Part shown: piece by piece, positions 1-64,000 of the stretch
How the letters are laid out: each line of letters begins with the position of its first letter
Numbering within the stretch: the stretch's first letter is position 1
DNA from: Candidatus Heimdallarchaeum aukensis
GTDB lineage: Archaea; Asgardarchaeota; Heimdallarchaeia; Heimdallarchaeales; Heimdallarchaeaceae
Length of the DNA stretch: 64,000 nucleotides
Assembly (NCBI GenBank): GCA_021513695.1
Contig: CP084166.1
Location: forward strand, 3,017,794-3,081,793
Direction of reading: 5' to 3'
Notes under the pieces: model-generated
Databases searched by the model: none
What the model saw: only the letters and a program-made list of their open reading frames with translations
What the model was told of the DNA's origin: nothing
Position numbers and translations under genes: made by a program

Positions 1-1
1 A

Positions 2-181
2 TCAGGGATTGATCCAAAAGAAGTCGACTTGGGAAATTTAGCGAAAAAACTTAAGACCCAACTTGCTTGTGGAGGAACGTACAAAGATGGAAGAATTGAG
101 TTGCAAGGAGATCATAGATTTAAAATAAAAGATTTACTTGTAAACGCAGGTTTTCCCGCGGAAAATATAGAAGTGCAGTAA
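2..181 (+). CDS. translation initiation factor aIF1/SUI1, C-terminal fragment (5' end truncated by the window edge)
   Basis: Frame 2 reads SGIDPKEVDLGNLAKKLKTQLACGGTYKDGRIELQGDHRFKIKDLLVNAGFPAENIEVQ* and is open from the window start. This matches the conserved SUI1-family C-terminal core (ACxGT, IELQGD). Confidence 0.8.
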   Translation, partial: SGIDPKEVDLGNLAKKLKTQLACGGTYKDGRIELQGDHRFKIKDLLVNAGFPAENIEVQ

Positions 182-264
182 GAAAGCTTTTTCTATTTTT
201 TTATATCTTTATTAAAACTCTTAACCCATATTCTTAAATTAGTCTAAATTTTATTTTCTTAATA

Positions 265-516
265 ATGAAGAAAAAAAAGAAAGAGAAAAAAGAAAAGCCA
301 ATGCGAGATAGAGTGGAAGTTTGTCCGATTTGTTTTTCAATTGTAAAAAGATCTCCCCAAATCTTTGATGTCAACAGTACTTTTCACTGTACTAATAGTG
401 ATTGTGGATGGAGTGGTTCTTTTGCTGTGGAAGTAGATATTAACGAGTATAAGCAATTTGTTAAGGATAGACAAAACAAAAATGAAAGTGATAAGAATAG
501 TAGAGATGAACCATAA
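265..516 (+). CDS. small zinc-ribbon protein with polylysine N-terminus (hypothetical)
   Basis: 83-aa ORF with CPIC ... C..S.C cysteine pairs. The N-terminus is KKKKKEKKEK. No recognisable family. Confidence 0.35.
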   Translation: MKKKKKEKKEKPMRDRVEVCPICFSIVKRSPQIFDVNSTFHCTNSDCGWSGSFAVEVDINEYKQFVKDRQNKNESDKNSRDEP

Positions 517-558
517 ATTTATTTGATAATATTGTATAAAGAGAGTAGTGAGATAAAA

Positions 559-1395
559 ATGGAAATAGCAATTGTTACTGATACAAGTAGAGCACTACCT
601 TCCCAATTATATAAATTATACAATGTCTATCCTTTAGGTTATTATTTAGAGGATTCTAAAGGAACGATCTTTGCAGAAAGAGTTAGTGCTCAAGAAGTTC
701 AAACAGATAAACTTCTAACAATTGCTGAAAAAGATAAGAATGCCCAACTTTACTCTCCGACTGTAAAGGACTTTGTAGAGTTATACACCTTTTTAGAGGA
801 AGATTTTGATCATATAATTAGCTTTCATTCTTCGTTATTTACTCCAACTGTTTTTGAAAATGCTATACTTGCAAAAAAGGTAGTTTCTGATATAACAGTT
901 GATGTTCTGGATACTTATTCTTTTGAGTCTTCCTCAGGATTGATTTTAAATCAGCTAGCTAAAAAAATTCAAGATGCAGAATCAATCAATGAAATAAGAA
1001 AAGAAAGTTTTTCTCTTCATGGTAGAATACATAGTCAATTATTAACAAAAAATGACCAATTCAACAAAATAGGATTAAGAAGAGTTACATTCCTTTCAAA
1101 TATAAAATCAGCTTTTGTTCCTTGGAATCTTTATTTGTTTAAACAAAGTAACTGGGATCTAGTCAAAAATTCTCGTTCAATAAAGACTCTACAATCAGAA
1201 ATGGAAACAAGACTAATCTCTCTTGAAAAATCCAAAGATTTGAAATTTTGTTATTATTCATCTTCAAAAAGACTGAACAAAGAAGTAAAAGAACTTCTAG
1301 AAAAATTGGATAATTTATATGTTGAAGAAACTCCTCAAACTTTAGTCGCCTATTTTCTCACTTCAGAATACTCAATGAATATTTCTGTTCTTTAA
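559..1395 (+). CDS. DegV-family protein (divergent paralogue)
   Basis: N-terminus MEIAIVTDTSRAL resembles the DegV MKIAIVTDSx motif, and the length is about 280 aa. The GGR motif seen in the other three paralogues is missing. Start chosen at the internal Met that matches the family N-terminus. Confidence 0.45.
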   Translation: MEIAIVTDTSRALPSQLYKLYNVYPLGYYLEDSKGTIFAERVSAQEVQTDKLLTIAEKDKNAQLYSPTVKDFVELYTFLEEDFDHIISFHSSLFTPTVFENAILAKKVVSDITVDVLDTYSFESSSGLILNQLAKKIQDAESINEIRKESFSLHGRIHSQLLTKNDQFNKIGLRRVTFLSNIKSAFVPWNLYLFKQSNWDLVKNSRSIKTLQSEMETRLISLEKSKDLKFCYYSSSKRLNKEVKELLEKLDNLYVEETPQTLVAYFLTSEYSMNISVL

Positions 1396-2189
1396 CTCTC
1401 TTCTTTTACTGTTTTTATTCTATAAAAATTTGAAACATTTTCTGTTGTAATATCTGCCAGTTTTTTTACATCCACTTTAATTAATTCTGCAGCTTTTTTT
1501 GTTGATATTGCTATGGCAGAAGGTTCGTTTTTTTCTCCTTTTCTTAAGCTATGATATGGACTATCAGTTTCAAACATTAACTGAGTTTCCGGAATCAAAG
1601 ACAAGATTTTTTGGAAATTTTTTCTGTAAACTAAACTTGTTGGGACTGTAACAAACCAACCATTATCAACTACTCTTTCAATCTCATTTTCTGTTCCTGT
1701 AAAACAGTGCATTAAAACGTTTTCTAGATTATATGATTCAAGAATATTGATTGCATCTGTTTCTGCAGCTCTCGAATGGATTACAATTGGTTTGTTATTT
1801 TTATTTGCGAGTTCAATAAGACGTCTGAAGAAAACTTTCTGTTCTTTTCTTTTTTCTTCTTCTTTAACCCAATAGTAATCTAATCCAATTTCACCTATAG
1901 CTACTATAAATTCTGAATTTTTTAATAAAAATTCTTCAATTTTCTTGAAGTTTTCTTCTTCTACTTCTGTTGGTTGCATTCCAATGGTTAGATGAGTCCC
2001 ATAGTTTTTTGTTAAAAATACTCCGAATTCAAAGTGATGAGGGCTTAAAATACTATTTATAATTATTTCAACGTTATTTGATCTAGCTCTTTGAACAATT
2101 TCTGGTATACTTTTTTTTGAGAAAAAAGGAGGGTAAAGGTGACAATGAGCATCTGCAAAAATTATTTTCTGATTTGACATATAATTCAC
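1392..2189 (-). CDS. tatD: TatD-family metal-dependent hydrolase/DNase
   Basis: N-terminal IFADAHCHL motif, length 265 aa, and an IGEIGLD-like motif, all typical of TatD. Confidence 0.8.
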   Translation of the reverse strand: MNYMSNQKIIFADAHCHLYPPFFSKKSIPEIVQRARSNNVEIIINSILSPHHFEFGVFLTKNYGTHLTIGMQPTEVEEENFKKIEEFLLKNSEFIVAIGEIGLDYYWVKEEEKRKEQKVFFRRLIELANKNNKPIVIHSRAAETDAINILESYNLENVLMHCFTGTENEIERVVDNGWFVTVPTSLVYRKNFQKILSLIPETQLMFETDSPYHSLRKGEKNEPSAIAISTKKAAELIKVDVKKLADITTENVSNFYRIKTVKEES

Positions 2190-3166
2190 TATTTACAAAT
2201 TATATCTTTTAGCTTCTTGAGCATCTTTATTCCGCGAATTTCTTGGTTGAAAGCTTCAACAGTAGTTACATCATGGTTTGGAAAAGCTTGTTTGATGTAC
2301 TCTAAATTAGCTAAATGCTCTTTTCTTCTATTCATACAGTAAGGACAACTTTTATTTTCTGGATTAATTTGATTGACAACTATTTCTTTATTCGGAATAT
2401 AATGTTCTTTTAATTCTTCAAATAGTCGTTCTGACTCAAAAATAGACATAAGTGTAGGAATTCCAACAATTATAAATTGTGTCTTTTCATCATCCATTAG
2501 TGTTTCTCTGGCTATAAGTATCTTCTCTTTTAATTTTTCTAAGTTCTCTATTGTTCTATCTTTTTCTACATTTCCGCCAAAAAGAGATTTAATCATTGCC
2601 ATTGTATTAGAAATGAAGGTTTTCATTTTCAACATTCTACCAATAAAAGAATCTAAAAATTCTGGAATGTTGAGTAATCTCAATGTATGTCCTGTGGGCG
2701 CAGTGTCAAGTACAATCGTGTCGAATTCTTCATTATCCGCATACTCAAGGATTTTAGCAAAAGATAGAGCTTCATCCATTCCTGGTGGAGGGATTGATTT
2801 TAGATCTTGATCTATTCCCTTCATTGCTTCCATTCCTGGAATAGACATCAAACTAGAGAATTGATCTGCATCAAAGGAATCTCCTAATGCTTTTGTTAGT
2901 TCATCTCCTGATGATTCTGGGTTGATTTCTAAAGCGTACAATTCTCCTTTTACACCTTTAACTTTAGTTACAGTTCCAGATGAAAAATCCAAATCAAAAG
3001 AATCTGAAATGCTGTGTGCAGGGTCTGTTGAAACAAGTAAAGTTTTTTTACCTTTTTCAGCTAAAGCAATAGAAATTGCAGAAGCTATAGAAGTTTTCCC
3101 TACTCCTCCTTTTCCCCCTACCAAAATGAACTTTAGGTCCTTCTCTAATAAATCCTTGATAGTCAT
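2189..3166 (-). CDS. ArsA/Get3-family ATPase (TRC40/Get3 homologue)
   Basis: Deviant Walker A GGKGGVGKT, the signature TDPAHS motif, and a CPYC pair near the C-terminus as in Get3 zinc-linked dimers. Confidence 0.8.
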   Translation of the reverse strand: MTIKDLLEKDLKFILVGGKGGVGKTSIASAISIALAEKGKKTLLVSTDPAHSISDSFDLDFSSGTVTKVKGVKGELYALEINPESSGDELTKALGDSFDADQFSSLMSIPGMEAMKGIDQDLKSIPPPGMDEALSFAKILEYADNEEFDTIVLDTAPTGHTLRLLNIPEFLDSFIGRMLKMKTFISNTMAMIKSLFGGNVEKDRTIENLEKLKEKILIARETLMDDEKTQFIIVGIPTLMSIFESERLFEELKEHYIPNKEIVVNQINPENKSCPYCMNRRKEHLANLEYIKQAFPNHDVTTVEAFNQEIRGIKMLKKLKDIICK

Positions 3167-3280
3167 TAATATAGAAAAAAATCGACTCTTATTTAAAGAT
3201 AAATATTAGTGATTAATAGAACTTTTAAGTAAAATAAAAAAAACTCTCGAAAAATAAAAATAGATAAAGAAAACAAATTT

Positions 3281-4045
3281 TTACTTTCTACGTTTTCTTT
3301 TCTTAATTTTTCTTTTTTGTTCTTGTTTTGTTTTATGTGGTTTTTTAACCAATGGGGAAATCTTTCTTGAACTTCTTCTTCGTTTATGAACTTTCTGTAT
3401 AGCGAATAAATCTACAATGATTATAGTAGTGAATACTCCAACGATACCCAAGACAAAATAGAATAAGTTTAACCATTTTTCCGAGTCTATAACTTCTACA
3501 TTTTCAGGTAATACGACATTTAACGAGTATCTTTGAGAATAAGACTTGTACATAACACTATTTTCATCATAGTATTTTATCTCTGTGGCTTCTAAGGTAA
3601 AGTTTCCTTCAAGTAAAGGTTGGATGTAATAAGTATAAACGAAGCTAGCATTTATTTCAACTTGTATATACTTTTGCTCTGTCAAATTAAAAGTTGAAAC
3701 TGCCCACTCTTCAAAGCTTGGTTCTGTAATAGAAAGATTATACGCTGTTCTGTTTCCAATATTGGTTATATTTAGGTCAATTCTAATCCATTGCAAAGGC
3801 TCAAGTTCAGTAACGTTAATTACCTTCTTTATAGCTAAAAGTGGTCTGCTAGGTAATGTATCATTAGTGTCATTTAATGCTAAATATGGTCGATAGTAAT
3901 TTCTCTCTGGTTCCTGAATTTTTTGAATCTGGTCATTGTTGTTTATTACACTGTTGGAACCACTAATAAATGATGAATTTACAGCTAAAACTAACATCAC
4001 AACTAATACAAATCGTAAATACTTTCTTCCGGGCATATGTTTCAT
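3281..4045 (-). CDS. secreted/membrane-anchored protein rich in N-glycosylation sequons, with a C-terminal TM helix and polybasic tail (hypothetical)
   Basis: N-terminal hydrophobic signal-like segment. More than 10 N-x-S/T sequons. C-terminal hydrophobic helix followed by a tail that includes KRRRSSRK and KRKIKKRKRRK. Confidence 0.5.
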   Translation of the reverse strand: MKHMPGRKYLRFVLVVMLVLAVNSSFISGSNSVINNNDQIQKIQEPERNYYRPYLALNDTNDTLPSRPLLAIKKVINVTELEPLQWIRIDLNITNIGNRTAYNLSITEPSFEEWAVSTFNLTEQKYIQVEINASFVYTYYIQPLLEGNFTLEATEIKYYDENSVMYKSYSQRYSLNVVLPENVEVIDSEKWLNLFYFVLGIVGVFTTIIIVDLFAIQKVHKRRRSSRKISPLVKKPHKTKQEQKRKIKKRKRRK

Positions 4046-4243
4046 TATCCTTTTATTGCTTATGGAGCATGAAATAATCTCGTTTAAATATTTTGCTCTT
4101 GGAACTAGAAATAAGCTAGCGCTTTATTTACTTATCGCCTATTTTTTTCCTTATATTTAGATGTTATTTTAAGAATTCTAGGTAACAATATTTTATGGTA
4201 AAAGAACATAGTAACAATTATAAAAAGGTGGATTTGTTTTAAA

Positions 4244-5143
4244 TTGAGAGCAATGACTGTTAAAATTCTATGTGATACTAGTGCAGATTTGAATCTTCCC
4301 ACTGATCAAACAATCTATGACAAATATAACATTGGAACTTTTCCCATGCATGTTATTTTTGGAACGAATGATTATAGAGAATTAGTTGACATAAAAACTT
4401 CTGAATTCAGGAAAAAGATCTATGAAACAGATGTTCATCCCACCACTTCTCAACCAACACAATTTGATATCTTAACACAATTTGAGAAGTTTGGAAAAGA
4501 CTACGATGAAATCATATCATTTCATATCTCATCAAAATTAAGTGGGAGCTATGCTAATGCAAAAATAGCTAAAAAAATGTATGAGAAATCAAATAAAGAA
4601 CATGCTAAAGTGTATTTAGTTGATAGTTTATTAGCTAGTTCAGCTTTTGGACTTGTAGTTATTAAAGCCGCTAAGTTAGCAGAAGAAGGTCTGTCTGGAC
4701 AAGAAATAGTTGATAAAATAAACGATTGGAAAAAAAATAATATAGTTGTTTATTTCACTGTAGAGAACTTAGAGTGGCTTTATCGCGGAGGTAGATTAAG
4801 TAAAACTAAGTACTATTTAGGTAGCATGTTAAACAAAAAACCAGTTTTAACATTAGTTGATGGAGAAATTGTGAGTGCAAAGACTGTTACAGGAATAGAA
4901 AAAACTTTTGATACTATAATTGACCTTGCCTTTAAACGCTTTCCAGAAGTTGAGCAGGAGAGAATAATGTACAATATTATCGAATTTGATTACAAAGATG
5001 TAGTAGATGATGTAATTCAGAAAACGAAAAACAAGTATCCTAATGCTAAAGAAGGAAAAGTGTTTGAAATGGGAGGAACAATTGCAGCTCATACTGGTCC
5101 AAAAACTCTAGGGTTTATTGTTACCAAAGATTTTGAATTTTAA
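4244..5143 (+). CDS. DegV-family fatty-acid-binding protein
   Basis: MTVKILCDTSADL N-terminus and a YRGGRLSK motif, length about 300 aa. Paralogous to the next two ORFs. Confidence 0.75.
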   Translation: MRAMTVKILCDTSADLNLPTDQTIYDKYNIGTFPMHVIFGTNDYRELVDIKTSEFRKKIYETDVHPTTSQPTQFDILTQFEKFGKDYDEIISFHISSKLSGSYANAKIAKKMYEKSNKEHAKVYLVDSLLASSAFGLVVIKAAKLAEEGLSGQEIVDKINDWKKNNIVVYFTVENLEWLYRGGRLSKTKYYLGSMLNKKPVLTLVDGEIVSAKTVTGIEKTFDTIIDLAFKRFPEVEQERIMYNIIEFDYKDVVDDVIQKTKNKYPNAKEGKVFEMGGTIAAHTGPKTLGFIVTKDFEF

Positions 5144-5210
5144 TTTCTTTTTTTTCTTTTCTTTTTTGGAAAAAGATTTATTCAACACATTTTAAGTTAG
5201 TTTGAAATAG

Positions 5211-6119
5211 ATGACAATAAAGATTTTGTGTGATACTTCAGCTGATCTTGTCTTACATCCAAATAAGCCACTGTATGACTCGCTAGGTGTTGGAATTCTT
5301 CCCATGAAAGTTTTTTTTGATGAGAATGATGTTTTTTTAGAGCAAAAAAATATTAGTAACATACAGTTTTATGAGTTAATAAGACTCTCCCAGACCCAAC
5401 CTAAAACCTCTCCTCCTTCAGCAGATGATATATTTAAAGAATTTCAAAGATATGGAAGAGAATATGATGAACTAATTTCTTTACATATTTCTAAAGATTT
5501 AAGTCATACATATTTTAACGCTGTTGAAGCAAAGAAGAGATACTTGAAAACTGAATCAAATCCAGCCAAAATAAATATAATTCATAGTGGTGTTGCAAGT
5601 TTAGCTCTGGGAAAACTTGTATTGAAAGCTGTTGAACTTAAAAATAAAGGTTTTGAAACTTCTGAAATTATAAAACAACTTTATTCTTGGAAAGAAAATA
5701 ATGTTAAAGCAGCTTTTACTGTTAGAGATTTAAATTGGTTATATGAAGGAGGAAGACTTACAAGGTCACAGAAAACAATAGGTACAATATTAAATAAAAA
5801 ACCTGTTCTTACTTTTGATCATGGAAAAATCAATGTAATTGGTTATTCAACAGGATTGGAAAGAACATTGAGATTTATGGTTAAATATCTCTTATCACAG
5901 ATGGAGGAGGAGAAAATAAACAAACTTACCTTGTCTTTTATCACAGCACAGAATTTTGGTTTAATAGATGACTTCTCAAGAGTAATAAAGAAAGAATTTC
6001 CGAAAATTAATTTAGGTCCTAAATTTGAGCTAGGTGCAACAATTACTAGCCATACAGGAATGGAGACAATAGGTTTTGTAATTTCAAGTAATCTTAAAAT
6101 AGATCCTTTAATAAAATAA
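5211..6119 (+). CDS. DegV-family fatty-acid-binding protein
   Basis: MTIKILCDTSADL N-terminus and a YEGGRLTRSQK motif. Tandem paralogue. Confidence 0.75.
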   Translation: MTIKILCDTSADLVLHPNKPLYDSLGVGILPMKVFFDENDVFLEQKNISNIQFYELIRLSQTQPKTSPPSADDIFKEFQRYGREYDELISLHISKDLSHTYFNAVEAKKRYLKTESNPAKINIIHSGVASLALGKLVLKAVELKNKGFETSEIIKQLYSWKENNVKAAFTVRDLNWLYEGGRLTRSQKTIGTILNKKPVLTFDHGKINVIGYSTGLERTLRFMVKYLLSQMEEEKINKLTLSFITAQNFGLIDDFSRVIKKEFPKINLGPKFELGATITSHTGMETIGFVISSNLKIDPLIK

Positions 6120-6242
6120 TTAACTTAACTTTAATGTTTTCTTACGTGTTGGCTATATTTGCCACTATAAAACAAGAATCTTTAAAGATTTTTTTCTTAA
6201 AAAAGATTTAAAAAAAAGCGTTTTATATACAATTGAACACAA

Positions 6243-7133
6243 ATGACAGTAAAAATAATGACCGATAGTGCAGCAGATATTCCCGAATATCTCCTAAAGG
6301 AGTATGATATCTCTACAGTCCCCACAGTAATCAGATTTGGTGATGATGTCTATTATGAAAACAAAGATTTGACTTTGGATCAATACTATGAACTATTTCA
6401 TTCTCATCCAGAACCACCTCAAACAGCTAATCCTACTTTAGCTGATGACTTTGAATTATACAAAAAACTAGGAGAAGAAGCTGATGAAGTGATAAATATT
6501 GTTATTTCTAGCGGTATTTCTGGTTCATTCAACACTTCTAATGCTGCTTTGAAAATGTATGAAAAGAGAGTAAAAGATGGTGCAAAAGTATATGTCTTTG
6601 ATTCACATTTTGCTACAATGGGTATAGGTGTCCAAGCTTTAAAGGCTTCAGAGATGGCTAAAGAAGGACATAATGCAGCTGAAATATTGGCAATGTTAGA
6701 AGAATACAGAGACAAATTAGCTGTTGCTTTCACAGTAGATAATTTAAAGTATCTCCATAGAGGAGGAAGATTGTCAAAATCTAAATTTTGGATAGCCAAA
6801 CTAGCTGACTTACATCCTGTGATTACTTTTATTGATGGAAAAATGGAAGTTGAAAAGACTTCTAGAGGTTATGATAATGCAATGGAAAAAGCTTTTGATC
6901 TATCTTGGGAAAAAACGAATAAAGCTAAGAAATTCAATGCCTATATCTGTTATGGAGAAAATAAAGAACACGCTCTATACATGAGAGATTATATCCAAGA
7001 TAAAGTAGATGCAGAATTTAATATCGAGATATATCAAGTAGGAGCAACAATAATTACCCATACAGGTCCAGAAGTAAGTGGAATACTGCTTGATCCTTAT
7101 AATGAAAAACTCTATAAAGCATCAGAAAAATAG
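6243..7133 (+). CDS. DegV-family fatty-acid-binding protein
   Basis: MTVKIMTDSAADIP N-terminus and a HRGGRLSKSK motif. Tandem paralogue. Confidence 0.75.
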   Translation: MTVKIMTDSAADIPEYLLKEYDISTVPTVIRFGDDVYYENKDLTLDQYYELFHSHPEPPQTANPTLADDFELYKKLGEEADEVINIVISSGISGSFNTSNAALKMYEKRVKDGAKVYVFDSHFATMGIGVQALKASEMAKEGHNAAEILAMLEEYRDKLAVAFTVDNLKYLHRGGRLSKSKFWIAKLADLHPVITFIDGKMEVEKTSRGYDNAMEKAFDLSWEKTNKAKKFNAYICYGENKEHALYMRDYIQDKVDAEFNIEIYQVGATIITHTGPEVSGILLDPYNEKLYKASEK

Positions 7134-7134
7134 G

Positions 7135-7872
7135 ATGGATTGTATGATATCCTTTGATGCTTTTTTCTTTGACTTAGATGGGACTTTAATAGACTTTAAT
7201 CCCAATAATTTTGTAAAAATCTATTTAGGAGCTGCTGCAAAGTATTTTAAGGATTTGATACCTGATAGTGACTATTTTATTCAATCAATATTAGATTCAA
7301 CAAATGTAATGGAAATGGCTGAAACTCCAAAGAAACTAGCTTTATACGACTTTTTTGATGATTTTTGTCAAAAGTTCGATCCTGAATGTTCAACTATAAT
7401 TCAGAGATTTAGAAATTTCTATAATGAAGGTTTTAATGTAGTAGAGAAAATTATAAGACCTATTCCTTACGCTGAAACTGTTCTTTCATTTATTAGAGAC
7501 AATTATCCAAAAAGCAAAATTGTTCTAGCAACAAATCCGGTTTTTCCAGAAGTAGCTATTATTAAAAGATTGAACTGGGGGGGATTGTCAGAAAATCTTT
7601 TTGATTACATTACCCATGCTGAAAATAGCTATTATTGTAAAGGTTCTTTAAATTATTGGATAGACTTAGCAAAAAAACTTGATGTGAAACCTGAGAAAAC
7701 ATTGGTTGTAGGAAATGATGGAGAACGTGATATGATTGCCAAAAAAGCTGGTTTCAAGACATTCTTTTTGACACAAACTGCTGAAAATGAGCACTCCATA
7801 GAGAAATACAAACCGGACTACAAAGGGAGCTTGGAATCACTATTAAATTTATTAAATGAAAAGAAAGACTAA
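7135..7872 (+). CDS. HAD-superfamily hydrolase
   Basis: FFFDLDGTLIDF motif I lies close to the chosen start (MDCMISFDAFFFDLDG). The C-terminal VGNDGERDM resembles HAD motif IV. The gene follows immediately after the third tandem DegV. Confidence 0.7.
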   Translation: MDCMISFDAFFFDLDGTLIDFNPNNFVKIYLGAAAKYFKDLIPDSDYFIQSILDSTNVMEMAETPKKLALYDFFDDFCQKFDPECSTIIQRFRNFYNEGFNVVEKIIRPIPYAETVLSFIRDNYPKSKIVLATNPVFPEVAIIKRLNWGGLSENLFDYITHAENSYYCKGSLNYWIDLAKKLDVKPEKTLVVGNDGERDMIAKKAGFKTFFLTQTAENEHSIEKYKPDYKGSLESLLNLLNEKKD

Positions 7873-7918
7873 TAAGTTGTAAAAATAGCTTTTTCTTAGT
7901 TTATAAAATTATGATTGC

Positions 7919-7989
7919 ATTCGCCTATGATGATGCAACGGTCTGCGATTCGAAAGAAAATGAACGCTGATGGGCGGGCTGAGGCGAAT
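7919..7989 (+). ncRNA. candidate C/D box sRNA (2'-O-methylation guide)
   Basis: GC-rich 71-nt island in an AT-rich intergenic region. The 5' ATTCGCC pairs with the 3' GGCGAAT to form a 7-bp terminal stem. A C box ATGATGA lies directly after the 5' stem and a D box CTGA directly before the 3' stem. The C-to-D span is 56 nt, typical for archaeal C/D sRNAs. An internal TGATGG could be the C' box. The internal D' box is degenerate. Confidence 0.4.
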
Positions 7990-8046
7990 TAAATATTTTC
8001 TTTAATTAAAAAAAGAAAGTAAATTGATTTTGTAAAAGAAATTTTC

Positions 8047-9750
8047 TTATTCTTTTACTGCTTTAATAACTTCTTTGTATTTGTAGAAGGCTAGTCTTTT
8101 GTGGCCATTTTCTGCTACTAAACCGTTTAAATTAGCAGTAATAGTTCTATCCATCAAAGGATCACATATGAAACCAGTTATCTTCTGGTTATTTACCACT
8201 ATTTCCAGCTGTCTAGCTAGGGTTCCTGCTTGAATTCTTTCTCCATACATCATAGGTGAAAAACTTGTTGAACTAATCCACACAGTCTTATTAGCTTGTA
8301 CAGTTATATTCAGGTATTCATCGAAATTGAGGTCTCTATCTTGATAAACATAAATGTTGATTATTGCTAAATCAATAGTCGTAGAATTCCATAAATTATC
8401 GAACAATCCGCTATCAATATCATCTAAGGTTACAGAAACTGCAACTTTTGTTTTATTAGAAAGTGAATGAATTAAGTTAGCAGTATTATTTATTGCTTGT
8501 GTCCAATCGTTATTTGTTATAGTTTCTTCAGGATTCATGAAATAAGTTTGAAAAACAATTGGTTGAGGATAGATTACAAGATAATCTGGTTCATAATTTT
8601 CAACTATCATTTGAGCCTCCATTTCTATTGTATTACTGTAATTTGCAAATGACTCATAGGGATAGCTCCATGTAGCATTTCCATAGGCAAAAAGAGCAAT
8701 TTTCAATCCTTCTGATTTAAGAGCATTGAGCATATTACCAAAAGATGTTTGATTTGCTAGAATAATATCAGTTAACACATCAATAGATACTGTATCTACT
8801 CCTAATTCTCTTATAAGATCAAGTTCTAGTGAAAAAATTTCTTCATAGTTTGATGGTAAAAAGGTTTGAAAGCTTCCAGTTCTAAGTGAAACAGCAAAAC
8901 TAAAGTCTTCTCTTTGTATGTATGTTGGTTGATAATTTTTAGCAGTATATTGACTTAAAGATGATAGCACTCCCACTCCAATCATGCTAAATATTATTAA
9001 GAACAGGACAATAAAAACAAAAATACCTTTTACTCCATTACTAAGAAAAGTCCCTATTCCTCTTTTTTCTTTCTTTTCTTGTTCTTTTTCTATTCTTTCA
9101 AGAAAAACAGTACTTTTCTTTCTTGAAACTTTTTCTCCTTTTTTTTCTTGAGAAACAGCTTTTTTAGAAATTTGCTTCTTTTCTTCATCTACACTTTTTA
9201 TTTTTCCTTTTTCAAAAAGATCAATAGGTATTGCTATCGGAATCAATATAAATAGTGGATACCAATAAGCTGTTCCTCCTGTAAAGAACAGAGCTTGAAG
9301 TAATCCATATGAGATAGAAGGAATTGTTAATATCCAATTTAGAAAACGAGGAAGGTTTAATACGGTATAAGAAGCAATTACGTTTAATAATATTAGCGTT
9401 GAATATAAAGCCATAAAACTGAAAATTATTCCTCCCATACGCTTTAGAAAATCTGTTTCACTCTTGAAAATATAGACAGTAGCGATAATGTTGTTTACGC
9501 ACAAGAAAAGAAAGCCAAAAAATCCAAGAAAGCCTGTAGACGGTAAATATAATCTTATGAACCATATAAAAGAAGATAGAGTTCCGATTGAAATCAATGC
9601 AGATGAGATTAATGACCAAATAAACTGTTTATCTCTTTTCTTTCTTGAAAGATTCTTGTAAAGTGTTTTTACTACTATTACCATATTAAAAATAAATGCG
9701 AGAAATATTAATACTATCGCACCATTTGTCCCAAGTAAAGCTGCCATCAT
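8047..9750 (-). CDS. polytopic membrane protein with a large C-terminal extracytoplasmic domain (possible glycoside-hydrolase-like TIM barrel), hypothetical
   Basis: About 9 hydrophobic helices in the N-terminal 250 aa, then a lysine/glutamate-rich linker and a roughly 300-aa domain with many N-x-S/T sequons. No confident family assignment. Confidence 0.45.
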   Translation of the reverse strand: MMAALLGTNGAIVLIFLAFIFNMVIVVKTLYKNLSRKKRDKQFIWSLISSALISIGTLSSFIWFIRLYLPSTGFLGFFGFLFLCVNNIIATVYIFKSETDFLKRMGGIIFSFMALYSTLILLNVIASYTVLNLPRFLNWILTIPSISYGLLQALFFTGGTAYWYPLFILIPIAIPIDLFEKGKIKSVDEEKKQISKKAVSQEKKGEKVSRKKSTVFLERIEKEQEKKEKRGIGTFLSNGVKGIFVFIVLFLIIFSMIGVGVLSSLSQYTAKNYQPTYIQREDFSFAVSLRTGSFQTFLPSNYEEIFSLELDLIRELGVDTVSIDVLTDIILANQTSFGNMLNALKSEGLKIALFAYGNATWSYPYESFANYSNTIEMEAQMIVENYEPDYLVIYPQPIVFQTYFMNPEETITNNDWTQAINNTANLIHSLSNKTKVAVSVTLDDIDSGLFDNLWNSTTIDLAIINIYVYQDRDLNFDEYLNITVQANKTVWISSTSFSPMMYGERIQAGTLARQLEIVVNNQKITGFICDPLMDRTITANLNGLVAENGHKRLAFYKYKEVIKAVKE

Positions 9751-9854
9751 TTTGTTTTTTGGTGGATATCTATTAAAATGTTGGGTTTTGCTTCATATTT
9801 AGCTTTTCAGAAAATTTTGGTGTTTAAATAATATGGTGACAGAGTACACTGAAA

Positions 9855-10229
9855 GTGTTAACTATGTTCACTTATGAGCTAGAGGACGAATACTTAACAT
9901 TCATCAAAGAGAGCATAAAGGAGCATATATTTCAGTTACTCGATGAAAATAATGGAAAAATATCGTTAATGAAATTATTTGAAAAAATGATACACATAAA
10001 TAATCATTATTTGGCACAGAAATTAAGAATAGATGCGGCATTACATGAATTAGAATTGCAAGGGATAATTGAAATAAAAAATAAGCAAATAAGAAGGTTA
10101 TCAATGGGTGTATTTGATGAAACTGGCTTTAAAGAAGAATATGTAAAAAACTTTTACGAAAAGAGGAAAAAGGATGAAGAAATAAGGAGAATGATTAGAG
10201 CTCTTAGTCAAACTATACTTTCAGAATAA
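9855..10229 (+). CDS. hypothetical protein (possible winged-helix domain)
   Basis: 124-aa ORF with a typical codon pattern. A helix-rich region is followed by a basic C-terminus. First gene of a co-directional three-gene cluster. Confidence 0.4.
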   Translation: MLTMFTYELEDEYLTFIKESIKEHIFQLLDENNGKISLMKLFEKMIHINNHYLAQKLRIDAALHELELQGIIEIKNKQIRRLSMGVFDETGFKEEYVKNFYEKRKKDEEIRRMIRALSQTILSE

Positions 10230-10278
10230 TTTTTACTAAAAGTTTTTATTTTGAAATCAGTAATAGTTCTATGATACT

Positions 10279-11157
10279 ATGTCCGAAACAAATATACCTC
10301 GAATTGTTCTGGGTTCTGTATTGTATCCCTATTTTGAGCGCATCCCACAGGATCACATACTAAGAAACAAAGAAGAACTTGTTAAGTTGGTTGAGCGGTG
10401 TTATCATGCAGGAGCAAAAGCGTTTTTATTTTATCTTTATAACAAAGAAATTGTTGAAATAGCAAACAGTATTACTGAAAGTATTCCTGATATTTTGTCA
10501 ATGTTTCTCATAAAGTTTGACAACATGGATTACATATTAAACCTTCTTAAAGAACTCAAGAAAAAGCCCTATATTCTATTTTTGTCTTCTGAAATAAGTG
10601 ATCAGAGAGACTCAGAACTTATACAACGGTTTAGGAAAGCTTTGAGCAAACATGCTGAACATATAGGCATATATTCAAGAGAGCCAATAGGCACAGTTTC
10701 CCAGTTAATTACAAGTAATGGGGATATTGAGCATTTTCTAATACCTTTTAATTTGTTAGGTTATGGTGTCCAAAATAGAGCTTTACTTGAGATGATTGTT
10801 AACTCTTCTGAAAATATTTACTATAGCTCTAATCCCGTAGCTGATGGTAAACTAAAAGTAAGGCAGGCTTTAGAATATATTTCGAATCATAATGTCAGAG
10901 GAATTTTAGTAGAATTAGAAGACGAAGAAGACATGTTAGAAACAATAAAGTACGGGAGATATTTCTTAGAAACAAAAGATTTCTTACAAATAACGCTTGA
11001 ATTTGAAGATATTACAGATGTATGTGAGTATTGTGGAATAGGAATGGAAAGATATTATCCACCAAGCAAGAGTGGAGGAAGTTACTTCTACTGTCCTTCA
11101 TGTGGACATACAAAACAAATAACAGAAGTAACATACCAAGAGGAAACAGAAAAATAA
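10279..11157 (+). CDS. hypothetical protein with C-terminal zinc ribbon
   Basis: 292-aa ORF ending in CEYCG...(17)...CPSCGH, a 4-Cys zinc ribbon. Confidence 0.45.
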   Translation: MSETNIPRIVLGSVLYPYFERIPQDHILRNKEELVKLVERCYHAGAKAFLFYLYNKEIVEIANSITESIPDILSMFLIKFDNMDYILNLLKELKKKPYILFLSSEISDQRDSELIQRFRKALSKHAEHIGIYSREPIGTVSQLITSNGDIEHFLIPFNLLGYGVQNRALLEMIVNSSENIYYSSNPVADGKLKVRQALEYISNHNVRGILVELEDEEDMLETIKYGRYFLETKDFLQITLEFEDITDVCEYCGIGMERYYPPSKSGGSYFYCPSCGHTKQITEVTYQEETEK

Positions 11158-11399
11158 TTTCAATTGGAAAAAATAAAAACAAAGATAAAACTTGAGTTAA
11201 GAAATAGTAAAGTAACTTTTATTTAATTAGCAAAGATATCTATTCTTAAAGATAATATTACTGTTATCACTTTAAAATATATTTTTGTAATTTTCAAAAA
11301 AATAGAAACGATTATCTATGTTATTAGCTGAACTTCAATATCTGACTAATTGATTATATTAATAAAGTACAGTGTTTTCTCTTTGTTAGATAGGAAAGA

Positions 11400-11999
11400 G
11401 TGTTGATACGTATGGCTAGATGTAAATATTGTAACAAAATAATTCCCGATGAAGCTGAATTTTGTCCTTACTGCGGAAAAAAGAAGCCTATAAGAAAAAT
11501 TGTGGGTGAAATCGAAGACATAACAAAAAAAGTTAGAGAAAAAATCGAAAAAAGAATTCCCACTATAAGGAAACAAGCTTTAGAAATACTAGACAGATTG
11601 TCATCTAAAGCAAAACAAGCTTCTCTTCCAGATTTTGTGGATAGAACAAAGGTTATCTCAATTCTTAATGATTTGAAAGCTAAATTAGATACTGAAACTG
11701 ATCAATCCAAGATACAAGAATACTCTGAATGGGCTAATTTGATTGAGCAGACGATTAGTGGAGAAAATTGTATAATTTGTTATCAACCATTTGATATTCA
11801 TAAAGATGGTCATTTAGACGTCTCTCTCTGCCCTTCATGTCATTATGCCGCTCACGTTAATCATTTTGAAGCTTGGTTAGACAAAAAAGCTGTATGTCCA
11901 ATATGTAAGGCTTCAATATCTAAAAATCAACTAGTTCGAGGGTATATTCAACATAAAGAAGGTGAAATTGTTTTTACTTCTTCAGAAAAACAATTTTAA
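11400..11999 (+). CDS. zinc-ribbon plus RING-like (cross-brace) zinc-finger protein
   Basis: N-terminus CKYCN...(10)...CPYCG is a zinc ribbon. C-terminus CIICYQPFDIHKDGHLDVSLCPSCHYAAHVNHFEAWLDKKAVCPICK has the spacing C-x2-C-x13-C-x2-C-H-x3-H-x2-H-x10-C-x2-C, consistent with a RING-H2-like domain. Confidence 0.55.
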   Translation: MLIRMARCKYCNKIIPDEAEFCPYCGKKKPIRKIVGEIEDITKKVREKIEKRIPTIRKQALEILDRLSSKAKQASLPDFVDRTKVISILNDLKAKLDTETDQSKIQEYSEWANLIEQTISGENCIICYQPFDIHKDGHLDVSLCPSCHYAAHVNHFEAWLDKKAVCPICKASISKNQLVRGYIQHKEGEIVFTSSEKQF

Positions 12000-12022
12000 A
12001 TCCTCTTTTTTTTATAGTTTTA

Positions 12023-12628
12023 ATGATAGTTAATAAATCTGAACTTGCAAGGATTTTAGTTTCAAATAATATCCTCAAATTTGGCTCTTTTACATTAAAA
12101 TCTGGGGCAAAAAGCTGGTTCTATGTTGATTTAAGACTCATTCCTTCCATTCCTGAAGTATTCAACTATGTTATTGAATCATATATTAAAAAAATAAATG
12201 AATTAGACACAGTAGATGCTGTTGCAGGAATAGCTGTTGCAGGAATACCTTTTTCCTCTGTTATAGGTTATAAACTTAATTTGCCTTCTTTAATAGTAAG
12301 AAAACAATCAAAAGATTATGGATTACAGAAAATGGTCGAAGGGAGAGCTAAAGAGAAAGCAATTATTTTACTTATTGATGATGTAATTACCACTGGAGGA
12401 AGTAAAACCCCTGCTATTCTCGCTCTTCGAGAAAATAACTATGTGGTAAAGGATCTTTTAGTACTTATAGATAGAAGTGAAGGAAAAGCAGAAGAATTAA
12501 AGAAACAAGGGGTTACAGTCCATTCTGTAGCTAAGATAGAAGAAATTTTTGAAGAATGCTTGAATTTATCTGATGAAGACATATCTCCAAATATTAAAGA
12601 AATAATAAGAAATAATTTCAAAAACTAA
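12023..12628 (+). CDS. pyrE: orotate phosphoribosyltransferase
   Basis: PRPP-binding motif LLIDDVITTGGS, length 201 aa, located in a pyrimidine gene cluster. Confidence 0.85.
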   Translation: MIVNKSELARILVSNNILKFGSFTLKSGAKSWFYVDLRLIPSIPEVFNYVIESYIKKINELDTVDAVAGIAVAGIPFSSVIGYKLNLPSLIVRKQSKDYGLQKMVEGRAKEKAIILLIDDVITTGGSKTPAILALRENNYVVKDLLVLIDRSEGKAEELKKQGVTVHSVAKIEEIFEECLNLSDEDISPNIKEIIRNNFKN

Positions 12629-13428
12629 AATCTCACTCTTCTTCTTACTACTTCTTTCTGTTTTTCATTGAACATTTTTTGATACTTTTCAGCTTCTTTT
12701 TTAGGATCTGAAGAATAAATAATTGCTCTACCTACATTAACCATAGTCTTAGCTCCAAAGTGGAAAAAGAGAGAATCAGCACTTCCACCTTGTGCTCCTA
12801 CTCCAGGAACTAAAGCAATACATCTGTCACCTACCTTTTTTCTAATTAAAGCTACATCCTCTTTTGATACATGACCTGTAGCTCCAATCACACAACCATC
12901 AGAAGAAGCTTCTTTGATCTGATTGGCAATATAAAGATAAAGAGGATTGTTATCAATTGTTGCTTTTTTCTGGTATTCTGCTTCAGGATTAGACATAAGT
13001 GTAAGTACAATTATTCCTAATCCATGTTTATGGGCTGTCTTTGTTGCTTCTTTTGTGTTTCCAGCAAAAGGAGAAAAAGTAAAAGCATCAAATCCCTCTT
13101 CTTTAAACCAGTAAATAGCAGAATCATTAGTTGAACCTATATCTCCAAGTTTATGATCAATAATAGAAAGCATACCTAAAGAGTGAATAAGTTTGTTTAT
13201 TTCTTTAACCTCATCAATTGTCAATCCAATGATATATTGTCTATTAATTTTTATTACACTTGTATGTTTTTCTACTGCTTTGATTGTGTCTATCATAAAC
13301 TCTAGTTTTGTCATCCCTTTAGGAATAGTATTTTTTTCTCTTTGATTTGGTATTGCAGGATCTAAGCCTACACACAAATAGCTTTTCTTGATTTTAGAAT
13401 GTTCCAGATACTTATCTACAAAATTCAT
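12625..13428 (-). CDS. pyrF: orotidine 5'-phosphate decarboxylase
   Basis: LCVGLDP motif near the N-terminus. Adjacent to pyrC. Confidence 0.8.
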   Translation of the reverse strand: MNFVDKYLEHSKIKKSYLCVGLDPAIPNQREKNTIPKGMTKLEFMIDTIKAVEKHTSVIKINRQYIIGLTIDEVKEINKLIHSLGMLSIIDHKLGDIGSTNDSAIYWFKEEGFDAFTFSPFAGNTKEATKTAHKHGLGIIVLTLMSNPEAEYQKKATIDNNPLYLYIANQIKEASSDGCVIGATGHVSKEDVALIRKKVGDRCIALVPGVGAQGGSADSLFFHFGAKTMVNVGRAIIYSSDPKKEAEKYQKMFNEKQKEVVRRRVRF

Positions 13429-13441
13429 TCTTTTATTCCTC

Positions 13442-14635
13442 TTATCTCTTCAACATTATCTTTCCATCTTTTATAACGTATTTGATGTTAGCATATAGTG
13501 GAAGATTTTCGAAAGCTGACCATTTAACTTTTGATTTTACCCAGTCTTTATCGATAAAAATGGCTTCTTTAAGGTCAGCAATAATTATATTTCCATCTTC
13601 TATACTCGCATTGTTTATATTAAGTAATTTAGAAGGAAAACTATGATATGCTTCTATTCCTCTATCCCACGTAATTTCTCCTCTTTTTACTAAACTGAAA
13701 ACAGAAGGTAATAGCTCTTGCACTCCAGGCATACCACTTAACCTTTTTTCTTTCTTTTCTTCTATGGTGTGAGGAGAGTGATCAGAGCTTATCATCTCAA
13801 TTTCACCAGTAGAAAAGGCATCTTTTATTTCTATTCTATCTCCTTCTAACCTCAGCGGAGGATTGACTTTCTTTTTCCATTCTTCAATTTCACTCTTTTC
13901 ATCAAAAAAAATGTAACGAGGACAAGTGTCAACTGTTAGATTGTTTCTTTTTGTTACTCTAAGCACACGGAGGGCAAGATAGGATGAAAGGTGAGTAACG
14001 TGAAATTTTAGTTTTGGGTAAATAGAAGCCCAGATACTTATTTGTCTCACAGCTTCTCCTTCTGCTTCTGGAGGACGTTGTTCAAGATGACTTTTCTTGT
14101 TTTTGTTTTCATTTAGAATATCCGGGTCTTCAGCATGAAAAATAATCGGTTTGTCTGTTTCTATGTCTTCAAGAATTGAAAGAGCTTTTTCTATATTTTC
14201 TTTAGTTATTGAAAGGTTTCCAAAAGATTCAGACATAAAAACTTTGTAAGCATCACATACTTCATCTATTTCTCTTAACTGGTTAATATTTGAGTTAGTT
14301 ATTGCAGAGGCAACAAGTATATCGATTTGGCTTTTTTTCGCTAGTTCTTTCTTTAGAATGATATTCTTCACTGAATCAGTAATAGGATTAGTATTAGGCA
14401 TGTCTAAGACTTTAACTACTCCACCATTTAGTGCAGCAATTGACCCTGAAACGAAGTCCTCTTTATGTTCATAACCTGGTTGACGAAAATGAACATGAAT
14501 ATCAATTCCTACGGGTAGACCAATTAATCGTGTTCCATCAATCTTTATATCTTCTTTAGATTCAATTTCTAAATCTTGAATGTAGAAATCTTTTGTTAAA
14601 TTGTCCCAACTTTCTATATTTTCTATTTTTATCAA
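13442..14635 (-). CDS. pyrC: dihydroorotase
   Basis: GIDIHVHFRQPG metal-binding HxH motif, amidohydrolase fold, length 397 aa. Confidence 0.8.
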   Translation of the reverse strand: MIKIENIESWDNLTKDFYIQDLEIESKEDIKIDGTRLIGLPVGIDIHVHFRQPGYEHKEDFVSGSIAALNGGVVKVLDMPNTNPITDSVKNIILKKELAKKSQIDILVASAITNSNINQLREIDEVCDAYKVFMSESFGNLSITKENIEKALSILEDIETDKPIIFHAEDPDILNENKNKKSHLEQRPPEAEGEAVRQISIWASIYPKLKFHVTHLSSYLALRVLRVTKRNNLTVDTCPRYIFFDEKSEIEEWKKKVNPPLRLEGDRIEIKDAFSTGEIEMISSDHSPHTIEEKKEKRLSGMPGVQELLPSVFSLVKRGEITWDRGIEAYHSFPSKLLNINNASIEDGNIIIADLKEAIFIDKDWVKSKVKWSAFENLPLYANIKYVIKDGKIMLKR

Positions 14636-15490
14636 TCAAATCTCCTCTTTTTTTCCACTTGGTAAACGAGAATAATTACCAAAATCATCCATTTTTTCTA
14701 ATTGCTCTCTAGAAAAAACAGGACCGTCGACGCAGATTCTTAGTCCTTCTGGATCTACAACACAAGCACCACAAAGACCAAAGCCACAACGCATGTGTCT
14801 ATCAGCTAAACTCATTTGTATGTCAATAATATGGTTATAATTTTTACAGATATCAAACAATATTTTCATCATTTTTTCTGGTCCTGCAGAATATATAACA
14901 ACACTTTTCTCATTATCTTTATTTAAATACTCCTTTACCCCTTCAGTAGGAAAACCTTTTTTTCCATAACTTCCATCATCAGTAAATGGGAAAAAATCTA
15001 TTTTTTTCTCTTTTTTCCATTTTTCTAGAAGTTCAACATAAAGCAGTTTTTCTTTTGTTCTTGCTCCTTCAAAAACAAAGATTTCATCTTGTTCAGTTCT
15101 TCCTTTAATTATCTCTTCTATTAAGTACTTAAGAGGGGGCATGCCGTACCCTCCCCCAACAATAATATGTGTGATTGATTTTTTAATCCGGAAAGCTTTT
15201 CCAAAAAATCCTCTTATCCCTACAAGATCTCCTTGTTCAAGTTCAAACAATGCTTTTGTTCCTTCTCCAACTTTGGCAACGCAAAGTTCTAGTATCTGGT
15301 CCTTAATCCCTGCGACACCTATTGGAAATTCATCTATTCCAGGAACCCATAACATAACAAATTGTCCGGGTTTAGGTTTTTTTGGTGTAAAAGGAAGTTT
15401 AATAGAAAATGTTCGTGTATCTTCGTTTTCTTCCATTATTTTAATAATTTTACACATCTCTGGTTTAGAGTTGTGAAAATACTTAGTCAT
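14636..15490 (-). CDS. pyrK: dihydroorotate dehydrogenase electron-transfer subunit
   Basis: FAD/NAD-binding ferredoxin-reductase-like fold with a C-terminal Cys cluster (CGFGLCGACV). Immediately downstream of pyrD. Confidence 0.8.
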   Translation of the reverse strand: MTKYFHNSKPEMCKIIKIMEENEDTRTFSIKLPFTPKKPKPGQFVMLWVPGIDEFPIGVAGIKDQILELCVAKVGEGTKALFELEQGDLVGIRGFFGKAFRIKKSITHIIVGGGYGMPPLKYLIEEIIKGRTEQDEIFVFEGARTKEKLLYVELLEKWKKEKKIDFFPFTDDGSYGKKGFPTEGVKEYLNKDNEKSVVIYSAGPEKMMKILFDICKNYNHIIDIQMSLADRHMRCGFGLCGACVVDPEGLRICVDGPVFSREQLEKMDDFGNYSRLPSGKKEEI

Positions 15491-16415
15491 TATGGGCTCC
15501 TCCTATTAATTCAGAAATAGACTCTACCTTTTGTTCATGCATGTATTTCTTTATTTGTTGGATAAATAAGTTAGTTTTATTCTCTGGATATTTTATTCCT
15601 ATAGCTGTTCCAACTTCCACTGCAGATGCTCCAGCGAGTAAATATTCTATGACATCATATCCTGAATTTATTCCCCCCACACCTACAATGGGGATAGTTT
15701 CTCCAAAACGTTCGAATAAGTCATAAACAAACCTAATCCCAATTGGTTTAATCGCTGCTCCAGATAACCCTCCTCTCTTAAAACCCAAAATAGGTTTTTT
15801 TGAATATATATCAATAATCATGGCTTTTAAAGTGTTGATTGCTACTAAAGCCGAAGCACCTCCTTTTATTGCAGCTTCTGCAATTTCAAAAATATCTGTG
15901 ATGTTGGGAGTAAGTTTAACCCAAATTGGTTTAGAAGTTCTTTTTTGCATTTCTTTTGTAATTTCATAAACAAGTTGGGGGTCTGTTCCTACTGCTAGTC
16001 CTTCTTTTTCAGTATTGGGACAAGAAAGATTTAACTCGAAACAAAGAAAAGGTAAATCATCTAACCCTTCTAATACTTCACTAAATTCATCAATATTACC
16101 ACCAAATATAGAAACAATGGTAGGGACCTCTTTTTCGATGAGAATCTTTAATTCTTCTCTGTATAGTTTGTAACCAGGGTTAGCTAGTCCAACAGAGTTA
16201 ATTGCACTCTTGATCTCATGTAGAAAAAAAACACTAGGATTAGGGTTTCCTTTTCTCTCATCAATTCCAATACTTTTTGTTATAACTGCTCCAAAACCTG
16301 AATTGTAAATTCTGTTTAGTGAAGAATAGGAAGAACCTAGAACTCCTGAAGCTAGAATCAAAGGGTTACGTAGTGTTATTTTTCCTATTTTTGTTTCAAG
16401 GTTCATCAAAAACAT
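15483..16415 (-). CDS. pyrD: dihydroorotate dehydrogenase catalytic subunit (class 1B)
   Basis: TIM-barrel DHOD motifs (GGVLGSS-like N-terminus and NLSCPN in the active-site loop), length 310 aa. Confidence 0.85.
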   Translation of the reverse strand: MFLMNLETKIGKITLRNPLILASGVLGSSYSSLNRIYNSGFGAVITKSIGIDERKGNPNPSVFFLHEIKSAINSVGLANPGYKLYREELKILIEKEVPTIVSIFGGNIDEFSEVLEGLDDLPFLCFELNLSCPNTEKEGLAVGTDPQLVYEITKEMQKRTSKPIWVKLTPNITDIFEIAEAAIKGGASALVAINTLKAMIIDIYSKKPILGFKRGGLSGAAIKPIGIRFVYDLFERFGETIPIVGVGGINSGYDVIEYLLAGASAVEVGTAIGIKYPENKTNLFIQQIKKYMHEQKVESISELIGGAHND

Positions 16416-16601
16416 TTTGTTTAGCTATTATTAAAATTTTAGAAGAAACTATACAGATTTGAATTTTGTAAACTTTTTTAATAAAAGTTTAACTTTATTG
16501 TTTAACTTGACCTAAAGGAAGGAAAAAAGTATTTCTTATAATAATAAAACATTAATACTGAGATGTAAAAGTCCTTTATCTCTCAATTTATATTAAATCT
16601 G

Positions 16602-17312
16602 GTGAAACAGTTGACACGCATAGCAATTATCTCTGATATTCACGGTAATATCTTCGGTCTTAAAGCATTCTTTGAGGATATAAAAACAAAAAAAATCGAT
16701 GAAATTATCTGTTTAGGAGATGTTGTAGGTTACTATCCCTATCCAAATGAAGTAATAGACCTTGTCAGAGAAAAATGCTCAATAACCATCTTAGGAAATC
16801 ATGATGCTGGAGTGATAGGTGTTGAACCAGAATTCAATTTTAATAAGTATGCTTTAGAAGCTCTTAACTGGACAAAGGAACATATAAACGAAGAAAACCT
16901 TAACTGGTTAAAAACCCTAAAGAAAAGGGTTCAAATTGTAAGTGATAATAAAAATCTATATCTAGTTCATGGCTCACCTTATGATGTTTTTGATTATATT
17001 TATGTCTTTGATGAAAGAGATAAAAAGATGATTTTAGAAACTATAGAGTTTTTCAAAACTGATGTTTTGATGGTGGGACATACACATGTTCCAGTAAAAG
17101 TAGAATATGATAACGGAAAGCTTTTTCTTAATCCTGGTTCCATCGGTCAACCTAGAAATGGACATAAGGGCGCATATTATGCCATTTTAGATACTGAAAC
17201 TTTTACTACAGAGTTTTACAGGCTTTTATACGACTTTAGTGAATTACAAGAAAAAGTGATAGAAGAGGGTTTACCCGAAATTCTTGCAACAAGGTTAGAT
17301 GAAGGAAGATAA
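16602..17312 (+). CDS. metallophosphoesterase (YfcE/MJ0936-like)
   Basis: ISDIHGN, GDVVGY and GNHD motifs. Apparent GTG start. Confidence 0.75.
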   Translation: MKQLTRIAIISDIHGNIFGLKAFFEDIKTKKIDEIICLGDVVGYYPYPNEVIDLVREKCSITILGNHDAGVIGVEPEFNFNKYALEALNWTKEHINEENLNWLKTLKKRVQIVSDNKNLYLVHGSPYDVFDYIYVFDERDKKMILETIEFFKTDVLMVGHTHVPVKVEYDNGKLFLNPGSIGQPRNGHKGAYYAILDTETFTTEFYRLLYDFSELQEKVIEEGLPEILATRLDEGR

Positions 17313-17315
17313 TTT

Positions 17316-17717
17316 CTAATAATCATCAAAGTCGTAAGGTATTAAATCTTCTCCATACTCTTTTTCTAGTTCTCTAAGTTGTGCTTCTTCATTTTCGTGA
17401 TATAAATCATGAAGGATTACTAAAGCTACTCCTGGAGGAGCTCCAATTAAAACACTTAATTCTCTGTAATCTATTCCTGGATTTTCTGGAATAATATTAG
17501 TTTGAACATAACCTTTTAAATTTGCATAGTTAGCTATACTTCTTACAGCATCGATTAGATCGTTGATTTTTCCTTGAAAGCCTGGAAAATTTACATGGTT
17601 TAGTTTATATTGCTTTATTTTCTCTCTAAGTTTTCTTTTTTCTTCTTCTCTTCTTTTCCTAAGTTCTTTTATTTTTCTACCCCTATCTTCATCAATGAAA
17701 TGAGTTAAATCGACCAT
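17316..17717 (-). CDS. hypothetical protein
   Basis: 133-aa ORF with a charged N-terminal helix. No family recognised. Confidence 0.35.
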   Translation of the reverse strand: MVDLTHFIDEDRGRKIKELRKRREEEKRKLREKIKQYKLNHVNFPGFQGKINDLIDAVRSIANYANLKGYVQTNIIPENPGIDYRELSVLIGAPPGVALVILHDLYHENEEAQLRELEKEYGEDLIPYDFDDY

Positions 17718-17822
17718 TTTTTTACCCCAGCTATTTCCGACGCTCTAAGTTATAAATCGATAATAATAAAAAAAGTTATGTATTGAATTTTTTTCTGAAA
17801 GTGAAACTTTTTCAGAATGTAA

Positions 17823-19322
17823 TCACTTAATCCAACTTTTACTCCTTTTTACGGCCTCGTGCCATTTTTCTAGCATCTTGTCTTTTTTGTCGGCATCTAG
17901 GTGAGGAGTGAATTCAATATCAATACTAAAATTCTTTTCGATATCTGTTAAATTCTCCCAATATTCGACTGCTAATCCAGCTAGGTAAGCAGCTCCTAGG
18001 GCTGTAGTCTCCTTCACTAGTGGGCGTTGAACAACAGTTTGAGAAATATCAGATTGGAACTGGAGAAGAGGATCGCAATTTGTTACTCCTCCATCGACTC
18101 GAAGAACAGGAATATCTTTTCCAGAATCCTTCTTCATTGCGTCTATAACATCTTGAGATTGAAAAACAATTGATTCTAGTGCTGCACGTATAATGTGGTT
18201 GCTTGTAGTAGCTTGGGTTAAACCTATGATTATTCCTCTAGCAAATGAGTCCCAGTATGGAGCACCTAAACCAACAAAAGCAGGCACCAAATAAACTCCT
18301 TCAGTCGTCGGAGTTCGATTCATTACTTCTGTAGTTTGTTTTACATCTGGAAGAATACCTATTTTATTCTTTAACCAGTTTAATAGTGCACCAGTGATAA
18401 ATACACTCCCTTCAAGAGCATAAGTAATATTGTCATTATCCAACTTCCATGCGATAGTTGACAATAATCCATTTTTTGAGAAAACTATATCTTCTCCTGT
18501 ATTTTGTAGGAGAAAGTTACCTGTTCCATAAGTATTTTTAACAGAACCTGGTTGAAAACATGTTTGTCCAAAAAGTGCAGCTTGTTGGTCTCCAGCAGCA
18601 CCAGAAACAGGAATAGAAACAGAAAAAAGATCTTTTTTTGTTTCACCATAGGTATTCTTATCACTTGAAGGTTTAATATCTGGAAGAGCATAAATTATGT
18701 CTTCTGGTAAACCAATTGTTTCTATAAGCTCATCGTCCCAAGTCCCTTTGTGAATATTCATAAGTAAAGTTCTTGATGCATTAGAATAGTCTGTAACGTG
18801 ATTTCCTGTTAGGTTATAAATTAACCAAGAGTCAATAGTTCCAATTTGTAGTTTTCCGCTGTTTAACTTATCTCTTACTTTAGGAACATTTTCAATCAAC
18901 CATTTTATTTTTGTTCCAGAGAAATATGGGTCTAGAACCAATCCAGTCTTCTCTTTAAACAATTCAGAATAGTCCTTCCTTAGGTCTTCACAAAAGTTAG
19001 CTGTTCTCCTACACTGCCAAACAATAGCATTGTACAAAGGCTTACCGTTTTCTTTATCCCAAACAACAATAGTTTCTCTCTGATTTGTTATTCCAATTGC
19101 AGAAATTTGAGAGAAATCTATTTTTTCCTTGTTTACTGCGTCTATAATTACCTTTAAAGAATTTTTTAAAATTTCTTCCGGATTGTGTTCAACCCAACCT
19201 TCATTCGGAAAAATCTGTTGATGCTCTAAATAGGAGTTAGAAACCTCCAAACCTTTCTTATTAAATATTATTGCTCTAGTTCCCGTTGTTCCTTGATCGA
19301 TTGCTAAGATATAATTATTCAT
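17823..19322 (-). CDS. glpK: glycerol kinase
   Basis: ILAIDQGTTGTRAIIFN N-terminus and FGGY-family sugar kinase motifs, length 499 aa. Confidence 0.9.
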   Translation of the reverse strand: MNNYILAIDQGTTGTRAIIFNKKGLEVSNSYLEHQQIFPNEGWVEHNPEEILKNSLKVIIDAVNKEKIDFSQISAIGITNQRETIVVWDKENGKPLYNAIVWQCRRTANFCEDLRKDYSELFKEKTGLVLDPYFSGTKIKWLIENVPKVRDKLNSGKLQIGTIDSWLIYNLTGNHVTDYSNASRTLLMNIHKGTWDDELIETIGLPEDIIYALPDIKPSSDKNTYGETKKDLFSVSIPVSGAAGDQQAALFGQTCFQPGSVKNTYGTGNFLLQNTGEDIVFSKNGLLSTIAWKLDNDNITYALEGSVFITGALLNWLKNKIGILPDVKQTTEVMNRTPTTEGVYLVPAFVGLGAPYWDSFARGIIIGLTQATTSNHIIRAALESIVFQSQDVIDAMKKDSGKDIPVLRVDGGVTNCDPLLQFQSDISQTVVQRPLVKETTALGAAYLAGLAVEYWENLTDIEKNFSIDIEFTPHLDADKKDKMLEKWHEAVKRSKSWIK

Positions 19323-19361
19323 AGTTTTTTTTTTAAAAAAAGTATTAATATGTTTTTTGTG

Positions 19362-20594
19362 CTACTTTAAAACAACAACTACTTGTTCATCTATATCTTC
19401 ATTTATGTTCTCTTCGTTTTGTTCGATTCCATTTTTCTCTTGATTACCTTTTTGTGTGTTGATGTATTGTCTGTTTTTCCATTGGATAGGTTTTCCTAGA
19501 ATTCCTTGAACGATAGAAGTGATTATTATAAAAACTGTAATAGTCATTCCTAAAGGATGGAAAATGTAGAAAAATAAACTACCATCTCCTCTCTTGTGCC
19601 AATAACTGAAATAGCTTGCTGAAAAACCAAAGTACAATCCTAAATTGAATAAAAGATCTATTGACCAAGCTGGATTATCAACAATGGTTTGCACAACAAA
19701 ATATGCTGAAATAAAACTATACACTATCCATAATACAATAAAGAAAATTCTCCAAACAGGAAAGTTAAGTAAACCTTCAAAAATTACCTTCCTAAAACCC
19801 TTATAAAAAGACAAAAAACTATCAGGATACATTCTGGTTGAAACAAGTTTGTTAGGTTCTAGAAAATAGATTTTTTGACCGAACTCTTTCACTCTTTTAG
19901 CGAGAGCAATATCTTCAATTATTGAGCCTTTTACAGCTTCATGTCCTCCAATGCTTTCATAACCTTTTCTTGTAAAAAGAAGATATTGACCAATTGCCAT
20001 ATATGCACTTTTATTGTTTTTATCTATGATAGCCTTCATAGGCCCTCCAACAAAATAACTCAAAAAGAAGTAGTATCCCACCATATATTCATACCATTTT
20101 TTCGCCTTTTGGTAAGGGAGCATAGAAACAAGAGTAGATTCAGAACCTAAAAGTTGGAAAATATTTATTTTTAATGAGCGTTCTTCATGAAATGTATCAG
20201 CATCAGTGAATAATAAAATATCTCCTTTTGATTCTTTGTAACCTAAATAACATCCATAGCTTTTCCCTAACCACCCTCTGGGGACTTCAGAATCAACAAT
20301 AACTACATCTGCATACTCATTTGCAATTTGTACTGTGGCATCTTTTGATCCCCCATCAGATACAATAATTTCGATTTTTTCTTTTGGATAGTCCAAATTT
20401 TTTAAACTTTCTAAACAATTTTTGATGTTTCTTTCTTCATTTAGTGTGGGAATAATTATGCTTACTTTAGGAAGATTGGCATCTGTTACAGGTTTAAGTT
20501 GCCAACCTATAGCGCTTCCCTTTTGAATCCAGATTAGATAAAGAAAACAAATAAGAACTAATAATAAATACAGTCCATTGTACAACAATTTCAT
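19362..20594 (-). CDS. family 2 glycosyltransferase with a C-terminal multi-TM domain
   Basis: IIPTLNEE and DAD-like motifs of GT2. The C-terminal half is hydrophobic. Confidence 0.75.
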   Translation of the reverse strand: MKLLYNGLYLLLVLICFLYLIWIQKGSAIGWQLKPVTDANLPKVSIIIPTLNEERNIKNCLESLKNLDYPKEKIEIIVSDGGSKDATVQIANEYADVVIVDSEVPRGWLGKSYGCYLGYKESKGDILLFTDADTFHEERSLKINIFQLLGSESTLVSMLPYQKAKKWYEYMVGYYFFLSYFVGGPMKAIIDKNNKSAYMAIGQYLLFTRKGYESIGGHEAVKGSIIEDIALAKRVKEFGQKIYFLEPNKLVSTRMYPDSFLSFYKGFRKVIFEGLLNFPVWRIFFIVLWIVYSFISAYFVVQTIVDNPAWSIDLLFNLGLYFGFSASYFSYWHKRGDGSLFFYIFHPLGMTITVFIIITSIVQGILGKPIQWKNRQYINTQKGNQEKNGIEQNEENINEDIDEQVVVVLK

Positions 20595-20702
20595 TTATTA
20601 TCTTCCCGTTTCAAAGAAAATACAGTTGTATTTATTTTTTCCTACAAAATGCATAAGTGCAGATATAAAAAAATTCAAATTTTGTGTTTAATTTTGAACA
20701 TA

Positions 20703-21341
20703 ATGCTAATAATTTTTGATTTAGATGGAACATTAGTTCAGAGTAATATTCTTTACTCTACAATAAAAAGTGAACTTAAAGACTTGCTAAAAAGTATAAT
20801 TGGTGAAGAATTATATTCTGAATTTGTTTCAATTCCAAGGTCAATTTTAGAAATATTAACCTTTATCTCAAAACATGATAATTCTGGCTTTTACAGCAAA
20901 AAAGCATGGGAGATAGTAGAAAAATACGAGATTAAAGGATATGAACATGCTACGATTCATGATGATGTTCTACCTACATTGAAGATTCTTAAAGAAAAGG
21001 GAGCAACTATTGCTATTTTAACAAATAATTCAAAGAAATTAACAGACTTTGCGATGAAACAGTTTAATTTGAATAAGTACATTGATTATGTTGTAACTAG
21101 AGACGATGTTGAAAAGGTTAAACCTGATCCTGAGGGCATTTATAAAATAATGAAAAAATTCAACAAAGATAAAGAAGAAACTCTTTTTATAGGCGACTCA
21201 TGGTTAGATGCTGAGTCTGCTTTTAATGCAGGAGTAAAGTTTGCTTACTTTGGAAAAGCAAATGAGGAGACAAGAGAAAAAAAGATACCAGCTAAAATTG
21301 AAATAAACTCTATTAGTGAAGTCTTAAATTTAAGTTTTTGA
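20703..21341 (+). CDS. HAD-superfamily hydrolase
   Basis: MLIIFDLDGTL motif I right at the chosen internal start. The ORF is open from 20649. GDS..D motif IV. Confidence 0.7.
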   Translation: MLIIFDLDGTLVQSNILYSTIKSELKDLLKSIIGEELYSEFVSIPRSILEILTFISKHDNSGFYSKKAWEIVEKYEIKGYEHATIHDDVLPTLKILKEKGATIAILTNNSKKLTDFAMKQFNLNKYIDYVVTRDDVEKVKPDPEGIYKIMKKFNKDKEETLFIGDSWLDAESAFNAGVKFAYFGKANEETREKKIPAKIEINSISEVLNLSF

Positions 21342-21390
21342 ACTTTTGACTATCCTTTTAAAAACAAATAAATAGTACTTTGAGATTAGT

Positions 21391-23199
21391 TTGTTGATTG
21401 AAATGAAACTTAGATTAATGTTTAGAGGAATTCTAACACTTACATTTTTGTGGGGATTAGTATTCGGATTAGTTTTAGCTATTGAAGCAGTTGTATATCT
21501 TTCAACAGATGGTTCAGTTACAGCTGCAGTATTATTCACTTATCTCCCAGTTGTAATCACTCTAGGAATTGTTTTTCTGCAATTTTTACTTTCACCATTC
21601 TTTATGGATTTGAACCTTCGTTGGTTATATAAAATGACTTGGATTAAGCCACAACAGCTTCCTCCCCATTTGGCCAAATTCATTGCTGAACAAGAAGCAA
21701 AACACGGTATATCAATCAAAAAGGTTGGAATGATTCATGACCAAAATCCCCAAGCTTTTACATATGGCCATTTCAAAAAGAATGCTCGTATAGTTCTTTC
21801 TGATGGAATACTAAATCTTCTTACTCCAGAAGAACAAGTTGCAGTAGTTGGGCATGAACTTGGACATATTGCTCACATGGATTTCTTATTCATGACAATA
21901 GCTGCTGCTGCTCCTGTTATTCTCTACACTTTTTATGCTTTTTCAAGAGGAGTTCTAAGAACAATGCGATATACTTCTAAAAGTGGAGGAAAAGATTCAG
22001 GAAAAACTGCTGCAGCTATAGGTCTCACAGCTTTTGTTTTTATGATTATAAGCTATTTGTTTTATATCATTAGTCAATTCTTAGTTCTCTTTTTAAGCAG
22101 AATACGTGAATACTATGCAGATAGTTTTTCCGCTGAAAACACTGAGAATCCTAAAGGTTTGTCGACAGCTTTAGTTAAAATAGCTTATGGAATGGTTCAA
22201 AGTCAAGCTGCCTATGCAGCACAAATGAATGACAAATCTGCTTCAATGAAGGGTAGAGTTAAAGCTTCTCAACGTTTTGGTTTTACAAACGCTGTTCGCA
22301 GTATGAATATCTTTGATGTCAAAGCAGCTCAAGGTTTAGTCATGTCTGCTTATGCTCAAACAGCTACTGCTGAAATAGAACCTGAGATGGTTGTTCGTGC
22401 TGCAGCTTGGGATTTAGAAAGTCCATGGGCTACTTTTCTTGAACTTCAAAGTACACATCCACTTGCAGCTAAAAGGTTACTGGCATTGGACGACATTGCT
22501 GAAGAAATGGGATTAAAACGCGCTTATCCAACTTTAGGAACTGATAAGATTCATGAAACTCTCTGGGATGAATTCTTAGTAGATGTATTTGTTTATTATG
22601 TTGTTCCTTCTTTATTGTTTATTCTTCCAGCATTAGGTTATCTAGTTATTATTGCTGAGATTAATCCACTTATTGGTGTAGGAGGAGGATTAGCTTTAGC
22701 TGCATTGTTGTGGTTATGGAGAATTAAAATTCGATATCCAAGAATCTCTCCTGATCTACTTCCAATTAACATTATGGATGCTGTTACAGATGTTTCCGAT
22801 AATGGATATGCCGAGGCATCACCCGTCAGAGGAAAACCAATTAAACTTGAAGGTTTAATAATCGGAAGAGGACAAGCAGGTTACTACTTCAGTGAAGATA
22901 TGGTTCTACAAGATTCAACAGGAATTATTACTTTAGATTACAATCCGGTCTTCAATTTCATGAGATGGATAACAGCTTTGTTCCGTGTTGAAAAGTTGAT
23001 TGGAACTAGAGTAGTAGTTTTAGGTTGGTACAGACGTTCACCAAAGCCATATGTGATGATAAAAAAGATGATCAAACCTGATGGAAGATCGATAGGTAGC
23101 AATTGGGATATAGCTAACTGGATGCTTGTTTTTGCTCTCCTTATAGGTGCAGTAATTTTTGCAGTTTTTGGTTTTGGAATGCCAGTTTTAGGTTTATGA
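21391..23199 (+). CDS. M48-family zinc metallopeptidase (HtpX-like) with a long C-terminal extension
   Basis: HELGHIAHMD (HExxH) flanked by TM helices, length 602 aa. Confidence 0.75.
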   Translation: MLIEMKLRLMFRGILTLTFLWGLVFGLVLAIEAVVYLSTDGSVTAAVLFTYLPVVITLGIVFLQFLLSPFFMDLNLRWLYKMTWIKPQQLPPHLAKFIAEQEAKHGISIKKVGMIHDQNPQAFTYGHFKKNARIVLSDGILNLLTPEEQVAVVGHELGHIAHMDFLFMTIAAAAPVILYTFYAFSRGVLRTMRYTSKSGGKDSGKTAAAIGLTAFVFMIISYLFYIISQFLVLFLSRIREYYADSFSAENTENPKGLSTALVKIAYGMVQSQAAYAAQMNDKSASMKGRVKASQRFGFTNAVRSMNIFDVKAAQGLVMSAYAQTATAEIEPEMVVRAAAWDLESPWATFLELQSTHPLAAKRLLALDDIAEEMGLKRAYPTLGTDKIHETLWDEFLVDVFVYYVVPSLLFILPALGYLVIIAEINPLIGVGGGLALAALLWLWRIKIRYPRISPDLLPINIMDAVTDVSDNGYAEASPVRGKPIKLEGLIIGRGQAGYYFSEDMVLQDSTGIITLDYNPVFNFMRWITALFRVEKLIGTRVVVLGWYRRSPKPYVMIKKMIKPDGRSIGSNWDIANWMLVFALLIGAVIFAVFGFGMPVLGL

Positions 23200-23329
23200 A
23201 TAATATAATCCTCTTTTTTTTTATTTTCTTTTTTTTGAAGTTTTTAAAGAATAATCAAATTAAGTTAGCACAAATAACAGCAAAGTTAAATATGACTACC
23301 TTTGAGAATAAAGTAAGATTGGTGAGATT

Positions 23330-24286
23330 ATGTCTGAGGATGAACAAAAAACTCAAGTTGAAGAAGAGAAAACTGAGGTAAAAGAAGAAAAAGAAGAAAC
23401 TCCCTTGGAAATGTACCAAAAAGCTGGAAAAGTAGCTCACGAAATTCTTCAAACACTTAAAGATATGGCTAAACCCGGAGTTAAAGCTCTAGATTTAAGT
23501 GAAAAAGCAGATGCAATGATAGCTGAAGCAGGAATGAAACCTGCATTTCCTCTAAATATAGCAATAAACAATCATGCTGCTCATTACACTTGTCCTTGGG
23601 AAGATGATTTGATTCTTCAAGAGGGAGATGTAGTAAAAATTGATGTTGGTGTTCATTATAAAGGTTTTATTGCAGATACAGCTTTAACTGTTGCTTTTGA
23701 TGATGTCCATAATGATTTAATTAAAGCAAGTAAAGAAGCAACTGAAACAGCCGTAAAAGTTATACGTGTAGGAAATTATACTGGTAAATTAGGAGATCTA
23801 ATTGAAAATATTATTGAAGGATACGGCTTCTCAACAGTAAAAGACTTGTCAGGCCATTTGCTTATGCCTTATCTTGTTCATGGTCCAAAAACTATTCCAA
23901 ATGTAAGTGGAAGAAAAGGTAACTTGATTTTACAAGATGAAGCTTATGCTATTGAAACCTTCGCAACAACAGGTGCAGGAGAATCAAAACCAGATAAAAC
24001 AAAGTTATATATTGTAAGGTTAGCAGAAGGAAGATTTCCACTAAGAACAAGAGCTGCAAAAGATGTTAGAAATCTTCTAGATAGAGAATATCATAGAATG
24101 CCTGTAGCAACAAGATGGATATATAAGGCCCTTGGTCCTGCTAAGGCAAAAATGGGTATTAGAGAATTAATTAATGTGGGAGCTTTATATCAATATCATG
24201 TGCTTTCTGATACTTCTGGATCTTTTGTATCACAGCATGAGCATACAGTTTACATGACAGAAGAAGGGCCAGTACAAACTACATAA
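23330..24286 (+). CDS. map: methionine aminopeptidase type 2-like protein (copy 1)
   Basis: Pita-bread fold motifs carrying the MetAP2 metal ligands: KIDVGVH, ADTALT, GHLL, AIETF. The acidic/lysine-rich N-terminal extension is reminiscent of eukaryotic MetAP2 and PA2G4. A GGTGA ribosome-binding site lies 5 nt upstream. Confidence 0.7.
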   Translation: MSEDEQKTQVEEEKTEVKEEKEETPLEMYQKAGKVAHEILQTLKDMAKPGVKALDLSEKADAMIAEAGMKPAFPLNIAINNHAAHYTCPWEDDLILQEGDVVKIDVGVHYKGFIADTALTVAFDDVHNDLIKASKEATETAVKVIRVGNYTGKLGDLIENIIEGYGFSTVKDLSGHLLMPYLVHGPKTIPNVSGRKGNLILQDEAYAIETFATTGAGESKPDKTKLYIVRLAEGRFPLRTRAAKDVRNLLDREYHRMPVATRWIYKALGPAKAKMGIRELINVGALYQYHVLSDTSGSFVSQHEHTVYMTEEGPVQTT

Positions 24287-24416
24287 TCCTTTTTTTATTT
24301 TACTGTTTATTTTTTGTTTTGAGAATAGTAATTTTGTATTTTCATTTAAAAAAATCATTTTTTAAGAACAATAAATCTTTAATATTGAAAAGTTGTAAAT
24401 GAATGTGTTGATATAA

Positions 24417-25639
24417 TTGACTTTACAGACAAGTGAATTCAAATTTATAATGTATGAACCATGTTTTAATAATTACGATATTGTGTATAACGAATATATG
24501 CTGGCTTATGAAGAATTTAAGAAACTAGGAGAAGAGATGTCAATTTTCGCGTTCTCTCTTACTTCTATGAAGGAATGCTCTATCTTATTAATGGTGACAA
24601 ATTCTTTTCTCAGAAGGAATACAAAAAAGCAAATGAAAACTATGAAGAAGCACAAAAATTAATTACTCGCTCTAGAGCATCAAGAGGAATTGAAAAAGAT
24701 ACTATCTGGCAAGAAATGGTTAAATGGATAGCATATTGCGAATCTTATACTAATCTTTCCAAGAGTTATTTAGTCAAAGATTTCTCAGAAAAAATTGAAC
24801 TATTAAAGAAAAGCAAGGCAGCAATTAAAGATTTTGTAGAAAAAAGGAAATATGATGAAAACATCATCTTGGATATCTATGCAAAAGCTAAAGAAAATTA
24901 TATCAAGTACATTTATTACATAAATTTAGCTCAAAAATATGAGAAAAACACAAGAATGCAGAAAAAAATACTCCTTAAAGCGAGAAGAAAGCTACTTTTA
25001 GCTCACTTTATTCTTAATCACTATGAAGAAGAAATAGATGATTTAGACTTTAAAATTGATGAGCTAACAAAGACACACATAGTTGAAAGAGCAGAAATGT
25101 ACTGGAACAAGGGAACTTTACTAATTTCTCAAAGTGACTTTATGAGTGCACACAAATATCTTCTTCTAGCTTCTCAGTACTATGAACGAGCAAGCAAAAT
25201 ATGTTCAGAATTTATTGAATTAAGATTATATTTAGCTCTTAGTAAAATAACAGAAAGTAGCGGTCTTGAAGCAAAAGCTAATGAACTTTACAGAAGGCAG
25301 GACAAGCCCCTAGAAGCCAGTAAACTGTTTGAAGAAGCATATGAAGTTGTAGACGAATCCCTCGGTTTACTAGCTACAATTCACAATGAAGTGTTAATAA
25401 ACAATATGACTGCACAAAGATCTTATTATGAAGCTTTAGCACTCGAAGCAAAAGGTATATCCCTCTTTGACGAAGAGAAATATAAAGAATCTATAGAAAT
25501 TTTTGAACAATCAATGCAAAAATTAGAAGAAACAGAACGCTTAGTAGTCGAAGGTAGTTCAGAGCATTTACAAGAGTACATTCGCTTAGCTAAGAATGAG
25601 ATTGAAGGTTATTTATCTATGGCAAAAACTATGCTTTAG
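24417..25639 (+). pseudogene. TPR-like helical-repeat protein gene, frameshifted (copy 1)
   Basis: Two overlapping ORFs (24417..24662 and 24575..25639) together equal the intact 407-aa ORF of copy 2. Copy 1 lacks one A in the GAGAA run near 24537. Confidence 0.6.
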
Positions 25640-25697
25640 TATCAAATTTTTCTTCAATCAATAATCTTTATTTATCACAATATAAACAATAAATGCA

Positions 25698-26393
25698 ATG
25701 CTGTTTGACGATTTTGAAATAAAGGAGTACTTGGAAAATTTTTTCTCAAAGAATCTATCTGCCAAAGATTATCCTGAACCCGACACTGATCTCGATCATA
25801 AATTAGTTTGGAATTACAGTGAAAATGGAGATGCTTTTTCAGTACTTCTTGATCCAATAAATGATGCTTACGAATACTTTGGAGTTACTGTAGGTGAGAT
25901 ATTTGCTCACCATCGATTCAAACCAATTGTTTGGCACTTGTATCTTTTTGGCAATAAAATAAAGAGCTTTGAATGGATTAAATTAAAAGATGGAACTGAT
26001 TATCTTATTAATGTTGGGACTTACTCTTTTATTTCTTATATCTACGATTTTAAAAGTGGGAAAAGGTTATACAGAAACCCAATAGAAGAGATAAAATCTC
26101 AAATATATTCACTTAACCTCAAGTATGATATATCTGTAAATGATGTAAATGAATTTGTAGAATATTCTTTTATTGAAGACTACAGGTGGGGAGAAGTTTC
26201 GAGAAACGCTATAATAGCTCTTATACTAGATAATTTCAATAAAGATAAAATAAATGTTAATGTTCTAGGATTAATTAATCGTGTTTTACACGAATATTCT
26301 AATTACGAATCAGACAAACAACTACTAGAAAGAGTGAAAAAAGGAGAATCACCTTTTGAACTAGGGACTATCTTTTATAACGATTTTATATAA
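25698..26393 (+). CDS. hypothetical protein (copy 1)
   Basis: 231-aa ORF, duplicated identically at 30554..31249. Confidence 0.4.
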   Translation: MLFDDFEIKEYLENFFSKNLSAKDYPEPDTDLDHKLVWNYSENGDAFSVLLDPINDAYEYFGVTVGEIFAHHRFKPIVWHLYLFGNKIKSFEWIKLKDGTDYLINVGTYSFISYIYDFKSGKRLYRNPIEEIKSQIYSLNLKYDISVNDVNEFVEYSFIEDYRWGEVSRNAIIALILDNFNKDKINVNVLGLINRVLHEYSNYESDKQLLERVKKGESPFELGTIFYNDFI

Positions 26394-26406
26394 AAAGAGA
26401 AAAAAT

Positions 26407-26706
26407 TTAACTCATTTTAAATTCTACACCGAATCCTCCATGAGGATAGTGCCAATCAACACTTCCGTGAGGACAAACAAGCCTACATGTTCCACATTCA
26501 ACACAAGGTGCATAATCAAACGTTACAGGTACATCTCCATCTTCAACTAGTTTATAACATTCTGCAGGGCAACCATATACACAGTCATATGTCTTACATT
26601 TAGTTTTGCATATCTCCTCGTTTATGGTAATGTGAGCAAAATTTTTGTCTGTAACATACTTTGTTAATGCAAGTTTTTCTTCAATTTTTATTGGATTTTC
26701 TACCAT
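26407..26706 (-). CDS. fixX: ferredoxin-like protein FixX (copy 1)
   Basis: 99 aa. A CVECGTCRLVCP cluster. Immediately downstream of fixC. Confidence 0.75.
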   Translation of the reverse strand: MVENPIKIEEKLALTKYVTDKNFAHITINEEICKTKCKTYDCVYGCPAECYKLVEDGDVPVTFDYAPCVECGTCRLVCPHGSVDWHYPHGGFGVEFKMS

Positions 26707-26718
26707 TCTTTTCTCCTC

Positions 26719-28032
26719 CTAAATAGATCTTAAAGCAGCAAAAGCATCTCCCATGAGCTTAAACAGCTTACCTTTCTTTAGGAAGTGCTTAATAGCTGTA
26801 GGAACAATTCTTTTTCTAGGCTCTCCAGTGTTGTGTAAAAGTTGATACATCAAAGAATTAAGCAGTTCTGGATAAACATTGAAAATTCTCTCTCTCTCCA
26901 AGAACTTTGCAGCTCGTTTAAATCTCTTCAAATCTTGCAAAACAAAACTATCTCGCAATAATTTCAAATAAATCTTTGTTCCTTCTGCAGAATAATCATT
27001 TGTTGTTAAAGCTTCTTTTGCTGCTAACCCTGCTAGTCTTCCAGACTCTAAAGCAAAATTCATACCTTCTATGTACAAACCTGCGTTAAGAACCATACCA
27101 GCAGCATCACCAGCAATCATCACACCGTTCCCATATAACTTAGGCATGTGTTTGTATCCCCCTTCAGGAATAGCGTGAGCAGAGTATTCAACCATTTTAG
27201 CATCTTTAAGGAGCTTTTGGATGTAGGGGTGTTTCTTAAAATCTTCAAAAGCATCAATCGCTCTGATCTTTTTTTGTATAAGTTTTTTCATGTTTAAGAT
27301 CAATCCAAAAGAAAGTGTTTCTTTATTTGTATAGAAGAATCCTCCTCCTGGAATTCCATGAGTATAACCTAGAAACTCGTTACTTATTCCTTCATTTCCA
27401 TTAAGATGAAATCTCTCTTCAATTATTTCTTTCTTTAATTCATATGTTTCTTTCATTCCTACAGCGTAGTGTGAAGGTGAAGGCTTTTTAGCAAGTTTAG
27501 CTTTTTCTGCTAATAAAGTAACAGCTCCTTCAGCAATTATAGTGAGTTTAGCTTTTAATTCATCTTCTCCAGATTCTATTCCTATAATTTGATTATCCTT
27601 CCAAATGAAATCTTCAGCTACAGTGTTGTCGAGAATAAAAGCTCCTGCTTCTTCTGCTTTTTGGGCCAACCATCTGTCAAATTTTGGACGAATAACAGTT
27701 ACACCATTGTAAGGTGGTTCGGCAAAATCTTGTAAATCAATATCAATAGTCATTGCTCGCTTTTCAGACAAAAGAGTAATCTTTTTAGTTGTTAAATATC
27801 TCTCAATAGCATCTTCTTCCCAATAGTTAGGAACGATTTTATTTAGTACTGGGCCGTAAAGAGCTCCTCCACTTACATTTTTTGCACCAGGATACTGTCC
27901 TCTTTCAATAATAGCAACCTCTTTTCCTTCCTTTGCTAAAGTTAATGCTGCAGAAGAACCAGCTAGTCCAGCTCCAACTATAATTACATCAAAATCGTAT
28001 TCTACAGTCATAAAAAAATGTTTGATTTTCAA
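26719..28032 (-). CDS. fixC: FAD-dependent oxidoreductase FixC (ETF-quinone oxidoreductase-like), copy 1
   Basis: DVIIVGAGLAGSSAAL Rossmann motif, length 437 aa, adjacent to fixX. Confidence 0.8.
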   Translation of the reverse strand: MKIKHFFMTVEYDFDVIIVGAGLAGSSAALTLAKEGKEVAIIERGQYPGAKNVSGGALYGPVLNKIVPNYWEEDAIERYLTTKKITLLSEKRAMTIDIDLQDFAEPPYNGVTVIRPKFDRWLAQKAEEAGAFILDNTVAEDFIWKDNQIIGIESGEDELKAKLTIIAEGAVTLLAEKAKLAKKPSPSHYAVGMKETYELKKEIIEERFHLNGNEGISNEFLGYTHGIPGGGFFYTNKETLSFGLILNMKKLIQKKIRAIDAFEDFKKHPYIQKLLKDAKMVEYSAHAIPEGGYKHMPKLYGNGVMIAGDAAGMVLNAGLYIEGMNFALESGRLAGLAAKEALTTNDYSAEGTKIYLKLLRDSFVLQDLKRFKRAAKFLERERIFNVYPELLNSLMYQLLHNTGEPRKRIVPTAIKHFLKKGKLFKLMGDAFAALRSI

Positions 28033-28184
28033 TATAAAATGTTTATGTGAAAATATAAAAAAGAAAATAGAAAAGAATGAAAAATTATTTTATCTTTTTT
28101 AAAGAATAATCAAATTAAGTTAGCACAAATAACAGCAAAGTTAAATATGACTACCTTTGAGAATAAAGTAAGATTGGTGAGATT

Positions 28185-29141
28185 ATGTCTGAGGATGAAC
28201 AAAAAACTCAAGTTGAAGAAGAGAAAACTGAGGTAAAAGAAGAAAAAGAAGAAACTCCCTTGGAAATGTACCAAAAAGCTGGAAAAGTAGCTCACGAAAT
28301 TCTTCAAACACTTAAAGATATGGCTAAACCCGGAGTTAAAGCTCTAGATTTAAGTGAAAAAGCAGATGCAATGATAGCTGAAGCAGGAATGAAACCTGCA
28401 TTTCCTCTAAATATAGCAATAAACAATCATGCTGCTCATTACACTTGTCCTTGGGAAGATGATTTGATTCTTCAAGAGGGAGATGTAGTAAAAATTGATG
28501 TTGGTGTTCATTATAAAGGTTTTATTGCAGATACAGCTTTAACTGTTGCTTTTGATGATGTCCATAATGATTTAATTAAAGCAAGTAAAGAAGCAACTGA
28601 AACAGCCGTAAAAGTTATACGTGTAGGAAATTATACTGGTAAATTAGGAGATCTAATTGAAAATATTATTGAAGGATACGGCTTCTCAACAGTAAAAGAC
28701 TTGTCAGGCCATTTGCTTATGCCTTATCTTGTTCATGGTCCAAAAACTATTCCAAATGTAAGTGGAAGAAAAGGTAACTTGATTTTACAAGATGAAGCTT
28801 ATGCTATTGAAACCTTCGCAACAACAGGTGCAGGAGAATCAAAACCAGATAAAACAAAGTTATATATTGTAAGGTTAGCAGAAGGAAGATTTCCACTAAG
28901 AACAAGAGCTGCAAAAGATGTTAGAAATCTTCTAGATAGAGAATATCATAGAATGCCTGTAGCAACAAGATGGATATATAAGGCCCTTGGTCCTGCTAAG
29001 GCAAAAATGGGTATTAGAGAATTAATTAATGTGGGAGCTTTATATCAATATCATGTGCTTTCTGATACTTCTGGATCTTTTGTATCACAGCATGAGCATA
29101 CAGTTTACATGACAGAAGAAGGGCCAGTACAAACTACATAA
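28185..29141 (+). CDS. map: methionine aminopeptidase type 2-like protein (copy 2)
   Basis: Identical to 23330..24286. Confidence 0.7.
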   Translation: MSEDEQKTQVEEEKTEVKEEKEETPLEMYQKAGKVAHEILQTLKDMAKPGVKALDLSEKADAMIAEAGMKPAFPLNIAINNHAAHYTCPWEDDLILQEGDVVKIDVGVHYKGFIADTALTVAFDDVHNDLIKASKEATETAVKVIRVGNYTGKLGDLIENIIEGYGFSTVKDLSGHLLMPYLVHGPKTIPNVSGRKGNLILQDEAYAIETFATTGAGESKPDKTKLYIVRLAEGRFPLRTRAAKDVRNLLDREYHRMPVATRWIYKALGPAKAKMGIRELINVGALYQYHVLSDTSGSFVSQHEHTVYMTEEGPVQTT

Positions 29142-29271
29142 TCCTTTTTTTATTTTACTGTTTATTTTTTGTTTTGAGAATAGTAATTTTGTATTTTCAT
29201 TTAAAAAAATCATTTTTTAAGAACAATAAATCTTTAATATTGAAAAGTTGTAAATGAATGTGTTGATATAA

Positions 29272-30495
29272 TTGACTTTACAGACAAGTGAATTCAAATT
29301 TATAATGTATGAACCATGTTTTAATAATTACGATATTGTGTATAACGAATATATGCTGGCTTATGAAGAATTTAAGAAACTAGGAGAAGAGAATGTCAAT
29401 TTTCGCGTTCTCTCTTACTTCTATGAAGGAATGCTCTATCTTATTAATGGTGACAAATTCTTTTCTCAGAAGGAATACAAAAAAGCAAATGAAAACTATG
29501 AAGAAGCACAAAAATTAATTACTCGCTCTAGAGCATCAAGAGGAATTGAAAAAGATACTATCTGGCAAGAAATGGTTAAATGGATAGCATATTGCGAATC
29601 TTATACTAATCTTTCCAAGAGTTATTTAGTCAAAGATTTCTCAGAAAAAATTGAACTATTAAAGAAAAGCAAGGCAGCAATTAAAGATTTTGTAGAAAAA
29701 AGGAAATATGATGAAAACATCATCTTGGATATCTATGCAAAAGCTAAAGAAAATTATATCAAGTACATTTATTACATAAATTTAGCTCAAAAATATGAGA
29801 AAAACACAAGAATGCAGAAAAAAATACTCCTTAAAGCGAGAAGAAAGCTACTTTTAGCTCACTTTATTCTTAATCACTATGAAGAAGAAATAGATGATTT
29901 AGACTTTAAAATTGATGAGCTAACAAAGACACACATAGTTGAAAGAGCAGAAATGTACTGGAACAAGGGAACTTTACTAATTTCTCAAAGTGACTTTATG
30001 AGTGCACACAAATATCTTCTTCTAGCTTCTCAGTACTATGAACGAGCAAGCAAAATATGTTCAGAATTTATTGAATTAAGATTATATTTAGCTCTTAGTA
30101 AAATAACAGAAAGTAGCGGTCTTGAAGCAAAAGCTAATGAACTTTACAGAAGGCAGGACAAGCCCCTAGAAGCCAGTAAACTGTTTGAAGAAGCATATGA
30201 AGTTGTAGACGAATCCCTCGGTTTACTAGCTACAATTCACAATGAAGTGTTAATAAACAATATGACTGCACAAAGATCTTATTATGAAGCTTTAGCACTC
30301 GAAGCAAAAGGTATATCCCTCTTTGACGAAGAGAAATATAAAGAATCTATAGAAATTTTTGAACAATCAATGCAAAAATTAGAAGAAACAGAACGCTTAG
30401 TAGTCGAAGGTAGTTCAGAGCATTTACAAGAGTACATTCGCTTAGCTAAGAATGAGATTGAAGGTTATTTATCTATGGCAAAAACTATGCTTTAG
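29272..30495 (+). CDS. TPR-like helical-repeat protein (intact copy)
   Basis: 407-aa all-helical ORF with repeated hydrophobic/aromatic heptad-like patterns (e.g. YEEAQKLI, YERASKIC, YYEALALEAKG). Confidence 0.5.
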   Translation: MTLQTSEFKFIMYEPCFNNYDIVYNEYMLAYEEFKKLGEENVNFRVLSYFYEGMLYLINGDKFFSQKEYKKANENYEEAQKLITRSRASRGIEKDTIWQEMVKWIAYCESYTNLSKSYLVKDFSEKIELLKKSKAAIKDFVEKRKYDENIILDIYAKAKENYIKYIYYINLAQKYEKNTRMQKKILLKARRKLLLAHFILNHYEEEIDDLDFKIDELTKTHIVERAEMYWNKGTLLISQSDFMSAHKYLLLASQYYERASKICSEFIELRLYLALSKITESSGLEAKANELYRRQDKPLEASKLFEEAYEVVDESLGLLATIHNEVLINNMTAQRSYYEALALEAKGISLFDEEKYKESIEIFEQSMQKLEETERLVVEGSSEHLQEYIRLAKNEIEGYLSMAKTML

Positions 30496-30553
30496 TATCA
30501 AATTTTTCTTCAATCAATAATCTTTATTTATCACAATATAAACAATAAATGCA

Positions 30554-31249
30554 ATGCTGTTTGACGATTTTGAAATAAAGGAGTACTTGGAAAATTTTTT
30601 CTCAAAGAATCTATCTGCCAAAGATTATCCTGAACCCGACACTGATCTCGATCATAAATTAGTTTGGAATTACAGTGAAAATGGAGATGCTTTTTCAGTA
30701 CTTCTTGATCCAATAAATGATGCTTACGAATACTTTGGAGTTACTGTAGGTGAGATATTTGCTCACCATCGATTCAAACCAATTGTTTGGCACTTGTATC
30801 TTTTTGGCAATAAAATAAAGAGCTTTGAATGGATTAAATTAAAAGATGGAACTGATTATCTTATTAATGTTGGGACTTACTCTTTTATTTCTTATATCTA
30901 CGATTTTAAAAGTGGGAAAAGGTTATACAGAAACCCAATAGAAGAGATAAAATCTCAAATATATTCACTTAACCTCAAGTATGATATATCTGTAAATGAT
31001 GTAAATGAATTTGTAGAATATTCTTTTATTGAAGACTACAGGTGGGGAGAAGTTTCGAGAAACGCTATAATAGCTCTTATACTAGATAATTTCAATAAAG
31101 ATAAAATAAATGTTAATGTTCTAGGATTAATTAATCGTGTTTTACACGAATATTCTAATTACGAATCAGACAAACAACTACTAGAAAGAGTGAAAAAAGG
31201 AGAATCACCTTTTGAACTAGGGACTATCTTTTATAACGATTTTATATAA
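30554..31249 (+). CDS. hypothetical protein (copy 2)
   Basis: Identical to 25698..26393. Confidence 0.4.
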   Translation: MLFDDFEIKEYLENFFSKNLSAKDYPEPDTDLDHKLVWNYSENGDAFSVLLDPINDAYEYFGVTVGEIFAHHRFKPIVWHLYLFGNKIKSFEWIKLKDGTDYLINVGTYSFISYIYDFKSGKRLYRNPIEEIKSQIYSLNLKYDISVNDVNEFVEYSFIEDYRWGEVSRNAIIALILDNFNKDKINVNVLGLINRVLHEYSNYESDKQLLERVKKGESPFELGTIFYNDFI

Positions 31250-31262
31250 AAAGAGAAAAAAT

Positions 31263-31562
31263 TTAACTCATTTTAAATTCTACACCGAATCCTCCATGAG
31301 GATAGTGCCAATCAACACTTCCGTGAGGACAAACAAGCCTACATGTTCCACATTCAACACAAGGTGCATAATCAAACGTTACAGGTACATCTCCATCTTC
31401 AACTAGTTTATAACATTCTGCAGGGCAACCATATACACAGTCATATGTCTTACATTTAGTTTTGCATATCTCCTCGTTTATGGTAATGTGAGCAAAATTT
31501 TTGTCTGTAACATACTTTGTTAATGCAAGTTTTTCTTCAATTTTTATTGGATTTTCTACCAT
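31263..31562 (-). CDS. fixX: ferredoxin-like protein FixX (copy 2)
   Basis: Identical to copy 1. Confidence 0.75.
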   Translation of the reverse strand: MVENPIKIEEKLALTKYVTDKNFAHITINEEICKTKCKTYDCVYGCPAECYKLVEDGDVPVTFDYAPCVECGTCRLVCPHGSVDWHYPHGGFGVEFKMS

Positions 31563-31574
31563 TCTTTTCTCCTC

Positions 31575-32888
31575 CTAAATAGATCTTAAAGCAGCAAAAG
31601 CATCTCCCATGAGCTTAAACAGCTTACCTTTCTTTAGGAAGTGCTTAATAGCTGTAGGAACAATTCTTTTTCTAGGCTCTCCAGTGTTGTGTAAAAGTTG
31701 ATACATCAAAGAATTAAGCAGTTCTGGATAAACATTGAAAATTCTCTCTCTCTCCAAGAACTTTGCAGCTCGTTTAAATCTCTTCAAATCTTGCAAAACA
31801 AAACTATCTCGCAATAATTTCAAATAAATCTTTGTTCCTTCTGCAGAATAATCATTTGTTGTTAAAGCTTCTTTTGCTGCTAACCCTGCTAGTCTTCCAG
31901 ACTCTAAAGCAAAATTCATACCTTCTATGTACAAACCTGCGTTAAGAACCATACCAGCAGCATCACCAGCAATCATCACACCGTTCCCATATAACTTAGG
32001 CATGTGTTTGTATCCCCCTTCAGGAATAGCGTGAGCAGAGTATTCAACCATTTTAGCATCTTTAAGGAGCTTTTGGATGTAGGGGTGTTTCTTAAAATCT
32101 TCAAAAGCATCAATCGCTCTGATCTTTTTTTGTATAAGTTTTTTCATGTTTAAGATCAATCCAAAAGAAAGTGTTTCTTTATTTGTATAGAAGAATCCTC
32201 CTCCTGGAATTCCATGAGTATAACCTAGAAACTCGTTACTTATTCCTTCATTTCCATTAAGATGAAATCTCTCTTCAATTATTTCTTTCTTTAATTCATA
32301 TGTTTCTTTCATTCCTACAGCGTAGTGTGAAGGTGAAGGCTTTTTAGCAAGTTTAGCTTTTTCTGCTAATAAAGTAACAGCTCCTTCAGCAATTATAGTG
32401 AGTTTAGCTTTTAATTCATCTTCTCCAGATTCTATTCCTATAATTTGATTATCCTTCCAAATGAAATCTTCAGCTACAGTGTTGTCGAGAATAAAAGCTC
32501 CTGCTTCTTCTGCTTTTTGGGCCAACCATCTGTCAAATTTTGGACGAATAACAGTTACACCATTGTAAGGTGGTTCGGCAAAATCTTGTAAATCAATATC
32601 AATAGTCATTGCTCGCTTTTCAGACAAAAGAGTAATCTTTTTAGTTGTTAAATATCTCTCAATAGCATCTTCTTCCCAATAGTTAGGAACGATTTTATTT
32701 AGTACTGGGCCGTAAAGAGCTCCTCCACTTACATTTTTTGCACCAGGATACTGTCCTCTTTCAATAATAGCAACCTCTTTTCCTTCCTTTGCTAAAGTTA
32801 ATGCTGCAGAAGAACCAGCTAGTCCAGCTCCAACTATAATTACATCAAAATCGTATTCTACAGTCATAAAAAAATGTTTGATTTTCAA
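31575..32888 (-). CDS. fixC: FAD-dependent oxidoreductase FixC, copy 2 (contiguous with etfBA)
   Basis: Identical to copy 1. Directly downstream of etfA. Confidence 0.8.
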   Translation of the reverse strand: MKIKHFFMTVEYDFDVIIVGAGLAGSSAALTLAKEGKEVAIIERGQYPGAKNVSGGALYGPVLNKIVPNYWEEDAIERYLTTKKITLLSEKRAMTIDIDLQDFAEPPYNGVTVIRPKFDRWLAQKAEEAGAFILDNTVAEDFIWKDNQIIGIESGEDELKAKLTIIAEGAVTLLAEKAKLAKKPSPSHYAVGMKETYELKKEIIEERFHLNGNEGISNEFLGYTHGIPGGGFFYTNKETLSFGLILNMKKLIQKKIRAIDAFEDFKKHPYIQKLLKDAKMVEYSAHAIPEGGYKHMPKLYGNGVMIAGDAAGMVLNAGLYIEGMNFALESGRLAGLAAKEALTTNDYSAEGTKIYLKLLRDSFVLQDLKRFKRAAKFLERERIFNVYPELLNSLMYQLLHNTGEPRKRIVPTAIKHFLKKGKLFKLMGDAFAALRSI

Positions 32889-32940
32889 TATAAAATGTTT
32901 ATGTGAAAATATAAAAAAGAAAATAGAAAAGAATGAAAAA

Positions 32941-33915
32941 TTATTTTATCTTTTCTTTTAAAATAGGAAGAATTTGATGAAGATCTCCAACTATTCCATA
33001 ATCACAATATTTGAATATAGAAGCTCTTTCGTCAGTGTTTATTGCTATCAAGGTCTTGGCTTTAACTCCACAGATATGTTGAGGTGCACCACTAATTCCT
33101 GCGGCAATATACAAATCAGGGGAAACTGACTGACCAGTTTGGCCTATTTCATAAGTTTCTTCTATCCAATGTAGATCTGTGCAGGCTCTTGTTGCACCCA
33201 TTTCTCCTCCAAGCAAGTCAGCTAGTTCTTTAATAATAGCGAATTTGTCTTTTCCACCTACACCCCTTCCTCCAGCAACAATTATCTTTGCATCTTTAAG
33301 ATTAACTGTCTTCTTCGCTTTAAGAATCTCTACACTTTTAACAATTCTATCTTTTTCATCGAATGAAACAGTTAATTTTTCTATTTCTGGTTCTTGTCCT
33401 TCTGGATTCTCATCTATAAAGAAAGCTCCTGCACGAGTTGTGATGAATATTTTTTCTCCTTTAGATTTCATTTTTACCATAGCTTGGTCGTCTCTAACTG
33501 GAGTAATAGCTATAAGATCATCACCCTCTAAAATCAAGTCAGTTACTCTTTCAAGACAAGTAGTGTTATAATGAACAGCTAATCTGGGAATGAGGTCTTC
33601 TACATTAACTAGTCCTCCACCAATAACTACTTTAGGGTCAGCAGTTTTGATAATCTCTAACATAGCTTTTACATAAGCTCGAGAAAGGTAAGTGCTCAAT
33701 TCAGGAGCTTCTACTACAAAGACTTTTTTAGCTCCGTGCTTACCTAAAGTGGAAATCCATTCATCTTTAGCTTGTTCACAGAGGAGAGCAGCAGAAACAT
33801 CTCCTAAACTAGTAAAGTTTTTGACTTTATTTAGAACTCCTAAAACGTTTTCTTCTATTTCTCCATCTCTGATTAAAGCAAAAACAAGTATTCCAGTCAT
33901 TTTATGCACCCCCAA
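32941..33915 (-). CDS. etfA: electron transfer flavoprotein alpha subunit (FixB/EtfA)
   Basis: EtfA FAD-binding C-terminal motifs (IAINTDE, PQHICG-like), length 324 aa. Confidence 0.85.
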   Translation of the reverse strand: MGVHKMTGILVFALIRDGEIEENVLGVLNKVKNFTSLGDVSAALLCEQAKDEWISTLGKHGAKKVFVVEAPELSTYLSRAYVKAMLEIIKTADPKVVIGGGLVNVEDLIPRLAVHYNTTCLERVTDLILEGDDLIAITPVRDDQAMVKMKSKGEKIFITTRAGAFFIDENPEGQEPEIEKLTVSFDEKDRIVKSVEILKAKKTVNLKDAKIIVAGGRGVGGKDKFAIIKELADLLGGEMGATRACTDLHWIEETYEIGQTGQSVSPDLYIAAGISGAPQHICGVKAKTLIAINTDERASIFKYCDYGIVGDLHQILPILKEKIK

Positions 33916-34717
33916 GTTTAATACCGTCTTCTTTCATCTTCTCAAGAAGCTTGTCAACCATTTCCTCAGGTTCGCCTTCTGAAATAATGAAGCTTTCTTT
34001 CTCAATGACAATATTCTCCAATGAAAGAACCTCTAGATCAGAGATGTCTTGTCCTACATCATTAGCAGAAAGACCTAAATCTTCAAGTGTCCATGCAGGT
34101 ATTTGAGCTCTTTTCGACATCATAATTCCACGCATTGAGGTATAACGAGGAATAAAATACTCAGAGTCAGAAATACTGAACAAAGACTTACCTAAAGGAA
34201 CTTGAACAATCTCTTTTCCTCCTTCTAGCACTCTAGAAACAATAAAGGCATCATCCTTCTTTTCAAGTTTTTCAACATAAAGAACAGAAGGAATATCTAA
34301 AAGCTCTGCAAGTATAGGCGCTTCAGCGTAGGATGAAGTAGGCATTACTTGTCCACCAATCATAACTAAATCATACTCTCCAATTTTCTCAAGAACTTTA
34401 TGGTAAACTTTAGCCATAATAAGAGGGTCATGACTAAAAATGTCTTTAGAATTGACAACAATTCCAGAGTTACAACCCATGGCTATTGCTTCTCTAACTG
34501 CTTTCTCAGGCTTCAAATCTCCAACACAAACAGCAGTTACAGTTGCTCCTTCACTGTCTTTGAATTTTAAAGCTCCTTCAATGGCGTTCTTGTCAATAGG
34601 GTTGATTATAAGATCATCAGCATTAATTTTTGATTCATCAAAATAGTCTATTCCCTCAAGATTGACCTGAGGATCAAGAATCTGACGTATAAACACAACG
34701 ATATTCATATTAATCAA
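33902..34717 (-). CDS. etfB: electron transfer flavoprotein beta subunit (FixA/EtfB)
   Basis: MNIVVFIRQILDP N-terminus typical of EtfB, length 271 aa. Overlaps the etfA start. Confidence 0.85.
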   Translation of the reverse strand: MINMNIVVFIRQILDPQVNLEGIDYFDESKINADDLIINPIDKNAIEGALKFKDSEGATVTAVCVGDLKPEKAVREAIAMGCNSGIVVNSKDIFSHDPLIMAKVYHKVLEKIGEYDLVMIGGQVMPTSSYAEAPILAELLDIPSVLYVEKLEKKDDAFIVSRVLEGGKEIVQVPLGKSLFSISDSEYFIPRYTSMRGIMMSKRAQIPAWTLEDLGLSANDVGQDISDLEVLSLENIVIEKESFIISEGEPEEMVDKLLEKMKEDGIKLGGA

Positions 34718-34944
34718 AAAATGAACAAATAAGAATTACAAAAATCTTTCTCTCCGTTAATTTCAGCAAAAGTGAAAAAAGTACCTTTATAAGCTGAAAA
34801 ATCTTTTAAAACTAATAGAATAGAAGAGACAATAAATTTTCATTGTTTAAATTACAATTTTTTATAGCATTCTTTCTTTATTGTTCTTTGTTAAATATAT
34901 TTAGTAAATCTTTTTAAATTGAAAGAATAGTTCTCTTAGATTTT

Positions 34945-36000
34945 ATGAATATCGACAGAAATGAAATTATAAAGATGCAAGAAAAGCTAAGCAATCTTAT
35001 TGGTTGCCCAGGGCATGAAGAAGAAGTTGCAGAATTCATATTATCACAATTAAATGATTGTGTAGATCGAGCTTGGATTGACCCTCTTGGTAACGTATTA
35101 GCTATTAAAAAAGGAACAGTAGAAAATGGTATGAAAATTCTTTTAGATGCTCACATGGATGAAGTAGGATTTATGATTTCGCACATTGAAGAAAAAGGTT
35201 TTCTAAGAATTGCTCCACTTGGTGGAATAGATAAAAGAGTTATGCTTGGCTCTTTACTTCAATTTCAGACAGATAACAATGAAAAAATAGTTGGGATAGT
35301 TGGCTCTCATCCTCCTCATATAACAAAAAGTGAAGAAAGAGAAAGAGTTCCTGAAATATCAGAAATGTTTGTTGACATTGGTTACCAATCGCGAGAAGAA
35401 GTACTAGCAAAAGGATTACATGTAGGAAGTGTTGGAACTTTCTATACCAAATTTGAACAATTAGATGATGAAACTGTAATAGGTAAAGCATTTGATGATA
35501 GAACAGCTTGTAATGTCTTGTTACAAGTTTTAAAAGCTCTTAAAGATGTCGAGCATCCCCATACAATTTTAGCAGTATTTGCAGTGCAAGAAGAAGTAGG
35601 AGGAAGAGGAGCGACAGTAGGAGCTTTTGAACTTCAACCTACAATGGCTTTAGCTTTAGAAAATACTATCGCAAGTGACGTGGTAGGAGTCCCCACTAAC
35701 AAAGTAGTTACAAGTATTGGAAAGGGACCAGCAGTAACTGCTGCTGATAGATCACTAATAACACCAAAAAAAGTCCTAAATCGTATTAAACAAGCCGCAG
35801 AAAAAGATGACATTAAAACACAGTATAAAATGCCCATTTTTGGAGGATCAGATGGAGGAAGAATAGCTATCACTCGATCTGGAGTACCAACAGGTGTGGT
35901 TAGTGTTCCCTGTCGATATATTCACGGGCCTGTAGCTATGTTAAAAATAAAAGATATAGAAGAAACTATAAAACTAGTTTACAACTTTTGCACAATTTAA
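34945..36000 (+). CDS. M42-family aminopeptidase (TET/FrvX-like)
   Basis: HMDEVGFMISHIEEKGFLRIAPLGG and other M42 motifs, length 351 aa. Confidence 0.8.
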   Translation: MNIDRNEIIKMQEKLSNLIGCPGHEEEVAEFILSQLNDCVDRAWIDPLGNVLAIKKGTVENGMKILLDAHMDEVGFMISHIEEKGFLRIAPLGGIDKRVMLGSLLQFQTDNNEKIVGIVGSHPPHITKSEERERVPEISEMFVDIGYQSREEVLAKGLHVGSVGTFYTKFEQLDDETVIGKAFDDRTACNVLLQVLKALKDVEHPHTILAVFAVQEEVGGRGATVGAFELQPTMALALENTIASDVVGVPTNKVVTSIGKGPAVTAADRSLITPKKVLNRIKQAAEKDDIKTQYKMPIFGGSDGGRIAITRSGVPTGVVSVPCRYIHGPVAMLKIKDIEETIKLVYNFCTI

Positions 36001-36032
36001 AGAAAAAGTAAAAATTTCTTTTTCTTTTTTTC

Positions 36033-36599
36033 TTATTTATACAATTCTAAATATTCATCAAACAGGATATCCATTAGAATTATGTCATAGTATTTGCCTT
36101 CATGAAAGCGAGCCTTTCTTCTTCTACCAATGTGTTTGAAACCTAATTTCTCATAAACGTGGACAGCTCGTTTATTAAACTCAAAAACCTCGAGTTCTAT
36201 TCTGTTTAAGTTGAGAATAAGAAAACCAAATTTCAAAATACATTTTGTAGCATCAGAGCCATATCCTTTGTTATGATTAGCAGGATTGTGAATAGCTATT
36301 CCAAAAACACAAGTCCTATTTATCCAGTCAATATTCATTAAAGAAACGCTACCAAGAAATTCATTTTTTTCCTTCTCGACAATAGCAAATGTGAAGGATG
36401 AACGACGATTAGCATCACGATAAAGGCTTTGAATCCATTCTTCTTCTTGTGTTGAACTGTGTGGAATAGGATGACCAAGGTATTGCCTAGTTTCATAAGT
36501 ATTCCAATATTTCATTATGTCTTTAAGATCTGATTTTTCAACAGGTCGAAGTATAACTTTTTCACCTATGAATGGTGAACCAAAGTCTTTTGATGTCAT
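36033..36599 (-). CDS. GNAT-family N-acetyltransferase (RimJ/RimL-like)
   Basis: 188 aa. The acetyl-CoA binding region GYGSDATK follows the pattern of the GNAT R/Q-x-x-G-x-G/A motif. Confidence 0.7.
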   Translation of the reverse strand: MTSKDFGSPFIGEKVILRPVEKSDLKDIMKYWNTYETRQYLGHPIPHSSTQEEEWIQSLYRDANRRSSFTFAIVEKEKNEFLGSVSLMNIDWINRTCVFGIAIHNPANHNKGYGSDATKCILKFGFLILNLNRIELEVFEFNKRAVHVYEKLGFKHIGRRRKARFHEGKYYDIILMDILFDEYLELYK

Positions 36600-36759
36600 A
36601 ATAGTCTGAAATTCTTCAAAGTTTAAAAATTTGTCTAATCAAACCTTATTTATAAACAATTACAGTTTAAAAAAAGAAAAAAAGAAAAAAAGTTATTTGA
36701 TATGAGCTGGTCTATATCCAGCATGTGCAAGAATACTTGTTGCTTTACCTATGATTTAC

Positions 36760-37060
36760 TTTTTTACATAAAGTTTTTCGCACTCTGTCTTGCAAGAGAA
36801 AAAACTAAAGGAAGTTTAATCTCTTGAACTCAACCAAGCCATACAATGCCGTGAAGGGGTTGAGACAGACATCATACACGAATCGTGGGAATCATAAAGA
36901 AGAAAAGAGTTGTAAGTTCTTTTCTTCACTCCACGAGAGACAAAAAAGAAAGAATTACCCACTAAAAGAGAGAAGTAATTACTTTCCTTTTTGTCTACTG
37001 GGACTGCAACCAATGGCTGAGCCCTAGACAAACAGTGAAATGAGTGAGACTGTATTTCTG
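36760..37060 (-). ncRNA. candidate omega-RNA (reRNA) of TnpB, overlapping the tnpB 3' end and the right end of the IS
   Basis: This region is distinctly GC-richer than its surroundings and has overlapping ORFs on both strands (36816..37031), typical of a structured RNA. Its position relative to tnpB matches known omega-RNAs. Extent is not determined. Confidence 0.3.
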
Positions 37061-38452
37061 ACCAGTGAGGTAATCGGTGATAGTATTTCCTCGAGGACGG
37101 AAAAGTTCCCCAAGGAACTTACGCGCGATATTCATTGCTCCAGTGAGGTCAGAGTGGAAAGTGTAATTGCAAGAGGGACAATGGACTAAACCTCTAACGG
37201 GACGGATAACTTTCCTTCCGCAACGAGTACAGTGAGAGGATGTTCCTTTTTCCTCTATCGTTAATATTCGGTGAGGTTCAAAACCTCTTAATATCAATGC
37301 TCGATGAAGAAGAGCAAGAACAAGAGAAAAGTTCCACTGATGAAGTTTTCTACGAAACTTACGAGTAATTTTTCTCTTTCCTTTCTCCTCTCGAATGTGT
37401 TTAGGATAACCTACAACGACGAAAAGGTCATACCTTTGTGCATAAGTTTCTATCGTCTGCACGACATTGTTTATAAATTGGTGAATATAGACGCGTTTAA
37501 CGTTTTTATATCTTCTTCGGAGAAGGCCGAGAAAACGGTAAATTTGGTGTTTTTTACCAGATTGGTCGTTTAAAGCCGCTTTCCTCTGAAGACGGGAAAG
37601 TTTGAGTTTATATCGATGATTAACTCTATTCCACTGTTTGGTATACCAGAATTTTATCTCTTTGTTTGTTAATTTCTTTTTAGGGGTTAGAAGCACTCCT
37701 GCAGCAGGAATGTTTATACCTAGATCTATTCCCAGCACAGCTGGGGGAAGAGAAGAAGAATTCTCTTTTTCAGGAGAATAAAAAGAAGGAGGAGGAAGAA
37801 CTTTTAGTTGGAAATACACCCACCACTCACGTGTAGAACGTTTATATCTTAGTTCTAAACTTTTCACTCTCCCTTTCTTTAACTCTTTCTGGTGGAAAGT
37901 GCTCATCTCTAAAGGTAACCATAGTTTCTGATGATAAGGTGTGTTTCTTCTCCACGTATCTAACGAGTCTCTTATCCCCACCCACCAACGAGTAAGTGTA
38001 TTATTCTTCTCTTTTGGCAGATGCACGAGAACAAACCTCTTTGCATTAATTAGTTGTCTTCTTGCTCTCTTTATTGGAAGACGAGTAGGACTGGGTCTAT
38101 ACCCTTGCTCGTATAGTTGCACAGCTATATCTCTACATTCTTGGAATTCATTGTGAGAACAATAAGGGAACATTTTCTTGAAATCGTGAAGAACAGTCTC
38201 TCTCCTCTCTTCTACTCTCTTTAATCTTGATGTCGTTAGCGTCAGTTCATCTAGTTTTCCTCTGTGAACTCTTATTTTCCCATTTTTAGTTTTAGTACAT
38301 ATTTTTCTTCTGTTGTGATGTATAATTCTCACATACTTTTCTATTATCCTTGTGTCTCTCCCCGTTATTTTCCTTAACTTTTCCTTTTTTCTCGTCGTCA
38401 ATACCTCATTCTTTATCCTCACTTTCAAGGTTTTGACGACGTCCTCCACCAT
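36995..38452 (-). CDS. tnpB: TnpB (OrfB) RNA-guided endonuclease of an IS200/IS605-family element
   Basis: 485 aa with a C-terminal zinc finger (CTRCG ... CPSCN). An upstream DLGINIPA motif could carry the RuvC-I catalytic Asp; this assignment is uncertain. The N-terminus is a basic helix-rich region. Confidence 0.8.
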   Translation of the reverse strand: MVEDVVKTLKVRIKNEVLTTRKKEKLRKITGRDTRIIEKYVRIIHHNRRKICTKTKNGKIRVHRGKLDELTLTTSRLKRVEERRETVLHDFKKMFPYCSHNEFQECRDIAVQLYEQGYRPSPTRLPIKRARRQLINAKRFVLVHLPKEKNNTLTRWWVGIRDSLDTWRRNTPYHQKLWLPLEMSTFHQKELKKGRVKSLELRYKRSTREWWVYFQLKVLPPPSFYSPEKENSSSLPPAVLGIDLGINIPAAGVLLTPKKKLTNKEIKFWYTKQWNRVNHRYKLKLSRLQRKAALNDQSGKKHQIYRFLGLLRRRYKNVKRVYIHQFINNVVQTIETYAQRYDLFVVVGYPKHIREEKGKRKITRKFRRKLHQWNFSLVLALLHRALILRGFEPHRILTIEEKGTSSHCTRCGRKVIRPVRGLVHCPSCNYTFHSDLTGAMNIARKFLGELFRPRGNTITDYLTGQKYSLTHFTVCLGLSHWLQSQ

Positions 38453-38772
38453 TTTTTTCCTTCCTTCTTTTCTTTTTCTGTTTATTTTTTCTATTTTTTT
38501 TCTTCTTCTCTTTTTATTTTACTTTTTTTTCCTATAAAAACCCCTCTCCTTCCTCTCCTCTCTTCTCTTTCTTCCTCACTTTGCTGTCAACAACTGTAAA
38601 TTACGTAAAAAATAGACGCATGTGAATCGTCAATACTTAGTTTATATATTATTTAAATATTATTCCTCTTAAACTGCCATTATCCAGTAAAATATTTATA
38701 TATTTTTGAGAAAAACATATTTTCTTAAAATTATATTTTTTGAATAAGGAAAAAGATAGTCCAAGACCAAAT

Positions 38773-39279
38773 TTAAGTAGATTCGTTTTTATCTTTTTCA
38801 AAATTACTTATTATTTTTTCCAAAACTTGTTCTATCTCTGTTTTGGATTTAAGAGAAAGGAAATAATATTCAATATTGAATTTGTTTGCTATACTTGCCA
38901 CTTCTTCTTCACTTATTTCATGATATGCTTCTAAGTCTTTTTTAGACCCAATAAAAATGATGTTAGGTATGAATTTCAAAGCTTCTGCTACTTCTTTTAT
39001 CCACTTATGAACATCTATAAACGAGCTCCTTCTAGTGAGATCAAAGACAACAAAAATCACATTACTGCCAACATAATATGACTTCCTTATTTCAGTAAAT
39101 CTTTGTTGAGCTGGTAGGTCCCAAAGAGTTAAATTGTACTTTTCTCCTTTAATTTCGATAGAATAAGTAGCAATATTTTGGCCATATTCTTCTTTTCTTA
39201 CTTCTGTGGTTAGCGTTCTTAGTAACTCTGTTTTACCTACTCCTGCCTCACCGACGATACAAATCTTTAGATTATGCAT
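38773..39279 (-). CDS. Ras-superfamily small GTPase
   Basis: 168 aa. P-loop GEAGVGKT (G1), WDLPAQ (G3, a DxxG variant), and SKKD (G4, an NKxD variant). Confidence 0.7.
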   Translation of the reverse strand: MHNLKICIVGEAGVGKTELLRTLTTEVRKEEYGQNIATYSIEIKGEKYNLTLWDLPAQQRFTEIRKSYYVGSNVIFVVFDLTRRSSFIDVHKWIKEVAEALKFIPNIIFIGSKKDLEAYHEISEEEVASIANKFNIEYYFLSLKSKTEIEQVLEKIISNFEKDKNEST

Positions 39280-39360
39280 TAATAGATACTTCTTTTTACT
39301 ACAAAAAAAAGCTTTTGTATGAATTTTTGTTTTGTTAATTTATCACGTATTTGTTGTTTT

Positions 39361-39999
39361 TTACTTTCTTATTCCTTCAAATAGGATTGTAAGTATTTCT
39401 TTTATGTTTTCTTCAATTTCATTACTCTCAATTTTAAATCCTTCTTCTAAATAACCTGTCGCTCCTAAAGCTGGTCTAGAAGAAGATATGAAAAGAAAAG
39501 CTAGAGTTTTAGCTCTTACATCTTTTCTTATTTTTCCTTTTTCTTGACATTTTCTAAAAAACTCTGTAAGTTTCTCTAGGGCAATTGTAGATTGGGCAAG
39601 TTCTTCGAATATAGGTCTTAATTCAGGATTGTGAAATTCTTTATACAATATAAGTAAAATTTTCCTAAATTTCAAGGCAAAATTCCAAAATTCAAGACTA
39701 ACTCTATATAGAGTTTCATAGGGATTTTCTGATAATTCATCAATTTTTTCTCCAAATTGTTTCCACATCTTGTTGGATAGTTCTATTCCTCTTTTAATTA
39801 TGGTTTCAAAAATCTCTGTTTTATTTCTAAAATATTTGTAAACTAAAGCTTCTGAAACTCCTTCTTCTTCTGCTATATCTTTCATAGTTGTGTAGGCTAC
39901 TCCTTTTTTAGAAAATAGTTCTATAGCTGTACGTAGAATTCTCTCTTTTCTTTCTTCTTTCTTAAGCCATTTATGCTCTTCTTTTTTGTTTTCACGCAT
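39361..39999 (-). CDS. TetR/AcrR-family transcriptional regulator
   Basis: N-terminal HTH ILRTAIELFSKKGVAYTTMKDIAEEEGVSEALVYKYFRNK. Divergent from the ABC transporter operon. Confidence 0.8.
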   Translation of the reverse strand: MRENKKEEHKWLKKEERKERILRTAIELFSKKGVAYTTMKDIAEEEGVSEALVYKYFRNKTEIFETIIKRGIELSNKMWKQFGEKIDELSENPYETLYRVSLEFWNFALKFRKILLILYKEFHNPELRPIFEELAQSTIALEKLTEFFRKCQEKGKIRKDVRAKTLAFLFISSSRPALGATGYLEEGFKIESNEIEENIKEILTILFEGIRK

Positions 40000-40101
40000 T
40001 TGATCACAAAAGTGAGTATTTACTAACTTTTATATATTCTTTAATGAATATAAATTTAACTATAAATGAAATACAATTTTTGAATCAATAAAAGAGGAAT
40101 A

Positions 40102-43100
40102 ATGATGGATTACATTAATAGCTTACTAACAAAAACATTTAGGCGCAGAATAGGAAAAAATGTAGGAACAATGATAGGTATTGCTCTTTCTGTGAGTTTA
40201 ATGCTAGGAGTACAAATAACAATTACAAGTTTTTCAACAAAAGCTTTGGGCTTTTTTACTGAAGCTATTGGTGAAAATGATATCATTATTCAAAATTTTG
40301 GCTTTCCAATTGAAAATTACCAAGAGATAATAGAAAAAATAGATAATTCTTCGATTCCGTATGCCGCTATTAATTGGCGTGTTTCTCAAGATGTTGCTGT
40401 TTATAACCTTGAGAAAGGATATCTGGAAAAAGGGGTAAGCTTTATAGGAGTCGAGCTGGATGAAGATCAAACTTTTGGTAGATTTTATCATCCTGATAGT
40501 GAAACAGAATATAGTAAAGAAGAATTAGAACAGATTTTTGCAGATAACACCAGTGTTCTAGTTGGAAAGTATTTATTTGATGATATGGAATTAAAAGTTA
40601 ATCAAACTATTAAGATTAGAATTGGAGAGTTACAAGGATTACAATTTAATTATAAAACATATGACCTAAAAATTGCTGGATTTATTGCAGACAAAGAAAA
40701 AGGAAAAGAGAGTGGGGGAAGGGTTTTATGGACCTCTATAGACAATATTCGTTCAATTATTGGTGTAAGTAACAATTCAGTTACAGAGATAAACATCTCT
40801 TTGAGTCCCAATCATGATGAACAACCCGTATCAAACGATTATGCTTATGAAGTTGAAGAACAGTTAAAAGAAATACTAGATGTAGAAAACACAGGATTAC
40901 TTGTTATTGCTTTTAGAGCTTTAGTATTAGACACAGCAGATAAAATAATTAAAGATGTGCTTATAGCTTTTAACTTGTTTGGTGCTTTAATTATCTTTTC
41001 TGGAGTACTATTACTAGTAAATATCCAGTTAATTCAAGTAGAGGATAGAATGCAACAATTAGGAGTCTTAAGAGCTATAGGTTCAAAGAGAAAAGAAATT
41101 ATTCGAATGTTTCTCATGGAGTCAGCTATTTTAGGTTTTATAGGTTCACTCCTTGGTTTAGGCGGAGGATATGCGATGTCTATATTTCTAGTCTGGAGAA
41201 TAGGAATAACTTTCTTTAACACTACCGTCTTTCTCACTCCAATTGTAACAGGTTCTGCTGTGTTATACTCGTTTATTGTAGGTTTCACATTAGCTATCGG
41301 AGCAGGATTGTTACCAGCAATAAGGGCAAGTAGAGTTGATCCTATAGAAGTGATTAGAGGAATTAAAAAAGTGAAAGAAAGGAGAATGGGAACTGGTATT
41401 TTAGTTCTCGGAATCTCTCTGATTGTTATCGGAATAACCACTTTTGCTACTCAACTAGCTGTTGGCGATAGTTTCTTTTCTAATCAAGGGTGGAATACTG
41501 CAAATGAGCAATGGACTTTTATGGGTGCTGTAGGAGGAATATTATTAGGTTTAAGTGTTCTAACAGCTTATCTTGTTTCGAGGAAAGTAATGGGGAATGC
41601 CATAGGTTTTTCTCTTATCACAATTGCCATCTCAATGTTACTATTCGCTCTCCCTCAACTAAAAGATGTGACTGACAATAATAAAATACTCATAACTTGT
41701 GTAGTGATATTAGCTTTAGGAACAATTATCTTGGTTGGAGTAAATCTCAAATTTGTTACAAACTTGGTAAGAACGATTTTATATAAGACTAAAATAAAGA
41801 AAGGAGTATCACTAATTTCAGCTAAATACATGACCTCAAAAACAATGAGAAGTACATTGACTTTTGGAATATTTACATTAGTGCTTACAATGAACATTTT
41901 TGCTTCAATATACCAAGCAACTTTTTCGTATAACACCTTAGAATCAGTAGAATTTCTAAGTGGAGGAGCTTCAATATATGTTGAGTTAGATACTCCTATA
42001 CAGAATGATTCGTTAGTAGATGTAGAACGAGATTTACCTAAAATAGATCCCTCAATAGAATATGTAAAAGGAATAAACACGACAATTTCGCTCTTACAAG
42101 CAGATCCTTCTGCAAAATTGTCTATTCCCTCTGAAATATTTGCAGCTCAGATACAATTGATATATAATGATACATTCAAAAATGGTTCAGAATATGTCTT
42201 TGACTTTATGATCGAACAAAGTATAGGAAAGTTAAACGAAGAATATAAACCTGCAGCTTCAGAAGAATATCAACGTAGATACAGTCACAAGATTTGGGAC
42301 CTATTCTACAATAGAACGAGATTTAATAAAGATGGAGAAAAAGATCCTAATGGATTACCCACCGTTATTTCTACAAATCCTATTCTTAAACCTGGAGATG
42401 TTTTTAATATAACTGGTCTTTTCAAACCCCCAATTGAAGTTATTGTATTGGCAAATGTAAGGCAGTATCCTTTTTCTATAAGTTCAGGTTTTCCGATTCT
42501 GTTTGTTACTCCTGACCTTTTACCATTCTTGAGTTATAATTTCGCTATATTTCCCAAATACACTAATTTTCTAGTGAAGACAAGTGAAGACTTTAGAAAT
42601 GGTAGAAATTCGGAGATAGCAAATAAAATTGAAACATTCTTTAATGGAAATGAATCCATATTAATAAAAAATAACGATTTTGTTGCTGCTTCAGCATATA
42701 ATGTCTGGGAAGAAATGCTGGAACAAGTTGATTTTCAAGTTAGAACATTTGATTTTATGCAGATATTTGTAAGCTTTGGTTTAGTTGTCGGCGCGATAGG
42801 GATGATAATTATTGCCATTCGTAACGTTTCGGAACGTAAAAGAGAAATAGGAATGATGAGAGCAATAGGTTATAAGAAATCACAAATAATTCTTTCAATT
42901 TCTCTAGAACTCTTTATTTTAGCAGGATTAGGGTTGTTTATGGGTTTAATCAACAGTATTGTTCTAGGAGCTACTTTTGCGCGGTTATATGATTGGTATC
43001 TCATAATCCCAATAGGAAGAGTGTTGCTTTATACAGGTGTGATGATAGGGATTGCTTTTCTCGCTTCAATTATTCCAGGTATAAGATCTAGCAGGATTAC

Positions 43101-43131
43101 TCCTGCTGAAGCTTTAAGGTATGTGGGGTGA
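40102..43131 (+). CDS. ABC transporter permease with two FtsX-like domains (MacB-type)
   Basis: 1009 aa. Two repeats of four-TM FtsX-like modules, each preceded by a large extracytoplasmic domain. Followed by two ABC ATPase genes. Confidence 0.75.
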   Translation: MMDYINSLLTKTFRRRIGKNVGTMIGIALSVSLMLGVQITITSFSTKALGFFTEAIGENDIIIQNFGFPIENYQEIIEKIDNSSIPYAAINWRVSQDVAVYNLEKGYLEKGVSFIGVELDEDQTFGRFYHPDSETEYSKEELEQIFADNTSVLVGKYLFDDMELKVNQTIKIRIGELQGLQFNYKTYDLKIAGFIADKEKGKESGGRVLWTSIDNIRSIIGVSNNSVTEINISLSPNHDEQPVSNDYAYEVEEQLKEILDVENTGLLVIAFRALVLDTADKIIKDVLIAFNLFGALIIFSGVLLLVNIQLIQVEDRMQQLGVLRAIGSKRKEIIRMFLMESAILGFIGSLLGLGGGYAMSIFLVWRIGITFFNTTVFLTPIVTGSAVLYSFIVGFTLAIGAGLLPAIRASRVDPIEVIRGIKKVKERRMGTGILVLGISLIVIGITTFATQLAVGDSFFSNQGWNTANEQWTFMGAVGGILLGLSVLTAYLVSRKVMGNAIGFSLITIAISMLLFALPQLKDVTDNNKILITCVVILALGTIILVGVNLKFVTNLVRTILYKTKIKKGVSLISAKYMTSKTMRSTLTFGIFTLVLTMNIFASIYQATFSYNTLESVEFLSGGASIYVELDTPIQNDSLVDVERDLPKIDPSIEYVKGINTTISLLQADPSAKLSIPSEIFAAQIQLIYNDTFKNGSEYVFDFMIEQSIGKLNEEYKPAASEEYQRRYSHKIWDLFYNRTRFNKDGEKDPNGLPTVISTNPILKPGDVFNITGLFKPPIEVIVLANVRQYPFSISSGFPILFVTPDLLPFLSYNFAIFPKYTNFLVKTSEDFRNGRNSEIANKIETFFNGNESILIKNNDFVAASAYNVWEEMLEQVDFQVRTFDFMQIFVSFGLVVGAIGMIIIAIRNVSERKREIGMMRAIGYKKSQIILSISLELFILAGLGLFMGLINSIVLGATFARLYDWYLIIPIGRVLLYTGVMIGIAFLASIIPGIRSSRITPAEALRYVG

Positions 43132-43136
43132 TATGA

Positions 43137-43838
43137 ATGAGTGATGAAATAATATTAAAAACTGAAAATCTGGGCAAAATTTATGCTGGAGGGACACCAA
43201 TGGAAGTTCATGCTCTTCGAGGAATCAATCTAGAGATAAAGCGAGGAGAAATGGTAGCTATTATGGGTCCTTCAGGATGTGGAAAAACTACTCTGTTAAA
43301 CCTTATTGGAGGAATAGATAAACCCACATACGGAAAAATTATAATTGAAGGAAAAGATATTTCGACACTTACAGATGAAGAAATGACAGAATTTAGGCTA
43401 TTTAATATAGGTTATATCTTTCAGCTGTTTAATCTTTTCGATTTCTTAACAGCTTTAGAAAATACAGTTTTACCTTTATTGTTAACTAATACTAGTAGGT
43501 TTGAAGCTGAAGAAGAAGCAAAAATGATGTTAAGACAAATGGGTTTAGGGGATAAACTTAATCATCTTCCCTCTGAACTTAGTGGAGGAGAGCAACAGAG
43601 AGTTGCAGTATCAAGAGCACTACTCATGAATCCTGCAATTATTCTAGGAGATGAACCTACTGGAGATCTCGATGAAATGACTTCAAAAGACATCATGGAC
43701 CTCTTTAGAAGCATAAATGAAAATTTCAAACAGACTTTCATAGTGGTTACACATAGTAAATACATTGCTGAATTCTGTGATAGAACTATTCGTATAATAG
43801 ACGGTCAGATCGTAGATGACGGGTATGGTGGAAAATAA
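43137..43838 (+). CDS. ABC transporter ATP-binding protein (MacB/LolD-like)
   Basis: Walker A GPSGCGKTT, signature LSGGEQQRVAVSRAL, Walker B ILGDEPTGDLD. Confidence 0.85.
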   Translation: MSDEIILKTENLGKIYAGGTPMEVHALRGINLEIKRGEMVAIMGPSGCGKTTLLNLIGGIDKPTYGKIIIEGKDISTLTDEEMTEFRLFNIGYIFQLFNLFDFLTALENTVLPLLLTNTSRFEAEEEAKMMLRQMGLGDKLNHLPSELSGGEQQRVAVSRALLMNPAIILGDEPTGDLDEMTSKDIMDLFRSINENFKQTFIVVTHSKYIAEFCDRTIRIIDGQIVDDGYGGK

Positions 43839-45712
43839 TGAGTAAAGCAATAAACAAGCAAACTAATTCGATCTATGATGAAGAAGCCATATTCTCAGCA
43901 GGATTATTAATAAATAAACTCGATAGAGACTCACTTAAGGATTTAACAAGATCTTTGAGAAGATTCATAGTTAGGAAATGTAAAGCAAAAGCATTTGAAA
44001 TTAAAGAAGTTAATACATTCTTATTTGTTAATGCTTCTTTTCCTCCAAACTTAATTAGTGATACTGAAAGCCGTATTAAAATAGAAAATGGTGTCAAGAA
44101 TATAATTATTGATTATGCTTTAAAAGAAAATAACAAATTTTCCAAGCAAATTGCAAAAAATATTGAAATAAAAGACATTACACAAATTTTACTAGATCTG
44201 ATAAATAATTCTAATTCACCAAAAAAGAAACAACTGATTGAAACAGTAATAAGAAGAGGAAAAGAGATTCAACAACGTTCTATTGTTCATGTAACAAATG
44301 TCATTCTTAATTCATTCATTTTGTCATGGGATAAAGAAGATTATAGAATTATTTTCCCGGATGAACGTGTAGAAAGAAAAGAAAAAAGTGCAGATGCTTT
44401 TGGCACATTTCAAAGTTTATTAGAAAATCTTTCAGTAATACAATATGCTCATATTTCAATGGAAAATCTCAGCTGGATAATTGGTTCATATGAATACGCT
44501 TTAGACAATTTGTATGAGTTAATATCTAATCTTTCTAAAGAAATTAAGACTTCTCCTACAATCTCTAAATCTTTTTGGAGGGCTTTAAGAGTAATTTTTG
44601 GGTTGTTATCAACAACTCAGCAAATCCTATCTGATTTGTTGAAGCAACTAAACAAATTTGTTGAGATAAAAGAAGAATTTAAGAAACAATGTAAACAGTT
44701 GGATTTTCACTCTCTTACTGACGTTTTGAAAAGATACAATATTGAAAATGAAACCGCTGATTTTATTGTTTGGATTAGTCAGTTACTTCAAAATACTAAG
44801 ATGGCTTATAGTCTACTTTTAGACTTGATTAATTGCTGTAAGACTTCAGATAGGCTGGAAATGGAAAATATAGAACTCATTATCTCAAATTTCGGATGGG
44901 TTCTTTCAGATATTCAAACAATGAAATTCTTTGCAGAAAAATTTAGAGACATAACTTTCTTTCAATCTTTTCCACCAGAAATAGTTGTAGAAACAAAGAA
45001 AGAAATGCGTTTGCCTGAAGATGTAGTAATTAAAGGAGTTAGTTTGTTCAAGACATATCGATTATTTGGTTCTACTGTCTATGCTTTAAGGGGAATAGAT
45101 ATAGAAGTGTGTAAAGGAGAAATGGTTGCTATTTTAGGTCCTTCTGGTAGCGGTAAAACCACTTTGTTAAATCTTTTAGCTGGGCTTGATTCACCTGATA
45201 ATGGAGCAATTTTCTTTAAGGGCAAAAATATTCATTTATTGCCTGATTCTGTTTTCTCCATGTACAGAAGGAAAGATATGGGTTTTATCTTTCAGTACTA
45301 TAATCTTATTCCACAGTTAACAGTATTGGAAAATGTAATGTTGCCTGGATTGATGGTAGGAAGACCAGTGAAAGAGGTTAGACAAAAGGCCATTGAATTA
45401 CTTGAAATAGTAGGTATTGAGCGTTTTAAAAACCAGTTTCCAATCAAATTATCAGGGGGACAAATGCAAAGAGTAACTATAGCAAGATCAATGATAAATG
45501 ATCCTGTGCTTCTTTTTGCAGATGAGCCTACAGGAGATTTAGATAACGCTACAGGAAAAATAGTAGTTGATCTTATTCATCGTTTTTCTAAAGAAAAAGG
45601 GACAGCTGTGATCTTTGTTACTCATGATGAAGAAATGGCAAGAAAATGTGATAGAATAATAAGAATTAGAGATGGAAGAATTCATTCGGAAGAAATAATT
45701 AAAAAGAATTAA
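43838..45712 (+). CDS. ABC ATP-binding protein with about 390-aa N-terminal helical domain of unknown function
   Basis: C-terminal 230 aa: GPSGSGKTT, LSGGQMQRVTIARSM, LFADEPTGDLD. The N-terminal 390 aa have no recognisable motifs. Confidence 0.7.
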   Translation: MSKAINKQTNSIYDEEAIFSAGLLINKLDRDSLKDLTRSLRRFIVRKCKAKAFEIKEVNTFLFVNASFPPNLISDTESRIKIENGVKNIIIDYALKENNKFSKQIAKNIEIKDITQILLDLINNSNSPKKKQLIETVIRRGKEIQQRSIVHVTNVILNSFILSWDKEDYRIIFPDERVERKEKSADAFGTFQSLLENLSVIQYAHISMENLSWIIGSYEYALDNLYELISNLSKEIKTSPTISKSFWRALRVIFGLLSTTQQILSDLLKQLNKFVEIKEEFKKQCKQLDFHSLTDVLKRYNIENETADFIVWISQLLQNTKMAYSLLLDLINCCKTSDRLEMENIELIISNFGWVLSDIQTMKFFAEKFRDITFFQSFPPEIVVETKKEMRLPEDVVIKGVSLFKTYRLFGSTVYALRGIDIEVCKGEMVAILGPSGSGKTTLLNLLAGLDSPDNGAIFFKGKNIHLLPDSVFSMYRRKDMGFIFQYYNLIPQLTVLENVMLPGLMVGRPVKEVRQKAIELLEIVGIERFKNQFPIKLSGGQMQRVTIARSMINDPVLLFADEPTGDLDNATGKIVVDLIHRFSKEKGTAVIFVTHDEEMARKCDRIIRIRDGRIHSEEIIKKN

Positions 45713-45726
45713 GTAACTACTATGTT

Positions 45727-46197
45727 ATGTCTGACACAGAACTAAAAACATACGTTAAAATAATAGAGCAGAGTTACGCTTCTTTTAGAGATTACCTAGA
45801 ACATTTACCAGAAGATGCTTTAGATTGGAAAATAAATGAATTTTCAGGTTCTCCACGTTGGATAATAAGCCATGTAATAAAAGATCAATATTTATTTACA
45901 GATTTTATTGTAAAAGGAAAAACTTTCAGTTCTCAATTAGAAATAGAGGAAATAAAAGGAGATATAGACACTATTCTAAAAAAATTTGACAAAATGGTAA
46001 AAGAAACAGTTGGATCTATCCAAACTCTAAGAAATGAAGATTTAGAAAGAATCAGAGAAATGAAAAATTATAAGATGACAGTAGAAGAATTGTTGTTTGA
46101 ATTTATATACCACATTAATCATCATAGTGGTCAATTAGCAATGATTTTAAGTTCATGGAAAAGATCTAGAAAAGCAAAATCTGATAAAAAAGACTAA
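45727..46197 (+). CDS. DinB/YfiT-like four-helix-bundle protein
   Basis: 156 aa. Spaced His residues include HHSGQLAMI at the C-terminus, as in the DinB_2 family. Confidence 0.45.
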   Translation: MSDTELKTYVKIIEQSYASFRDYLEHLPEDALDWKINEFSGSPRWIISHVIKDQYLFTDFIVKGKTFSSQLEIEEIKGDIDTILKKFDKMVKETVGSIQTLRNEDLERIREMKNYKMTVEELLFEFIYHINHHSGQLAMILSSWKRSRKAKSDKKD

Positions 46198-46254
46198 AAA
46201 CAGTTTTCTGTTAACAAACTTTATCATTTTAATGTGTTTATCTAGAGTTATAGA

Positions 46255-47238
46255 ATGGATAACCATCAACTGATTAGGGATTGCATTAATAACATAAATG
46301 CATATGTTGTAATAGTTGGACTTGAAGGTAAAGTGATTTTTGCTAATGAGAGAACATTAAATCTTTTTTCTACAGATCAAGAATCAATTCGTGAAAAAAA
46401 GTTTTACAATATGTTAAAGGATAGTGATACAAGTCAAAAAAATATTGAATTTTTTATTTCTTTTAAGAGACTTATTCAATTTCCTCAAAATAATACATTT
46501 TTAGAAACAACTCATACAAAGAAACAAGGTTTTACAACAATATTATGGTCAGCTAAAAATGTTAATAATTATACTTACTTCACAGGATATGATGTTTCAA
46601 TATTTAAAGCAATAGAGGAAGAACTGAGAACTAGCTTTGAAAAATACAAAATAATATTTAACAACACTCTAGATGCGATGTATCTAATTAAAATTACGGA
46701 AGAGTACCCTGAAGGAATTTTTATTGATGTAAACAAGGCTGCCAGTGTGCAAACTGGTTATACTATTAGAGAACTTTTAGATTTTGATCCTAAGTTATTT
46801 TTCAAAGATTTCTATAGTCAAATTTTTTCAATTAATACTATTGGACCATATACTTTTGTAAATAAGCTACAAAACAAAGAAGGAAAATCCTTTCCTATAC
46901 GGGTTATTACAAGAAAATTAAGGATTCAAGGGGAGTTTTTCATATTAGTTGTAGTTAAAGATATTACAAAGGAAAAGGAAGAAATAGACTTAATGCATGC
47001 TTTGATGAACAAACTGGAAGAGGAAATTTATCATTATTTAGTTTTAATTGATAAAATAAGAAATCCACTAACAGTTATTTCAGCTCTCGCTGATTTAGAA
47101 AATACAAAATATTCAGAAAAAATAATTAGTAAAGTAAATGACATAAATGATATTTTATTAGAAATAGATGATTCATTGATAAATACTGAAAAGTTAAGAA
47201 ATAAGATACTAAAATATATTTCTAAATATCTTAAATAA
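46255..47238 (+). CDS. PAS-domain protein with a degenerate HisKA-like region (no kinase ATPase domain)
   Basis: PAS-like segment (YLIKITEEYPEGIFIDVNKAASVQTGYTIRELL). DKIRNPLTVISALADL resembles the H-box but lacks the His. The ORF ends without a HATPase_c domain. Confidence 0.45.
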   Translation: MDNHQLIRDCINNINAYVVIVGLEGKVIFANERTLNLFSTDQESIREKKFYNMLKDSDTSQKNIEFFISFKRLIQFPQNNTFLETTHTKKQGFTTILWSAKNVNNYTYFTGYDVSIFKAIEEELRTSFEKYKIIFNNTLDAMYLIKITEEYPEGIFIDVNKAASVQTGYTIRELLDFDPKLFFKDFYSQIFSINTIGPYTFVNKLQNKEGKSFPIRVITRKLRIQGEFFILVVVKDITKEKEEIDLMHALMNKLEEEIYHYLVLIDKIRNPLTVISALADLENTKYSEKIISKVNDINDILLEIDDSLINTEKLRNKILKYISKYLK

Positions 47239-47427
47239 AATTAACATCTTAAGGGAATAAAATCAATAAATTATATGGAAGTAATGTAATTAGCTAAATT
47301 TTGACCATTTTTACAAATTTTTCCATTTTTACAATTCTTGTGATTTAAGCTTTGTTAGAATTATTTCTCTTTCTATTCTTTTTCTTATAAATTCTGCATT
47401 ATCTGACATTTTTGCTTTTTAAAAACA

Positions 47428-48390
47428 TTAAATTTCTGTTATAAAATAGTTCTTTAAATCATTTACTGATTTGCATGCAATTAGTTCTCTTCTTATTTCT
47501 CTTCCTCCTGGCTCATTTTTGGTTAAATCTAAAGCAAATCTTTTTATTAGTTCTAAGTCGGTTGTTATTTCGTCGCAATCTTTGTACATCCTAATTGTAT
47601 ATTCTATAAATTTATCTAACAATTCTACTTTTTCTTCCCAAGAAGCATTTTCTTTTCCCATAAAAATATAAGGTCTTCCTTTGGCCCATCTCCCTATTGC
47701 TACAGCATAAGCTCCTCTTTTCATATACTCTTCTATGTCTTCAAAAGAGAAAACATCACCATTTGCAATTATTGGCAAATCTGTTTTGTTGGATATTTCA
47801 TTTATAACTTCTAGGTGTGCAGGAGTAGCAAAAGTTTCTGTTGCATATCTAGTATGAATAATAATCCAAGGATTACTGTATTCTTCAGCTATTTTGACTA
47901 TTTCAGGTAAAACATTTCTATTCCATCCTATTCTAACTTTGAGAGTTATAGGTAAATTAGTTCCTTTTGAAAGACTGTTTACTAATTTTTCTACCAATTC
48001 AGGATGTCTTAGGAGTGCAGCTCCCATGTTTTGTTGACTAATTTTCTTTTTAGAACAGCCTAAATTAATGTTGATGAATTTGAATTTAGTTTTATCTTCG
48101 ATTTCTGAACCAACTTCTTCAAATTCTTTTGGCTCATTACCAAAAATTTGTATTCCTACATTTTCTTCTTTTGAATCTGTATAAATCAATCTATATGTAT
48201 TAAGGTTAAATTTCTTGCTGAAATGTGCAAGAAAAGACTTTATACTTACCATTTCTGTAATTGTTACACTTGCACCATATTCAGTAGCTAATACTCTGAA
48301 AGGATATCGTGTATACTTAAAAAGAGGAGAAAGAATCAATGATCCTTTTTCAATCATTGACCAAACCATTCCTTTTTTATTTTCCGCCAC
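47428..48390 (-). CDS. dus: tRNA-dihydrouridine synthase
   Basis: SPLFKYTRYPFRVLATEYGASVTITEMVS matches the Dus N-terminal FMN-binding TIM-barrel pattern. Length 320 aa. Confidence 0.7.
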   Translation of the reverse strand: MAENKKGMVWSMIEKGSLILSPLFKYTRYPFRVLATEYGASVTITEMVSIKSFLAHFSKKFNLNTYRLIYTDSKEENVGIQIFGNEPKEFEEVGSEIEDKTKFKFININLGCSKKKISQQNMGAALLRHPELVEKLVNSLSKGTNLPITLKVRIGWNRNVLPEIVKIAEEYSNPWIIIHTRYATETFATPAHLEVINEISNKTDLPIIANGDVFSFEDIEEYMKRGAYAVAIGRWAKGRPYIFMGKENASWEEKVELLDKFIEYTIRMYKDCDEITTDLELIKRFALDLTKNEPGGREIRRELIACKSVNDLKNYFITEI

Positions 48391-49741
48391 TAACTTTGAG
48401 ATTTTCGATTAACATCCAAGGAGCTATTTGTCCTTTTCTGTTCTCTATTTCTTTTGAGAAATAAGTTATACTGTTCAGCAACTCAAAGATATTTCCGCCA
48501 ATTACTGCATTTTTTACAGGGTGGACAATTTCTCCATCTTTCACATAAAATCCTTGATTTATTTGAGAAGAAATTGTTGGGCTATCTCCACTTGGATGAA
48601 TACTTGAGCCTAGTAGGAAAATTCCCTCTTTCAACTCTTCGAGGAGAGAATCTTTACTTATCTCTCCTTCTTTTATTTGAAGGGCGTAAACTGAGGGAAC
48701 AGGTCTTGAAGAAAATGTTCCTCTTGATGCATGACCTGTATTTTCTAATCCTACGAGTGGAGCGGTGTAAGAGTCTGTAACATATGTTTGAAGTATTCCA
48801 TCTTTTACTAGAACTGTTTTTTCTTGAGGAACTACTCCTTCGTCATCGAATCTAGTAGAGTTTGTTCCTCCTGGATAGAAGGGGTCATCGATAATAGTCA
48901 ATTTTTCAGTGGCAATTTTGTCTCCTATTTTGTCTATGAAGAATGAGGTTTTATTAATAACATTGAAAGCATTTACTCCTTGAGCAATAATAGAACCTAA
49001 CGTTCCGTAAGTGCTTTCAGGGTCTAAAAGTATGGGTAAGCTTTTTGTTTCTATTTTCTTTGCACCTAACATCTTTTTTGCTCTAATGCCTGCTTCTTTA
49101 CCAATTTTTAGATAATCAAATTGCTTGAGAGTATTAGAGCTGTCATAATAATAAGCTACTCCTAAGTCATCTTCTTTCTCAATTTTTACTGAAAGATAAC
49201 CTGAGATGGATGTAGCTTTGCACCATCTTTCAATTCCTTGAGAGTTTAGAATCAATCTTTCTAATTTACCTAGTCCATAGTTTCCTCCAATAATAACATC
49301 TTTTTCTATTTTTCCTTCTTCTACAGATTGAAGCATCAAATCTGTAAATTCTTCAACTGATAGGTTTTCTACTGCTTCATCGTATAAATCTTTAATATCT
49401 GGTATTGGTCTATCATCTGAAGGGAGAGATTGAAATTTAGGGTCAGGTTGACTGATTTTTGATAAAGAAAAAGCGTTTTTAACAGTTTTTTCGATGTTTT
49501 CTTTTGTGAATATAGTTGTTGAACTCATACCTACTGCTTTGTTCTTAAAAATCCTAACACCTATTCCAGAACCAGAAGTTTCAGAAAATCGAGAAATGGC
49601 TGATTTCTCTAGTTGTACTGTTCTACTAAATCCCTTTACTGCATATATTTCAATCTCTTCTGCTCCTAAACTAAGTCCATAATCGAGAGCATGTTTTGCT
49701 AGATCAAAAAATTCGTTATTCATCTTACTTTCCTCCAACAA
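48377..49741 (-). CDS. pmbA: TldD/PmbA-family protein (PmbA/TldE-like partner)
   Basis: 454 aa. TldD/PmbA fold without an intact HExxxH. Overlaps the tldD stop. The start could instead be the downstream Met at 49723. Confidence 0.7.
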   Translation of the reverse strand: MLEESKMNNEFFDLAKHALDYGLSLGAEEIEIYAVKGFSRTVQLEKSAISRFSETSGSGIGVRIFKNKAVGMSSTTIFTKENIEKTVKNAFSLSKISQPDPKFQSLPSDDRPIPDIKDLYDEAVENLSVEEFTDLMLQSVEEGKIEKDVIIGGNYGLGKLERLILNSQGIERWCKATSISGYLSVKIEKEDDLGVAYYYDSSNTLKQFDYLKIGKEAGIRAKKMLGAKKIETKSLPILLDPESTYGTLGSIIAQGVNAFNVINKTSFFIDKIGDKIATEKLTIIDDPFYPGGTNSTRFDDEGVVPQEKTVLVKDGILQTYVTDSYTAPLVGLENTGHASRGTFSSRPVPSVYALQIKEGEISKDSLLEELKEGIFLLGSSIHPSGDSPTISSQINQGFYVKDGEIVHPVKNAVIGGNIFELLNSITYFSKEIENRKGQIAPWMLIENLKVSGGK

Positions 49742-51122
49742 CTAAATTAGAGACACCAATATTTGGTCCTCCTCCTGTAACAGGAACCCATTGTCCACCT
49801 TTTCCACAAGTTCCAAGAAAAGCAGGTTTCCATTCTTTACTTATTCCATACGCATTATTCAAAACTTCTAAAGTCATTCCTGACATACCTACATTGCCAA
49901 AAAGTTCTCCTATCTCTCCATTTTCTATAATGTATCCATATTGACAAGTAAAGTAAAATTGTCCTTTAGTTGGATGAACATATCCACCATAAGAGTTCTT
50001 GAGGTATACTCCTTCTTTAGTCATTTCAGCTATTTCTTCTAAAGAAAGATCTCCAGAATCAACATAGGTATTTGCCATTCTCGGAATTGGTATAGAGTTG
50101 AAATCTTGAGCTCTTCCTGCTCCATTGGGTTTCATCTCCATCATTGTAGCAGTTTCTAATGTTTGGAAATATTCCTTCAAAATCCCTTTTTCTACAATTG
50201 TCCTTTTTTCAGATTTTGTTCCTTCTGAATCAAATACAAATGATCCTCTTAACCCTGGAATTGTAGGGTCATCATAAACACTTATTCCCTCAACACCTAT
50301 TCTTTCGCCTATTTTACCTTCTAAAACAGAATTTTTGGCAAACACACCATCAGCTTCTGCTGCATGACCAAAAGCTTCGTGAATGAATACTCCTACTAGT
50401 GATTCATCCATAATGACATTCATTTTACCACTTGGGGGGCTACGGGCGTCAAGCAATTTTTCTGCTTGTTCTGCACTTTTTCTCCCTTCTTCTTCGGGGT
50501 CCCAAGTCTCAAGTAGTTCCCATCCTCCTGTTCCTCCTATACTATCAAAAACACTTTGCATCTTTTCTCCTCTACGTGCTACAACGTCTTTCATTAGCCT
50601 TATAACATGATACTCGTTTTCAACGTTGGTTCCTTTGTTATTAACAATATATTCTACCTTGTGCATCTCTTGATAGGTTGAAGAAGCTTGAGCTATGTTA
50701 TCTGAGAACTCTCTAGCCGATTTTTCTATAATCTTTATTTTTTCTAATTTCATCTCTTTATCAAGTTCTCGAGGGTCGATCTTAATTTCTGTTGCTCCTT
50801 TTCCCTCAAAAACCCATTCATCTGAAATTCTTCTTTCTTCCTTTGCATATTTAGAAGCTATCTTAGCCATACTAATGGCTTTTTTAACACTTTTCAGAAT
50901 ATCTTCAGTCTCTAATGATACAGTGGTAGTAAATCCCCAAGCGTTGTCAATTAGAGCTCGAACAGCAATTCCTCCAGAAGTACGATTTGAGATTGTATCG
51001 AATCTACCATTTCGTACTGAAAAAGTCTCACTTTCACTTTGTGCATATCTGATATCTACAAAATCCTTACTTGAAAGTTCGACTTTATTTATGATTGCGT
51101 TTAATTTATCTAACATAATCAT
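49725..51122 (-). CDS. tldD: TldD metalloprotease
   Basis: HEAFGHAAEAD (HExxxH) motif and a GxC glycine/cysteine-rich C-terminus. Start chosen at the internal MIMLDKL, which matches the family N-terminus. The ORF is open to 51236. Confidence 0.8.
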   Translation of the reverse strand: MIMLDKLNAIINKVELSSKDFVDIRYAQSESETFSVRNGRFDTISNRTSGGIAVRALIDNAWGFTTTVSLETEDILKSVKKAISMAKIASKYAKEERRISDEWVFEGKGATEIKIDPRELDKEMKLEKIKIIEKSAREFSDNIAQASSTYQEMHKVEYIVNNKGTNVENEYHVIRLMKDVVARRGEKMQSVFDSIGGTGGWELLETWDPEEEGRKSAEQAEKLLDARSPPSGKMNVIMDESLVGVFIHEAFGHAAEADGVFAKNSVLEGKIGERIGVEGISVYDDPTIPGLRGSFVFDSEGTKSEKRTIVEKGILKEYFQTLETATMMEMKPNGAGRAQDFNSIPIPRMANTYVDSGDLSLEEIAEMTKEGVYLKNSYGGYVHPTKGQFYFTCQYGYIIENGEIGELFGNVGMSGMTLEVLNNAYGISKEWKPAFLGTCGKGGQWVPVTGGGPNIGVSNLVVGGK

Positions 51123-51272
51123 AGTCCGAGAAAAAAAAAGAATTAAAAATGTATTCATATCTCTATTTTTAAATTGTTTAAATTCAATTGCGTCTAGAAC
51201 GGTTTTTTTGAAAGAAAAACTTCTTAGACTATCCAAAAAATAATAAAGAAAGAAGATTCTTGTTAATTAGGA

Positions 51273-52124
51273 ATGATTCATTTAGTAGCTTTTCAGAATC
51301 TTGACAGTGGTATAGGTTATCCTATTTACAGCGACGATACAATAAATGTCAGTTTAGAATTAATCTTTCCCATGATTAGTGCTTTGAACAACTTTGTAGA
51401 AGAATGTACAAATGATGAACGAGGATTAGTCAATGCTGCTCTAGAAGATGTAAAGATTTTTTTGTATGCCCCTGAAGGCGAAGAGAACCCACTGAGATAT
51501 GTTTTTTTTACAGATATATTCGATGATAATCTCTATTTAAGTTATAAGGCAGTAGAAATACACAAACATCTTTCTCCTTATATAAAATATGATTATTTTT
51601 CAATACCTGAGGAAAAAGCAAAGAAAATCACAGAAATTATCACCTTTACGCACGAATTCCCTAGAAAAGAATTATCCAATTATTTCTTGAGTGAGGTAGA
51701 GAATAAGATAAAGAGTTATGAGAAAAATAAAGAAGTCTTCTTTGGAGATCTCTTTATTGGAGATCTGGACCAAGGGATTGTTTTGTCTTTCTTTGAGAAT
51801 GATGAAATTAAAGAGAAACCGAGTAAAGAGTTGTTTTCAGAATTAATTCAAACTTTCACCTTTCTTGAAAACGATTTATGGGCAAATTCTTCTATTAACG
51901 AAATAGAAAAAGATAAGCTTTCTAAATATGTAGAAAACCCTGATAAATTCAGAGAAGGCTGGTTTCTTTCTCAACTTGCTAGTTATAATAAGAGTGACTT
52001 TTGGTTAGTAGGTTATTTTGTCTACAGGACTGATATGGAACAAGAAGTAAAGGAGTTCTTATATTCACTATCAGAAAAAATTACTTCTATTATTTCTCCT
52101 TTTATAACCAAAAGAAAATTCTAA
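51273..52124 (+). CDS. hypothetical protein
   Basis: 283-aa ORF immediately upstream of lonB. No family recognised. Confidence 0.35.
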   Translation: MIHLVAFQNLDSGIGYPIYSDDTINVSLELIFPMISALNNFVEECTNDERGLVNAALEDVKIFLYAPEGEENPLRYVFFTDIFDDNLYLSYKAVEIHKHLSPYIKYDYFSIPEEKAKKITEIITFTHEFPRKELSNYFLSEVENKIKSYEKNKEVFFGDLFIGDLDQGIVLSFFENDEIKEKPSKELFSELIQTFTFLENDLWANSSINEIEKDKLSKYVENPDKFREGWFLSQLASYNKSDFWLVGYFVYRTDMEQEVKEFLYSLSEKITSIISPFITKRKF

Positions 52125-52254
52125 ATGGATTTTTTTATTCCAATTATTTCATTTTTGTTCAAAAATAAAATGCTGTAAAACAATTATCTTTATTAATTCT
52201 TATATTTAGAGTGAATTATAGAGGTAAAGGTACTATTATTTTAAGTGAAGAATA

Positions 52255-55200
52255 ATGACTAAAGATAGAAAAGAGACCGACATTTCTAAATTCAATAATG
52301 ATGATACAAAAAATAAAAGTGGAAAGGAGCAAGTATTAGAAAAAGAAGAACCTCTTTTAGATATTTCATTCAATGATACTTCAGAAATATCTGTTCCTCC
52401 GAGACTAATTGATCAAGTGATAGGTCAAGATGAAGCTGTTGAAATAATAAAAAAGGCTGCTTTGCAAAAAAGGCATGTCATGCTCATTGGGGATCCTGGA
52501 ACAGGAAAGAGTATGTTAGGTCAAGCAATGGCAGAGCTTTTACCCAAAGAAGATCTTGTAGATATTCTTTGTTTACCTAATCCTAAATACCCAAATCAAC
52601 CTAGAATTGCTACTCTTCCAGCAGGGCATGGAACAAGAAAAGTTCAGATGGATACAGAGTTGGCTCGAAAGAAGGGTAATAAGAGATTTGTGGTTTCTTT
52701 ATTCATTTTAATTGCTATAATTGGTTACGCTATTATTGCTACATCCTCTAGACCTGATTTACAACCTCAAACTCTTTTAATGGCAATGTTTGTAGGGTTC
52801 TTCATATTCTTCATGCTCAATCAATCCAGATCAAGACCAGAAGCACTAATACCAAAATTATTAGTTGATAATAGTAATAGCAAAAGAGCACCATTCAATG
52901 ATGCAACAGGAAGCCACGCAGGAGCCTTACTTGGCGATGTACGTCACGATCCGTTTCAAAGCTTTTTAAGCGGAAATATTAAGATTTTTGAAGGAAATGG
53001 TCTGACTGAAGTCAACATTAAGGAATATGCAGATAAGCTATTTGAAAAGTATAGCAACAGGATTGTAAAAGACAAATCCAACAATTATGAAGCCATTTTT
53101 CTAGAAAAACCTATTAGAGTGATTGGTGAAGAAAAAGGACAATTAATTTCTGCTGATGTTTTATCTGTTAATAGGTATGAATATAGTGATTATGCAGTAG
53201 AAATAGAGATAGAAAATGGCAAAAAAGTAGCTGTTACACCTGAACATCGGATATTCGTACAAAATGAGAACGGATATATGATCGAAAAACCTGCAATGAA
53301 ATTAAAAAAAGGAGAAAGAATAGTGTCTATTGATAATGAGATTATTATTGATGGAGAAGATATTGCATCTACATTTGGCGAAAATGATCTAAAACAGTAT
53401 CTTCTCTATAAAAGATTTTTAGAAGTTAGAAAACTTCATCCTACGTGGGGATATAAGCGAATTTCCAAGTTTTTAGGAGAAAAAAGCAGTAAAACAAGAT
53501 GGTGGTATGAAGAAAAGCATATACCTAAAGCTCAAAGAACTATAAATTGGCTTGAAAATAAAGGATTACTTCCATTAAAAATTAGTAATTCTAAATTACT
53601 TTTGATTGCCAAAGTTTTGGGTGCTTTATTTGGTGATGGAGGAATATTTGAAAACTTAAATGGCATATTTTTATCAAGTTCAGAATTAGAATCTGTCAAG
53701 GAATTTCAATCCGACATTGAGAAAATTTTTGATTTAGATGAAAATGAGTTTGGAAGGATTATTGAAGGTGGTGAAAAAGGTCATTCTTGGTGCTACCAAA
53801 ACACTAACCGAGCCATAGTTAGATTTTTTTTGGCACTTGGTGCTCCAAAGGGTAAAAAAACTGAACAACCTTTGTATGTTCCAGCTTGGATTTATACTGA
53901 TGATGCAGTTGAAGAAGAGTTCTTTAGTTCATTTTTAGGAAGTGAGATAGGAGTACCCAAGGTACACATTTCTGGTATAAGGCTACAAACATTTGATCTA
54001 GCAATCACTGGAAAAAAAGAACTGTCTAAGAACAGACTAGAATTTTTGAATCAAGTTATACAATTCTTGGAAAAAAGGGGCGTAAAATGCAATAATGTAC
54101 GAGTCTACGATACTCCCAACAAGAGGTATTACAAATACAGATTATTCATATCTACACAATTTTCAAATGTGTATCAGTTTTCTAAAGAAATTAAATTAAA
54201 TTACTGTCGGTATAAAGGTGAAAAATTAAGCAAAACCATCAATGCTTTTGGAAAGATAAAAAAACAGCGTTATGAAGCGTTAATTGATAAAGGTTATAGT
54301 GCTGAAAAAGCGATGAACAAACTTAAATTAAGCCAGAGAGGATTATATATTATACTTTCGGAGGAATGGTAACTATGAGGTTTAAAACAGAAAAAATAGA
54401 GAACATTAAAATTAAAAAAGTTAAGGAAAAGGCTTACAATTTTACAACTACTACAGGTAATCTTATAGTCTCTGATATTCTCTGTTCTAACTCTGGTGGG
54501 TTAGGAACTCCTCCTCATGAAAGAGTAGAAGCTGGATTAATTCATAAATCTCATAATGGTGTATTATATATTGATGAGATTGGTACTTTAAAGATACAAA
54601 CCCAACAAAAACTTCTTACAGCAATGCAAGATGGAAAGCTATCAATTACTGGTCAATCAGAGTTAAGTTCTGGTGCAATGGTTCGTTCTGAGCCTGTTCC
54701 TTGTAGATTTGTTTTAGTCGCTGCAGGAAATATTGAAACTACACGTAATATGCATCCAGCTCTTCGCTCTCGTATTCAAGGTTCTGGTTATGAAATTTAT
54801 ATGAAAGACACTATGCCAGACACAATTCAAAATAGACGTAAATTAGCACGTTTTGTAGCTCAAGAAGTATCTAAAGATAAAAAGATTCCTCATTTTAGTA
54901 AAGAAGCTGTAGAAGAAATCATTTATGAAGCACAGAGAAGAGCAGACAGAAAGGGTTACTTAACTCTTCGTCTTCGAGAACTTGGAGGATTAATTCGTGC
55001 TGCTGGAGATCTAGCTAAAGAGAGAAAAGAGGAAATAGTTTCTGCTGAAACTGTAAGATTAGCAAAAACCTTCGCTAGAACTTTAGAGAACCAAATAAGC
55101 GATAGTTACGCTGATCAAAGAAAACAATATAAGATAATAGAAATAGAGGGAGAGAGAGTGGGAAGAGTAAATGGACTGGCAGTAATTAACCAACGTTCTG

Positions 55201-55757
55201 GAATAGTAATGCCAATAGAAGCAGAAGTTGTTCCTGCATTTAGTCAAAGAGAAGGAAAAATTGTGGCAACAGGGCAACTAAGAATAATAGCTAGAGAAGC
55301 AGTTCAAAATGTTTCTGCTATTCTAAAGAAATTTATAGGAAAAGATATCTCAAACTTTGATTATCACATTCAATTTGTAGGTGCATATAGTGGAGTAGAA
55401 GGAGATTCTGCATCCATTTCGATAGCTACTGCAGTTATTTCAGCTTCTGAAAAAGTTCCCGTTAGACAAGATACAGCAATGACTGGAAGTCTAACAGTCA
55501 GAGGAGTCGTAATCCCAGTTGGTGGAGTAACAAGTAAAATTGAGGCCGCGGCAGAAGCTGGAATAAAAAGAGTGATTATACCCAAACAGAATTTGGGTGA
55601 CGTAAAAGTTGAGAAAAAATACGCAGATAAAGTCGAGATTATCCCCGTGGAACATTTTAGCGAAGTTCTTAGAGCTGCTTTTCCCCCAGAATATGAATAT
55701 GTCGCTAAAAAATATGAAACTTTGAATAAAGAAAAGCCAATCAATGGTTTAAATTAA
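52255..55757 (+). CDS. lonB: archaeal membrane-bound Lon protease (LonB) interrupted by an intein; the reading frame is broken by an apparent -1 frameshift inside the intein
   Basis: N-extein: Walker A GDPGTGKS, two TM helices, and ...[14 protein letters not shown]-extein: [15 protein letters not shown], Walker B VLYIDEI, and the protease Ser in GDSASIS. The two ORFs (52255..54372 and 54366..55757) overlap in different frames. Confidence 0.7.
52960..54491 (+). other. LonB intein with a LAGLIDADG homing-endonuclease domain (1532 nt, not a multiple of 3)
   Basis: Begins with Ser (SFLSGNIKI, block A-like). Block [18 protein letters not shown]-type motif [14 protein letters not shown]. The C-terminal splicing block [20 protein letters not shown] is followed by the extein SGG. 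The frame shifts between 54327 and 54372. Confidence 0.7.
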
Positions 55758-55760
55758 CCT

Positions 55761-56090
55761 GTGAGGAAAATGAGTTCTGCGGGTTACTTTTTTTATTTAT
55801 GTTCTATCACAGTAAAGCCAAATGATGAAGAACAGTATGAAGACTTTAATGAATTTGATATGCATTTACATTTGGTGCAAGAAGAGTTAGAAAAGAAAGA
55901 ACCCTCTCGAGACCCCTATTTAGAAACAACTTTTTTTCTCCCCGATTGGGTAGAGATGAATTTTAAGTTCAAAAGTTCTTACAAAGATGGTGATGAAGAC
56001 ATCTACATGTATATTGATCTAGTAAAAGAAGAGATTGAAAGTGACCTCAATGTTACAATTGTAGATTTTGGAATCGAAGGTGTTGTCTGA
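55761..56090 (+). CDS. hypothetical acidic protein
   Basis: 109-aa ORF directly after lonB. Confidence 0.3.
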   Translation: MRKMSSAGYFFYLCSITVKPNDEEQYEDFNEFDMHLHLVQEELEKKEPSRDPYLETTFFLPDWVEMNFKFKSSYKDGDEDIYMYIDLVKEEIESDLNVTIVDFGIEGVV

Positions 56091-56144
56091 GTTTTATTTT
56101 TATGTTCAAAAACAAGTAAAAATAAAGAAAACATAGTTTTTGAT

Positions 56145-57176
56145 TTATTTCATAACTATGTATATTTCAGTTTGGCAGTTGTTACATCTACCATCTAAAG
56201 AAATTCTTAATACCTCAGTAGAGGTTGAAGTACGTTTAATTAATAGTTGACCGCATTTTGGACAAGTAGTATTATCTTCAGGATGATCAGGAATTCCATG
56301 GATATAGCAGAAGTTTATTCCTGCTTCTTTCGCCATTTTGAAGGCTTCTTCCATTAACTCTTTGGAAGTGGGTTGTAAATCTTTTACCTTATATGCTGGT
56401 TTTAATCTTACTAGATGTAATGGGATGTCAGGAGAAATTTCAGTAGCAAGAAAATGAGCTAGAGCTCCTGCACTAATATCATCATTTAGGATTTTTTCGT
56501 GGATAACTAGACTGACTTCTAAATGAGTTCCATGTTCATAAATTAGCTTCATAATTTTCTTTATATGTTCGAAATCTCCTCCTCCACAGTTTTTTAAGTA
56601 GTCTTCATCGTTCAATCCTTTAACTTCAATAGCTACAGCATCAACATATTGAAGTATTTCTTTAAAAGGCTCCTCATTGAAATATCCATTTGTTCGGAGT
56701 AAAATCTTCATTTTTTTCTCTTTTGCTATTTTTGCTGTATCCCTGACCCATTCGAAAGATACCAATGGTTCTGAATCACCGAAGACCATAACTCTAGAAC
56801 CTGAAGCAAGACCAAACATAGCTGCTTGTTGTGGAGGATATTTCTTTCCAGAAATCGTCTCTGGTTCTATTTGGGAAAGTTCAGATACAGGGCAGAATGA
56901 ACAATCTAAATTGCAATTATAGGTCATAAATGTTTGAGCTCTTGCACTAGGAAAGAAATGAAGAACATGCTGTTTTTCAATTCTGTCAATCTGCATTTTG
57001 GTAAAACCATAAGTTAGAGAATAAAGTTTTCCTGAAATATTCATTCTTGCTTTACATTTACCTTTTTCTTTATGGGCGAGCTCACATCCAAAAGGACATA
57101 AATCACATTTTACAATTTGTTGCTCTTCATCAACCACATGATAATATTCTGCTTCATGAAGTAATTCAGCGTTCAT
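56145..57176 (-). CDS. AmmeMemoRadiSam-system-type radical SAM enzyme (PFL-activase-like)
   Basis: N-terminal HEAEYY ... C.LCPFGC ... GKCKAR region followed by CNLDCSFC (CxxxCxxC). Paralogue of 62046..63071. Confidence 0.6.
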   Translation of the reverse strand: MNAELLHEAEYYHVVDEEQQIVKCDLCPFGCELAHKEKGKCKARMNISGKLYSLTYGFTKMQIDRIEKQHVLHFFPSARAQTFMTYNCNLDCSFCPVSELSQIEPETISGKKYPPQQAAMFGLASGSRVMVFGDSEPLVSFEWVRDTAKIAKEKKMKILLRTNGYFNEEPFKEILQYVDAVAIEVKGLNDEDYLKNCGGGDFEHIKKIMKLIYEHGTHLEVSLVIHEKILNDDISAGALAHFLATEISPDIPLHLVRLKPAYKVKDLQPTSKELMEEAFKMAKEAGINFCYIHGIPDHPEDNTTCPKCGQLLIKRTSTSTEVLRISLDGRCNNCQTEIYIVMK

Positions 57177-57305
57177 TAAAATCAACAATATTGTTTAATT
57201 TGTTTTGTTTTTTAAATTTTTATATAGATTCGATTGTTGAATTAAGTAATAAGATAAAGAAAAATAAATTTAAAATTTACAAATACTAAGTTATAAAGAA
57301 GTAAA

Positions 57306-58436
57306 GTGTTTCTACGAAAAGATGCAGTTGAAGTTTGGTCACATACAGAACTAGACGAACGTCTGATAAAGTATCAACAAGTTTTCAAGAAAAGAATATT
57401 GCCAAGGTACATTCTGGCAAAAAATTTCAAAGTAGAGTTTGATGTTAATAGCTCAATTACTGAGTTACTTGAACTTCACAACGAAAAAGGTGAAGAATTT
57501 AGACTCTTTGTTTCTGAAAACCAAGAAAAAACTCCAGAAGAGTTCTATAGTTCTAATAAAAACAAACAAGTAGAGAAATCAGGACAGAACTACTTAAGAT
57601 TAAAAATTGAAATATTGAAAAAAATAATAAAAAACTGTGAATTTTGCGAAAATAAATGCCACGTAGATAGAACGAAAGGAGAGTTGGGAAGGTGCAAGGT
57701 AGATGACAAAGCTTATGTTGCAAGCGCTTTCACTCATTTAGGGGAAGAATCTCCGATTGTTCCTTCTGGGACTATTTTCTTTTATGGTTGTACAATGAAA
57801 TGCGTTTTTTGTCAAAATTACGATATAAGTCAAGAATATTCTCTTAATAGTTTCAGAGGAAGAGAAACATCTCCATATGGTCTCTCACTAATAATTAGTG
57901 ATATGGTAAAACAAAAAGTTCGAAATATTAATTTTGTAGGTGGAGAACCAACTCCAAATCTCCATATTATTTTAGAAGCAATGGAATTGTCTACAGAGAT
58001 AATACCAATGTTATGGAACAGTAATATGTATTTAAGTGAAAAAGTGATGAAGATAATCGTAGATATCTTTGATATATGGTTACCAGACATGAAGTATGGT
58101 AATAACAAATGCGCAGAGAAATATTCTAAAGTTCAAAATTATTGGCCAACTCTTAAAAGAAATATGAAAATGATTGAAAGTTTAGGAAGTGGAGAATACA
58201 TAATCAGACATCTTGTTATGCCTAACCATTTAGAATGTTGCTCTTTTCCAATACTTCAATGGATTAAAGAAAACTTGAAAACATCGCTTGTAAATATTAT
58301 GGGACAATATCGACCAATGTACAAAGTGGGTATAGGTAAGTATGAAGAAATAAACAGAAGACCTGTTTCAGTAGAGATGAGACAAGTTAAGGATTATGCA
58401 GATAATCTTGGTTTAAGATGGAGATCAGTATCTTAA
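57306..58436 (+). CDS. radical SAM protein, PflX-like (COG1313-type)
   Basis: An N-terminal Cys cluster (CEFCENKCH, CK) is followed by CTMKCVFC (CxxxCxxC). Length 376 aa. Confidence 0.55.
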   Translation: MFLRKDAVEVWSHTELDERLIKYQQVFKKRILPRYILAKNFKVEFDVNSSITELLELHNEKGEEFRLFVSENQEKTPEEFYSSNKNKQVEKSGQNYLRLKIEILKKIIKNCEFCENKCHVDRTKGELGRCKVDDKAYVASAFTHLGEESPIVPSGTIFFYGCTMKCVFCQNYDISQEYSLNSFRGRETSPYGLSLIISDMVKQKVRNINFVGGEPTPNLHIILEAMELSTEIIPMLWNSNMYLSEKVMKIIVDIFDIWLPDMKYGNNKCAEKYSKVQNYWPTLKRNMKMIESLGSGEYIIRHLVMPNHLECCSFPILQWIKENLKTSLVNIMGQYRPMYKVGIGKYEEINRRPVSVEMRQVKDYADNLGLRWRSVS

Positions 58437-58463
58437 AAACTATAAAAAAAGAGATAATTTAGA

Positions 58464-59213
58464 TTATTCAAGTTTTTTCGAAGCCTTTCTCCACAAGTGT
58501 TTTGTAAAAGCCTCTGCATACTCTGCATCACATAATCTTCCAAATAATTTCATTGAGGATATTTTATAATCTCTTACAGCCCAGACACCGTACGCTCCTT
58601 CATAAAAATCAAAGAATTTCATTATTTTATCATATTGCTTTGTGACATCAACGAACCAAGTTGAAGGTAAAACTACATTATCAGCGTGAAAAGGTGTGTA
58701 TAGACTTATCCTTCTTCTATAAGGAGGATATTGGTCTTCTTCGTTTCTATATCTTGCATAAGAAATCGCATCTAAAACAATGGAATGAGTGTATCTATGA
58801 TCAGGGTGTCCAACACCAATTTGTACAGATTGTCCCCATGTGATAATGACGTCAGGTTGGTGTTTTTTTATGAAGTTTGCAACTTTTTTAGCATTCTCAA
58901 TACTAGGAAAAACAGAAGAATCTGGTATATCAAAAAAATGATATTTTAGCCCAAGTTCATTTTCGATTTTTTTAGCTTGTTTTTCTCTGATTTTAGCAAT
59001 TTCTTCTTTAGTCCCACTAAAACTAGAAGCATTTTCTCCACGAGTTAGAAGTAAAATATCAACATTGTCACCCTCTTCAATGTGATTAAGAAGAGTACCT
59101 ATTGCTCCAACTTCGTCATCAGGGTGAGCAAAAATTGCTAACACATTGAGTTTATTAATATCTTCCATATGAAAACAAAAGAAACTCTTAATATAAAATG
59201 TATGTTCTTTCAA
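58464..59213 (-). CDS. PIG-L/LmbE-family N-acetylglucosaminyl deacetylase
   Basis: LAIFAHPDDEVGAIGTLL motif, length 249 aa. Confidence 0.75.
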   Translation of the reverse strand: MKEHTFYIKSFFCFHMEDINKLNVLAIFAHPDDEVGAIGTLLNHIEEGDNVDILLLTRGENASSFSGTKEEIAKIREKQAKKIENELGLKYHFFDIPDSSVFPSIENAKKVANFIKKHQPDVIITWGQSVQIGVGHPDHRYTHSIVLDAISYARYRNEEDQYPPYRRRISLYTPFHADNVVLPSTWFVDVTKQYDKIMKFFDFYEGAYGVWAVRDYKISSMKLFGRLCDAEYAEAFTKHLWRKASKKLE

Positions 59214-59309
59214 AAATAGCTATAAAGTTCCTAAACTATCTTTTACCTATTTTCTCTCTATTTTTACATAAAGAAAAATTTATATATGAACAATTGAACA
59301 ATCGTTCAT

Positions 59310-59687
59310 ATGAACGAAACTCCCATTTGTGAAATAGAATCTGTGAATCAGGAAGCAATTGAATATGTAACGAAACAACTCTGTTCTGATGAGGAAATCT
59401 ATAGATTTACTGAACTGTTTAAAGTTTTATCTACACCTAGTAGACTGAAAATCCTTTTTGCTCTTCAACATCATGAGCTCTGTGTATGTGATTTAGCTAT
59501 TGTTCTAAATACTACAACTTCTGCTGTTTCACACCAACTAAGAATCTTAAGACAAAATGATCTTGTTAAATTTAGGAAAGACGGAAAAAATGTCTATTAT
59601 TCTTTGGTCAATAAGAGCTTTGTTGAATCTATACTGAATAACCATGAATGGTTTGGTTTAGAACATTCTTTTTGTACAGGTGAATAA
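59310..59687 (+). CDS. ArsR/SmtB-family metalloregulatory repressor
   Basis: HTH LCVCDLAIVLNTTTSAVSHQLRILRQNDLV with a CVC metal site. Overlaps the start of the downstream P-type ATPase. Confidence 0.8.
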   Translation: MNETPICEIESVNQEAIEYVTKQLCSDEEIYRFTELFKVLSTPSRLKILFALQHHELCVCDLAIVLNTTTSAVSHQLRILRQNDLVKFRKDGKNVYYSLVNKSFVESILNNHEWFGLEHSFCTGE

Positions 59688-61827
59688 AATGGTAAAAATC
59701 GAAGGTAGAGTAAAAGGTATGGATTGTGCTTCATGTGTAGCCAAAATAACAAAGAATTTAGAAGCTTTAGAAGGTGTTTCTAAAGTAAACTTAAATCTAG
59801 TTAGTACAAAGTTAGAAATTGAAGCTGATGAGAATCTAGTAACAGAAAAAGATATAATAAAAGTAGTAAAAAATTTAGGTTATTCTTTTAAGAAGGAACT
59901 AGAATTTACTTCTTTTTTTAACCCATTAGAAAATAAGGAATTAGCTTTTACTGCCACTGGTTTAATTTTCTTAGTAGTTGGATTGTTACTTGAATTTTTC
60001 AATGTTCCTCATCCCCATCCTTTCTTTTTAGCTGTATCTATTCTAGTTGGTGGAATTCCAGTATTCGTTAATGGTTATAAATCCTTAAAGGCAAAAACAA
60101 TAGATATAGATCTGTTAATGGTAATTGCTATTATTGGCGCTTCAGTGATTGGAGAGTGGGAAGAAGCAGCAGAAATAGTTATCCTCTTTTCTATTGCAGA
60201 GCTGTTAGAAGGCTATTCAATGGATAAGGCGAGAGGAGCTATTAAAGAATTAATGGATCTCACTCCTCCTACTGCCATAAAATTGATAGAAGGTAAAAAA
60301 CATGAAGTTGTTCCAGTAGATGAATTAGTAGTAGGAGATAGAATTAGCATTAAACCTGGAGCGACAATTCCTATAGATGGAAAAATTGAGTGGGGAAGTT
60401 CACTGGTTGATCAAAGCGCTATTACAGGAGAGTCAAAACCTGTGAAAAAAGAAGTTGGGGATAATGTGTATGGAGGTTCAATAAATCTTCATGGTTATCT
60501 GGTTGTTCGTGTCGTGAGTATGCCCAATGAAAGTACGATAGCAAGAATTATTCATATGATAGAAGAAGCTGAAAACAATAAAGCAAAGGCTGAACAATTC
60601 GTACAAAAGTTTGCTAAATATTATACACCAATCATGGTTAGCATTGCGGTTCTAGTAACTGTCATTCCACTAATCGTCTTTCTGATACAAACAGGTTCAT
60701 TTGTGGGCATGCTTCCAATTCTTAAACTCTGGTTTTATAGAAGTTTGGTTATTCTAGTTGTTTCATGCCCATGTGCTTTGGTTTTATCTACACCAGTTAC
60801 AGTTGTAACAGCTATTACAAGAGCAACAAAGAAAGGAGTATTAATAAAAGGAGGAAGGTATTTAGAGGCTTTATCCTCAATAAACACTATAGCTATTGAT
60901 AAAACTGGTACATTAACATTAGGAAAAATAAAAGTTTACAAAGTAGAATTATATAATGGCTATACAGAAGAAAAGGTTTTAGAAATAGTTTCAGGCCTTG
61001 AATCTCATTCAGAACATCTAATTGCCAAAGCAATTACAGAATATGCAAACGAAAAAAATGTAGAGAGTCTCTCCTTTGATGAAGTAGAAATAATTCCAGG
61101 AAAAGGAATTAAAGGTAAAAAAGATGGAATAACATATTCTATAGGTAATGATGCTTTAGTTAATGAAATTTCAGGTAATTCTGCATATTTAGCTTGTGAT
61201 GAAACAGAAAGTGTTGTTAGTTACGTTCTAGAAGACAAAAAAATAATTGCTCATATTCATATGAGTGATGAATTACGTCCTGAAACAAAAAGTGTTATCC
61301 AAGAAATAAAAGAACTAGGGATAAAGAACATAATTATGTTAACTGGAGACAATGAGAGAGTAGCGAGTTCAATTGCTAAAGAGTTATCTATTGATTATGA
61401 TGCAGAATTGCTTCCAGAAGATAAGGTTAAAGCAGTAAAAGAACTAAGGGAGAAATATGGAAATGTAGCAATGATAGGAGACGGTATAAATGATGCTCCT
61501 GCATTAGCTTTAGCCGATGTGAGTATATCAATGGGTTCTGCAGGAACTGCTGTGGCGATAGAAACTTCTGATATTGTACTCTCTTCAGACAATCTCAAAA
61601 ACTTGCCTTATTTAATAAAATTAAGCAAGAAAACGAAAAAAATAATTCAAATAAATATCACTTTTGCATTAACAATTAAGCTTTTGTTCTTCATCTTGGT
61701 ATTTTTCGGAATAGCAATACTATGGTTGGCAGTTTTATTAGGCGATGTTGGAGCTTCTCTAATTGTTATAGGTTTAGCTATGACAGTTGGACTTGAAAAG
61801 AAGTTAAAAAGAAAAAAGAACAAATAA
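59680..61827 (+). CDS. heavy-metal (Cd/Zn/Pb-type) translocating P1B-type ATPase
   Basis: N-terminal HMA domain with GMDCASC. CPC in TM6 (VSCPCAL). DKTGTLT phosphorylation site. GDGINDAP hinge. Confidence 0.85.
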   Translation: MNKMVKIEGRVKGMDCASCVAKITKNLEALEGVSKVNLNLVSTKLEIEADENLVTEKDIIKVVKNLGYSFKKELEFTSFFNPLENKELAFTATGLIFLVVGLLLEFFNVPHPHPFFLAVSILVGGIPVFVNGYKSLKAKTIDIDLLMVIAIIGASVIGEWEEAAEIVILFSIAELLEGYSMDKARGAIKELMDLTPPTAIKLIEGKKHEVVPVDELVVGDRISIKPGATIPIDGKIEWGSSLVDQSAITGESKPVKKEVGDNVYGGSINLHGYLVVRVVSMPNESTIARIIHMIEEAENNKAKAEQFVQKFAKYYTPIMVSIAVLVTVIPLIVFLIQTGSFVGMLPILKLWFYRSLVILVVSCPCALVLSTPVTVVTAITRATKKGVLIKGGRYLEALSSINTIAIDKTGTLTLGKIKVYKVELYNGYTEEKVLEIVSGLESHSEHLIAKAITEYANEKNVESLSFDEVEIIPGKGIKGKKDGITYSIGNDALVNEISGNSAYLACDETESVVSYVLEDKKIIAHIHMSDELRPETKSVIQEIKELGIKNIIMLTGDNERVASSIAKELSIDYDAELLPEDKVKAVKELREKYGNVAMIGDGINDAPALALADVSISMGSAGTAVAIETSDIVLSSDNLKNLPYLIKLSKKTKKIIQINITFALTIKLLFFILVFFGIAILWLAVLLGDVGASLIVIGLAMTVGLEKKLKRKKNK

Positions 61828-62045
61828 ACTTTTTTTCTTCTTTCTTCTATTATTCATTTTTAAGCTTTAAATAAACAAAAGATCTTCTTTTGAACTATTT
61901 AAAACAAAGTAAACTAACTTCAGAAATTTCTTGAATTAGAAAAATCCTTAATGCAAATAATACAAAGAATTTTTCTATTTAAATACAAATGAACACTTCC
62001 TTAAGAAAGTATAAAAAGAAAAAAGAGATTATTTATATGAAAAAA

Positions 62046-63071
62046 ATGAAACAAAAACAGTTTCATGAAGCAGAATACTATGAGAAATTAGAAGATAATT
62101 TAGTTCGTTGCTGTTTGTGTCCCCGAAATTGTATAATTAAAATGAATGATTTAGGCGATTGTAAGGCTAGACAAAATATTAACGGAAAACTATACGCATT
62201 AGGTTACAATCGTTTTACTTCTGTTCATGCAGATCCTATAGAAAAAAAACCTCTTTATCATTACAAGCCTGGAACAAGAACAATGAGTTTTGGTTCAGCA
62301 GGATGTAATCTTCATTGTGATTTTTGTCAAAATTGGACAATAAGTCAACTAGCTGCTACGAATAATTCATTGCACCATGTTTCTTCTCAAGAAGCTATAA
62401 GCTATACTATCAAGAACCGTTGTGAAACAATAGCTTTTACCTATAATGAACCACTAATAAATTTTGAGTGGATCAAAGAAACTTCTGAACTTGCACATGA
62501 AAAAAATTTGGGAACAATATTGGTTTCAAATGGGTTAATTAATGAAGAACCTCTGAAAGAACTTATTCCATTGATAGACGCAGCAAATATAGACATTAAA
62601 TCTTTTGAAATAGATTTCTATAAAGATATTTGTCATTTTCCAGGACTTGAAAGAATAAAAAAGAATGTAAAGATGATGGTTGAAGGAGGAATGCACGTAG
62701 AATTAACTATGCTTATAATTCCAGGATTTAATGACAATGAAGAATCTATCTCTGAATTCGCTTTATGGGTGAAAAATGAACTAAATGATCGCGTTCCTGT
62801 TCATTTTAGCCGATTCTATCCTCACTTTAGAATGCAACATGTTTCTCCTACCCCTCCAGAAACAATATATAAAGCAAGAGAAATAGCTCTTGAAAAAGGC
62901 TTAAAGTATGTTTTTGTGGGAAATTTACCAGCAGAAGAGTATAATCATACCCTATGTCCAAATTGTAAAGCAATTTTAGTTAGTAGATACTTTTATAGTA
63001 CTTCTATTGATGCCCTAGAAAAAGACGGAACATGTGGGAAATGCAAAGTTAAAACGGATATTGTAATATAA
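62046..63071 (+). CDS. AmmeMemoRadiSam-system-type radical SAM enzyme (second paralogue)
   Basis: HEAEYY ... CCLCPRNC ... GDCKAR followed by CNLHCDFC. Start chosen so that the M-to-HEAEYY spacing equals that of the paralogue. The ORF is open from 61989. Confidence 0.6.
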   Translation: MKQKQFHEAEYYEKLEDNLVRCCLCPRNCIIKMNDLGDCKARQNINGKLYALGYNRFTSVHADPIEKKPLYHYKPGTRTMSFGSAGCNLHCDFCQNWTISQLAATNNSLHHVSSQEAISYTIKNRCETIAFTYNEPLINFEWIKETSELAHEKNLGTILVSNGLINEEPLKELIPLIDAANIDIKSFEIDFYKDICHFPGLERIKKNVKMMVEGGMHVELTMLIIPGFNDNEESISEFALWVKNELNDRVPVHFSRFYPHFRMQHVSPTPPETIYKAREIALEKGLKYVFVGNLPAEEYNHTLCPNCKAILVSRYFYSTSIDALEKDGTCGKCKVKTDIVI

Positions 63072-63171
63072 GAAAAAAAATAGTTCAAAAGCAAATAAAA
63101 AGAAAATTTATGTAGAAAATAATTTAAAAAAGACTTAAAAATGAGTAGTAAAGAGTGTTAAGTGGAAAAAA

Positions 63172-63879
63172 ATGAGTGAAGAAAAGGATAACAAAGAGAA
63201 AAAAGACATTAACATCATTAAACTAGAGAAAGGAGAAACAGTTGATCTAAGTAAAGCTCTAGGTTCAAGCAAAAGGTTAAACATACTAAAGTATACAGCA
63301 GAAGAAGAGCTAAACCTCTCTGAAATCGCAGAAAAAATAAATAGTACACCTCAAGCAGTTTATCATCATCTACAAATTTTAGAAAAATCCAAACTCATTA
63401 GGGTAGTGAGAGAAGAAAAGATAAAAAATATGGATAAAACAATAAAATATTACAGAAGTAATTTCCACCCAGAAGCAATTAATCTTATTTTATGGGCTCC
63501 TCTGGAAAATCTTGATTTCGAACAATTGCAAGAAAGAGTACCACTCACTAAATTGCCAATTGAAAGAATAGCAAGAAAAATATCAAATGTCATGTTTCAA
63601 GATAAAACAGAATATAAAACAGACATACTAACAAAATTATTAGAAGGACTAATAGATGAAACACATCACAGTATGCAAGCACTAAAAGAAGAGTATGGAC
63701 TAGAACTAGATGAAAAACTATGGAACCTGATGCTCTTATTCTCACAATTATCAACCTTGAATGCTTTTAAGAAAACAATGGAAAACGAGAAATTAAAGAA
63801 AAACTTCGATGATTTAGTGGCACTACTAGCAGAGGAAATGTTCGAAGATGTATTGATAGAGAAAAAAGAAATAGAATAA
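63172..63879 (+). CDS. ArsR-like winged-helix transcriptional regulator with a C-terminal helical domain
   Basis: LSEIAEKINSTPQAVYHHLQILEKSKLIRVV HTH near the N-terminus. Length 235 aa. Confidence 0.5.
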   Translation: MSEEKDNKEKKDINIIKLEKGETVDLSKALGSSKRLNILKYTAEEELNLSEIAEKINSTPQAVYHHLQILEKSKLIRVVREEKIKNMDKTIKYYRSNFHPEAINLILWAPLENLDFEQLQERVPLTKLPIERIARKISNVMFQDKTEYKTDILTKLLEGLIDETHHSMQALKEEYGLELDEKLWNLMLLFSQLSTLNAFKKTMENEKLKKNFDDLVALLAEEMFEDVLIEKKEIE

Positions 63880-63926
63880 GAAAAAAATAATAACTAATCT
63901 CAAACTTTCATTTTCTCCAAAAATAG

Positions 63927-64000
63927 TGGTGCACGAGCCGGGAATTGAACCCGGATTTGTGGAATGGGAGTCCACGGTCCTACCATTAGACTACTCGTGC
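63927..64000 (-). tRNA. tRNA-Gly (anticodon CCC) with genomically encoded 3' CCA
   Basis: The reverse complement reads GCACGAG-TA-GTCT-AATGGTA-GGAC-C-GTGGA-CTCCCAT-TCCAC-AAATC-CGGGT-TCAATTC-CCGGC-TCGTGC-A-CCA. It has 7-bp acceptor, D, anticodon and T arms. The T-loop TTCAATTC is U-U-C-R-A-like. Confidence 0.8.

What the first reader, a model, noticed from the sequence alone, without database searches (positions are those of the whole stretch)
559..7133. Four DegV-family (fatty-acid-binding, FakB-like) paralogues in an archaeal genome, three of them in tandem
ORFs at 4244, 5211 and 6243 share the DegV N-terminal (K/I)I(L/M)xD(T/S)(S/A)AD motif and the (Y/H)xGGRL(S/T)(K/R) motif. The ORF at 559 is a more divergent member. 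DegV/FakB proteins bind acyl chains and are mostly bacterial. A four-member expansion in an archaeon, which would normally have isoprenoid ether lipids, bears on the debated fatty-acid metabolism of Asgard-like archaea. No FakA-like kinase is present in the window. The tandem array is followed directly by a HAD phosphatase-family gene.
Basis: partly seen in the sequence, partly recalled or inferred. Interest (0 to 1): 0.6.

Follow-up and report, generated by a model that had tools for sequence, protein, structure and literature searches.

The report
Fatty-acid-binding DegV gene set in Heimdallarchaeum
An Asgard archaeon (genus Heimdallarchaeum) carries four bacterial-type DegV/FakB genes: three keep all residues that hold a fatty acid's acid group and one is a degenerate copy. 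The set, with a co-transcribed phosphatase gene, is conserved across its family, but the kinase that uses such proteins in bacteria was not found.

Summary
ORFs 4253-5143 (D1), 5211-6119 (D2) and 6243-7133 (D3) are full-length DegV proteins (Pfam 172-256 bits). ORF 559-1395 (D0) is a divergent DegV-fold protein. The window comes from a Heimdallarchaeum species, 94% identical in D3 protein to Ca. H. endolithica, where these genes are already annotated "DegV family protein".

In about 25 Heimdallarchaeota species the order D0 ... D1-D3-HAD is conserved. D2 is a fast-evolving, genus-specific copy of D1.

D1, D2 and D3 keep the complete fatty-acid carboxylate network of bacterial FakB (Thr62, Ser95, Arg173, His270). 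The D3 model superposes on S. aureus FakB1 (TM 0.88-0.91). Only D3 keeps the Arg/Lys used for FakA and membrane docking. D0 has lost the carboxylate site and forms a tiny Heimdall-only subfamily.

No FakA, PlsX, PlsY or PlsC gene lies in the window or in 594 kb of related loci. I could not search whole genomes.

Most likely these are fatty-acid carriers acquired anciently from bacteria. Their activating partner is unresolved. This is a new member of a known family, of moderate interest for the archaeal/eukaryotic lipid question.

The parts
559..1395 (+). D0: a 278-aa divergent DegV-fold protein with a degenerate carboxylate site, forming a Heimdall-only subfamily.
   Evidence: - Pfam DegV scores 53.8 bits on residues 3-161 only.
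- A profile of 9 orthologues hits S. aureus FakB2 (4x9x) at E 2e-11 over residues 4-237.
- The AF2 model has pLDDT 81. All 45 significant Foldseek PDB hits are DegV/FakB (TM 0.67-0.78), and FakA_C is not among them.
- SaFakB1 T62 is L/I/F, S95 is an invariant Pro, and H270 is Y/H/R/S/C. R205 is an invariant Arg.
- Only 4 representatives score E<1e-30 among 1.84 billion.
4253..5143 (+). D1: a 296-aa canonical DegV/FakB-like protein with a TTSQP motif.
   Evidence: - Pfam scores 226 bits and TIGR00762 240 bits.
- T, S, GGR-Arg and His are invariant in 25/25 D1-type sequences. The FakA/membrane-docking Arg is replaced by Ser/Thr in 24/25.
- Orthologues are 44-58% identical in Heimdallarchaeota. 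The next-best hits are about 35% identical, from Clostridium and Chloroflexota.
5211..6119 (+). D2: a 302-aa fast-evolving duplicate of D1, found only in Heimdallarchaeum.
   Evidence: - Pfam scores 171.8 bits.
- It is 38.5% identical to D1.
- It is present only in the window, its identical contig and H. endolithica, and absent from the other species.
- It nests inside the D1 clade on a long branch (D1+D2 bootstrap 87/100).
- It keeps T, S, R and H but has TSPP for TSQP, LSH for LSG and HS for DS.
6243..7133 (+). D3: a 296-aa FakB-like protein with an invariant T-A-N-P motif. It is the only tandem paralogue that keeps the docking Arg and the sentinel Trp.
   Evidence: - Pfam scores 256 bits.
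- By sequence, B. subtilis DegV (3fys) matches at E 6e-37.
- The AF2 model has pLDDT 93 and pTM 0.91. It matches S. aureus FakB1-palmitate at TM 0.88-0.91 and rmsd 2.5 A.
- T61, S93, R176 and H273 are invariant. R208 is R/K in 28/28 sequences, and W183 is nearly invariant.
7144..7872 (+). HAD-IA phosphatase-type hydrolase (242 aa), co-directional with D3 and starting 10 nt after its stop.
   Evidence: - Pfam Hydrolase PF00702 scores 48.5 bits.
- Catalytic motifs are invariant in 17 orthologues: DxDGT, TN, K, GNDxxRD.
- It follows D3 in all 26 loci whose contig extends past D3, usually within 10-20 nt.
- The closest solved relative is the uncharacterised Pyrococcus PH1655, 2hoq.

Best explanation
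D1, D2 and D3 are soluble fatty-acid-binding proteins of the bacterial DegV/FakB family. An ancestor of the Heimdallarchaeaceae-type lineage acquired the gene from bacteria, probably once and long ago. It then duplicated into two functional types (D1 and D3) and probably the degenerate type D0, whose placement is unresolved. D2 is a later copy of D1.

**Shown here**
- The family assignment and the fold.
- Complete conservation of the Thr-Ser-His hydrogen-bond network and the gating Arg that hold a fatty-acid carboxylate in FakB.
- Conservation of the gene set and of the D3-HAD pair in about 25 species.

**Inferred**
- Each protein encloses one long-chain fatty acid in a hydrophobic tunnel and exchanges it at the membrane. 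D3 keeps the Arg/Lys and Trp that FakB1 uses for membrane docking.
- Each then presents the carboxylate to an activating enzyme.
- The most likely partner (about 45%) is a FakA-type Dak2 kinase encoded elsewhere, acting on D3 to give acyl-phosphate. Next most likely (about 35%) is hand-over to acyl-CoA synthetases for beta-oxidation.
- The co-transcribed HAD enzyme is an active phosphatase that probably acts on a phosphorylated lipid intermediate. Its substrate is unknown.
- D0 has lost the carboxylate site. It is more likely an adaptor or regulator, or binds another ligand.

The confidence given (0.7) is for the core claim that D1-D3 are conserved fatty-acid-binding carriers. The identity of the downstream partner is much less certain.
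For: - **Family membership.** HMM scores lie far above the cut-offs. D3 matches solved DegV/FakB proteins by sequence at E 6e-37 to 1e-8.
- **Fold.** The D3 model (pLDDT 93) matches FakB1-palmitate at TM 0.88-0.91.
- **Binding site.** Thr62, Ser95, Arg173 and His270 (SaFakB1 numbering; roles from PMC10848957 and PMC8892158) are invariant in all D1-, D2- and D3-type sequences. The tunnel position Ala121 is Ala in D1-D3.
- **Docking residues.** In D3 the Arg205 equivalent is R/K in 28/28 sequences, and the Trp180 equivalent is nearly invariant.
- **Conserved gene set.** The set D0, D1, D3 and HAD is conserved in 27 loci from about 25 species at 38-62% protein identity.
- **Active HAD.** Its catalytic motifs are invariant.
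- **Origin.** D1+D2+D3 group together against the sampled bacteria (62/100). The nearest non-Heimdall relatives are about 35% identical, from Clostridium and Chloroflexota. GC content matches the surrounding genome.
- **Kinase in the lineage.** A COG1461/K07030 (fakA) family of 9 proteins is listed for the Heimdall lineage in the Eme et al. 2023 supplementary table.
- **Possible consumers.** PlsY and PlsC homologues have been reported in some Asgard genomes. No archaeal PlsX is known, so a Fak route would be the only known source of acyl-phosphate (PMC6431249, PMC13400652).
Against: - **No partner genes found.** No Dak2/FakA, PlsX, PlsY or PlsC gene lies in the 64-kb window. FakA HMMs found nothing in the window plus 35 loci, 594 kb in all. 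Those loci are centred on the DegV genes, so this only excludes linkage.
- **Missing acyltransferase.** Wu et al. 2022 report that both Heimdallarchaeum genomes lack the 1-acylglycerol-3-phosphate acyltransferase.
- **Weak kinase record.** The Eme table's second reconstruction gives the fakA-like family about zero copies in the Heimdall and Hod ancestors. My reading of its column names is inferred.
- **Equivalog cut-off.** None of the proteins reaches the NCBIfam FakB1 equivalog cut-off (133-167 against 350 bits).
- **Interface Arg.** D1 and D2 lack it. In D3 its conservation could reflect membrane docking alone.
- **Synteny is weak support.** Gene order is conserved well beyond this set in the family, so conserved order supports a functional link only weakly.
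- **No direct data.** There is no ligand, expression or lipid evidence.
Confidence: 0.7

Rival explanations
1. A complete bacterial-type fatty acid kinase pathway operates. An unlinked FakA phosphorylates fatty acid held by D3 (and perhaps D1 or D2). The acyl-phosphate is used by a PlsY-type acyltransferase to make ester-linked glycerolipids in this archaeon.
For: - D3 keeps every residue known to matter for FakB catalysis and FakA binding: T, S, H, the gating R and the interface R/K.
- A COG1461/K07030 family exists in the Heimdall lineage.
- PlsY and PlsC homologues are reported in some Asgard genomes, without PlsX.
- PlsC-like K00655 is inferred at about 4 copies in the Heimdall ancestor.
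- A bona fide GlpK, which makes G3P, lies 11 kb away.
Against: - No FakA, PlsY or PlsC lies in the window or the DegV-centred loci.
- Heimdallarchaeum is reported to lack PlsC.
- Coleman et al. judged that the archaeal PlsC and PlsY genes are unlikely to act in membrane synthesis.
- Only archaeal lipids were detected in the one cultured Lokiarchaeon, as cited in PMC13400652.
Confidence: 0.3
2. The proteins are FakA-independent carriers. They pick up exogenous or membrane-released free fatty acids and pass them to acyl-CoA synthetases for beta-oxidation or detoxification. They act as a cytosolic fatty-acid-binding system in a heterotrophic archaeon.
For: - The binding site is intact but no kinase is linked.
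- D1 has lost the FakA-interface Arg yet is strictly conserved.
- Acyl-CoA synthetase families are inferred at 4-7 copies in the Heimdall ancestor.
- ETF alpha/beta and an ETF-QO/FixC-like oxidoreductase, the usual electron acceptors of acyl-CoA dehydrogenases, are in the window.
Against: - I know of no precedent for a DegV protein delivering to an acyl-CoA synthetase.
- This reading does not explain the invariant D3-HAD pairing.
- In bacteria DegV and FakA co-occur (established knowledge, not tested here).
Confidence: 0.25
3. The ligand is not a plain fatty acid. It is an archaeal, isoprenoid-derived acid or a phosphorylated lipid, and the D3-HAD pair forms a lipid-phosphate handling unit.
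For: - D3 orthologues carry an invariant T-A-N-P in place of the canonical T-S-Q-P next to the carboxylate site.
- D3 is always followed by an active phosphatase-type HAD.
- The host is expected to make isoprenoid lipids.
Against: - The carboxylate-binding network is fully canonical in D1 and D3.
- All solved DegV proteins with ligands hold fatty acids.
- Nothing was found that ties the HAD enzyme to lipids. Its nearest relatives are uncharacterised or sugar-phosphate phosphatases.
Confidence: 0.1
4. The genes are functionless remnants of horizontal transfer, or their clustering is mere inherited synteny.
For: - Gene order around the set is conserved far beyond it: rSAM, SUI1, TatD, Get3, TRAP-beta, a second HAD, M48 and M24.
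- D2 shows relaxed conservation at several family positions.
Against: - Intact full-length ORFs occur in about 25 species at 38-62% identity, with invariant functional residues. That indicates long-term purifying selection.
- The D3-HAD spacing of 10-20 nt is kept throughout.
Confidence: 0.03

Closest known systems
Staphylococcus aureus FakB1/FakB2 and Streptococcus FakB1-3, the fatty-acid-binding subunits of fatty acid kinase
   Same: - The two-domain EDD fold is the same. The D3 model matches at TM 0.88-0.91 and rmsd 2.5 A.
- The Thr-Ser-His-Arg carboxylate site is the same.
- Several paralogues occur per genome, as in streptococci and enterococci.
- D3 keeps the docking Arg and the sentinel Trp.
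   Different: - The host is archaeal, and identity is only 23-26%.
- Scores fall below the FakB1 equivalog cut-off.
- No FakA was found.
- D1 and D2 lack the interface Arg.
- D3 has TANP instead of TSQP.
- The genes are coupled to a HAD gene, which was not seen in the two bacterial loci examined.
Bacillus subtilis DegV (3fys) and Thermus thermophilus DegV (2dt8)
   Same: These are the best sequence matches among solved structures for D3 (E 6e-37 and 6e-33). They are single-domain-architecture DegV proteins that bind fatty acid.
   Different: Those organisms encode FakA (B. subtilis YloV; Thermus 7ed6). Here the partner is unknown.
Bacterial Dak2-FakA_M-DegV fusion proteins (about 590-612 aa)
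   Same: Their DegV domains are among the best non-family hits of the D0 profile (E 5e-13 to 1e-10).
   Different: They come from bacteria: Spirochaetia, Marinimicrobia, Mcinerneyibacterium and Fictibacillus. They carry the kinase domain in cis. D0 is a stand-alone 278-aa protein without the carboxylate site.
FakA C-terminal domain (PF13684, PDB 6w6b), a DegV-like domain that has lost the carboxylate-stabilising Arg
   Same: Like D0, it has an EDD/DegV-like fold without the canonical fatty-acid carboxylate site.
   Different: D0 gives no PF13684 hit. 6w6b is not among its significant Foldseek matches, whereas all 45 significant matches are FakB/DegV. D0 is therefore a degenerate FakB, not a FakA_C.
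Heliorhodopsin-associated DegV genes (with DUF2177 and DUF1295) in Firmicutes, Chloroflexi and Actinobacteria
   Same: These are also DegV genes in a context other than the classical fakA neighbourhood, and they have been proposed to act in lipid remodelling.
   Different: No rhodopsin, DUF2177 or DUF1295 gene lies in the window or the related loci.

Membership tests
DegV family (Pfam PF02645 / TIGR00762 / COG1307) | Profile HMM score above the curated cut-off over the full domain | tested here: met
   D1 scores 226 bits, D2 172 and D3 256 on PF02645 (cut-off 27), and 240, 187 and 258 on TIGR00762 (cut-off 99.7). D0 passes Pfam (53.8 bits, N-terminal half only) but fails TIGR00762 (53.2).
DegV family (Pfam PF02645 / TIGR00762 / COG1307) | Two-domain EDD fold as in solved DegV/FakB structures | tested here: met
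   The D3 model (pLDDT 93) matches at TM 0.81-0.91. The D0 model (pLDDT 81) matches at TM 0.67-0.78, and all 45 of its significant hits are DegV/FakB. D1 and D2 were not modelled.
DegV family (Pfam PF02645 / TIGR00762 / COG1307) | Carboxylate-binding network Thr62-Ser95-His270 plus gating Arg173 (SaFakB1 numbering) | tested here: met
   The network is invariant in the D1 (25), D2 (2) and D3 (28) sequences. It is NOT met in D0, which has L/I/F, Pro, a variable residue and Y/H/R/S/C at these positions.
DegV family (Pfam PF02645 / TIGR00762 / COG1307) | A bound long-chain fatty acid in a closed hydrophobic tunnel | not testable with these tools
   No coordinates or cavity calculation were available, and there is no biochemistry. 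The only indirect evidence is that tunnel position Ala121 is Ala in D1-D3 but Phe, Leu or Ile in D0.
FakB, the functional subunit of fatty acid kinase | A FakA (Dak2 + middle + C-terminal domain) kinase encoded in the same genome | tested here: inconclusive
   FakA is absent from the window and from the window plus 35 loci, 594 kb in all. Whole genomes could not be searched. A COG1461/K07030 family is listed for the Heimdall lineage in a published table.
FakB, the functional subunit of fatty acid kinase | FakA-interface residues (SaFakB1 Arg205 / SsFakB2 Arg202, and the loop Leu) | tested here: inconclusive
   In D3 the Arg position is R/K in 28/28 sequences and the first Leu position is L/I. 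In D1 it is S/T in 24/25, and in D2 it is T. The Arg also serves membrane docking, so its presence does not prove a FakA partner.
FakB, the functional subunit of fatty acid kinase | NCBIfam equivalog NF038249 (FakB1) cut-off | tested here: not met
   Scores are 148, 133 and 167 bits against a cut-off of 350. The model is specific to staphylococcal-type FakB1, so this excludes orthology to FakB1, not FakB-like function.
FakB, the functional subunit of fatty acid kinase | Downstream users of acyl-phosphate (PlsX, PlsY) in the genome | tested here: inconclusive
   None lies in the window. The literature reports PlsY in some Asgard genomes and no archaeal PlsX. This genome was not searchable.
FakA C-terminal domain (PF13684), considered for D0 | Profile or structural match to FakA_C better than to FakB | tested here: not met
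   D0 gives no PF13684 hit. A profile search of the PDB finds only FakB/DegV. Foldseek finds no 6w6b or 7w7h_A match at E<=1e-3.
HAD superfamily phosphatase (for the gene after D3) | Motifs I-IV: DxDx(T/V), S/T, K, and (G/S)(D/S)x3-4(D/E) | tested here: met
   D10-x-D12-G-T14, T130, K166 and D192-x-x-R-D196 are invariant in 17 orthologues. PF00702 scores 48.5 bits against a cut-off of 26.4. No equivalog cut-off is reached, so the substrate is unknown.

The most novel reading that the evidence does not exclude
Heimdallarchaeaceae run a remodelled fatty-acid activation system built from three specialised DegV proteins and a phosphatase.

- D3 is the kinase- and membrane-competent carrier.
- D1 is a second carrier with a different partner.
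- The degenerate D0 acts as a docking or regulatory subunit, analogous to the ligand-less DegV-like domain of FakA.

The system would supply acyl-phosphate to PlsY-type acyltransferases that lack PlsX. That would be a working route for putting fatty acids into the lipids of the archaeal relatives of eukaryotes.
Probability: 0.1. Interest if true: 0.85.

Novelty: new member of a known kind. Interest (0 to 1): 0.5.

Why it matters
**Background.** Eukaryotes have bacterial-type fatty-acyl ester lipids, but their archaeal relatives are expected to have isoprenoid ether lipids. Whether Asgard archaea handle fatty acids for their membranes is an open question.

**The gap this touches.** Published surveys found PlsY and PlsC homologues in some Asgard genomes but no PlsX. 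That leaves no known source of the acyl-phosphate that PlsY needs. A set of FakB-type fatty-acid carriers with intact binding sites, under purifying selection and found throughout a family of Heimdallarchaeota, is the kind of component that could fill this gap.

**Why it is testable.** It is also an easy experimental handle. DegV proteins co-purify with their ligands, so expressing D1 and D3 and reading the bound lipid would show directly which acyl chains these proteins can hold.

**If the answer is ordinary.** If the partner turns out to be ordinary beta-oxidation, the finding is an example of ancient bacterial gene transfer into Asgard metabolism and nothing more.

Tried and rejected
1. **Split-FakA idea.** I asked whether the conserved 83-aa zinc-ribbon ORF (265-516) plus D0 mimic FakA_M plus FakA_C. 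Rejected. D0 matches FakB, not FakA_C, by profile and by fold. The zinc-ribbon ORF has no Pfam or NCBIfam hit.
2. **Linked kinase.** I ran a FakA_N HMM built from solved S. aureus, S. suis and T. thermophilus sequences. I also ran a full-length bacterial FakA from L036. Both were searched against all six-frame ORFs of the window and 35 loci. Only noise came back.
3. **Finding a Heimdall FakA in the big protein index.** Not attempted. That tool lists only the best 120 hits, so bacterial FakA would have swamped the list. The single genome-contig scan went to the DegV loci.
4. **Supplementary tables.** Wu et al. 2022 gave no hits for DegV, COG1307, COG1461, PlsX, PlsY or the KO numbers. Eme et al. 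2023 gave one COG1461/K07030 row and PlsC-like rows. The file is truncated, and no DegV or PlsY rows are held. Liu et al. 2021 is not held.
5. **The 567-aa membrane protein as a lipid enzyme.** It has no Pfam, NCBIfam or PDB sequence match. Its consensus motifs look glycosidase-like to me. I treat it as unrelated.
6. **Apparent pseudogenes on contig L002.** The HAD and 567-aa genes look broken there. This comes from six single indels with zero substitutions over 5.8 kb, most likely assembly errors.
7. **Heliorhodopsin, DUF2177 and DUF1295 association.** No such genes lie nearby.
8. **Dak2-DegV fusions as the missing archaeal kinase.** They are bacterial.
9. **A HAD next to the closest bacterial DegV (L035).** The adjacent 243-aa ORF is not a HAD.

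Full report
**What is there.** The region holds four DegV-family genes.
- Three co-directional genes are full-length members. D2 is at 5211-6119 and D3 at 6243-7133.
- Their Pfam PF02645 scores are 226, 172 and 256 bits over the whole model (cut-off 27). All three pass NCBIfam TIGR00762.
- The fourth gene, D0 (559-1395, 278 aa), matches the Pfam model only over its N-terminal half (53.8 bits) and fails the TIGR00762 cut-off.
- Pairwise identities are 38.5% for D1-D2, 31% for D1-D3 and 29% for D2-D3. D0 is about 25% identical to the others over about 150 residues.
- A HAD-family hydrolase gene starts at 7144, 10 nt after the D3 stop.
- Between D0 and D1, on the other strand, lie TatD, a Get3/ArsA ATPase and a TRAP-beta-like protein.

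**Where the window comes from.**
- D3 is 94% identical to a protein annotated "DegV family protein" on the closed 3.33-Mb chromosome of Ca. Heimdallarchaeum endolithica, CP084167.1. That chromosome has the same gene order.
- The exact proteins occur on Logan contigs of runs SRR15988954 and SRR15988958.
- GC content across the genes (0.30-0.32) matches the rest of the window. The genes are therefore not a recent insertion.
- The window is from a second Heimdallarchaeum species. My guess, not tested, is the sister genome from the same study (PMC8813620).

**How widespread the set is.**
- A scan of one genome per GTDB species, using a D3-orthologue alignment, found 27 loci in about 25 species. 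All are labelled Heimdallarchaeota or Asgard. One carries a Thorarchaeota label but has the same synteny.
- In essentially all of them the order is: zinc-ribbon ORF, D0, TatD(-), Get3(-), TRAP-beta(-), D1-type, D3-type, HAD, then a roughly 570-aa membrane protein (gene calls in 29-31, 86).
- Protein identities to the window are 38-47% for D0, 46-51% for D1, 51-62% for D3 and 44-53% for HAD.
- D2 occurs only in the two Heimdallarchaeum genomes.
- In a neighbour-joining tree D2 sits inside the D1 clade on a long branch. Bootstrap support is 87/100 for D1+D2, 99/100 for D3 and 100/100 for D0.
- The ancestral set is therefore three DegV types plus HAD. The "four-member expansion" is that set plus one genus-specific, fast-evolving duplicate.
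- A few species (L023, L025, L034) have other local re-duplications.
- Gene order in this family is also conserved outside the set. Synteny alone is thus weak evidence for function. The 10-20 nt D3-HAD spacing, kept in 26 of 26 informative loci, does point to co-transcription.

**Is the fatty-acid site conserved?**
- In solved FakB proteins the fatty-acid carboxylate is held by a Thr62-Ser95-His270 network and gated by Arg173 (S. aureus FakB1 numbering).
- Arg205 and a loop Leu contact FakA. Arg205 and Trp180 also serve membrane docking (PMC10848957, PMC8892158).
- I aligned the window proteins with solved DegV sequences and with all orthologues recovered from the loci.

| Site (SaFakB1) | D1-type (25) | D2 (2) | D3-type (28) | D0-type (20) |
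|---|---|---|---|---|
| Thr62 | invariant T | T | invariant T | L/I/F |
| Ser95 | invariant S | S | invariant S | invariant Pro |
| Arg173 | invariant R | R | invariant R | variable |
| His270 | invariant H | H | invariant H | Y/H/R/S/C |
| Arg205 | Ser/Thr in 24 of 25 | Thr | Arg/Lys in 28 of 28 | invariant Arg |

- D1 carries the canonical TTSQP motif. D3 orthologues carry an invariant T-A-N-P.
- D3 also keeps a nearly invariant Trp seven residues after the gating Arg, as in FakB1.
- Tunnel residue Ala121 is Ala in D1-D3 but Phe, Leu or Ile in D0.
- The AF2 model of D3 (pLDDT 93, pTM 0.91) superposes on palmitate-bound FakB1 at TM 0.88-0.91 and rmsd 2.5 A.
- The tools give no coordinates, so I could not compute a cavity. 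The residue evidence is the proxy.

**What D0 is.**
- A profile of nine orthologues matches S. aureus FakB2 (4x9x) over residues 4-237 at E 2e-11.
- Its model has pLDDT 81. The only poorly predicted segment, 174-199, corresponds to the mobile lid region of FakB.
- All 45 significant structural matches of the model are DegV/FakB proteins, and none is FakA_C.
- A full HMMER search of 1.84 billion representative proteins finds only four D0-type representatives at E<1e-30. Three of them are 278 aa and one is a 151-aa fragment. The two with a source name (P0068 and P0198) are labelled Heimdallarchaeaceae.
- The next-best hits are ordinary DegV proteins and bacterial Dak2-FakA_M-DegV fusion proteins.
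- D0 is therefore a degenerate FakB-fold protein specific to this archaeal lineage, with a strongly conserved N-terminal domain. This is the least ordinary element of the finding.

**Origin.**
- For both D1 and D3 the hit lists drop from Heimdall orthologues (at least 41-44% identity) straight to bacterial DegV proteins. These are at 35% identity or less for D1 and about 31% or less for D3. Those that carry names are from Clostridium, Clostridia, Chloroflexota and Dehalococcoidia.
- No other archaeal lineage appears among the named hits.
- D1+D2+D3 group together against the sampled bacteria with modest support (62/100). D0 is unplaced.
- An old, probably single, bacterial acquisition followed by duplication is the simplest reading, but it is not proven.

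**The partner problem.**
- In bacteria FakB works with FakA. One of the bacterial relatives of D1 that I examined sits in the classical L28-Asp23-FakA-DegV-RecG arrangement.
- No Dak2, FakA, PlsX, PlsY or PlsC gene is in the window.
- FakA HMMs built from solved sequences and from a full-length FakA found nothing in the window plus 35 loci, 594 kb in all.
- These loci are centred on the DegV genes, so only linkage is excluded.
- A supplementary table of Eme et al. 2023 lists a 9-protein COG1461/K07030 (fakA) family, with inferred copies only in Heimdall-lineage ancestors. A second reconstruction in the same table gives about zero.
- The same table infers about four PlsC-like acyltransferases in the Heimdall ancestor.
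- Coleman et al. 2019 found PlsY and PlsC in some Asgard genomes but no archaeal PlsX.
- Wu et al. 2022 state that both Heimdallarchaeum genomes lack PlsC.
- A full-text search found no paper that discusses DegV or FakB in Asgard archaea.

**The HAD gene.**
- All four HAD catalytic motifs are invariant in 17 orthologues, so it is an active phosphatase-type enzyme.
- Its nearest relatives are uncharacterised archaeal HAD-IA proteins such as PH1655. No equivalog cut-off is reached.
- Its substrate, and any link to a phosphorylated lipid, is inference only.

**Verdict.**
- The best-supported explanation is a conserved set of fatty-acid-binding carriers of bacterial origin. I put confidence in that core claim at about 0.7.
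- The activating partner is undetermined. A FakA-type kinase elsewhere in the genome is the leading guess, and hand-over to acyl-CoA metabolism is second.
- The proteins are already annotated as DegV in public records, so this is a new, undiscussed member of a known family and not a new kind of system.
- Three points go beyond the annotation: the lineage-wide three-type architecture, the degenerate D0 subfamily, and the invariant D3-HAD pairing.
- Interest is moderate. The finding touches the lipid-divide question and offers a cheap, decisive experiment. Without the kinase or any lipid data it does not yet change what is known.

Noticed in passing
window 23230-32940: A near-perfect tandem duplication of about 4.86 kb, 98-100% identical. 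Each copy carries an M24 peptidase, a TPR protein, an unannotated 231-aa ORF and a FixC/ETF-QO-like oxidoreductase. It is either very recent or an assembly artefact.
   Followed up: partly
window 17823-19322 (-): A bona fide glycerol kinase GlpK (TIGR01311 at 684 bits, cut-off 590). It makes sn-glycerol-3-phosphate, the bacterial/eukaryotic lipid backbone. Earlier surveys reported GlpK in only one Asgard genome.
   Followed up: partly
window 26719-28032 (-), 31575-32888 (-), 32941-34717 (-): Genes for electron-transfer flavoprotein alpha and beta lie next to a duplicated FixC/ETF-QO-like flavoprotein. This is the usual electron outlet of acyl-CoA dehydrogenases, which may bear on fatty-acid catabolism.
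   Followed up: no
window 2189-4045 (-): A Get3/TRC40-type ATPase (TIGR00345 at 275 bits) sits beside a TRAP-beta-like membrane protein (PF05753). Both are eukaryote-like membrane-protein biogenesis factors. They are transcribed divergently from the DegV genes, and their position is conserved in about 25 species.
   Followed up: partly
window 8047-9750 (-): A 567-aa protein with an N-terminal multi-pass membrane region and a large C-terminal domain has no Pfam, NCBIfam or PDB match. In other species it follows the HAD gene on the same strand, and the consensus reads YPEP and WITEFG. I recall these as glycosidase clan-A catalytic motifs. In this genus the gene is inverted and both Glu are lost, giving YPQP and WISSTS.
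   Followed up: partly
window 52255-55757 (+): An archaeal LonB protease gene contains an intein. It is read as two ORFs that overlap by 7 nt: 705 aa with an AAA N-terminus plus intein, and 463 aa with the remaining AAA, LID and Lon_C domains. This could be a frameshift or an unusual intein arrangement.
   Followed up: no
window 36995-38452 (-) and 38773-39279 (-): A TnpB/Cas12f-like transposon nuclease (TNB domain) lies next to a Ras-family small GTPase.
   Followed up: no
L002 (Logan SRR15988958 contig), equivalent to window 6200-12000: The contig is identical to the window except for six single indels and no substitutions over 5.8 kb. The indels break the HAD and 567-aa genes into fragments. 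This looks like assembly or sequencing error, not pseudogenisation.
   Followed up: yes
L023 7474-10876, L025 3801-6893, L034 3108-5460: Some other Heimdallarchaeota species carry an independent local re-duplication in the order D1, D3 fragment, D1, D3. The DegV array is therefore prone to tandem duplication.
   Followed up: partly
P0201, P0203, P0204, P0212, P0241 (bacterial proteins of 590-601 aa): These are single-chain Dak2 + FakA middle domain + full DegV domain proteins, with kinase and carrier fused. They come from Spirochaetia, Marinimicrobia, Mcinerneyibacterium and Fictibacillus, and rank among the best non-family hits of the D0 profile.
   Followed up: partly
P0211 (367 aa): A MerR DNA-binding domain is fused to the N-terminal half of a DegV domain. 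This suggests that DegV-like modules are also used as ligand sensors in transcription factors.
   Followed up: no

Follow-up and report, generated by a model that had tools for sequence, protein, structure and literature searches.

In eukaryotes, RING E3 ligases determine which substrates the ubiquitin system acts on; many RING-like folds are not ligases. An archaeal RING protein, small and operon-encoded, is that of Caldiarchaeum subterraneum, which is reported to act with a eukaryote-like E1 and E2 (Hennell James et al. 2017); we liken our protein to it by description. In Asgard archaea, a Helarchaeia cascade of E1, E2 and RING E3 (Hel_GB_B, contig NODE_4) ubiquitinates UEV-Vps23 in vitro (Lu et al., bioRxiv 10.1101/2023.07.25.550441, later Cell Rep 2024). 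The Asgard RINGs studied are small ones encoded inside ubiquitin-ESCRT operons. Here we describe a second, larger family encoded away from the operon, represented by a gene in a 64-kb stretch of the Candidatus Heimdallarchaeum aukensis genome (hereafter the window; GC content 32%).

For comparison we collected Asgard E2 loci using a search baited with two operon E2s, which yielded loci from Hel-, Jord-, Frey-, Baldr-, Borr- and Sif-archaea. Near the E2, 13 out of 19 Asgard loci contain a 76–110-aa ORF with a C4H2C2 signature (four Cys, two His and two Cys as zinc ligands). The Hel_GB_B NODE_4 contig is one of these 13, and its RING ORF (the L018 ORF) is presumably the protein assayed by Lu et al., since it lies on the same contig, no further RING ORF occurs near the E2, and its N-terminal region fits the 'N-loop 1-19'. 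Two small C4H2C2 RING proteins, P0150 (79 aa, Helarchaeota) and P0118 (82 aa), are encoded directly beside ubiquitin (PF00240), UQ_con (E2) and ThiF (E1) genes, in clusters that also hold Vps4, ESCRT-II and Snf7 genes. The RING domain of our protein shares 38% identity with P0150 over 58 residues (E = 4e-12), and the profile of its family matches P0118 with an hhalign probability of 98.9%. A Hodarchaeales locus (class Heimdallarchaeia) has E2, a 110-aa C4H2C2 RING, a Rab-like GTPase, ubiquitin, E1 and Yip1 together; this E2/RING/ubiquitin/E1 locus fits the published description of the Hodarchaeia cluster. The operon RINGs have the C4H2C2 signature and a W...CPxC[RK] tail in common with our protein. 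They are 76–110 aa long, carry a conserved N-terminal 'RFI...GxWDW' loop and are found beside ubiquitin/E2/E1 genes, whereas our protein, at 195 aa, carries a zinc ribbon followed by a helical linker in place of the loop, adds a C-terminal hairpin, and is encoded without a ubiquitin-system neighbour.

The sequence-only reading (a model's first reading of this DNA) had placed an ORF at 11400..11999 and had pointed to Asgard archaea. The ORF is indeed present on the + strand and ends at 11999, but its start is more likely the ATG at 11412 than the GTG at 11400, because the NCBI and JGI gene calls and every orthologue use the former (all begin with MA[RH]CKYC); the gene calls at loci L001-L003 likewise give 195 aa. 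The first four codons from GTG 11400 are thus probably left untranslated. The 195-aa protein (MARCKYC...) is 100% identical to P0001, listed by NCBI for Ca. Heimdallarchaeum aukensis as a 'zinc-ribbon domain-containing protein', and the organism is indeed an Asgard archaeon. Its closest orthologues are found in Ca. H. endolithica (87% identity) and in two Heimdallarchaeaceae MAGs (51–53%). Table 1 lists the features of the gene and its surroundings.

Table 1. Coordinates of the RING gene, its domains and its neighbouring features in the window (positions counted from the first nucleotide of the window)
Feature	Position	Strand	Residues and motif	Basis
First gene of the trio	9864..10229	+	121 aa as called (124 aa from GTG 9855)	Gene calls L001, L002
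Upstream neighbour	10279..11157	+	292 aa, C-terminal CxxC-x19-CxxC ribbon	Orthologue in L004
Gene of the ribbon/helical-linker/RING protein	11412..11999, stop codon included	+	195 aa	ATG 11412 as probable start
N-terminal zinc ribbon	11412..11489	+	aa 1-26, C4-x2-C7-x10-C18-x2-C21-G	Pfam
Predicted helical linker	11499..11756	+	aa 30-115	Full-length AlphaFold model, low confidence (pLDDT 50-74)
RING domain	11769..11909	+	aa 120-166; putative site 1 C120/C123/H148/H151, putative site 2 C140/C143/C162/C165	
C-terminal beta-hairpin after the RING	11934..11981	+	aa 175-190 (LVRGYIQH / GEIVFT)	Domain model
T8 run between RING-gene stop codon and pyrE start codon	12006..12013	+		Sequence reading

The N-terminal CxxC...CxxC ribbon, already picked out in the sequence-only reading, is recognized by Pfam above the gathering thresholds of two families (DZR, 30.2 bits against 27.3, E = 5e-7; Zn_Ribbon_1, 26.8 bits against 25). 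Zn_ribbon_3 is matched too, and all three matches fall on aa 5-28 of the 199-aa ORF. The ribbon cysteines C4, C7, C18 and C21 are invariant in four close orthologues, and the ribbon is kept in most of the distant homologues in a 29-sequence alignment. Between ribbon and RING, three helices are predicted (aa 30-69, 78-94 and 98-115; AlphaFold, pLDDT 50-74), and around aa 72-82 the alignments show the conserved sequence 'LP-F[VI]-x-[KR]-x-K[IV]'; the linker has no family match in Pfam. The full-length AlphaFold model, built from four orthologues, has a pLDDT of 60 (40-60 in the RING region) and is unusable, so any roles given to the linker and the ribbon are guesses. The C-terminal hairpin (strands at residues 78-85 and 88-93 of the domain model described below) is found only in the Heimdallarchaeaceae clade (P0002-P0012) and is absent from distant homologues.

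The C-terminal motif reads C120-x2-C123-x16-C140-x2-C143-H144-x3-H148-x2-H151-x10-C162-x2-C165. In the 29-sequence alignment, whose members diverge to as little as 16% identity, invariance is confined to C120, C123, C140, C143, H148, H151, C162, P163 and C165. H144 is present in only 6 out of 28 family sequences and was rejected as a zinc ligand, so that the conserved ligand set is C4H2C2. The sequence-only reading had counted H144 among the ligands and had given the first loop as x13 instead of x16; the remaining spacing was right. Across 28–29 homologues the invariant signature is C-x2-C-x(12-16)-C-x2-C-x4-H-x2-H-x(10-11)-C-x2-C, and the eight-ligand spacing fits the RING superfamily pattern (C-x2-C-x(9-39)-[CH]-x(1-3)-[CH]-x(2-5)-[CH]-x2-[CH]-x(4-48)-C-x2-C). 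The signature occurs once among all six-frame ORFs of the window, and it never arose when all ORF translations were shuffled 500 times or when the RING protein was shuffled 200,000 times. The Cys/His motif is not a product of chance.

As compared to canonical RING-H2 domains (C3H2C3, with C-x-H-x2-H-x2-C), ligands 3-6 are here C-x2-C-x4-H-x2-H: ligand 4 is a Cys, located before the canonical C3 position, and ligand 6 is a His. HMMER aligns C143 to the canonical third Cys, and H148 and H151 to ligands 5 and 6. The second half, H-[FLI]-x2-W-[LIV]-x5-C-P-x-C-[RK], is typical RING-H2. The sequence-only reading, which had suggested a RING-H2 or RING-variant domain, holds as regards the RING and needs correction as regards canonical RING-H2. 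Eukaryotic RING-H2 E3s (RNF24, rice EL5, RNF38, Arkadia/RNF111, RNF165 and plant ATL proteins) are matched by the family profile over the whole domain (E = 2.7e-9 to 1e-7), and have in common with it the fold, the hydrophobic residue after C1, the central-helix Trp, CP-x-C and the basic linchpin. Among PDB entries, RNF24 (2.7e-9) and EL5 (3e-9) are followed by Arkadia, RNF38, RNF165, listerin and AMFR (1e-7 to 4e-6), and plant ATL-like proteins also turn up when 1.8 billion sequences are searched with the family profile. In E3s with a coiled coil and a C-terminal RING (RNF8, Bre1/RNF20) a helix likewise runs straight into the RING, and the RNF8 match spans both helix and RING (profile positions 4-76, E = 3e-4). 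We note that this likeness is an architectural analogy only, as the helical part has no detectable homology.

The C-terminal domain is very probably a RING fold. Each of the 28 family members has a Pfam zf-RING_2 match that covers the whole profile (best E = 2.2e-8). The gathering threshold of 27.3 bits is exceeded by several of them (P0008 and P0024, 30.3 bits each; P0110, 29.4; P0087, 29.0; P0054, 28.4); our protein itself falls below it, scoring 21.9 bits at full length and 24.4 bits when only the domain is used (in both cases over profile positions 2-44 of 44). For residues 98-195, AlphaFold with 28 sequences gave a model that has a mean pLDDT of 82.8, with 85-97 over most of the finger, and in which a beta-hairpin (D136-C140 and Y145-H148) leads into a helix that starts at V149. 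In fold comparison this model matches only RING/U-box structures, on which it superposes at 1.3-1.9 A. The HMM search and the AlphaFold model, both of which had been proposed as checks alongside the sequence-only reading, thus came out in favour of a RING. The same evidence bears on a reading of the eight ligands as two independent, sequential ribbons or knuckles (C120/C123/C140/C143 and H148/H151/C162/C165) with no RING fold. The zinc pairs can be read that way on paper, and both the RING protein and its neighbour are rich in plain zinc ribbons. We regard this arrangement as extremely improbable: the RING-fold domain model excludes it as far as a model can, and RING-H2 sequence homology spans the whole domain. 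With the canonical cross-brace rule applied, the two zinc sites would be interleaved (C120/C123/H148/H151 and C140/C143/C162/C165), as the fold match implies. A reader finger of the PHD type (C4HC3-type spacing), with a peptide or a modified protein tail and not an E2 as its binding partner, is also improbable, to a somewhat lesser degree. The spacing C140-x2-C143-x4-H148-x2-[H] is that of PHD fingers and of Prok-RING_1 (PF14446) rather than that of RING-H2, and Prok-RING_1 is matched by 28/28 members (best E = 2.3e-8), with a similar C-x2-C-x4-H spacing of ligands 3-5. The Prok-RING_1 matches cover only about positions 4-33 of 54, however, and the C-terminal half is RING-H2-like instead; our protein scores 14.2-17.7 bits against the cut-off of 29.1 (profile positions 4-31 of 54). 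The sixth ligand, a His, also differs from PHD fingers, and the C-terminal domain does not show the PHD combination of C4HC3 ligands, profile match and fold.

A RING fold may or may not be catalytic, and here the positions that contact the E2 carry the argument. In RING-E2 and RING-E2~Ub structures (c-Cbl-UbcH7, RNF4, BIRC7, RNF38), the residue after C1, the central-helix Trp, the Pro after C7 and the basic residue after C8 bind the E2 and prime the thioester. The first is hydrophobic in 28/28 family members (I121 in our protein; I/L/V/F/M), W155 is found in 27/28, P163 in 28/28, and the basic residue (K166; R/K) in 26/28. Mainly because these positions are conserved and would not be needed in a purely structural finger, we favour an active E3. 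The gene product is reasonably likely to be a soluble RING-type E3 ligase that stands alone and serves ubiquitin, or possibly another ubiquitin-like modifier. Its C-terminal 47 residues would form the RING cross-brace around two zinc ions. A thioester-charged E2~ubiquitin would bind to the surface made up of I121, W155, P163 and K166, the basic 'linchpin', and transfer of the ubiquitin to a lysine of the substrate would thereby be promoted. The N-terminal ribbon and the helical linker may supply substrate or partner recognition, or perhaps oligomerisation. E2 binding, ligase activity and these N-terminal roles are what we infer.

A non-catalytic finger, i.e., a zinc-stabilised protein-protein, ubiquitin-binding or scaffolding module in the style of the RING-like fingers found in subunits of IFT-A, GATOR2 and coatomer, would share the RING fold, and we consider it unlikely while giving it more weight than the two alternatives above. 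The family profile also matches non-ligase RING-like fingers (IFT144/WDR19, WDR24, WDR59 and MIOS), and there are weak Pfam matches to Zn_ribbon_IFT122_C and Zf_2nd_IFT121. None of the six genomic contexts covered has a ubiquitin-system neighbour: ubiquitin, E1, E2 and deubiquitinase genes are absent from the window and, in five other genomes, from the 10 kb around the homologues. Yet all four E2~Ub-contact positions are kept in 26–28 of 28 members, and in sequence the family comes closest to active RING-H2 E3s and to the Asgard RINGs of the ubiquitin operons; both observations argue for the active E3.

An active E3 would be expected to have a cognate E1, E2 and ubiquitin encoded in its own genome. 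We take the Heimdallarchaeota AB_125 genome to belong to Heimdallarchaeaceae. Two E2s with a catalytic Cys have been described in AB_125 (Hatano et al., PMC9192718). For Ca. H. aukensis itself, the matches listed in a homologue search include E2s from Hodarchaeales and from a MAG labelled 'Heimdallarchaeota archaeon' and none from this species; those listed in a metagenome scan with the Hodarchaeales E2 are close relatives of the bait, and among those listed in a genome-contig scan with two Asgard operon E2s (one from Helarchaeota) there is no Ca. H. aukensis E2. The genome paper of Ca. H. aukensis does not mention ubiquitin.

As for the distribution of the family, a word-indexed homologue search found 4–6 relatives. 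An exhaustive HMMER search of 1.84 billion representative sequences using a four-sequence profile (E <= 1e-3) resulted in 350 matches, about 30 of which are full-length, with the ribbon, about 90 helical residues and the Cys/His domain. One candidate relative, P0005, was rejected as it is a chimera with ribosomal protein S3. The named members are from Heimdallarchaeaceae, Kariarchaeaceae and Hodarchaeales, and the combination of ribbon, helical stalk and C4H2C2 RING, as recognized in these sequences, has so far been seen in Heimdallarchaeia only. In public databases most members are labelled 'zinc-ribbon domain-containing' or 'hypothetical'; two Hodarchaeales relatives are annotated by NCBI as RING finger proteins. 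The C4H2C2 signature is more widespread, being found in 86 out of 172 proteins collected from the searches. These carriers range from 79 to 755 aa and have varied architectures (some with Ig-like or LRR domains or extra ribbons), and those that are named come from Helarchaeota, Hermodarchaeota, Freyarchaeota and Hodarchaeales. The canonical RING-H2 pattern among the collected matches belongs to plant ATL-like proteins.

Judged from its sequence, the RING protein is a new paralogous family and domain architecture among the already known Asgard RING E3s. The novelty is limited to the family, because Asgard RING E3s were known before and one of them has been reconstituted; nothing known is overturned. 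The signature C-x2-C-x(12-16)-C-x2-C-x4-H-x2-H-x(10-11)-C-x2-C-[RK] picks out such proteins, which is of value for annotation since for most members the label goes no further than 'zinc-ribbon' or 'hypothetical'. The family hints at modular E3 diversification in Heimdallarchaeia and, if active, would provide a handle on the number of E3s and substrates per Asgard cell. More tentatively, and with a probability below even, the family could be one of several stand-alone, substrate-specific E3s that use the operon-encoded E1-E2-ubiquitin machinery. If this were true, one E2 with many modular RING E3s would already have been diversifying in Asgard archaea before eukaryogenesis, and the C4H2C2 finger could be near the ancestral state from which RING-H2 arose.

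Upstream of the RING gene are two genes on the same strand, which together with it form a trio (Table 1). The 121/124-aa protein has a weak MCM4_WHD match (E = 0.0044, below cut-off), by which it is possibly a winged helix, and a 48% identical orthologue in locus L004. The 292-aa protein has a 67% identical orthologue at the same position in L004; the zinc ribbon that the sequence-only reading had assigned to this second gene is real, and its C-terminal CxxC-x19-CxxC is kept in the orthologue. Neither protein has a Pfam match above cut-off, or an NCBIfam or PDB sequence match. Downstream is pyrE, followed by pyrF, dihydroorotase (pyrC), pyrK and pyrD on the opposite strand. The order of trio plus pyrE is kept in two other Heimdallarchaeaceae genomes, in which the DNA further upstream differs, and in every Heimdallarchaeaceae locus the RING gene is found among genes annotated without a function and pyrimidine-biosynthesis genes. 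In Hodarchaeales and Kariarchaeaceae the neighbours are unrelated genes, and the 292-aa protein has no similarity (BLASTP) to the genes upstream there. The idea of a three-gene module was therefore downgraded, and the trio is better seen as lineage-level synteny than as evidence of a functional module. The three-gene cluster (9855..11999) of the sequence-only reading, for which a check of co-occurrence in relatives had been suggested, accordingly stands as a gene order conserved within Heimdallarchaeaceae and does not extend beyond that family; it is also interrupted by a 254-nt spacer before the RING gene. This spacer has a GC content of 21%, and the corresponding spacers in relatives are 66 and 20 nt long. 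Oligo-T runs can terminate transcription in archaea, and the T8 run downstream of the RING gene may be a putative terminator of this type; with the long spacer upstream and the T8 run downstream, the RING gene may be transcribed alone.

The protein encoded next to the RING gene (292 aa) is more conserved between genomes than the RING protein itself, with 67% identity versus 53%. Pfam, NCBIfam and the PDB sequences give no match to it, and its C-terminal CxxC-x19-CxxC ribbon is conserved.

The surroundings of the cluster differ between the window and its Heimdallarchaeaceae relatives. In two relatives' loci with the same cluster (L004, positions 1-8400, and L006, positions 1-7000), a block lies directly upstream of the cluster, in the order ETF alpha/beta, FixC, M42 peptidase, GNAT, Ras-like GTPase, TetR and FtsX permease. 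The same ETF-to-FtsX block is found in the window about 21 kb downstream of the cluster and inverted (see the table), and the position upstream of the cluster is taken instead by three DegV genes and a gene for a 567-aa membrane protein. This difference is a genome rearrangement adjoining the cluster locus. In the window's block, the GNAT and Ras-like genes are separated by an ORF with a Cas12f1-like/TnpB TNB domain, probably an IS200/IS605-type TnpB; neither L004 nor L006 has anything at this place. The location of the Ras-like GTPase gene near the cluster is kept in the relatives; this GTPase belongs to the set of eukaryotic signature proteins that Asgard archaea encode.

Features of the window outside the RING gene
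Feature	Position	Strand	Content	E-value
292-aa protein	10279-11157	+	C-terminal zinc ribbon
Tandem duplication, copy 1	23246-28098		M24 peptidase, TPR protein, 231-aa ORF, FixC/ETF-QO-like flavoprotein
Tandem duplication, copy 2	28101-32954		same genes as copy 1
ETF-to-FtsX block	32941-43131		inverted relative to L004 and L006
TnpB-like ORF, 485 aa	36995-38452	-	Cas12f1-like/TnpB TNB domain	4.8e-9
Ras/Roc/Arf-family small GTPase, 168 aa	38773-39279	-	Ras	7e-33
LonB-type protease, first ORF	52255-54372	+	AAA/Mg-chelatase N-terminus, intein splicing domain
LonB-type protease, second ORF	54366-55757	+	AAA lid, Lon_C

The window also contains a 4,854-bp tandem duplication with 99.98% identity between the copies, whose single difference alters the length of the TPR ORF (354 aa versus 407 aa). 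The duplication may have arisen recently or may be an artefact of the assembly. An archaeal LonB-type protease is apparently split into two overlapping ORFs: either the gene encodes a LonB with an intein and has a frameshift, or the ORF has been mis-split.

Small operon-type RING ORFs near E2 genes (L011-L025 and L030-L038) share a conserved N-terminal motif, approximately RFI(I/L)-x6-8-G-x-W(D/N)W, just ahead of the first Cys. The motif matches the 'N-loop' of a Helarchaeia RING E3, which is reported to bind UEV-Vps23 (bioRxiv 10.1101/2023.07.25.550441), and is absent from the family of the window's RING protein. One of these loci, L017, is on a contig of a bacterial MAG (DATKTP010000243.1, labelled Candidatus Deferrimicrobium sp.) that encodes an Asgard-type E2 (61% identical to a Helarchaeota E2) and a small C4H2C2 RING protein, and is probably a misbinned Asgard contig.

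Two short ENA/NCBI metagenome proteins are related to the N-terminal part of the window's RING protein family: P0005 (47% identity over about half of the query), which otherwise consists of the C-terminal domain of ribosomal protein S3 (PF00189), and P0155 (83% identity over 39% of the query). Both look like assembly or gene-calling chimeras rather than true fusions.

Follow-up and report, generated by a model that had tools for sequence, protein, structure and literature searches.

The genome deposited for Candidatus Heimdallarchaeum aukensis carries a head-to-tail repeat of five genes that is probably a false or a sub-clonal duplication of 4.86 kb. An artefact of amplification and scaffolding is the likeliest explanation of the second copy, which would otherwise be at most a minority variant. 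On this reading the population's consensus genome would have a single unit, in the order HtpX - MetAP2 - TPR - hypothetical - fixX - fixC - etfA, and the second copy would depend on a unit-end-to-unit-start junction that is confined to the Nanopore data. Coordinates (Table 1) are those of the 64-kb stretch of DNA that was analysed (the window).

Direct sequence comparison of the two copies bears out what an earlier note on this DNA had reported, a near-identical tandem duplication of five genes: there are two adjacent head-to-tail copies and one novel junction. The maximal repeat is 4859 nt long (23241-28098 and 28096-32954), and its copies overlap by 3 nt. The unit ends in four T and starts with five; at the junction these runs appear as C, six T and AAAG, in agreement with the note's placement of the junction in short T-runs with microhomology. 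The left boundary lies 42 nt past the stop codon of the HtpX-like gene and the right boundary falls within etfA, 11-14 nt from its 3' end; copy 1 was said to keep about 60 bp of the etfA-fixC spacer, which is roughly so (the entire spacer is retained, together with the last four etfA codons). The window holds no further repeat of at least 60 nt, direct or inverted, and a duplication mediated by an insertion sequence or long repeat was rejected: neither an IS nor a repeat of that length flanks the unit. In pattern searches the junction was unique to the window (which served as positive control and was recovered); it was not found in 47 fetched loci or, as an exact or a tolerant gapped pattern, in JGI metagenome contigs.

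Table 1. The repeated unit, its genes and its flanks, in window coordinates
Feature	Coordinates	Strand	Remarks
Copy 1 of repeated unit	23241..28095		4855 nt; differs from copy 2 only in lacking one A at 24537
Copy 2 of repeated unit	28096..32951		4856 nt; matches the one unit of Logan contigs L001 and L002 at 100%
Novel unit-to-unit junction, C-TTTTTT-AAAG	28094..28104		TTT microhomology at 28096-28098
1-nt deletion site, copy 1	24537..24538	+	A, against AA at 29392-29393; frameshifts the TPR-like gene
M48/HtpX-like protease, left flank	21403..23199	+	
Type II methionyl aminopeptidase, copy 1	23330..24286	+	318 aa; the two MetAP copies are UJG40821.1 / UJG40826.1
TPR-like gene, copy 1	24417..25639	+	split by the frameshift into ORFs of 81 and 354 aa; deposited as K9W45_13420
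Hypothetical protein, copy 1	25698..26393	+	231 aa; no Pfam match
fixX-like ferredoxin, copy 1	26407..26706	-	99 aa
fixC-like ETF-QO-type flavoprotein, copy 1	26719..28011	-	430 aa from ATG; ORF reaches TTG at 28032
Type II methionyl aminopeptidase, copy 2	28185..29141	+	
TPR-like gene, copy 2	29272..30495	+	intact, 407 aa
Hypothetical protein, copy 2	30554..31249	+	231 aa
fixX-like, copy 2	31263..31562	-	
fixC-like, copy 2	31575..32867	-	copy adjoining etfA
etfA (32941-33900) and etfB (33902-34708), right flank	32941..34708	-	

Aligned with each other, the copies differ by a single 1-nt indel and no substitution: copy 1 reads GAAGAGA-TG, with a single A at 24537, and copy 2 reads GAAGAGAATG. 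The single-nucleotide difference of the earlier note thus stands as to its being one position, but it is a frameshifting deletion, and it is confined to the deposited copy 1, in which it splits the TPR-like gene. All other sequences have the intact version of this gene (the contigs of both read sets described below, the JGI strains and H. endolithica), and the 354-aa frameshifted product has no match in any contig on record.

The names that had been given to the five genes (map-like, TPR-like, hypothetical, fixX and fixC) are upheld by profile matches. The aminopeptidase matches TIGR00501 at 278.9 bits (NCBIfam cutoff 222.65), which makes it type II; the TPR protein matches TPR_12, the FixX-like protein Fer4_ETF_QO, and the FixC-like protein DAO and ETFQO_UQ-bd. 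With its right flank the unit encodes an EtfAB-FixCX set: ETF beta, ETF alpha (ETF and ETF_alpha), an ETF-QO-type flavoprotein and a Fer4_ETF_QO ferredoxin. In having etfB, etfA, fixC and fixX co-oriented, with a 73-nt etfA-fixC spacer and domains for all four subunits, it is like the FixABCX-type clusters; the likeness is one of gene content, from which a bifurcating function can be no more than predicted. It departs from that pattern of clustering in H. endolithica, which lacks the fixCX pair at the same locus; a scan of genome contigs with FixC returned distant homologues only (at most 43% identity), and no close synteny. On the flanking DNA, the nearest transposase-like gene to the unit is a TnpB (36995-38452). 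The final 64 kb of the 3,081,793-bp record make up the window, which ends with tRNA-Gly(CCC), as in the genome paper's rotation.

Comparison with related genomes for a single-copy arrangement, which the earlier note had proposed as a check, finds it throughout: in the same strain (contig L001, see below), in the natural relatives of five JGI metagenomes (among them contigs L032 and L033, 96-99.9% identical) and in the sister species H. endolithica (L037, 89%). One copy is accordingly the ancestral arrangement among these close relatives.

The way in which the deposited genome was made bears directly on its second copy. It was assembled from Illumina PE150 reads with metaSPAdes, scaffolded twice by LRScaf on Nanopore reads, and polished with Pilon at 346x (Wu et al. 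2022, PMC8813620). DNA being scarce, that used for Nanopore sequencing was pre-amplified with the REPLI-g MDA kit, and the resulting reads were used only for LRScaf scaffolding (PMC8813620). A single H. aukensis DNA extract, FW4588, is listed, from which Nanopore run 1 was an MDA and PCR-free library and run 2 an MDA and PCR library (PMC8813620, Supplementary Table 6); the high-yield Nanopore run had PCR on top of phi29 MDA. There is no mention of the duplication in the genome paper or its supplements (PMC8813620). The authors' primers for PCR and Sanger sequencing (of the end join and of a 1-kb gap) have no match in the window at up to three mismatches; their verification therefore leaves the repeat region uncovered.

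Independent assemblies of the project's runs are provided by Logan (k=31, singleton k-mers dropped, Minia3 simplification, each 31-mer distinct within an accession); the platform of each run was judged by its errors and by the sample table of the paper. The exact MetAP gene is carried by SRR15988954 and SRR15988958 only. In the first of these, which is Illumina-like, contigs L001 (13,243 nt) and L042 overlap by exactly k-1 = 30 nt and match the window at 100.000% over 6602-18730 and 18701-36798, 25 kb in all. In L001, HtpX, one unit and etfA-etfB-M42 follow each other without a break at 23241 or 32954. Since 31-mers are distinct in Logan, a junction at flank-like coverage would force contig breaks at both boundaries; by this contig-graph proxy, the unamplified DNA has no junction at genomic coverage. 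SRR15988954 is likely to be the data set used for polishing and assembly, because there is one extract, only two runs have the exact MetAP gene, and SRR15988958 disagrees with the deposited sequence at homopolymers.

That disagreement is seen in contig L030 of SRR15988958, which has seven single-base deletions relative to the window in 7.3 kb, all of them in homopolymers. None of the seven is common to the natural JGI strains, so they look like systematic errors of the Nanopore type; their being real strain variants was rejected on the same ground. L030 extends exactly 30 nt into the unit, to 23270 (a k-1 overlap with it), and a second contig, L002 (4859 nt), coincides to the base with the maximal repeat at 28096-32954. 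Neither a right-flank contig, sought via EtfA, EtfB and M42, nor a left neighbour of L030 was found in this run. A co-occurring variant strain was considered as the cause of the boundary breaks and rejected: a stretch of 12-15 nt by the left boundary sets the JGI strains apart from the window, but they show no variation at the right boundary and have about 2% SNPs across the unit, and consequently cannot yield a perfect 4859-nt contig that ends at the limits of the repeat. The second branch at these graph boundaries is presumably the repeat junction itself. Judged by the contig graphs, the junction appears to be present in amplified long reads, and absent or rare in unamplified DNA.

The most likely origin of the second copy is a chimera of MDA or PCR carried into the scaffold, to which we would give an even chance. 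The events could be these: 1) In a direct-type template switch, a displaced 3' end (...ATCTTTT) would have re-primed 4.86 kb upstream on TTTTTAAAG. 2) The chimera would have been amplified clonally, the DNA input being very low. 3) LRScaf would have taken it as a true link between Illumina contigs. 4) Pilon would have been unable to remove the extra copy since either one is an equally good target for short reads. We infer both that the junction formed in vitro, not in a minority of cells, and the route by which the scaffolder placed the unit twice.

Among MDA chimeras, over 70% of junctions have a priming overlap of 2-21 nt; the events are intramolecular and span a chimeric distance that is usually below 10 kb (PMC1855051, PMC9984789); here the overlap is the 3-nt TTT and the distance 4,856 nt. 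The likeness to direct-type chimeras (Lasken & Stockwell 2007, PMC1855051; PMC9984789) extends to amplified DNA, to AT-rich points on the same strand and, by the contig-graph proxy, to a junction that is absent or rare in the unamplified library. MDA also preceded the reads that appear to contain the junction (PMC8813620 methods; SRR15988958 is taken as Nanopore from its homopolymer deletions), and assembly has been reported to suffer from the chimeric and concatemeric reads that MDA gives in combination with ONT sequencing (PMC12225698). There are differences: more than 85% of known chimeras are inverted, the direct type making up about 15% (PMC1855051), and chimeras are normally unique, while here clonal amplification is required for one chimera to reach multiple reads and to affect the scaffolding as well as a k-mer graph. 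A second likeness is to the false duplications of assemblies that are hybrid or scaffolded with long reads: a near-perfect duplicate with one leftover indel, single-copy in the short-read-only assembly. In such assemblies a residual indel survives polishing because short reads prefer the perfect copy. The present repeat differs from them in its clean junction, which has neither Ns nor a k-mer-sized overlap.

Three further points weigh against a chimera. If the same strain was sequenced from a different sample in SRR15988954, the single-copy path of that run is uninformative about FW4588. A scaffolder that links contigs should not insert a copy inside a contig spanning HtpX, unit and etfA, so the metaSPAdes graph may branch at the ends of the unit; the Illumina data would then contain some junction reads, and the duplication would be a real minority variant. 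And the 1-nt deletion in copy 1 is unexplained by double placement of a contig followed by Pilon, but would be natural with two physical copies.

How probable is it, then, that the duplication is real? A tandem amplification (or excised circle) of the MetAP2-TPR-FixCX segment, days to months old, that would have arisen during the nine-month ethane/sulfate enrichment, be present in some or all cells and already have lost one TPR copy to the frameshift, falls somewhat short of an even chance. Its sub-clonal form, in which a minority of cells would have the tandem duplication, or an excised 4.86-kb circle would have been favoured by phi29 rolling-circle amplification, is in itself rather unlikely. 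Slippage or unequal sister exchange at TTT would have generated the junction, MDA and PCR would have over-represented it, and the scaffold would have fixed the minority form. Prokaryotic populations commonly harbour tandem duplications at microhomologies as unstable polymorphisms, and the repeat looks the part: it is head-to-tail with a single 3-nt T-run junction, its endpoints are AT-rich and lie in intergenic or gene-end DNA, there is no IS or long repeat at its ends, and its ancestral state is single-copy. Minority status would fit a junction in SRR15988958 together with an unbranched graph in SRR15988954, as Minia-type simplification drops low-coverage connections; a low-coverage junction edge could likewise break metaSPAdes contigs at the unit ends and lead to two LRScaf copies, and the A-deletion could be a true mutation on the duplicated haplotype. 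Against this, the frameshift allele is in no recorded contig, and the junction is missing from five natural JGI metagenomes with close strains. For the circle in particular, dominance should erase the link from HtpX to the unit, yet L030 keeps its k-1 overlap with the unit.

Fixation of the duplication (two copies in every genome of the extract, predating no point substitution, with one TPR gene frameshifted since) is quite improbable. The repeat is, to be sure, present in a deposited, Pilon-polished and circularised genome, the Nanopore-like graph breaks at its exact boundaries, and a copy-specific frameshift is to be expected of a duplicate that is free to decay; the retained spacer upstream of fixC also has TATA-like AT-rich motifs, possible promoter elements that count for little in a genome of 31% GC. 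But the fixed form of a microhomology-mediated tandem duplication needs a junction at genomic coverage, and the Illumina-like graph is unbranched: L001 passes both boundaries, which is impossible at k=31 if the junction has the coverage of the flanks. That there is only one DNA extract, and that SRR15988954 is likely its polishing data set, also speaks against fixation.

A pure error of scaffolding or merging, with no junction-bearing molecule behind it (LRScaf joining two overlapping contigs, for example), is very improbable. False tandem duplications classically come from contig ends that overlap, and LRScaf does fuse contigs at a negative estimated gap, but plain concatenation of maximal repeats would leave nine T at the junction where six are observed, and the breaks of the SRR15988958 Logan assembly at the exact boundaries, with a k-1 overlap on the left, indicate that the reads themselves contain another path into the unit. 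An old duplication homogenised by gene conversion, which would account for the near-identity of the copies and for nothing else, is effectively excluded: the identical strain in L001, the JGI strains and H. endolithica have one copy each, the junction is found nowhere else, and no related strain or species tested shares the duplication. The earlier note had offered a recent event, ongoing gene conversion and an assembly artefact side by side; conversion falls with the single-copy relatives, and an artefact, or at least a duplication that is not fixed, is the best supported of the options, given the unbranched L001, the boundary breaks in SRR15988958 and the MDA history of the Nanopore DNA.

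The repeat deserves a curation flag, as this is one of the few circularised Heimdallarchaeial references and is widely used in eukaryogenesis comparisons. A false copy would add five gene models, among them a spurious "pseudogenised" TPR gene, and would inflate the counts of MetAP2 and FixCX paralogues. It would also be a concrete case of MDA-amplified long reads, used for scaffolding only, writing a chimera into a "complete" genome. The doubled dosage of fixCX and the detachment of its first copy from the etfBA promoter follow only if the duplication is real; in that event FixCX and MetAP2 would both be doubled, and copy-1 fixCX might be driven by a promoter in the retained etfA-fixC spacer. 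One can think of a real duplication as an ordinary microhomology-mediated tandem event, of modest interest owing to the organism alone, or as a rare direct view of the dynamics of structural variants, and possibly of selection for FixCX or MetAP dosage, in a Heimdallarchaeial population.

The near-identical 4.86-kb tandem repeat to which the earlier note drew attention is present in the deposited sequence, as direct comparison of its copies confirms, and profile searches of the encoded proteins return the same five genes per unit that were listed there (see the table). The maximal repeat is 4859 nt long (23241-28098 and 28096-32954), and 3 nt (TTT) are thus common to both copies at the junction: the unit ends in ...ATCTTTT and begins with TTTTTAAAG..., and the join between copies reads ATC-TTTTTT-AAAG. 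The copies had been said to differ by a single nucleotide. The count stands, in that only one position is affected; the class is that of an indel, with no substitution: a single A at 24537 in copy 1 versus AA in copy 2 (29392-29393). In copy 1 the indel breaks the TPR-like gene up, leaving ORFs of 81 and 354 aa (the latter on deposit as K9W45_13420); the copy 2 ORF is intact (407 aa). The two MetAP copies are on deposit as UJG40821.1 and UJG40826.1, within a record of 3,081,793 bp (exact-sequence look-up). The archaeal type of the MetAP, like the intein-bearing archaeal LonB, accords with an archaeal source. The right unit end sits 11-14 nt within the 3' end of etfA, so that copy 1 retains the complete etfA-fixC spacer; TATA-like AT-rich motifs lie in it ~25-30 nt upstream of the fixC ATG, which is weak evidence in a genome of 31% GC. 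No further direct or inverted repeats of at least 60 nt were found within the 64-kb window.

Features of the repeat, its flanks and other loci in the window
Feature	Position	Strand	Size or evidence	Remarks
Copy 1	23241-28095		4855 nt	direct sequence comparison
Copy 2	28096-32951		4856 nt	head to tail with copy 1; direct sequence comparison
Type II methionyl aminopeptidase (MetAP)	both copies		TIGR00501, 278.9 bits (cutoff 222.65)	
TPR-like protein	both copies		TPR_12 domain	
Hypothetical protein	both copies		231 aa	no Pfam match
FixX-like ferredoxin	both copies		Fer4_ETF_QO	
FixC-like flavoprotein	both copies		ETF-QO-type	
M48/HtpX-like protease	left flank of repeat			
etfA-etfB, then M42 peptidase	right flank of repeat			
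TnpB-like RNA-guided-endonuclease-family ORF	36995-38452	-	485 aa	score below NCBIfam cutoff
Archaeal LonB with intein, first ORF	52255-54372	+		LonB N-part plus intein N-terminal and RtcB-intein-like sequence
Archaeal LonB with intein, second ORF	54366-55757	+		~41 aa, then LonB C-part
tRNA-Gly(CCC)	63927-64000	-		very end of window

For the H. aukensis genome, metaSPAdes contigs were built from Illumina PE150 reads and then joined with Nanopore reads in two rounds of LRScaf scaffolding; closure and Pilon polishing at 346x followed (Wu et al. 2022, PMC8813620). Because DNA was scarce, that used for the Nanopore libraries was pre-amplified by phi29 multiple displacement amplification (MDA; REPLI-g kit) (PMC8813620). 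According to Supplementary Table 6 of the same paper, a single DNA extract (FW4588, from incubation DRS71) was used, with one Illumina PE library and two MinION runs: MDA followed by a PCR-free library, with low yield (run 1), and MDA followed by a PCR library, with high yield (run 2). The Illumina-first route was taken where Nanopore reads were few or short (PMC8813620), and reads long enough to cover two 4.86-kb units together with their flanks were therefore probably scarce. LRScaf takes its links from long-read alignments, and merges contigs or sets gaps between them by estimated distance (PMC6902338). The duplication is not mentioned in the genome paper (PMC8813620), and the sites of its authors' two PCR/Sanger checks were not found in the 64-kb window. 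(The genome was rotated to end at tRNA-Gly(CCC), which is also the integration site of provirus HeimV1 in the sister species (PMC8813620); the tRNA gene at the end of the window matches that rotation point and identifies the window as the final 64 kb.)

Logan builds k=31 unitigs for each SRA run, leaves out k-mers that occur only once and uses Minia3 for graph simplification; each 31-mer is distinct within an accession (PMC12424806). Tandem repeats therefore always collapse in Logan, and a junction present at real coverage forces contig breaks at both unit ends. Two contigs of SRR15988954, a run of the genome project, match the window at 100.000% identity: L042 (window 6602-18730) and L001 (18701-36798, less one unit). 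They overlap each other by exactly 30 nt, that is, k-1. L001 carries, in order, glycosyltransferase, HtpX, a single unit whose TPR allele is intact, etfA, etfB, M42 and acetyltransferase, and stops at the edge of a TnpB element; it is continuous across both unit boundaries, which, for a k=31 contig of this run, is a proxy for the absence or rarity of the junction. In SRR15988958, contig L030 terminates at 23270, exactly 30 nt inside the unit, and contig L002 (4859 nt) is base-for-base the maximal repeat 28096-32954. Our reading of these ends is that, in the long-read graph, a further path enters the unit and a further path leaves it, which would be the unit-to-unit junction. What sets L030 apart from the window is seven single-base deletions, each within a homopolymer of 5-9 nt and none common to the natural variant strains of the JGI comparison; they look like systematic errors of the Nanopore type. 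Perfect agreement with the Pilon-polished sequence suggests that SRR15988954 is the unamplified Illumina library; SRR15988958 is probably the Nanopore run of high yield (MDA+PCR).

Other features of these assemblies may be recorded here. The Illumina-like L001 stops at 36798, just short of the TnpB-like ORF, as expected for a repeated IS element. Where L042 and L001 meet, the graph branches within an FGGY kinase gene (18701-18730); this stretch is no repeat within the window and is crossed by L030, and either a strain variant or a repeat outside the window could account for the branch. A 1.4-kb contig of SRR15988959, a third run of the project (L043; window 16275-17640), is 100% identical to the window, including an A8 run that is miscalled in SRR15988958.

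A search of related genomes for a single-copy arrangement had been proposed, and that is the arrangement found. Five JGI metagenomes with strains 96-99.9% identical were compared: a contig from HtpX to etfB (L032) and another from MetAP to past M42 (L033) each contain one unit, and the Ca. H. endolithica locus (L037, CP084167; ~89% identical) has one MetAP-TPR-hypothetical block. The junction is absent from all 47 fetched loci and from the JGI metagenome contigs, whether sought exactly or with a gapped pattern that tolerates differences; as a positive control, the window itself matched. The intact AA allele is present in every relative compared and in both Logan read-set assemblies; among the sequences compared, the TPR frameshift is confined to copy 1 of the deposited genome.

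The H. endolithica locus is without fixX-fixC (L037 13122-15595, approximately window 26443-32897): their place is taken by ~2.5 kb of other sequence, in which two ORFs of 188 and 409 aa lack Pfam matches, and MetAP-TPR-hypothetical and etfA-etfB are kept on either side. Natural JGI strains (L032, L047) depart from the window by a 12-15-nt patch (AGATGTTATCGTAATAATAATC in place of GAAGTTTTTAAAGAATAATC) in the HtpX-MetAP intergenic region (window ~23237-23250), coinciding with the left boundary of the repeat. Identity of the JGI strains to the window is mosaic, 99.5-99.9% up to ~22145 and 96-98% beyond it, a pattern that suggests recombination between strains; one of them has a 17-nt deletion in HtpX. 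Elsewhere in the window, the LonB gene is split into two overlapping ORFs, and the ~41-aa start of the second looks like the intein C-terminal block. The C-terminal piece is a separate 460-aa gene in relatives too; instead of a frameshift, the arrangement may represent a split intein of natural origin.

How did the second copy originate? The answer that we favor, and to which we give an even chance, is that a chimera generated in vitro in phi29/PCR-amplified DNA was carried into the scaffold as a second copy. The junction appears to be prominent among the long reads, which came from phi29/PCR-amplified DNA, and to be rare or lacking in DNA that was not amplified. MDA chimeras are typically intramolecular, with a chimeric distance <10 kb and a priming overlap of 2-21 nt in >70% of junctions (PMC1855051, PMC9984789), and MDA combined with ONT sequencing yields chimeric and concatemeric reads that upset assemblies (PMC12225698). 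The repeat junction has these hallmarks (intramolecular origin, distance below 10 kb, short priming overlap) and belongs to the rarer direct type.

The main rival, possible but doubtful, is a real, sub-clonal duplication, or an excised circle, over-represented by amplification. Two points favor it. A link-only scaffolder should have no means of doubling a stretch within a contiguous Illumina contig, which may hint at a low-coverage junction edge in the metaSPAdes graph, and double placement of one contig leaves the copy-specific 1-nt deletion unexplained. A real and fixed duplication is improbable: it is hard to square with the unbranched L001, and retains weight mainly through uncertainty about the identity of the runs. 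A mere concatenation error, with no read that bears the junction, is very unlikely, since it predicts 9 T at the junction (6 are observed) and does not account for the breaks in the SRR15988958 graph. Homogenization of an old duplication by gene conversion, which the earlier note had entertained as a source of the near-identity, is effectively ruled out, since a 100%-identical strain has just one copy.

The biological reading, a duplication that changes gene dosage, probably does not hold for the consensus genome. If the duplication were real, it would be of an ordinary kind, a tandem duplication mediated by microhomology: MetAP2, FixC and FixX would be doubled, one TPR copy would already be inactivated, and copy-1 fixCX would be parted from etfBA, facing copy-2 MetAP across a 152-nt chimeric intergenic region. 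The best use of the finding is as a curation flag for the H. aukensis reference genome.

Follow-up and report, generated by a model that had tools for sequence, protein, structure and literature searches.

The window analyzed here, a 64-kb stretch of Candidatus Heimdallarchaeum aukensis DNA, contains on its minus strand a tnpB element of 1872 bp (positions 36751..38622). Read on that strand, the element consists of a left terminal inverted repeat, a purine-rich leader, tnpB, a predicted omega-RNA scaffold and a right terminal inverted repeat. Its sole gene is tnpB (36995..38452, minus strand), encoding a protein of 485 aa; neighbouring genes encode a GNAT protein, a Ras-like GTPase and a TetR protein. 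As judged from the ORFs and Pfam searches, no transposase gene is found within the element or adjoining it, confirming the preliminary description of the gene as a stand-alone tnpB without TnpA, and the 64-kb window holds no CRISPR array. That description also placed an insertion point between the GNAT and small-GTPase genes. The neighbours were named correctly, but the insertion is not a simple one, since sister strains carry a miniature element (MITE) and a pseudogene at this locus.

Further copies, to which the preliminary description had looked for exact ends, define the extent of the element. Homology to 11 copies in Ca. Heimdallarchaeum endolithica (79-90% nucleotide identity) begins and ends exactly at 38622 and 36751, and the sequences flanking the element are unrelated to those flanking the H. 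endolithica copies. The boundaries are likewise sharp when metagenomic copies are included, and all copies, genomic and metagenomic, lie at unrelated sites. The H. endolithica copies are mutually 79-97% identical, with no very recent burst visible, and at least two of the ten full-length ones appear truncated when read in frame. Contigs from the same strain as the window break inside both ends of the element, which suggests a repeat, and closely related strains differ in whether they carry it.

The encoded TnpB is intact. It matches Pfam PF07282 (Cas12f1-like TNB) over residues 396-442 with 36.7 bits (cutoff 26.3) and scores 77.9 bits against NCBIfam NF040570 (guided_TnpB), under the cutoff of 100, and is therefore a divergent member of the family. 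Its 371 homologues are from Asgard archaea almost throughout. No solved TnpB was matched when the PDB was searched with the single sequence, which returned zinc-finger noise only, and since this was insufficient, the PDB comparison was done with a family profile. An AlphaFold2 (AF2) model of the protein (pLDDT 82.3) displays a full-length Cas12f/TnpB fold, with Foldseek probabilities of 1.0 and TM scores of 0.5-0.65 to Cas12f, ISDra2 TnpB and Fanzor2; the best matches are AsCas12f (8j3r, E 1.5e-14), ISDra2 TnpB (8h1j, 1.4e-11) and Fanzor2 (9b0l, 2.8e-10).

Alignment of the RuvC motifs indicates that the active site is rearranged but preserved. D243 of RuvC-I (GIDLG; codon 37724..37726, minus strand, as are all tnpB codons given here) is invariant in 28 family members and aligns with the GIDLG motif of Cas12f, while D435 of RuvC-III (SDLTGAMNI; 37148..37150), also invariant, aligns with the aspartate of NADxNAA in Cas12f. 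The canonical RuvC-II glutamate, expected about 50 residues before the zinc finger, is missing; an invariant glycine, G348 (VVVGYP; 37409..37411), occupies its position and aligns with the glutamate of IQMEDL in AsCas12f. This loss appears to be compensated by E401 (37250..37252), an invariant glutamate six residues before C408 that directly follows strand 396-400 in the AF2 model. It fits both the definition and the regular expression of the alternative glutamate (Ealt) in PMC10711439 as well as the E-to-G rearrangement of PMC10691335. Thus, the RuvC triad whose absence would have pointed to a relic is retained as far as D243 and D435 are concerned, and its glutamate is found at the alternative position. 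The C-terminal zinc finger reported earlier is present as C408xxC411-x13-C425xxC428 (37169..37231), lies between RuvC-II and RuvC-III within the PF07282 match, and has all four cysteines invariant. With dN/dS values of 0.12-0.24, tnpB is under purifying selection and is not a decayed relic.

The region from the end of tnpB up to the right boundary of the element is predicted to encode a structured omega-RNA scaffold, in line with the 3' location proposed for it in the preliminary description. Its core, delimited with covariance model R1, extends over 36751..36942 on the minus strand, and conserved pairing may reach upstream to 37016, overlapping the final tnpB codons. The 3' region had been called GC-richer, and it is, though only slightly, with a G+C content of 0.37 versus approximately 0.31 for the window. 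The 190-265 nt past the stop codon evolve about three times more slowly than synonymous sites (K 0.08-0.25 versus dS 0.29-0.77), and the scaffold region folds with a z score of -4.4. The 54 consensus pairs are 99.2% canonical, versus 43-56% when the partners are slid. Changes on both sides of a pair occur at five pairs (22 cells), numbers reached by 24 (five pairs) and none (22 cells) of 500 shuffles; this covariation is based on few independent lineages, namely two subfamilies and two or three distant clades. Model R1 recovers a clade of 51% identity (E 1.4e-6) and the MITE (E 0.0017). A clade of 42% identity is not reached by R1 with default filters, and its alignment with MAFFT/RNAalifold yields the terminal long-range helix only. 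Searches of Rfam, at gathering thresholds or at E ≤ 1, returned nothing in the element beyond chance microRNA-like matches.

The last six scaffold bases, AAUCAU (36751..36756, minus strand), assigned by copy comparison, adjoin the guide and are the exact complement of an internal hexamer AUGAUU (36890..36895, minus strand), its predicted pseudoknot partner. This complementarity is exact in 14 of 14 copies, and in the other clades the pair reads AUGAGU/ACUCAU in seven of seven sequences, a compensatory G:C to U:A change. A guide-adjacent pseudoknot is a known and experimentally required feature of TnpB RNAs; here, two helices of the nested model compete with the proposed one. An additional pairing of the U before AUGAUU with flank base +1 was considered and dropped, as the other clade does not preserve it. 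Conservation among copies ends exactly at 36751, and the right flank probably serves as the guide. Assuming a length of about 20 nt, the predicted guide, transcribed from this flank, is AGGUAAAGCAACAAGUAUUC (36731..36750, minus strand); an intact 20-nt match to it, preceded by ACAT, is found in sister contig L018.

The two ends of the element are terminal inverted repeats of approximately 22 nt starting with CATG: CATGCGTCTATTTTTTACGTAA on the left (38601..38622, minus strand) and, as read on the plus strand, TATGATTTACTTTTTTACATAA on the right (36750..36771), where base 36750 belongs to the flank and is A here and G in most copies. The pattern CATG-N6-TTTTTTACGTAA occurs twice in the window, versus 0.15 expected, once at each end of the element and nowhere else. 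It borders every related copy; for copies with indels, the ends were set by homology boundaries combined with a pattern search. Subfamily 2 carries CATGNTTTACTTTTTGCG at both ends, indicating that the two ends co-vary, and such co-variation of the inverted repeats is seen between clades as well as subfamilies. Single-stranded DNA folds revealed no subterminal hairpin at either end on either strand (z 0.0 to +0.6). The preliminary description had assigned the element IS200/IS605-type ends; terminal inverted repeats are found instead. Likewise, AAATTACGTAAAA (38598-38610, plus strand), regarded there as 5' flank with candidate target motifs, overlaps the left repeat and constitutes its core, inside the element.

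Between the left repeat and the ATG lies the purine-rich leader (38453..38600, minus strand). The polypyrimidine tract noted earlier at 38455-38580 corresponds to this conserved leader and, at 90.5% pyrimidine on the plus strand, is more extreme than any other 126-nt stretch of the 64-kb window. The leader, called a loose repeat by TRF, aligns with indels in all copies, its composition being kept while its length varies. It includes a TATA-box-like sequence, TTTTTATAGG (38531..38540, minus strand), a candidate archaeal promoter of tnpB; its core TTTTTATA is invariant in the alignment of the upstream regions of all copies, and the distant relatives L012 and L029 likewise have a TATA-box-like element in their upstream regions.

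A CAT precedes the element in 21 of 21 copies, and CAT also forms the last three bases of the element, so that it may be a target motif, a duplication or a crossover core. None of the 21 copies has T before the left-flank CAT, while at the right end the sequence is TCAT. A non-T base followed by CAT is the only conserved feature of the flank, and the TTAC-like motif suggested earlier as a candidate target-adjacent motif (TAM) is not one. The first base of the right flank is G in 14 of 19 copies, and no duplication longer than 3 bp was seen at the insertion sites. In the left flank, an apparent preference for T-rich sequence at positions -4 to -2 did not prove significant.

Directly outside the right end lies what is left of the 3'-terminal part of an SBP_bac_5 gene (36693..36750, minus strand; ..GKATSILAHAGYRPAHIK and stop). 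Its alignment with the end of the corresponding SBP_bac_5 ORF of sister contigs L018, L015 and L017 is at 98.7-99.3%. The GCTGG/CCAGC hairpin at 36706-36724, proposed in the preliminary description as subterminal and associated with the omega-RNA, exists but falls within the last 19 codons of this deleted gene, 27-45 nt past the right end; GCAGG is found in L018 and L015, and the fold does not stand out from chance (-4.5 kcal/mol, z -1.33), since 21 of 200 shuffles give one at least as stable. In the sister strains the locus is occupied by a solute-binding-protein pseudogene and by a 343-bp MITE whose repeats are of the same kind and which, in L018 and L015, keeps the ends and omega-like RNA region of the element and lacks tnpB. 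The uninterrupted SBP gene of L018 contains CAT once at the corresponding place. Searches with the exact flanking proteins returned no clean empty site, the sister alleles carrying a different element and the pseudogene, and the alleles differ by a 1.03-kb replacement, so that a minimum of two events is required to connect them.

An enzyme that might move the element was sought around its relatives. No Y1 gene adjoins any of the approximately 90 relatives with flanks, and no serine recombinase is found in the scanned region of the window or beside any copy or relative. The neighbours of three distant homologues are housekeeping genes. When all flank ORFs were clustered, the only results were an orphan protein of Thorarchaeota and a single rve/IS481-like ORF; the latter, present at two loci, is the sole nearby DDE gene, and its position does not make it part of the element. 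In viral contigs the repeat pattern was matched 13 times, always singly and without a paired repeat, which was taken as chance, and no autonomous partner with the same repeats was found. The supplements of the Heimdallarchaeum genome paper contain no IS-family names.

Taken together, the locus holds a genuine, intact element of a known class (TnpB/omega-RNA) whose ends are built in an unusual way. We consider it probable that it represents a non-autonomous, multi-copy Ca. Heimdallarchaeum element, consisting of an Ealt TnpB and its omega-RNA, that is moved in trans via its inverted repeats; as no transposase was found, mobility in trans is an assumption. In the model we propose, the last six bases of the omega-RNA, AAUCAU, would pair with the internal AUGAUU as a pseudoknot, and the guide (AGGUAAAGCAACAAG... 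at this site) would be supplied by transcription running into the flank. By analogy with characterized TnpBs, the ribonucleoprotein would cut the element-free chromosome where the predicted ...VCAT motif left of the insertion site is followed by a match to the guide, and homologous repair from an occupied copy may then restore the element. Movement to new sites would depend on a transposase or recombinase acting in trans, which would recognize the ~22-nt terminal inverted repeats and join at the CAT (or AT) common to both ends and the target.

Several other readings were weighed against this model. That the gene has been immobilized, either as a nuclease-dead host regulator of the TldR type or as a decaying relic, could be supposed from the missing canonical RuvC-II glutamate and from the H. 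endolithica copies, which show only 79-97% identity and no very recent burst. It is nevertheless largely refuted, and we regard it as extremely improbable: the compensating E401 is as invariant as D243 and D435, the dN/dS values are low, and the many copies at unrelated sites have exact boundaries and differ in presence even among closely related strains. An IS200/IS605 element of the IS1341 type, mobilized as single-stranded DNA by a Y1 HUH TnpA encoded elsewhere, would have subterminal hairpins and a 4-5 nt target motif on its left. The tnpB-only gene content, the database label 'IS605 OrfB' on some relatives, the conserved CAT directly to the left, which could be such a motif, and the lack of duplications longer than 3 bp would all suit it. 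This reading is nonetheless very unlikely, as hairpins are missing from both ends on both strands, as no Y1 gene accompanies the relatives, and as the ends are co-varying inverted repeats, which a strand-specific single-strand transposase does not need and which IS605-type elements do not have.

Two double-strand mechanisms are possible, each with a minor share of the probability. In an IS607-like scheme, a serine recombinase acting in trans would excise the element as a double-stranded circle and insert it through crossover at the AT of a CATG-like core. The two ends and the target have CAT in common, the first base of the flank is largely constant, as in the right flanks of IS607, and the joined ends would make a dyad-symmetric site around AT. 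Moreover, the Ealt active site has been described as typical of the IS607 TnpB lineage (PMC10711439), and an allele like that of L018 could give rise to the window allele if the DNA between two left ends in direct repeat were deleted by crossover at CATG. Against this, no serine recombinase was found in the scanned region or beside relatives, RuvC-I reads DLG rather than the DPG of the pro-Fanzor IS607 clade, and the ends of serine-recombinase-associated TnpB elements are asymmetric. IS607-family elements are not known to bear terminal inverted repeats, in contrast to the repeats present here. We hold this scheme to be doubtful, as we do one in which the element is a non-autonomous cut-and-paste transposon of a DDE or other double-strand family, its repeats being the binding sites of the transposase and CAT or AT a target duplication of 2-3 bp. 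The latter would account for the inverted repeats and for a MITE derivative with the same ends; TnpBs inside inverted-repeat DDE transposons are known, and Fanzor elements fold a short duplication into the RNA scaffold, as CAT is here. However, an autonomous partner with these repeats was not found, the rve/IS481-like ORF of two loci could not be placed as part of the element, and it is more typically site-specific recombination that has a strong target which is nearly a palindrome, as V-CAT-G is here. Finally, it seems rather unlikely, if conceivable, that the Heimdallarchaeum elements, the MITEs and the clades with CATG repeats form an undescribed transposon family, carrying an Ealt TnpB on inverted-repeat ends and moved by neither a Y1 nor a serine TnpA, that is by an unrecognized transposase or conceivably by TnpB-dependent copying. 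Such a family would have its parallel in the Fanzor transposons of eukaryotes, and it would belong to the archaeal lineage to which eukaryotes are closest.

Irrespective of the mover, the preferred reading of a TnpB/omega-RNA element mobilized in trans can be set beside known systems. Both Cas12 and Fanzor descend from TnpB/omega-RNA systems, which are in use as compact genome editors. Like the ISDra2-type (OMEGA) system of IS200/IS605, the Heimdallarchaeum element encodes a single RuvC nuclease that contains a zinc finger and adopts the same fold; a scaffold running from the 3' end of tnpB to the right end, a guide taken from the flank and a pseudoknot of guide-adjacent bases with an upstream loop are predicted here as well, and in both cases most copies lack tnpA. 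It differs in the relocated glutamate (G348/E401), in a protein about 80 aa longer, in having terminal inverted repeats without hairpins, and in a left-flank motif comprising only (not T)CAT, whose CAT recurs as the final three bases of the element. With the IS607 Ealt TnpBs (such as ISXfa1; pro-Fanzor clade) it shares the glutamate six residues before CxxC, and the expression D{P}G-x(120,160)-E-x6-CxxC-x(12,18)-CxxC-x(4,8)-D fits the Heimdallarchaeum protein (Yoon et al. 2023, PMC10711439). A short core common to both ends and the target and a mostly fixed flank base are further likenesses, while DLG instead of DPG, the inverted repeats, the Asgard host and the lack of a serine recombinase beside copies and relatives set it apart. 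The RuvC-II-rearranged (RIIr) TnpB clades, some branches of which are nearly exclusive to archaea, likewise have glycine in place of the catalytic glutamate and a compensating glutamate on the next strand, although ends of the present kind are not described there (Altae-Tran et al. 2023, PMC10691335).

The Heimdallarchaeum family thus offers an intact, selected Ealt TnpB from an Asgard archaeon, and with its scaffold and guide boundary defined and a short motif, VCAT, predicted, it is directly testable. Its inverted-repeat ends and TnpB-less MITEs bear on a long-standing question, namely which agent moves the many tnpB elements that stand alone in archaea; should there be no Y1 or serine partner, the notion that prokaryotic TnpB is a passenger of IS605 and IS607 only would need widening. 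In organization, the element resembles the Fanzor-bearing transposons of eukaryotes, being non-autonomous, nuclease-only and bounded by inverted repeats, with target-shared bases folded into the RNA scaffold; it is prokaryotic and, unlike Fanzor1, retains the predicted pseudoknot. A special link to Fanzor is unsupported, Fanzor2 ranking 16th in Foldseek with a profile E value of 6e-10 versus 6e-20 for Cas12f. The 343-bp element of L018 and L015 is comparable to the PATEs and MITEs derived from IS605-type elements in haloarchaea (PMC3119063) in keeping ends and RNA region without tnpB, and differs from them in having inverted repeats, not palindromes. Among the more distant homologues, Thorarchaeota relatives (33-35% identity) carry GTTCACTCA near the 3' end, as described for the Asgard 'Cas1H' TnpB groups (PMC10691335), from which the Heimdallarchaeum element differs by its CATG repeats and by the lack of both a GTTCACTCA-type motif and an associated large gene.

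The element (36751–38622, minus strand; 1872 bp), consisting of a left repeat, a leader, tnpB, a predicted omega-RNA scaffold and a right repeat, is a genuine and probably functional TnpB/omega-RNA element of a known kind. The tnpB open reading frame (36995–38452, minus strand; 485 aa) lies in AT-rich DNA, the G+C content of the window being ∼31%. Its closest database relatives, labelled 'transposase' or 'zinc ribbon', are from Ca. H. endolithica (90% identity) and Ca. H. aukensis (88%), and farther relatives (33–51% identity) are nearly all from Heimdall- and Thorarchaeota, which points to a Heimdallarchaeum-like Asgard archaeon as the source of the window. Because the only Pfam match is to the C-terminal Cas12f1-like TNB domain (36.7 bits, cutoff 26.3), the score for NCBIfam 'guided_TnpB' is below its cutoff (77.9 against 100) and the protein as a single query retrieved no TnpB among solved structures, it is best described, at the level of sequence, as a divergent TnpB.

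Residue conservation was read from an alignment of 28 family members (33–90% identity), the profile of which matches Cas12f and TnpB structures with E-values down to 6e-20. D243 (GIDLG), G348 (VVVGYP) and D435 are invariant in all 28 sequences, as are E401, in the context E-x-(W/G)-T-S-x-x-C, and the cysteines C408, C411, C425 and C428. In the profile alignment D243 and D435 coincide with the RuvC-I and RuvC-III aspartates, G348 with the catalytic glutamate of IQMEDL and E401 with the proline of 'idPqyTS'. In an AlphaFold2 model (pLDDT 82.3), G348 ends strand 342–349 and E401 directly follows strand 396–400; the top full-length Foldseek matches were AsCas12f (E = 1.5e-14), ISDra2 TnpB (1.4e-11) and mimivirus Fanzor2 (2.8e-10). 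A replacement of the RuvC-II glutamate by glycine, compensated by a glutamate on strand β5, has been described (Altae-Tran et al. 2023; PMC10691335), as has 'Ealt', a glutamate six residues ahead of the first CxxC (Yoon et al. 2023; PMC10711439). The window protein matches the expression D{P}G-x(120,160)-E-x6-CxxC-x(12,18)-CxxC-x(4,8)-D of the latter study, with spacings of 155, 13 and 6 (PMC10711439). The D..E..D triad, whose absence the preliminary description would have read as a sign of a decayed relic, is present in rearranged form (D243, E401, D435), and the family would be expected to have nuclease activity. The protein belongs to the RuvC-II-rearranged or Ealt TnpBs, known from catalogues alone. 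It is not a pro-Fanzor, carrying DLG where pro-Fanzor has DPG, nor does it resemble Fanzor2 more than other relatives.

A genome scan revealed 11 copies in the H. endolithica chromosome, confirming a multi-copy element with conserved ends. Homology of the copies to the window extends from ∼38622 to 36751 and stops abruptly at both ends, the flanks being unrelated. Contigs assembled from the strain of the window (SRR15988954, 100% identity) are interrupted at 36798 and 38587, within both ends, as would be expected for a repeat. Copies are 79–97% identical to each other and form two subfamilies plus one recombinant. The latter (L004; H. endolithica 3317850–3326783) joins a left repeat of subfamily 1 to the RNA region and right repeat typical of subfamily 2, with 84–87% identity to both. 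Among the copies dN/dS is 0.12–0.24, indicating that TnpB is under purifying selection; among 10 full-length copies that were read in frame, at least two appear truncated.

The putative omega-RNA proposed on the 3' side of tnpB is borne out as a conserved, structured module. Conservation continues for ∼245 nt past the tnpB stop codon, up to 36751. The 192-nt core (36751–36942, minus strand) diverges about three times more slowly than synonymous sites, both within subfamily 1 (K = 0.08–0.10 versus dS = 0.29–0.33) and between subfamilies (K = 0.23–0.25 versus dS = 0.58–0.77). The RNA region of the window folds with −76.8 kcal/mol (z = −4.4). An RNAalifold consensus of 14 copies contains 54 pairs, in which 99.2% of the cells are canonical, versus 43–56% when partners are slid by 1–3 columns. 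Changes on both sides occur in five pairs (22 cells); 22 cells were matched in none of 500 shuffles and five pairs in 24 of 500, and, since these changes stem mainly from the two subfamilies, they represent few independent covariation events. A covariance model of the core also matches the region downstream of a TnpB with 51% identity (E = 1.4e-6), and an Rfam search returned no family for this RNA. In 14 of 14 copies AAUCAU, the hexamer that closes the element, is exactly complementary to AUGAUU within the invariant motif UUAUGAUUCCC; in seven sequences from other clades AUGAGU is matched by ACUCAU, so that a compensatory change has turned G:C into U:A. TnpB RNAs form a pseudoknot between about five guide-adjacent bases and an upstream loop, which is experimentally required (PMC10711439). 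The pseudoknot predicted here therefore places the boundary between scaffold and guide between 36751 and 36750. Separately, T runs (CTTTTTTTCTTTTTTTCTTTTTTT) are present on the transcribed strand at 36660–36692 (minus strand), after the stop codon of a solute-binding-protein (SBP_bac_5) gene and ∼60–90 nt beyond the right end; omega-RNA transcripts that read through could plausibly terminate there, as at other archaeal T runs.

Upstream of tnpB, the polypyrimidine tract noted earlier exists (90.5% pyrimidine, more than in any other 126-nt stretch of the window) but lies inside the element rather than in its flank. On the sense strand it is a purine-rich leader, conserved in all copies in composition but not in length. 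This leader carries an invariant TTTTTATA in all copies, which lies ∼80 nt ahead of the ATG and may be an archaeal TATA box.

The left end of the element reads CATGCGTCTATTTTTTACGTAA and the right end, as complement, (C/T)ATGATTTACTTTTTTAC(G/A)TAA. This pattern has two matches in the window, both at the element ends (0.15 expected), and flanks every subfamily 1 copy. Subfamily 2 has a distinct repeat, CATGNTTTACTTTTTGCG, at both ends, and a relative with 42% identity has CATGGTTGTTTTTCCCCACTTT and CATGAGTTATTTTCCCCACTTT; as both ends change together, they co-evolve as inverted repeats. AAATTACGTAAAA, in which candidate target or TAM motifs were previously noted, is the core of the left repeat. 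Neither strand of either end, folded as single-stranded DNA, gave structure beyond shuffled controls (z 0.0 to +0.6). The GCTGG..CCAGC hairpin at 36706–36724 does exist, but outside the element, in the SBP coding remnant (codons A-G-Y-R-P-A); it reads GCAGG in sister contigs L018 and L015, and its z of −1.33 is not significant. IS607 elements are not known to have inverted repeats. IS605-type elements, which are defined by subterminal palindromes, lack them as well (PMC3119063). The end architecture does not fit IS200/IS605 and does not seem to fit IS607 either; the proposed IS200/IS605 affiliation holds for gene content only.

All 21 elements start with CATG at the left end, preceded by A, C or G but never T (0/21). 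The right end always finishes with TCAT; among the 19 bases scored directly beyond it, 14 are G, three A and two T, so that at most CAT is common to both junctions. In L018 the uninterrupted SBP_bac_5 end (...CTACAACAT/AGGTAAAGC...) has a single CAT exactly where the right end joins in the window; the target therefore contains the CAT. Since target sites read (A/C/G)CAT and the right end TCAT, one might speculate from these 21 sites that the targeting motif is VCAT and that the T of TCAT protects the occupied site from self-cleavage.

TnpB is intact and under selection, the structured RNA module ends at the transposon boundary with a variable flank beyond, and many copies occupy unrelated sites between inverted-repeat ends. 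By analogy with ISDra2 and ISXfa1, omega-RNA would derive from transcripts that run across the right end and would associate with TnpB; together they would cut DNA carrying the left-flank motif and a guide match, that is, the element-free site, and repair from a sister copy would reinstate the element. Transposition itself would require a further enzyme. No transposase gene was found within the element or among its GNAT acetyltransferase, Ras-family GTPase and TetR regulator neighbours, and neighbour genes of the 11 genomic copies and ∼80 metagenomic relatives likewise yielded no candidate. The junctional CAT may be a target motif, following IS605 logic, a 2–3 bp duplication left by cut-and-paste transposition, or a core, with AT inside CATG, at which a serine recombinase crosses over. 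As the enzyme that moves the element, a serine recombinase of the IS607 type seems about as likely as a cut-and-paste transposase, and a Y1 TnpA less likely than either. An rve/IS481-like DDE transposase ORF (Pfam rve, HTH_32) occurs near two copies, at L010 1549–2487 (minus strand) and L032 1815–2210 (plus strand). In L032 it follows a tnpB match that spans query residues 5–175 only, which suggests another IS inserted in that element.

Sister loci were found by exact-protein look-ups of both flanking genes; contigs L015, L017, L018 and L019 have flanks 95–99% identical to the window. Here a 343-bp MITE-like element (L018 5658–6000; also L015 26–403 and L019 from 5658) with the same CATG..TTTTTTACGTAA inverted repeats precedes an SBP_bac_5 gene that is broken into ORFs of 34 and 213 aa. 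The left junction GATTCA/CATG is common to this element and the tnpB element, which in the window replaces 1.03 kb of the sister arrangement and has its right junction 57 nt ahead of the SBP stop codon. At least two events are needed to link these alleles: either insertion into the SBP gene and then deletion between two directly oriented left ends by crossover at CATG, or insertion at the first site and then a deletion that starts beside the element end and reaches the next CAT. In the sister allele ACAT is still present and directly precedes 20 nt that match the predicted guide perfectly, the kind of site at which the TnpB might be expected to cleave. Inside, the 343-bp element is G+C-rich and similar to the RNA region found in a different TnpB clade (L012 7490–7520). 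In the L015 copy the covariance model matches at full length, ending at its right end (E = 0.0017), making it a TnpB-less carrier of an omega-like RNA.

We found no published description of these Heimdallarchaeum elements; the H. endolithica genome paper lists unnamed 'transposase/integrase' families with up to 27 copies (PMC8813620). The GTTCACTCA motif reported for Asgard 'Cas1H' TnpB groups (Altae-Tran et al.; PMC10691335) is absent from the Heimdallarchaeum element but present in Thorarchaeota relatives. These Thor-type elements (L033–L099) carry it as CAGTTGAGGTTCACTCAC, ∼20–40 nt before the right boundary, as in Asgard Cas1-linked TnpBs; they start with CTTAATAAGTTTATATA and have no CATG repeats, so that related TnpBs ride on different ends. 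At these loci (33 in all), a divergently oriented gene ∼200–2300 nt upstream of tnpB, on the opposite strand, encodes an orphan protein (P0122, P0125) longer than 1150 aa. Searches with it matched no Pfam family at E ≤ 1 and no PDB sequence, and found homologues in Thorarchaeota only. It could be the partner, perhaps a transposase, of Thor-type elements, possibly the 'Asgard Cas1' of the literature. The element would gain in interest if its partner enzyme were new or the family grouped with Fanzors.

Elsewhere in the window, 23230–28084 and 28085–32940 form a tandem duplication of ∼4.86 kb (98–100% identity), which could be real or an assembly artefact. Each copy contains genes for an M24 peptidase, a TPR protein, a protein of 231 aa that matches no Pfam family and an ETF-QO (FixC-like) protein. 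The window closes with a tRNA-Gly(CCC) gene (63927–64000, minus strand). Beside tRNA-Gly-CCC, the virus-like element HeimV1 is reported to integrate in H. endolithica (PMC8813620); the genes just inside the window are ordinary ones, encoding ArsR-type regulators, radical SAM proteins and a P-type ATPase.
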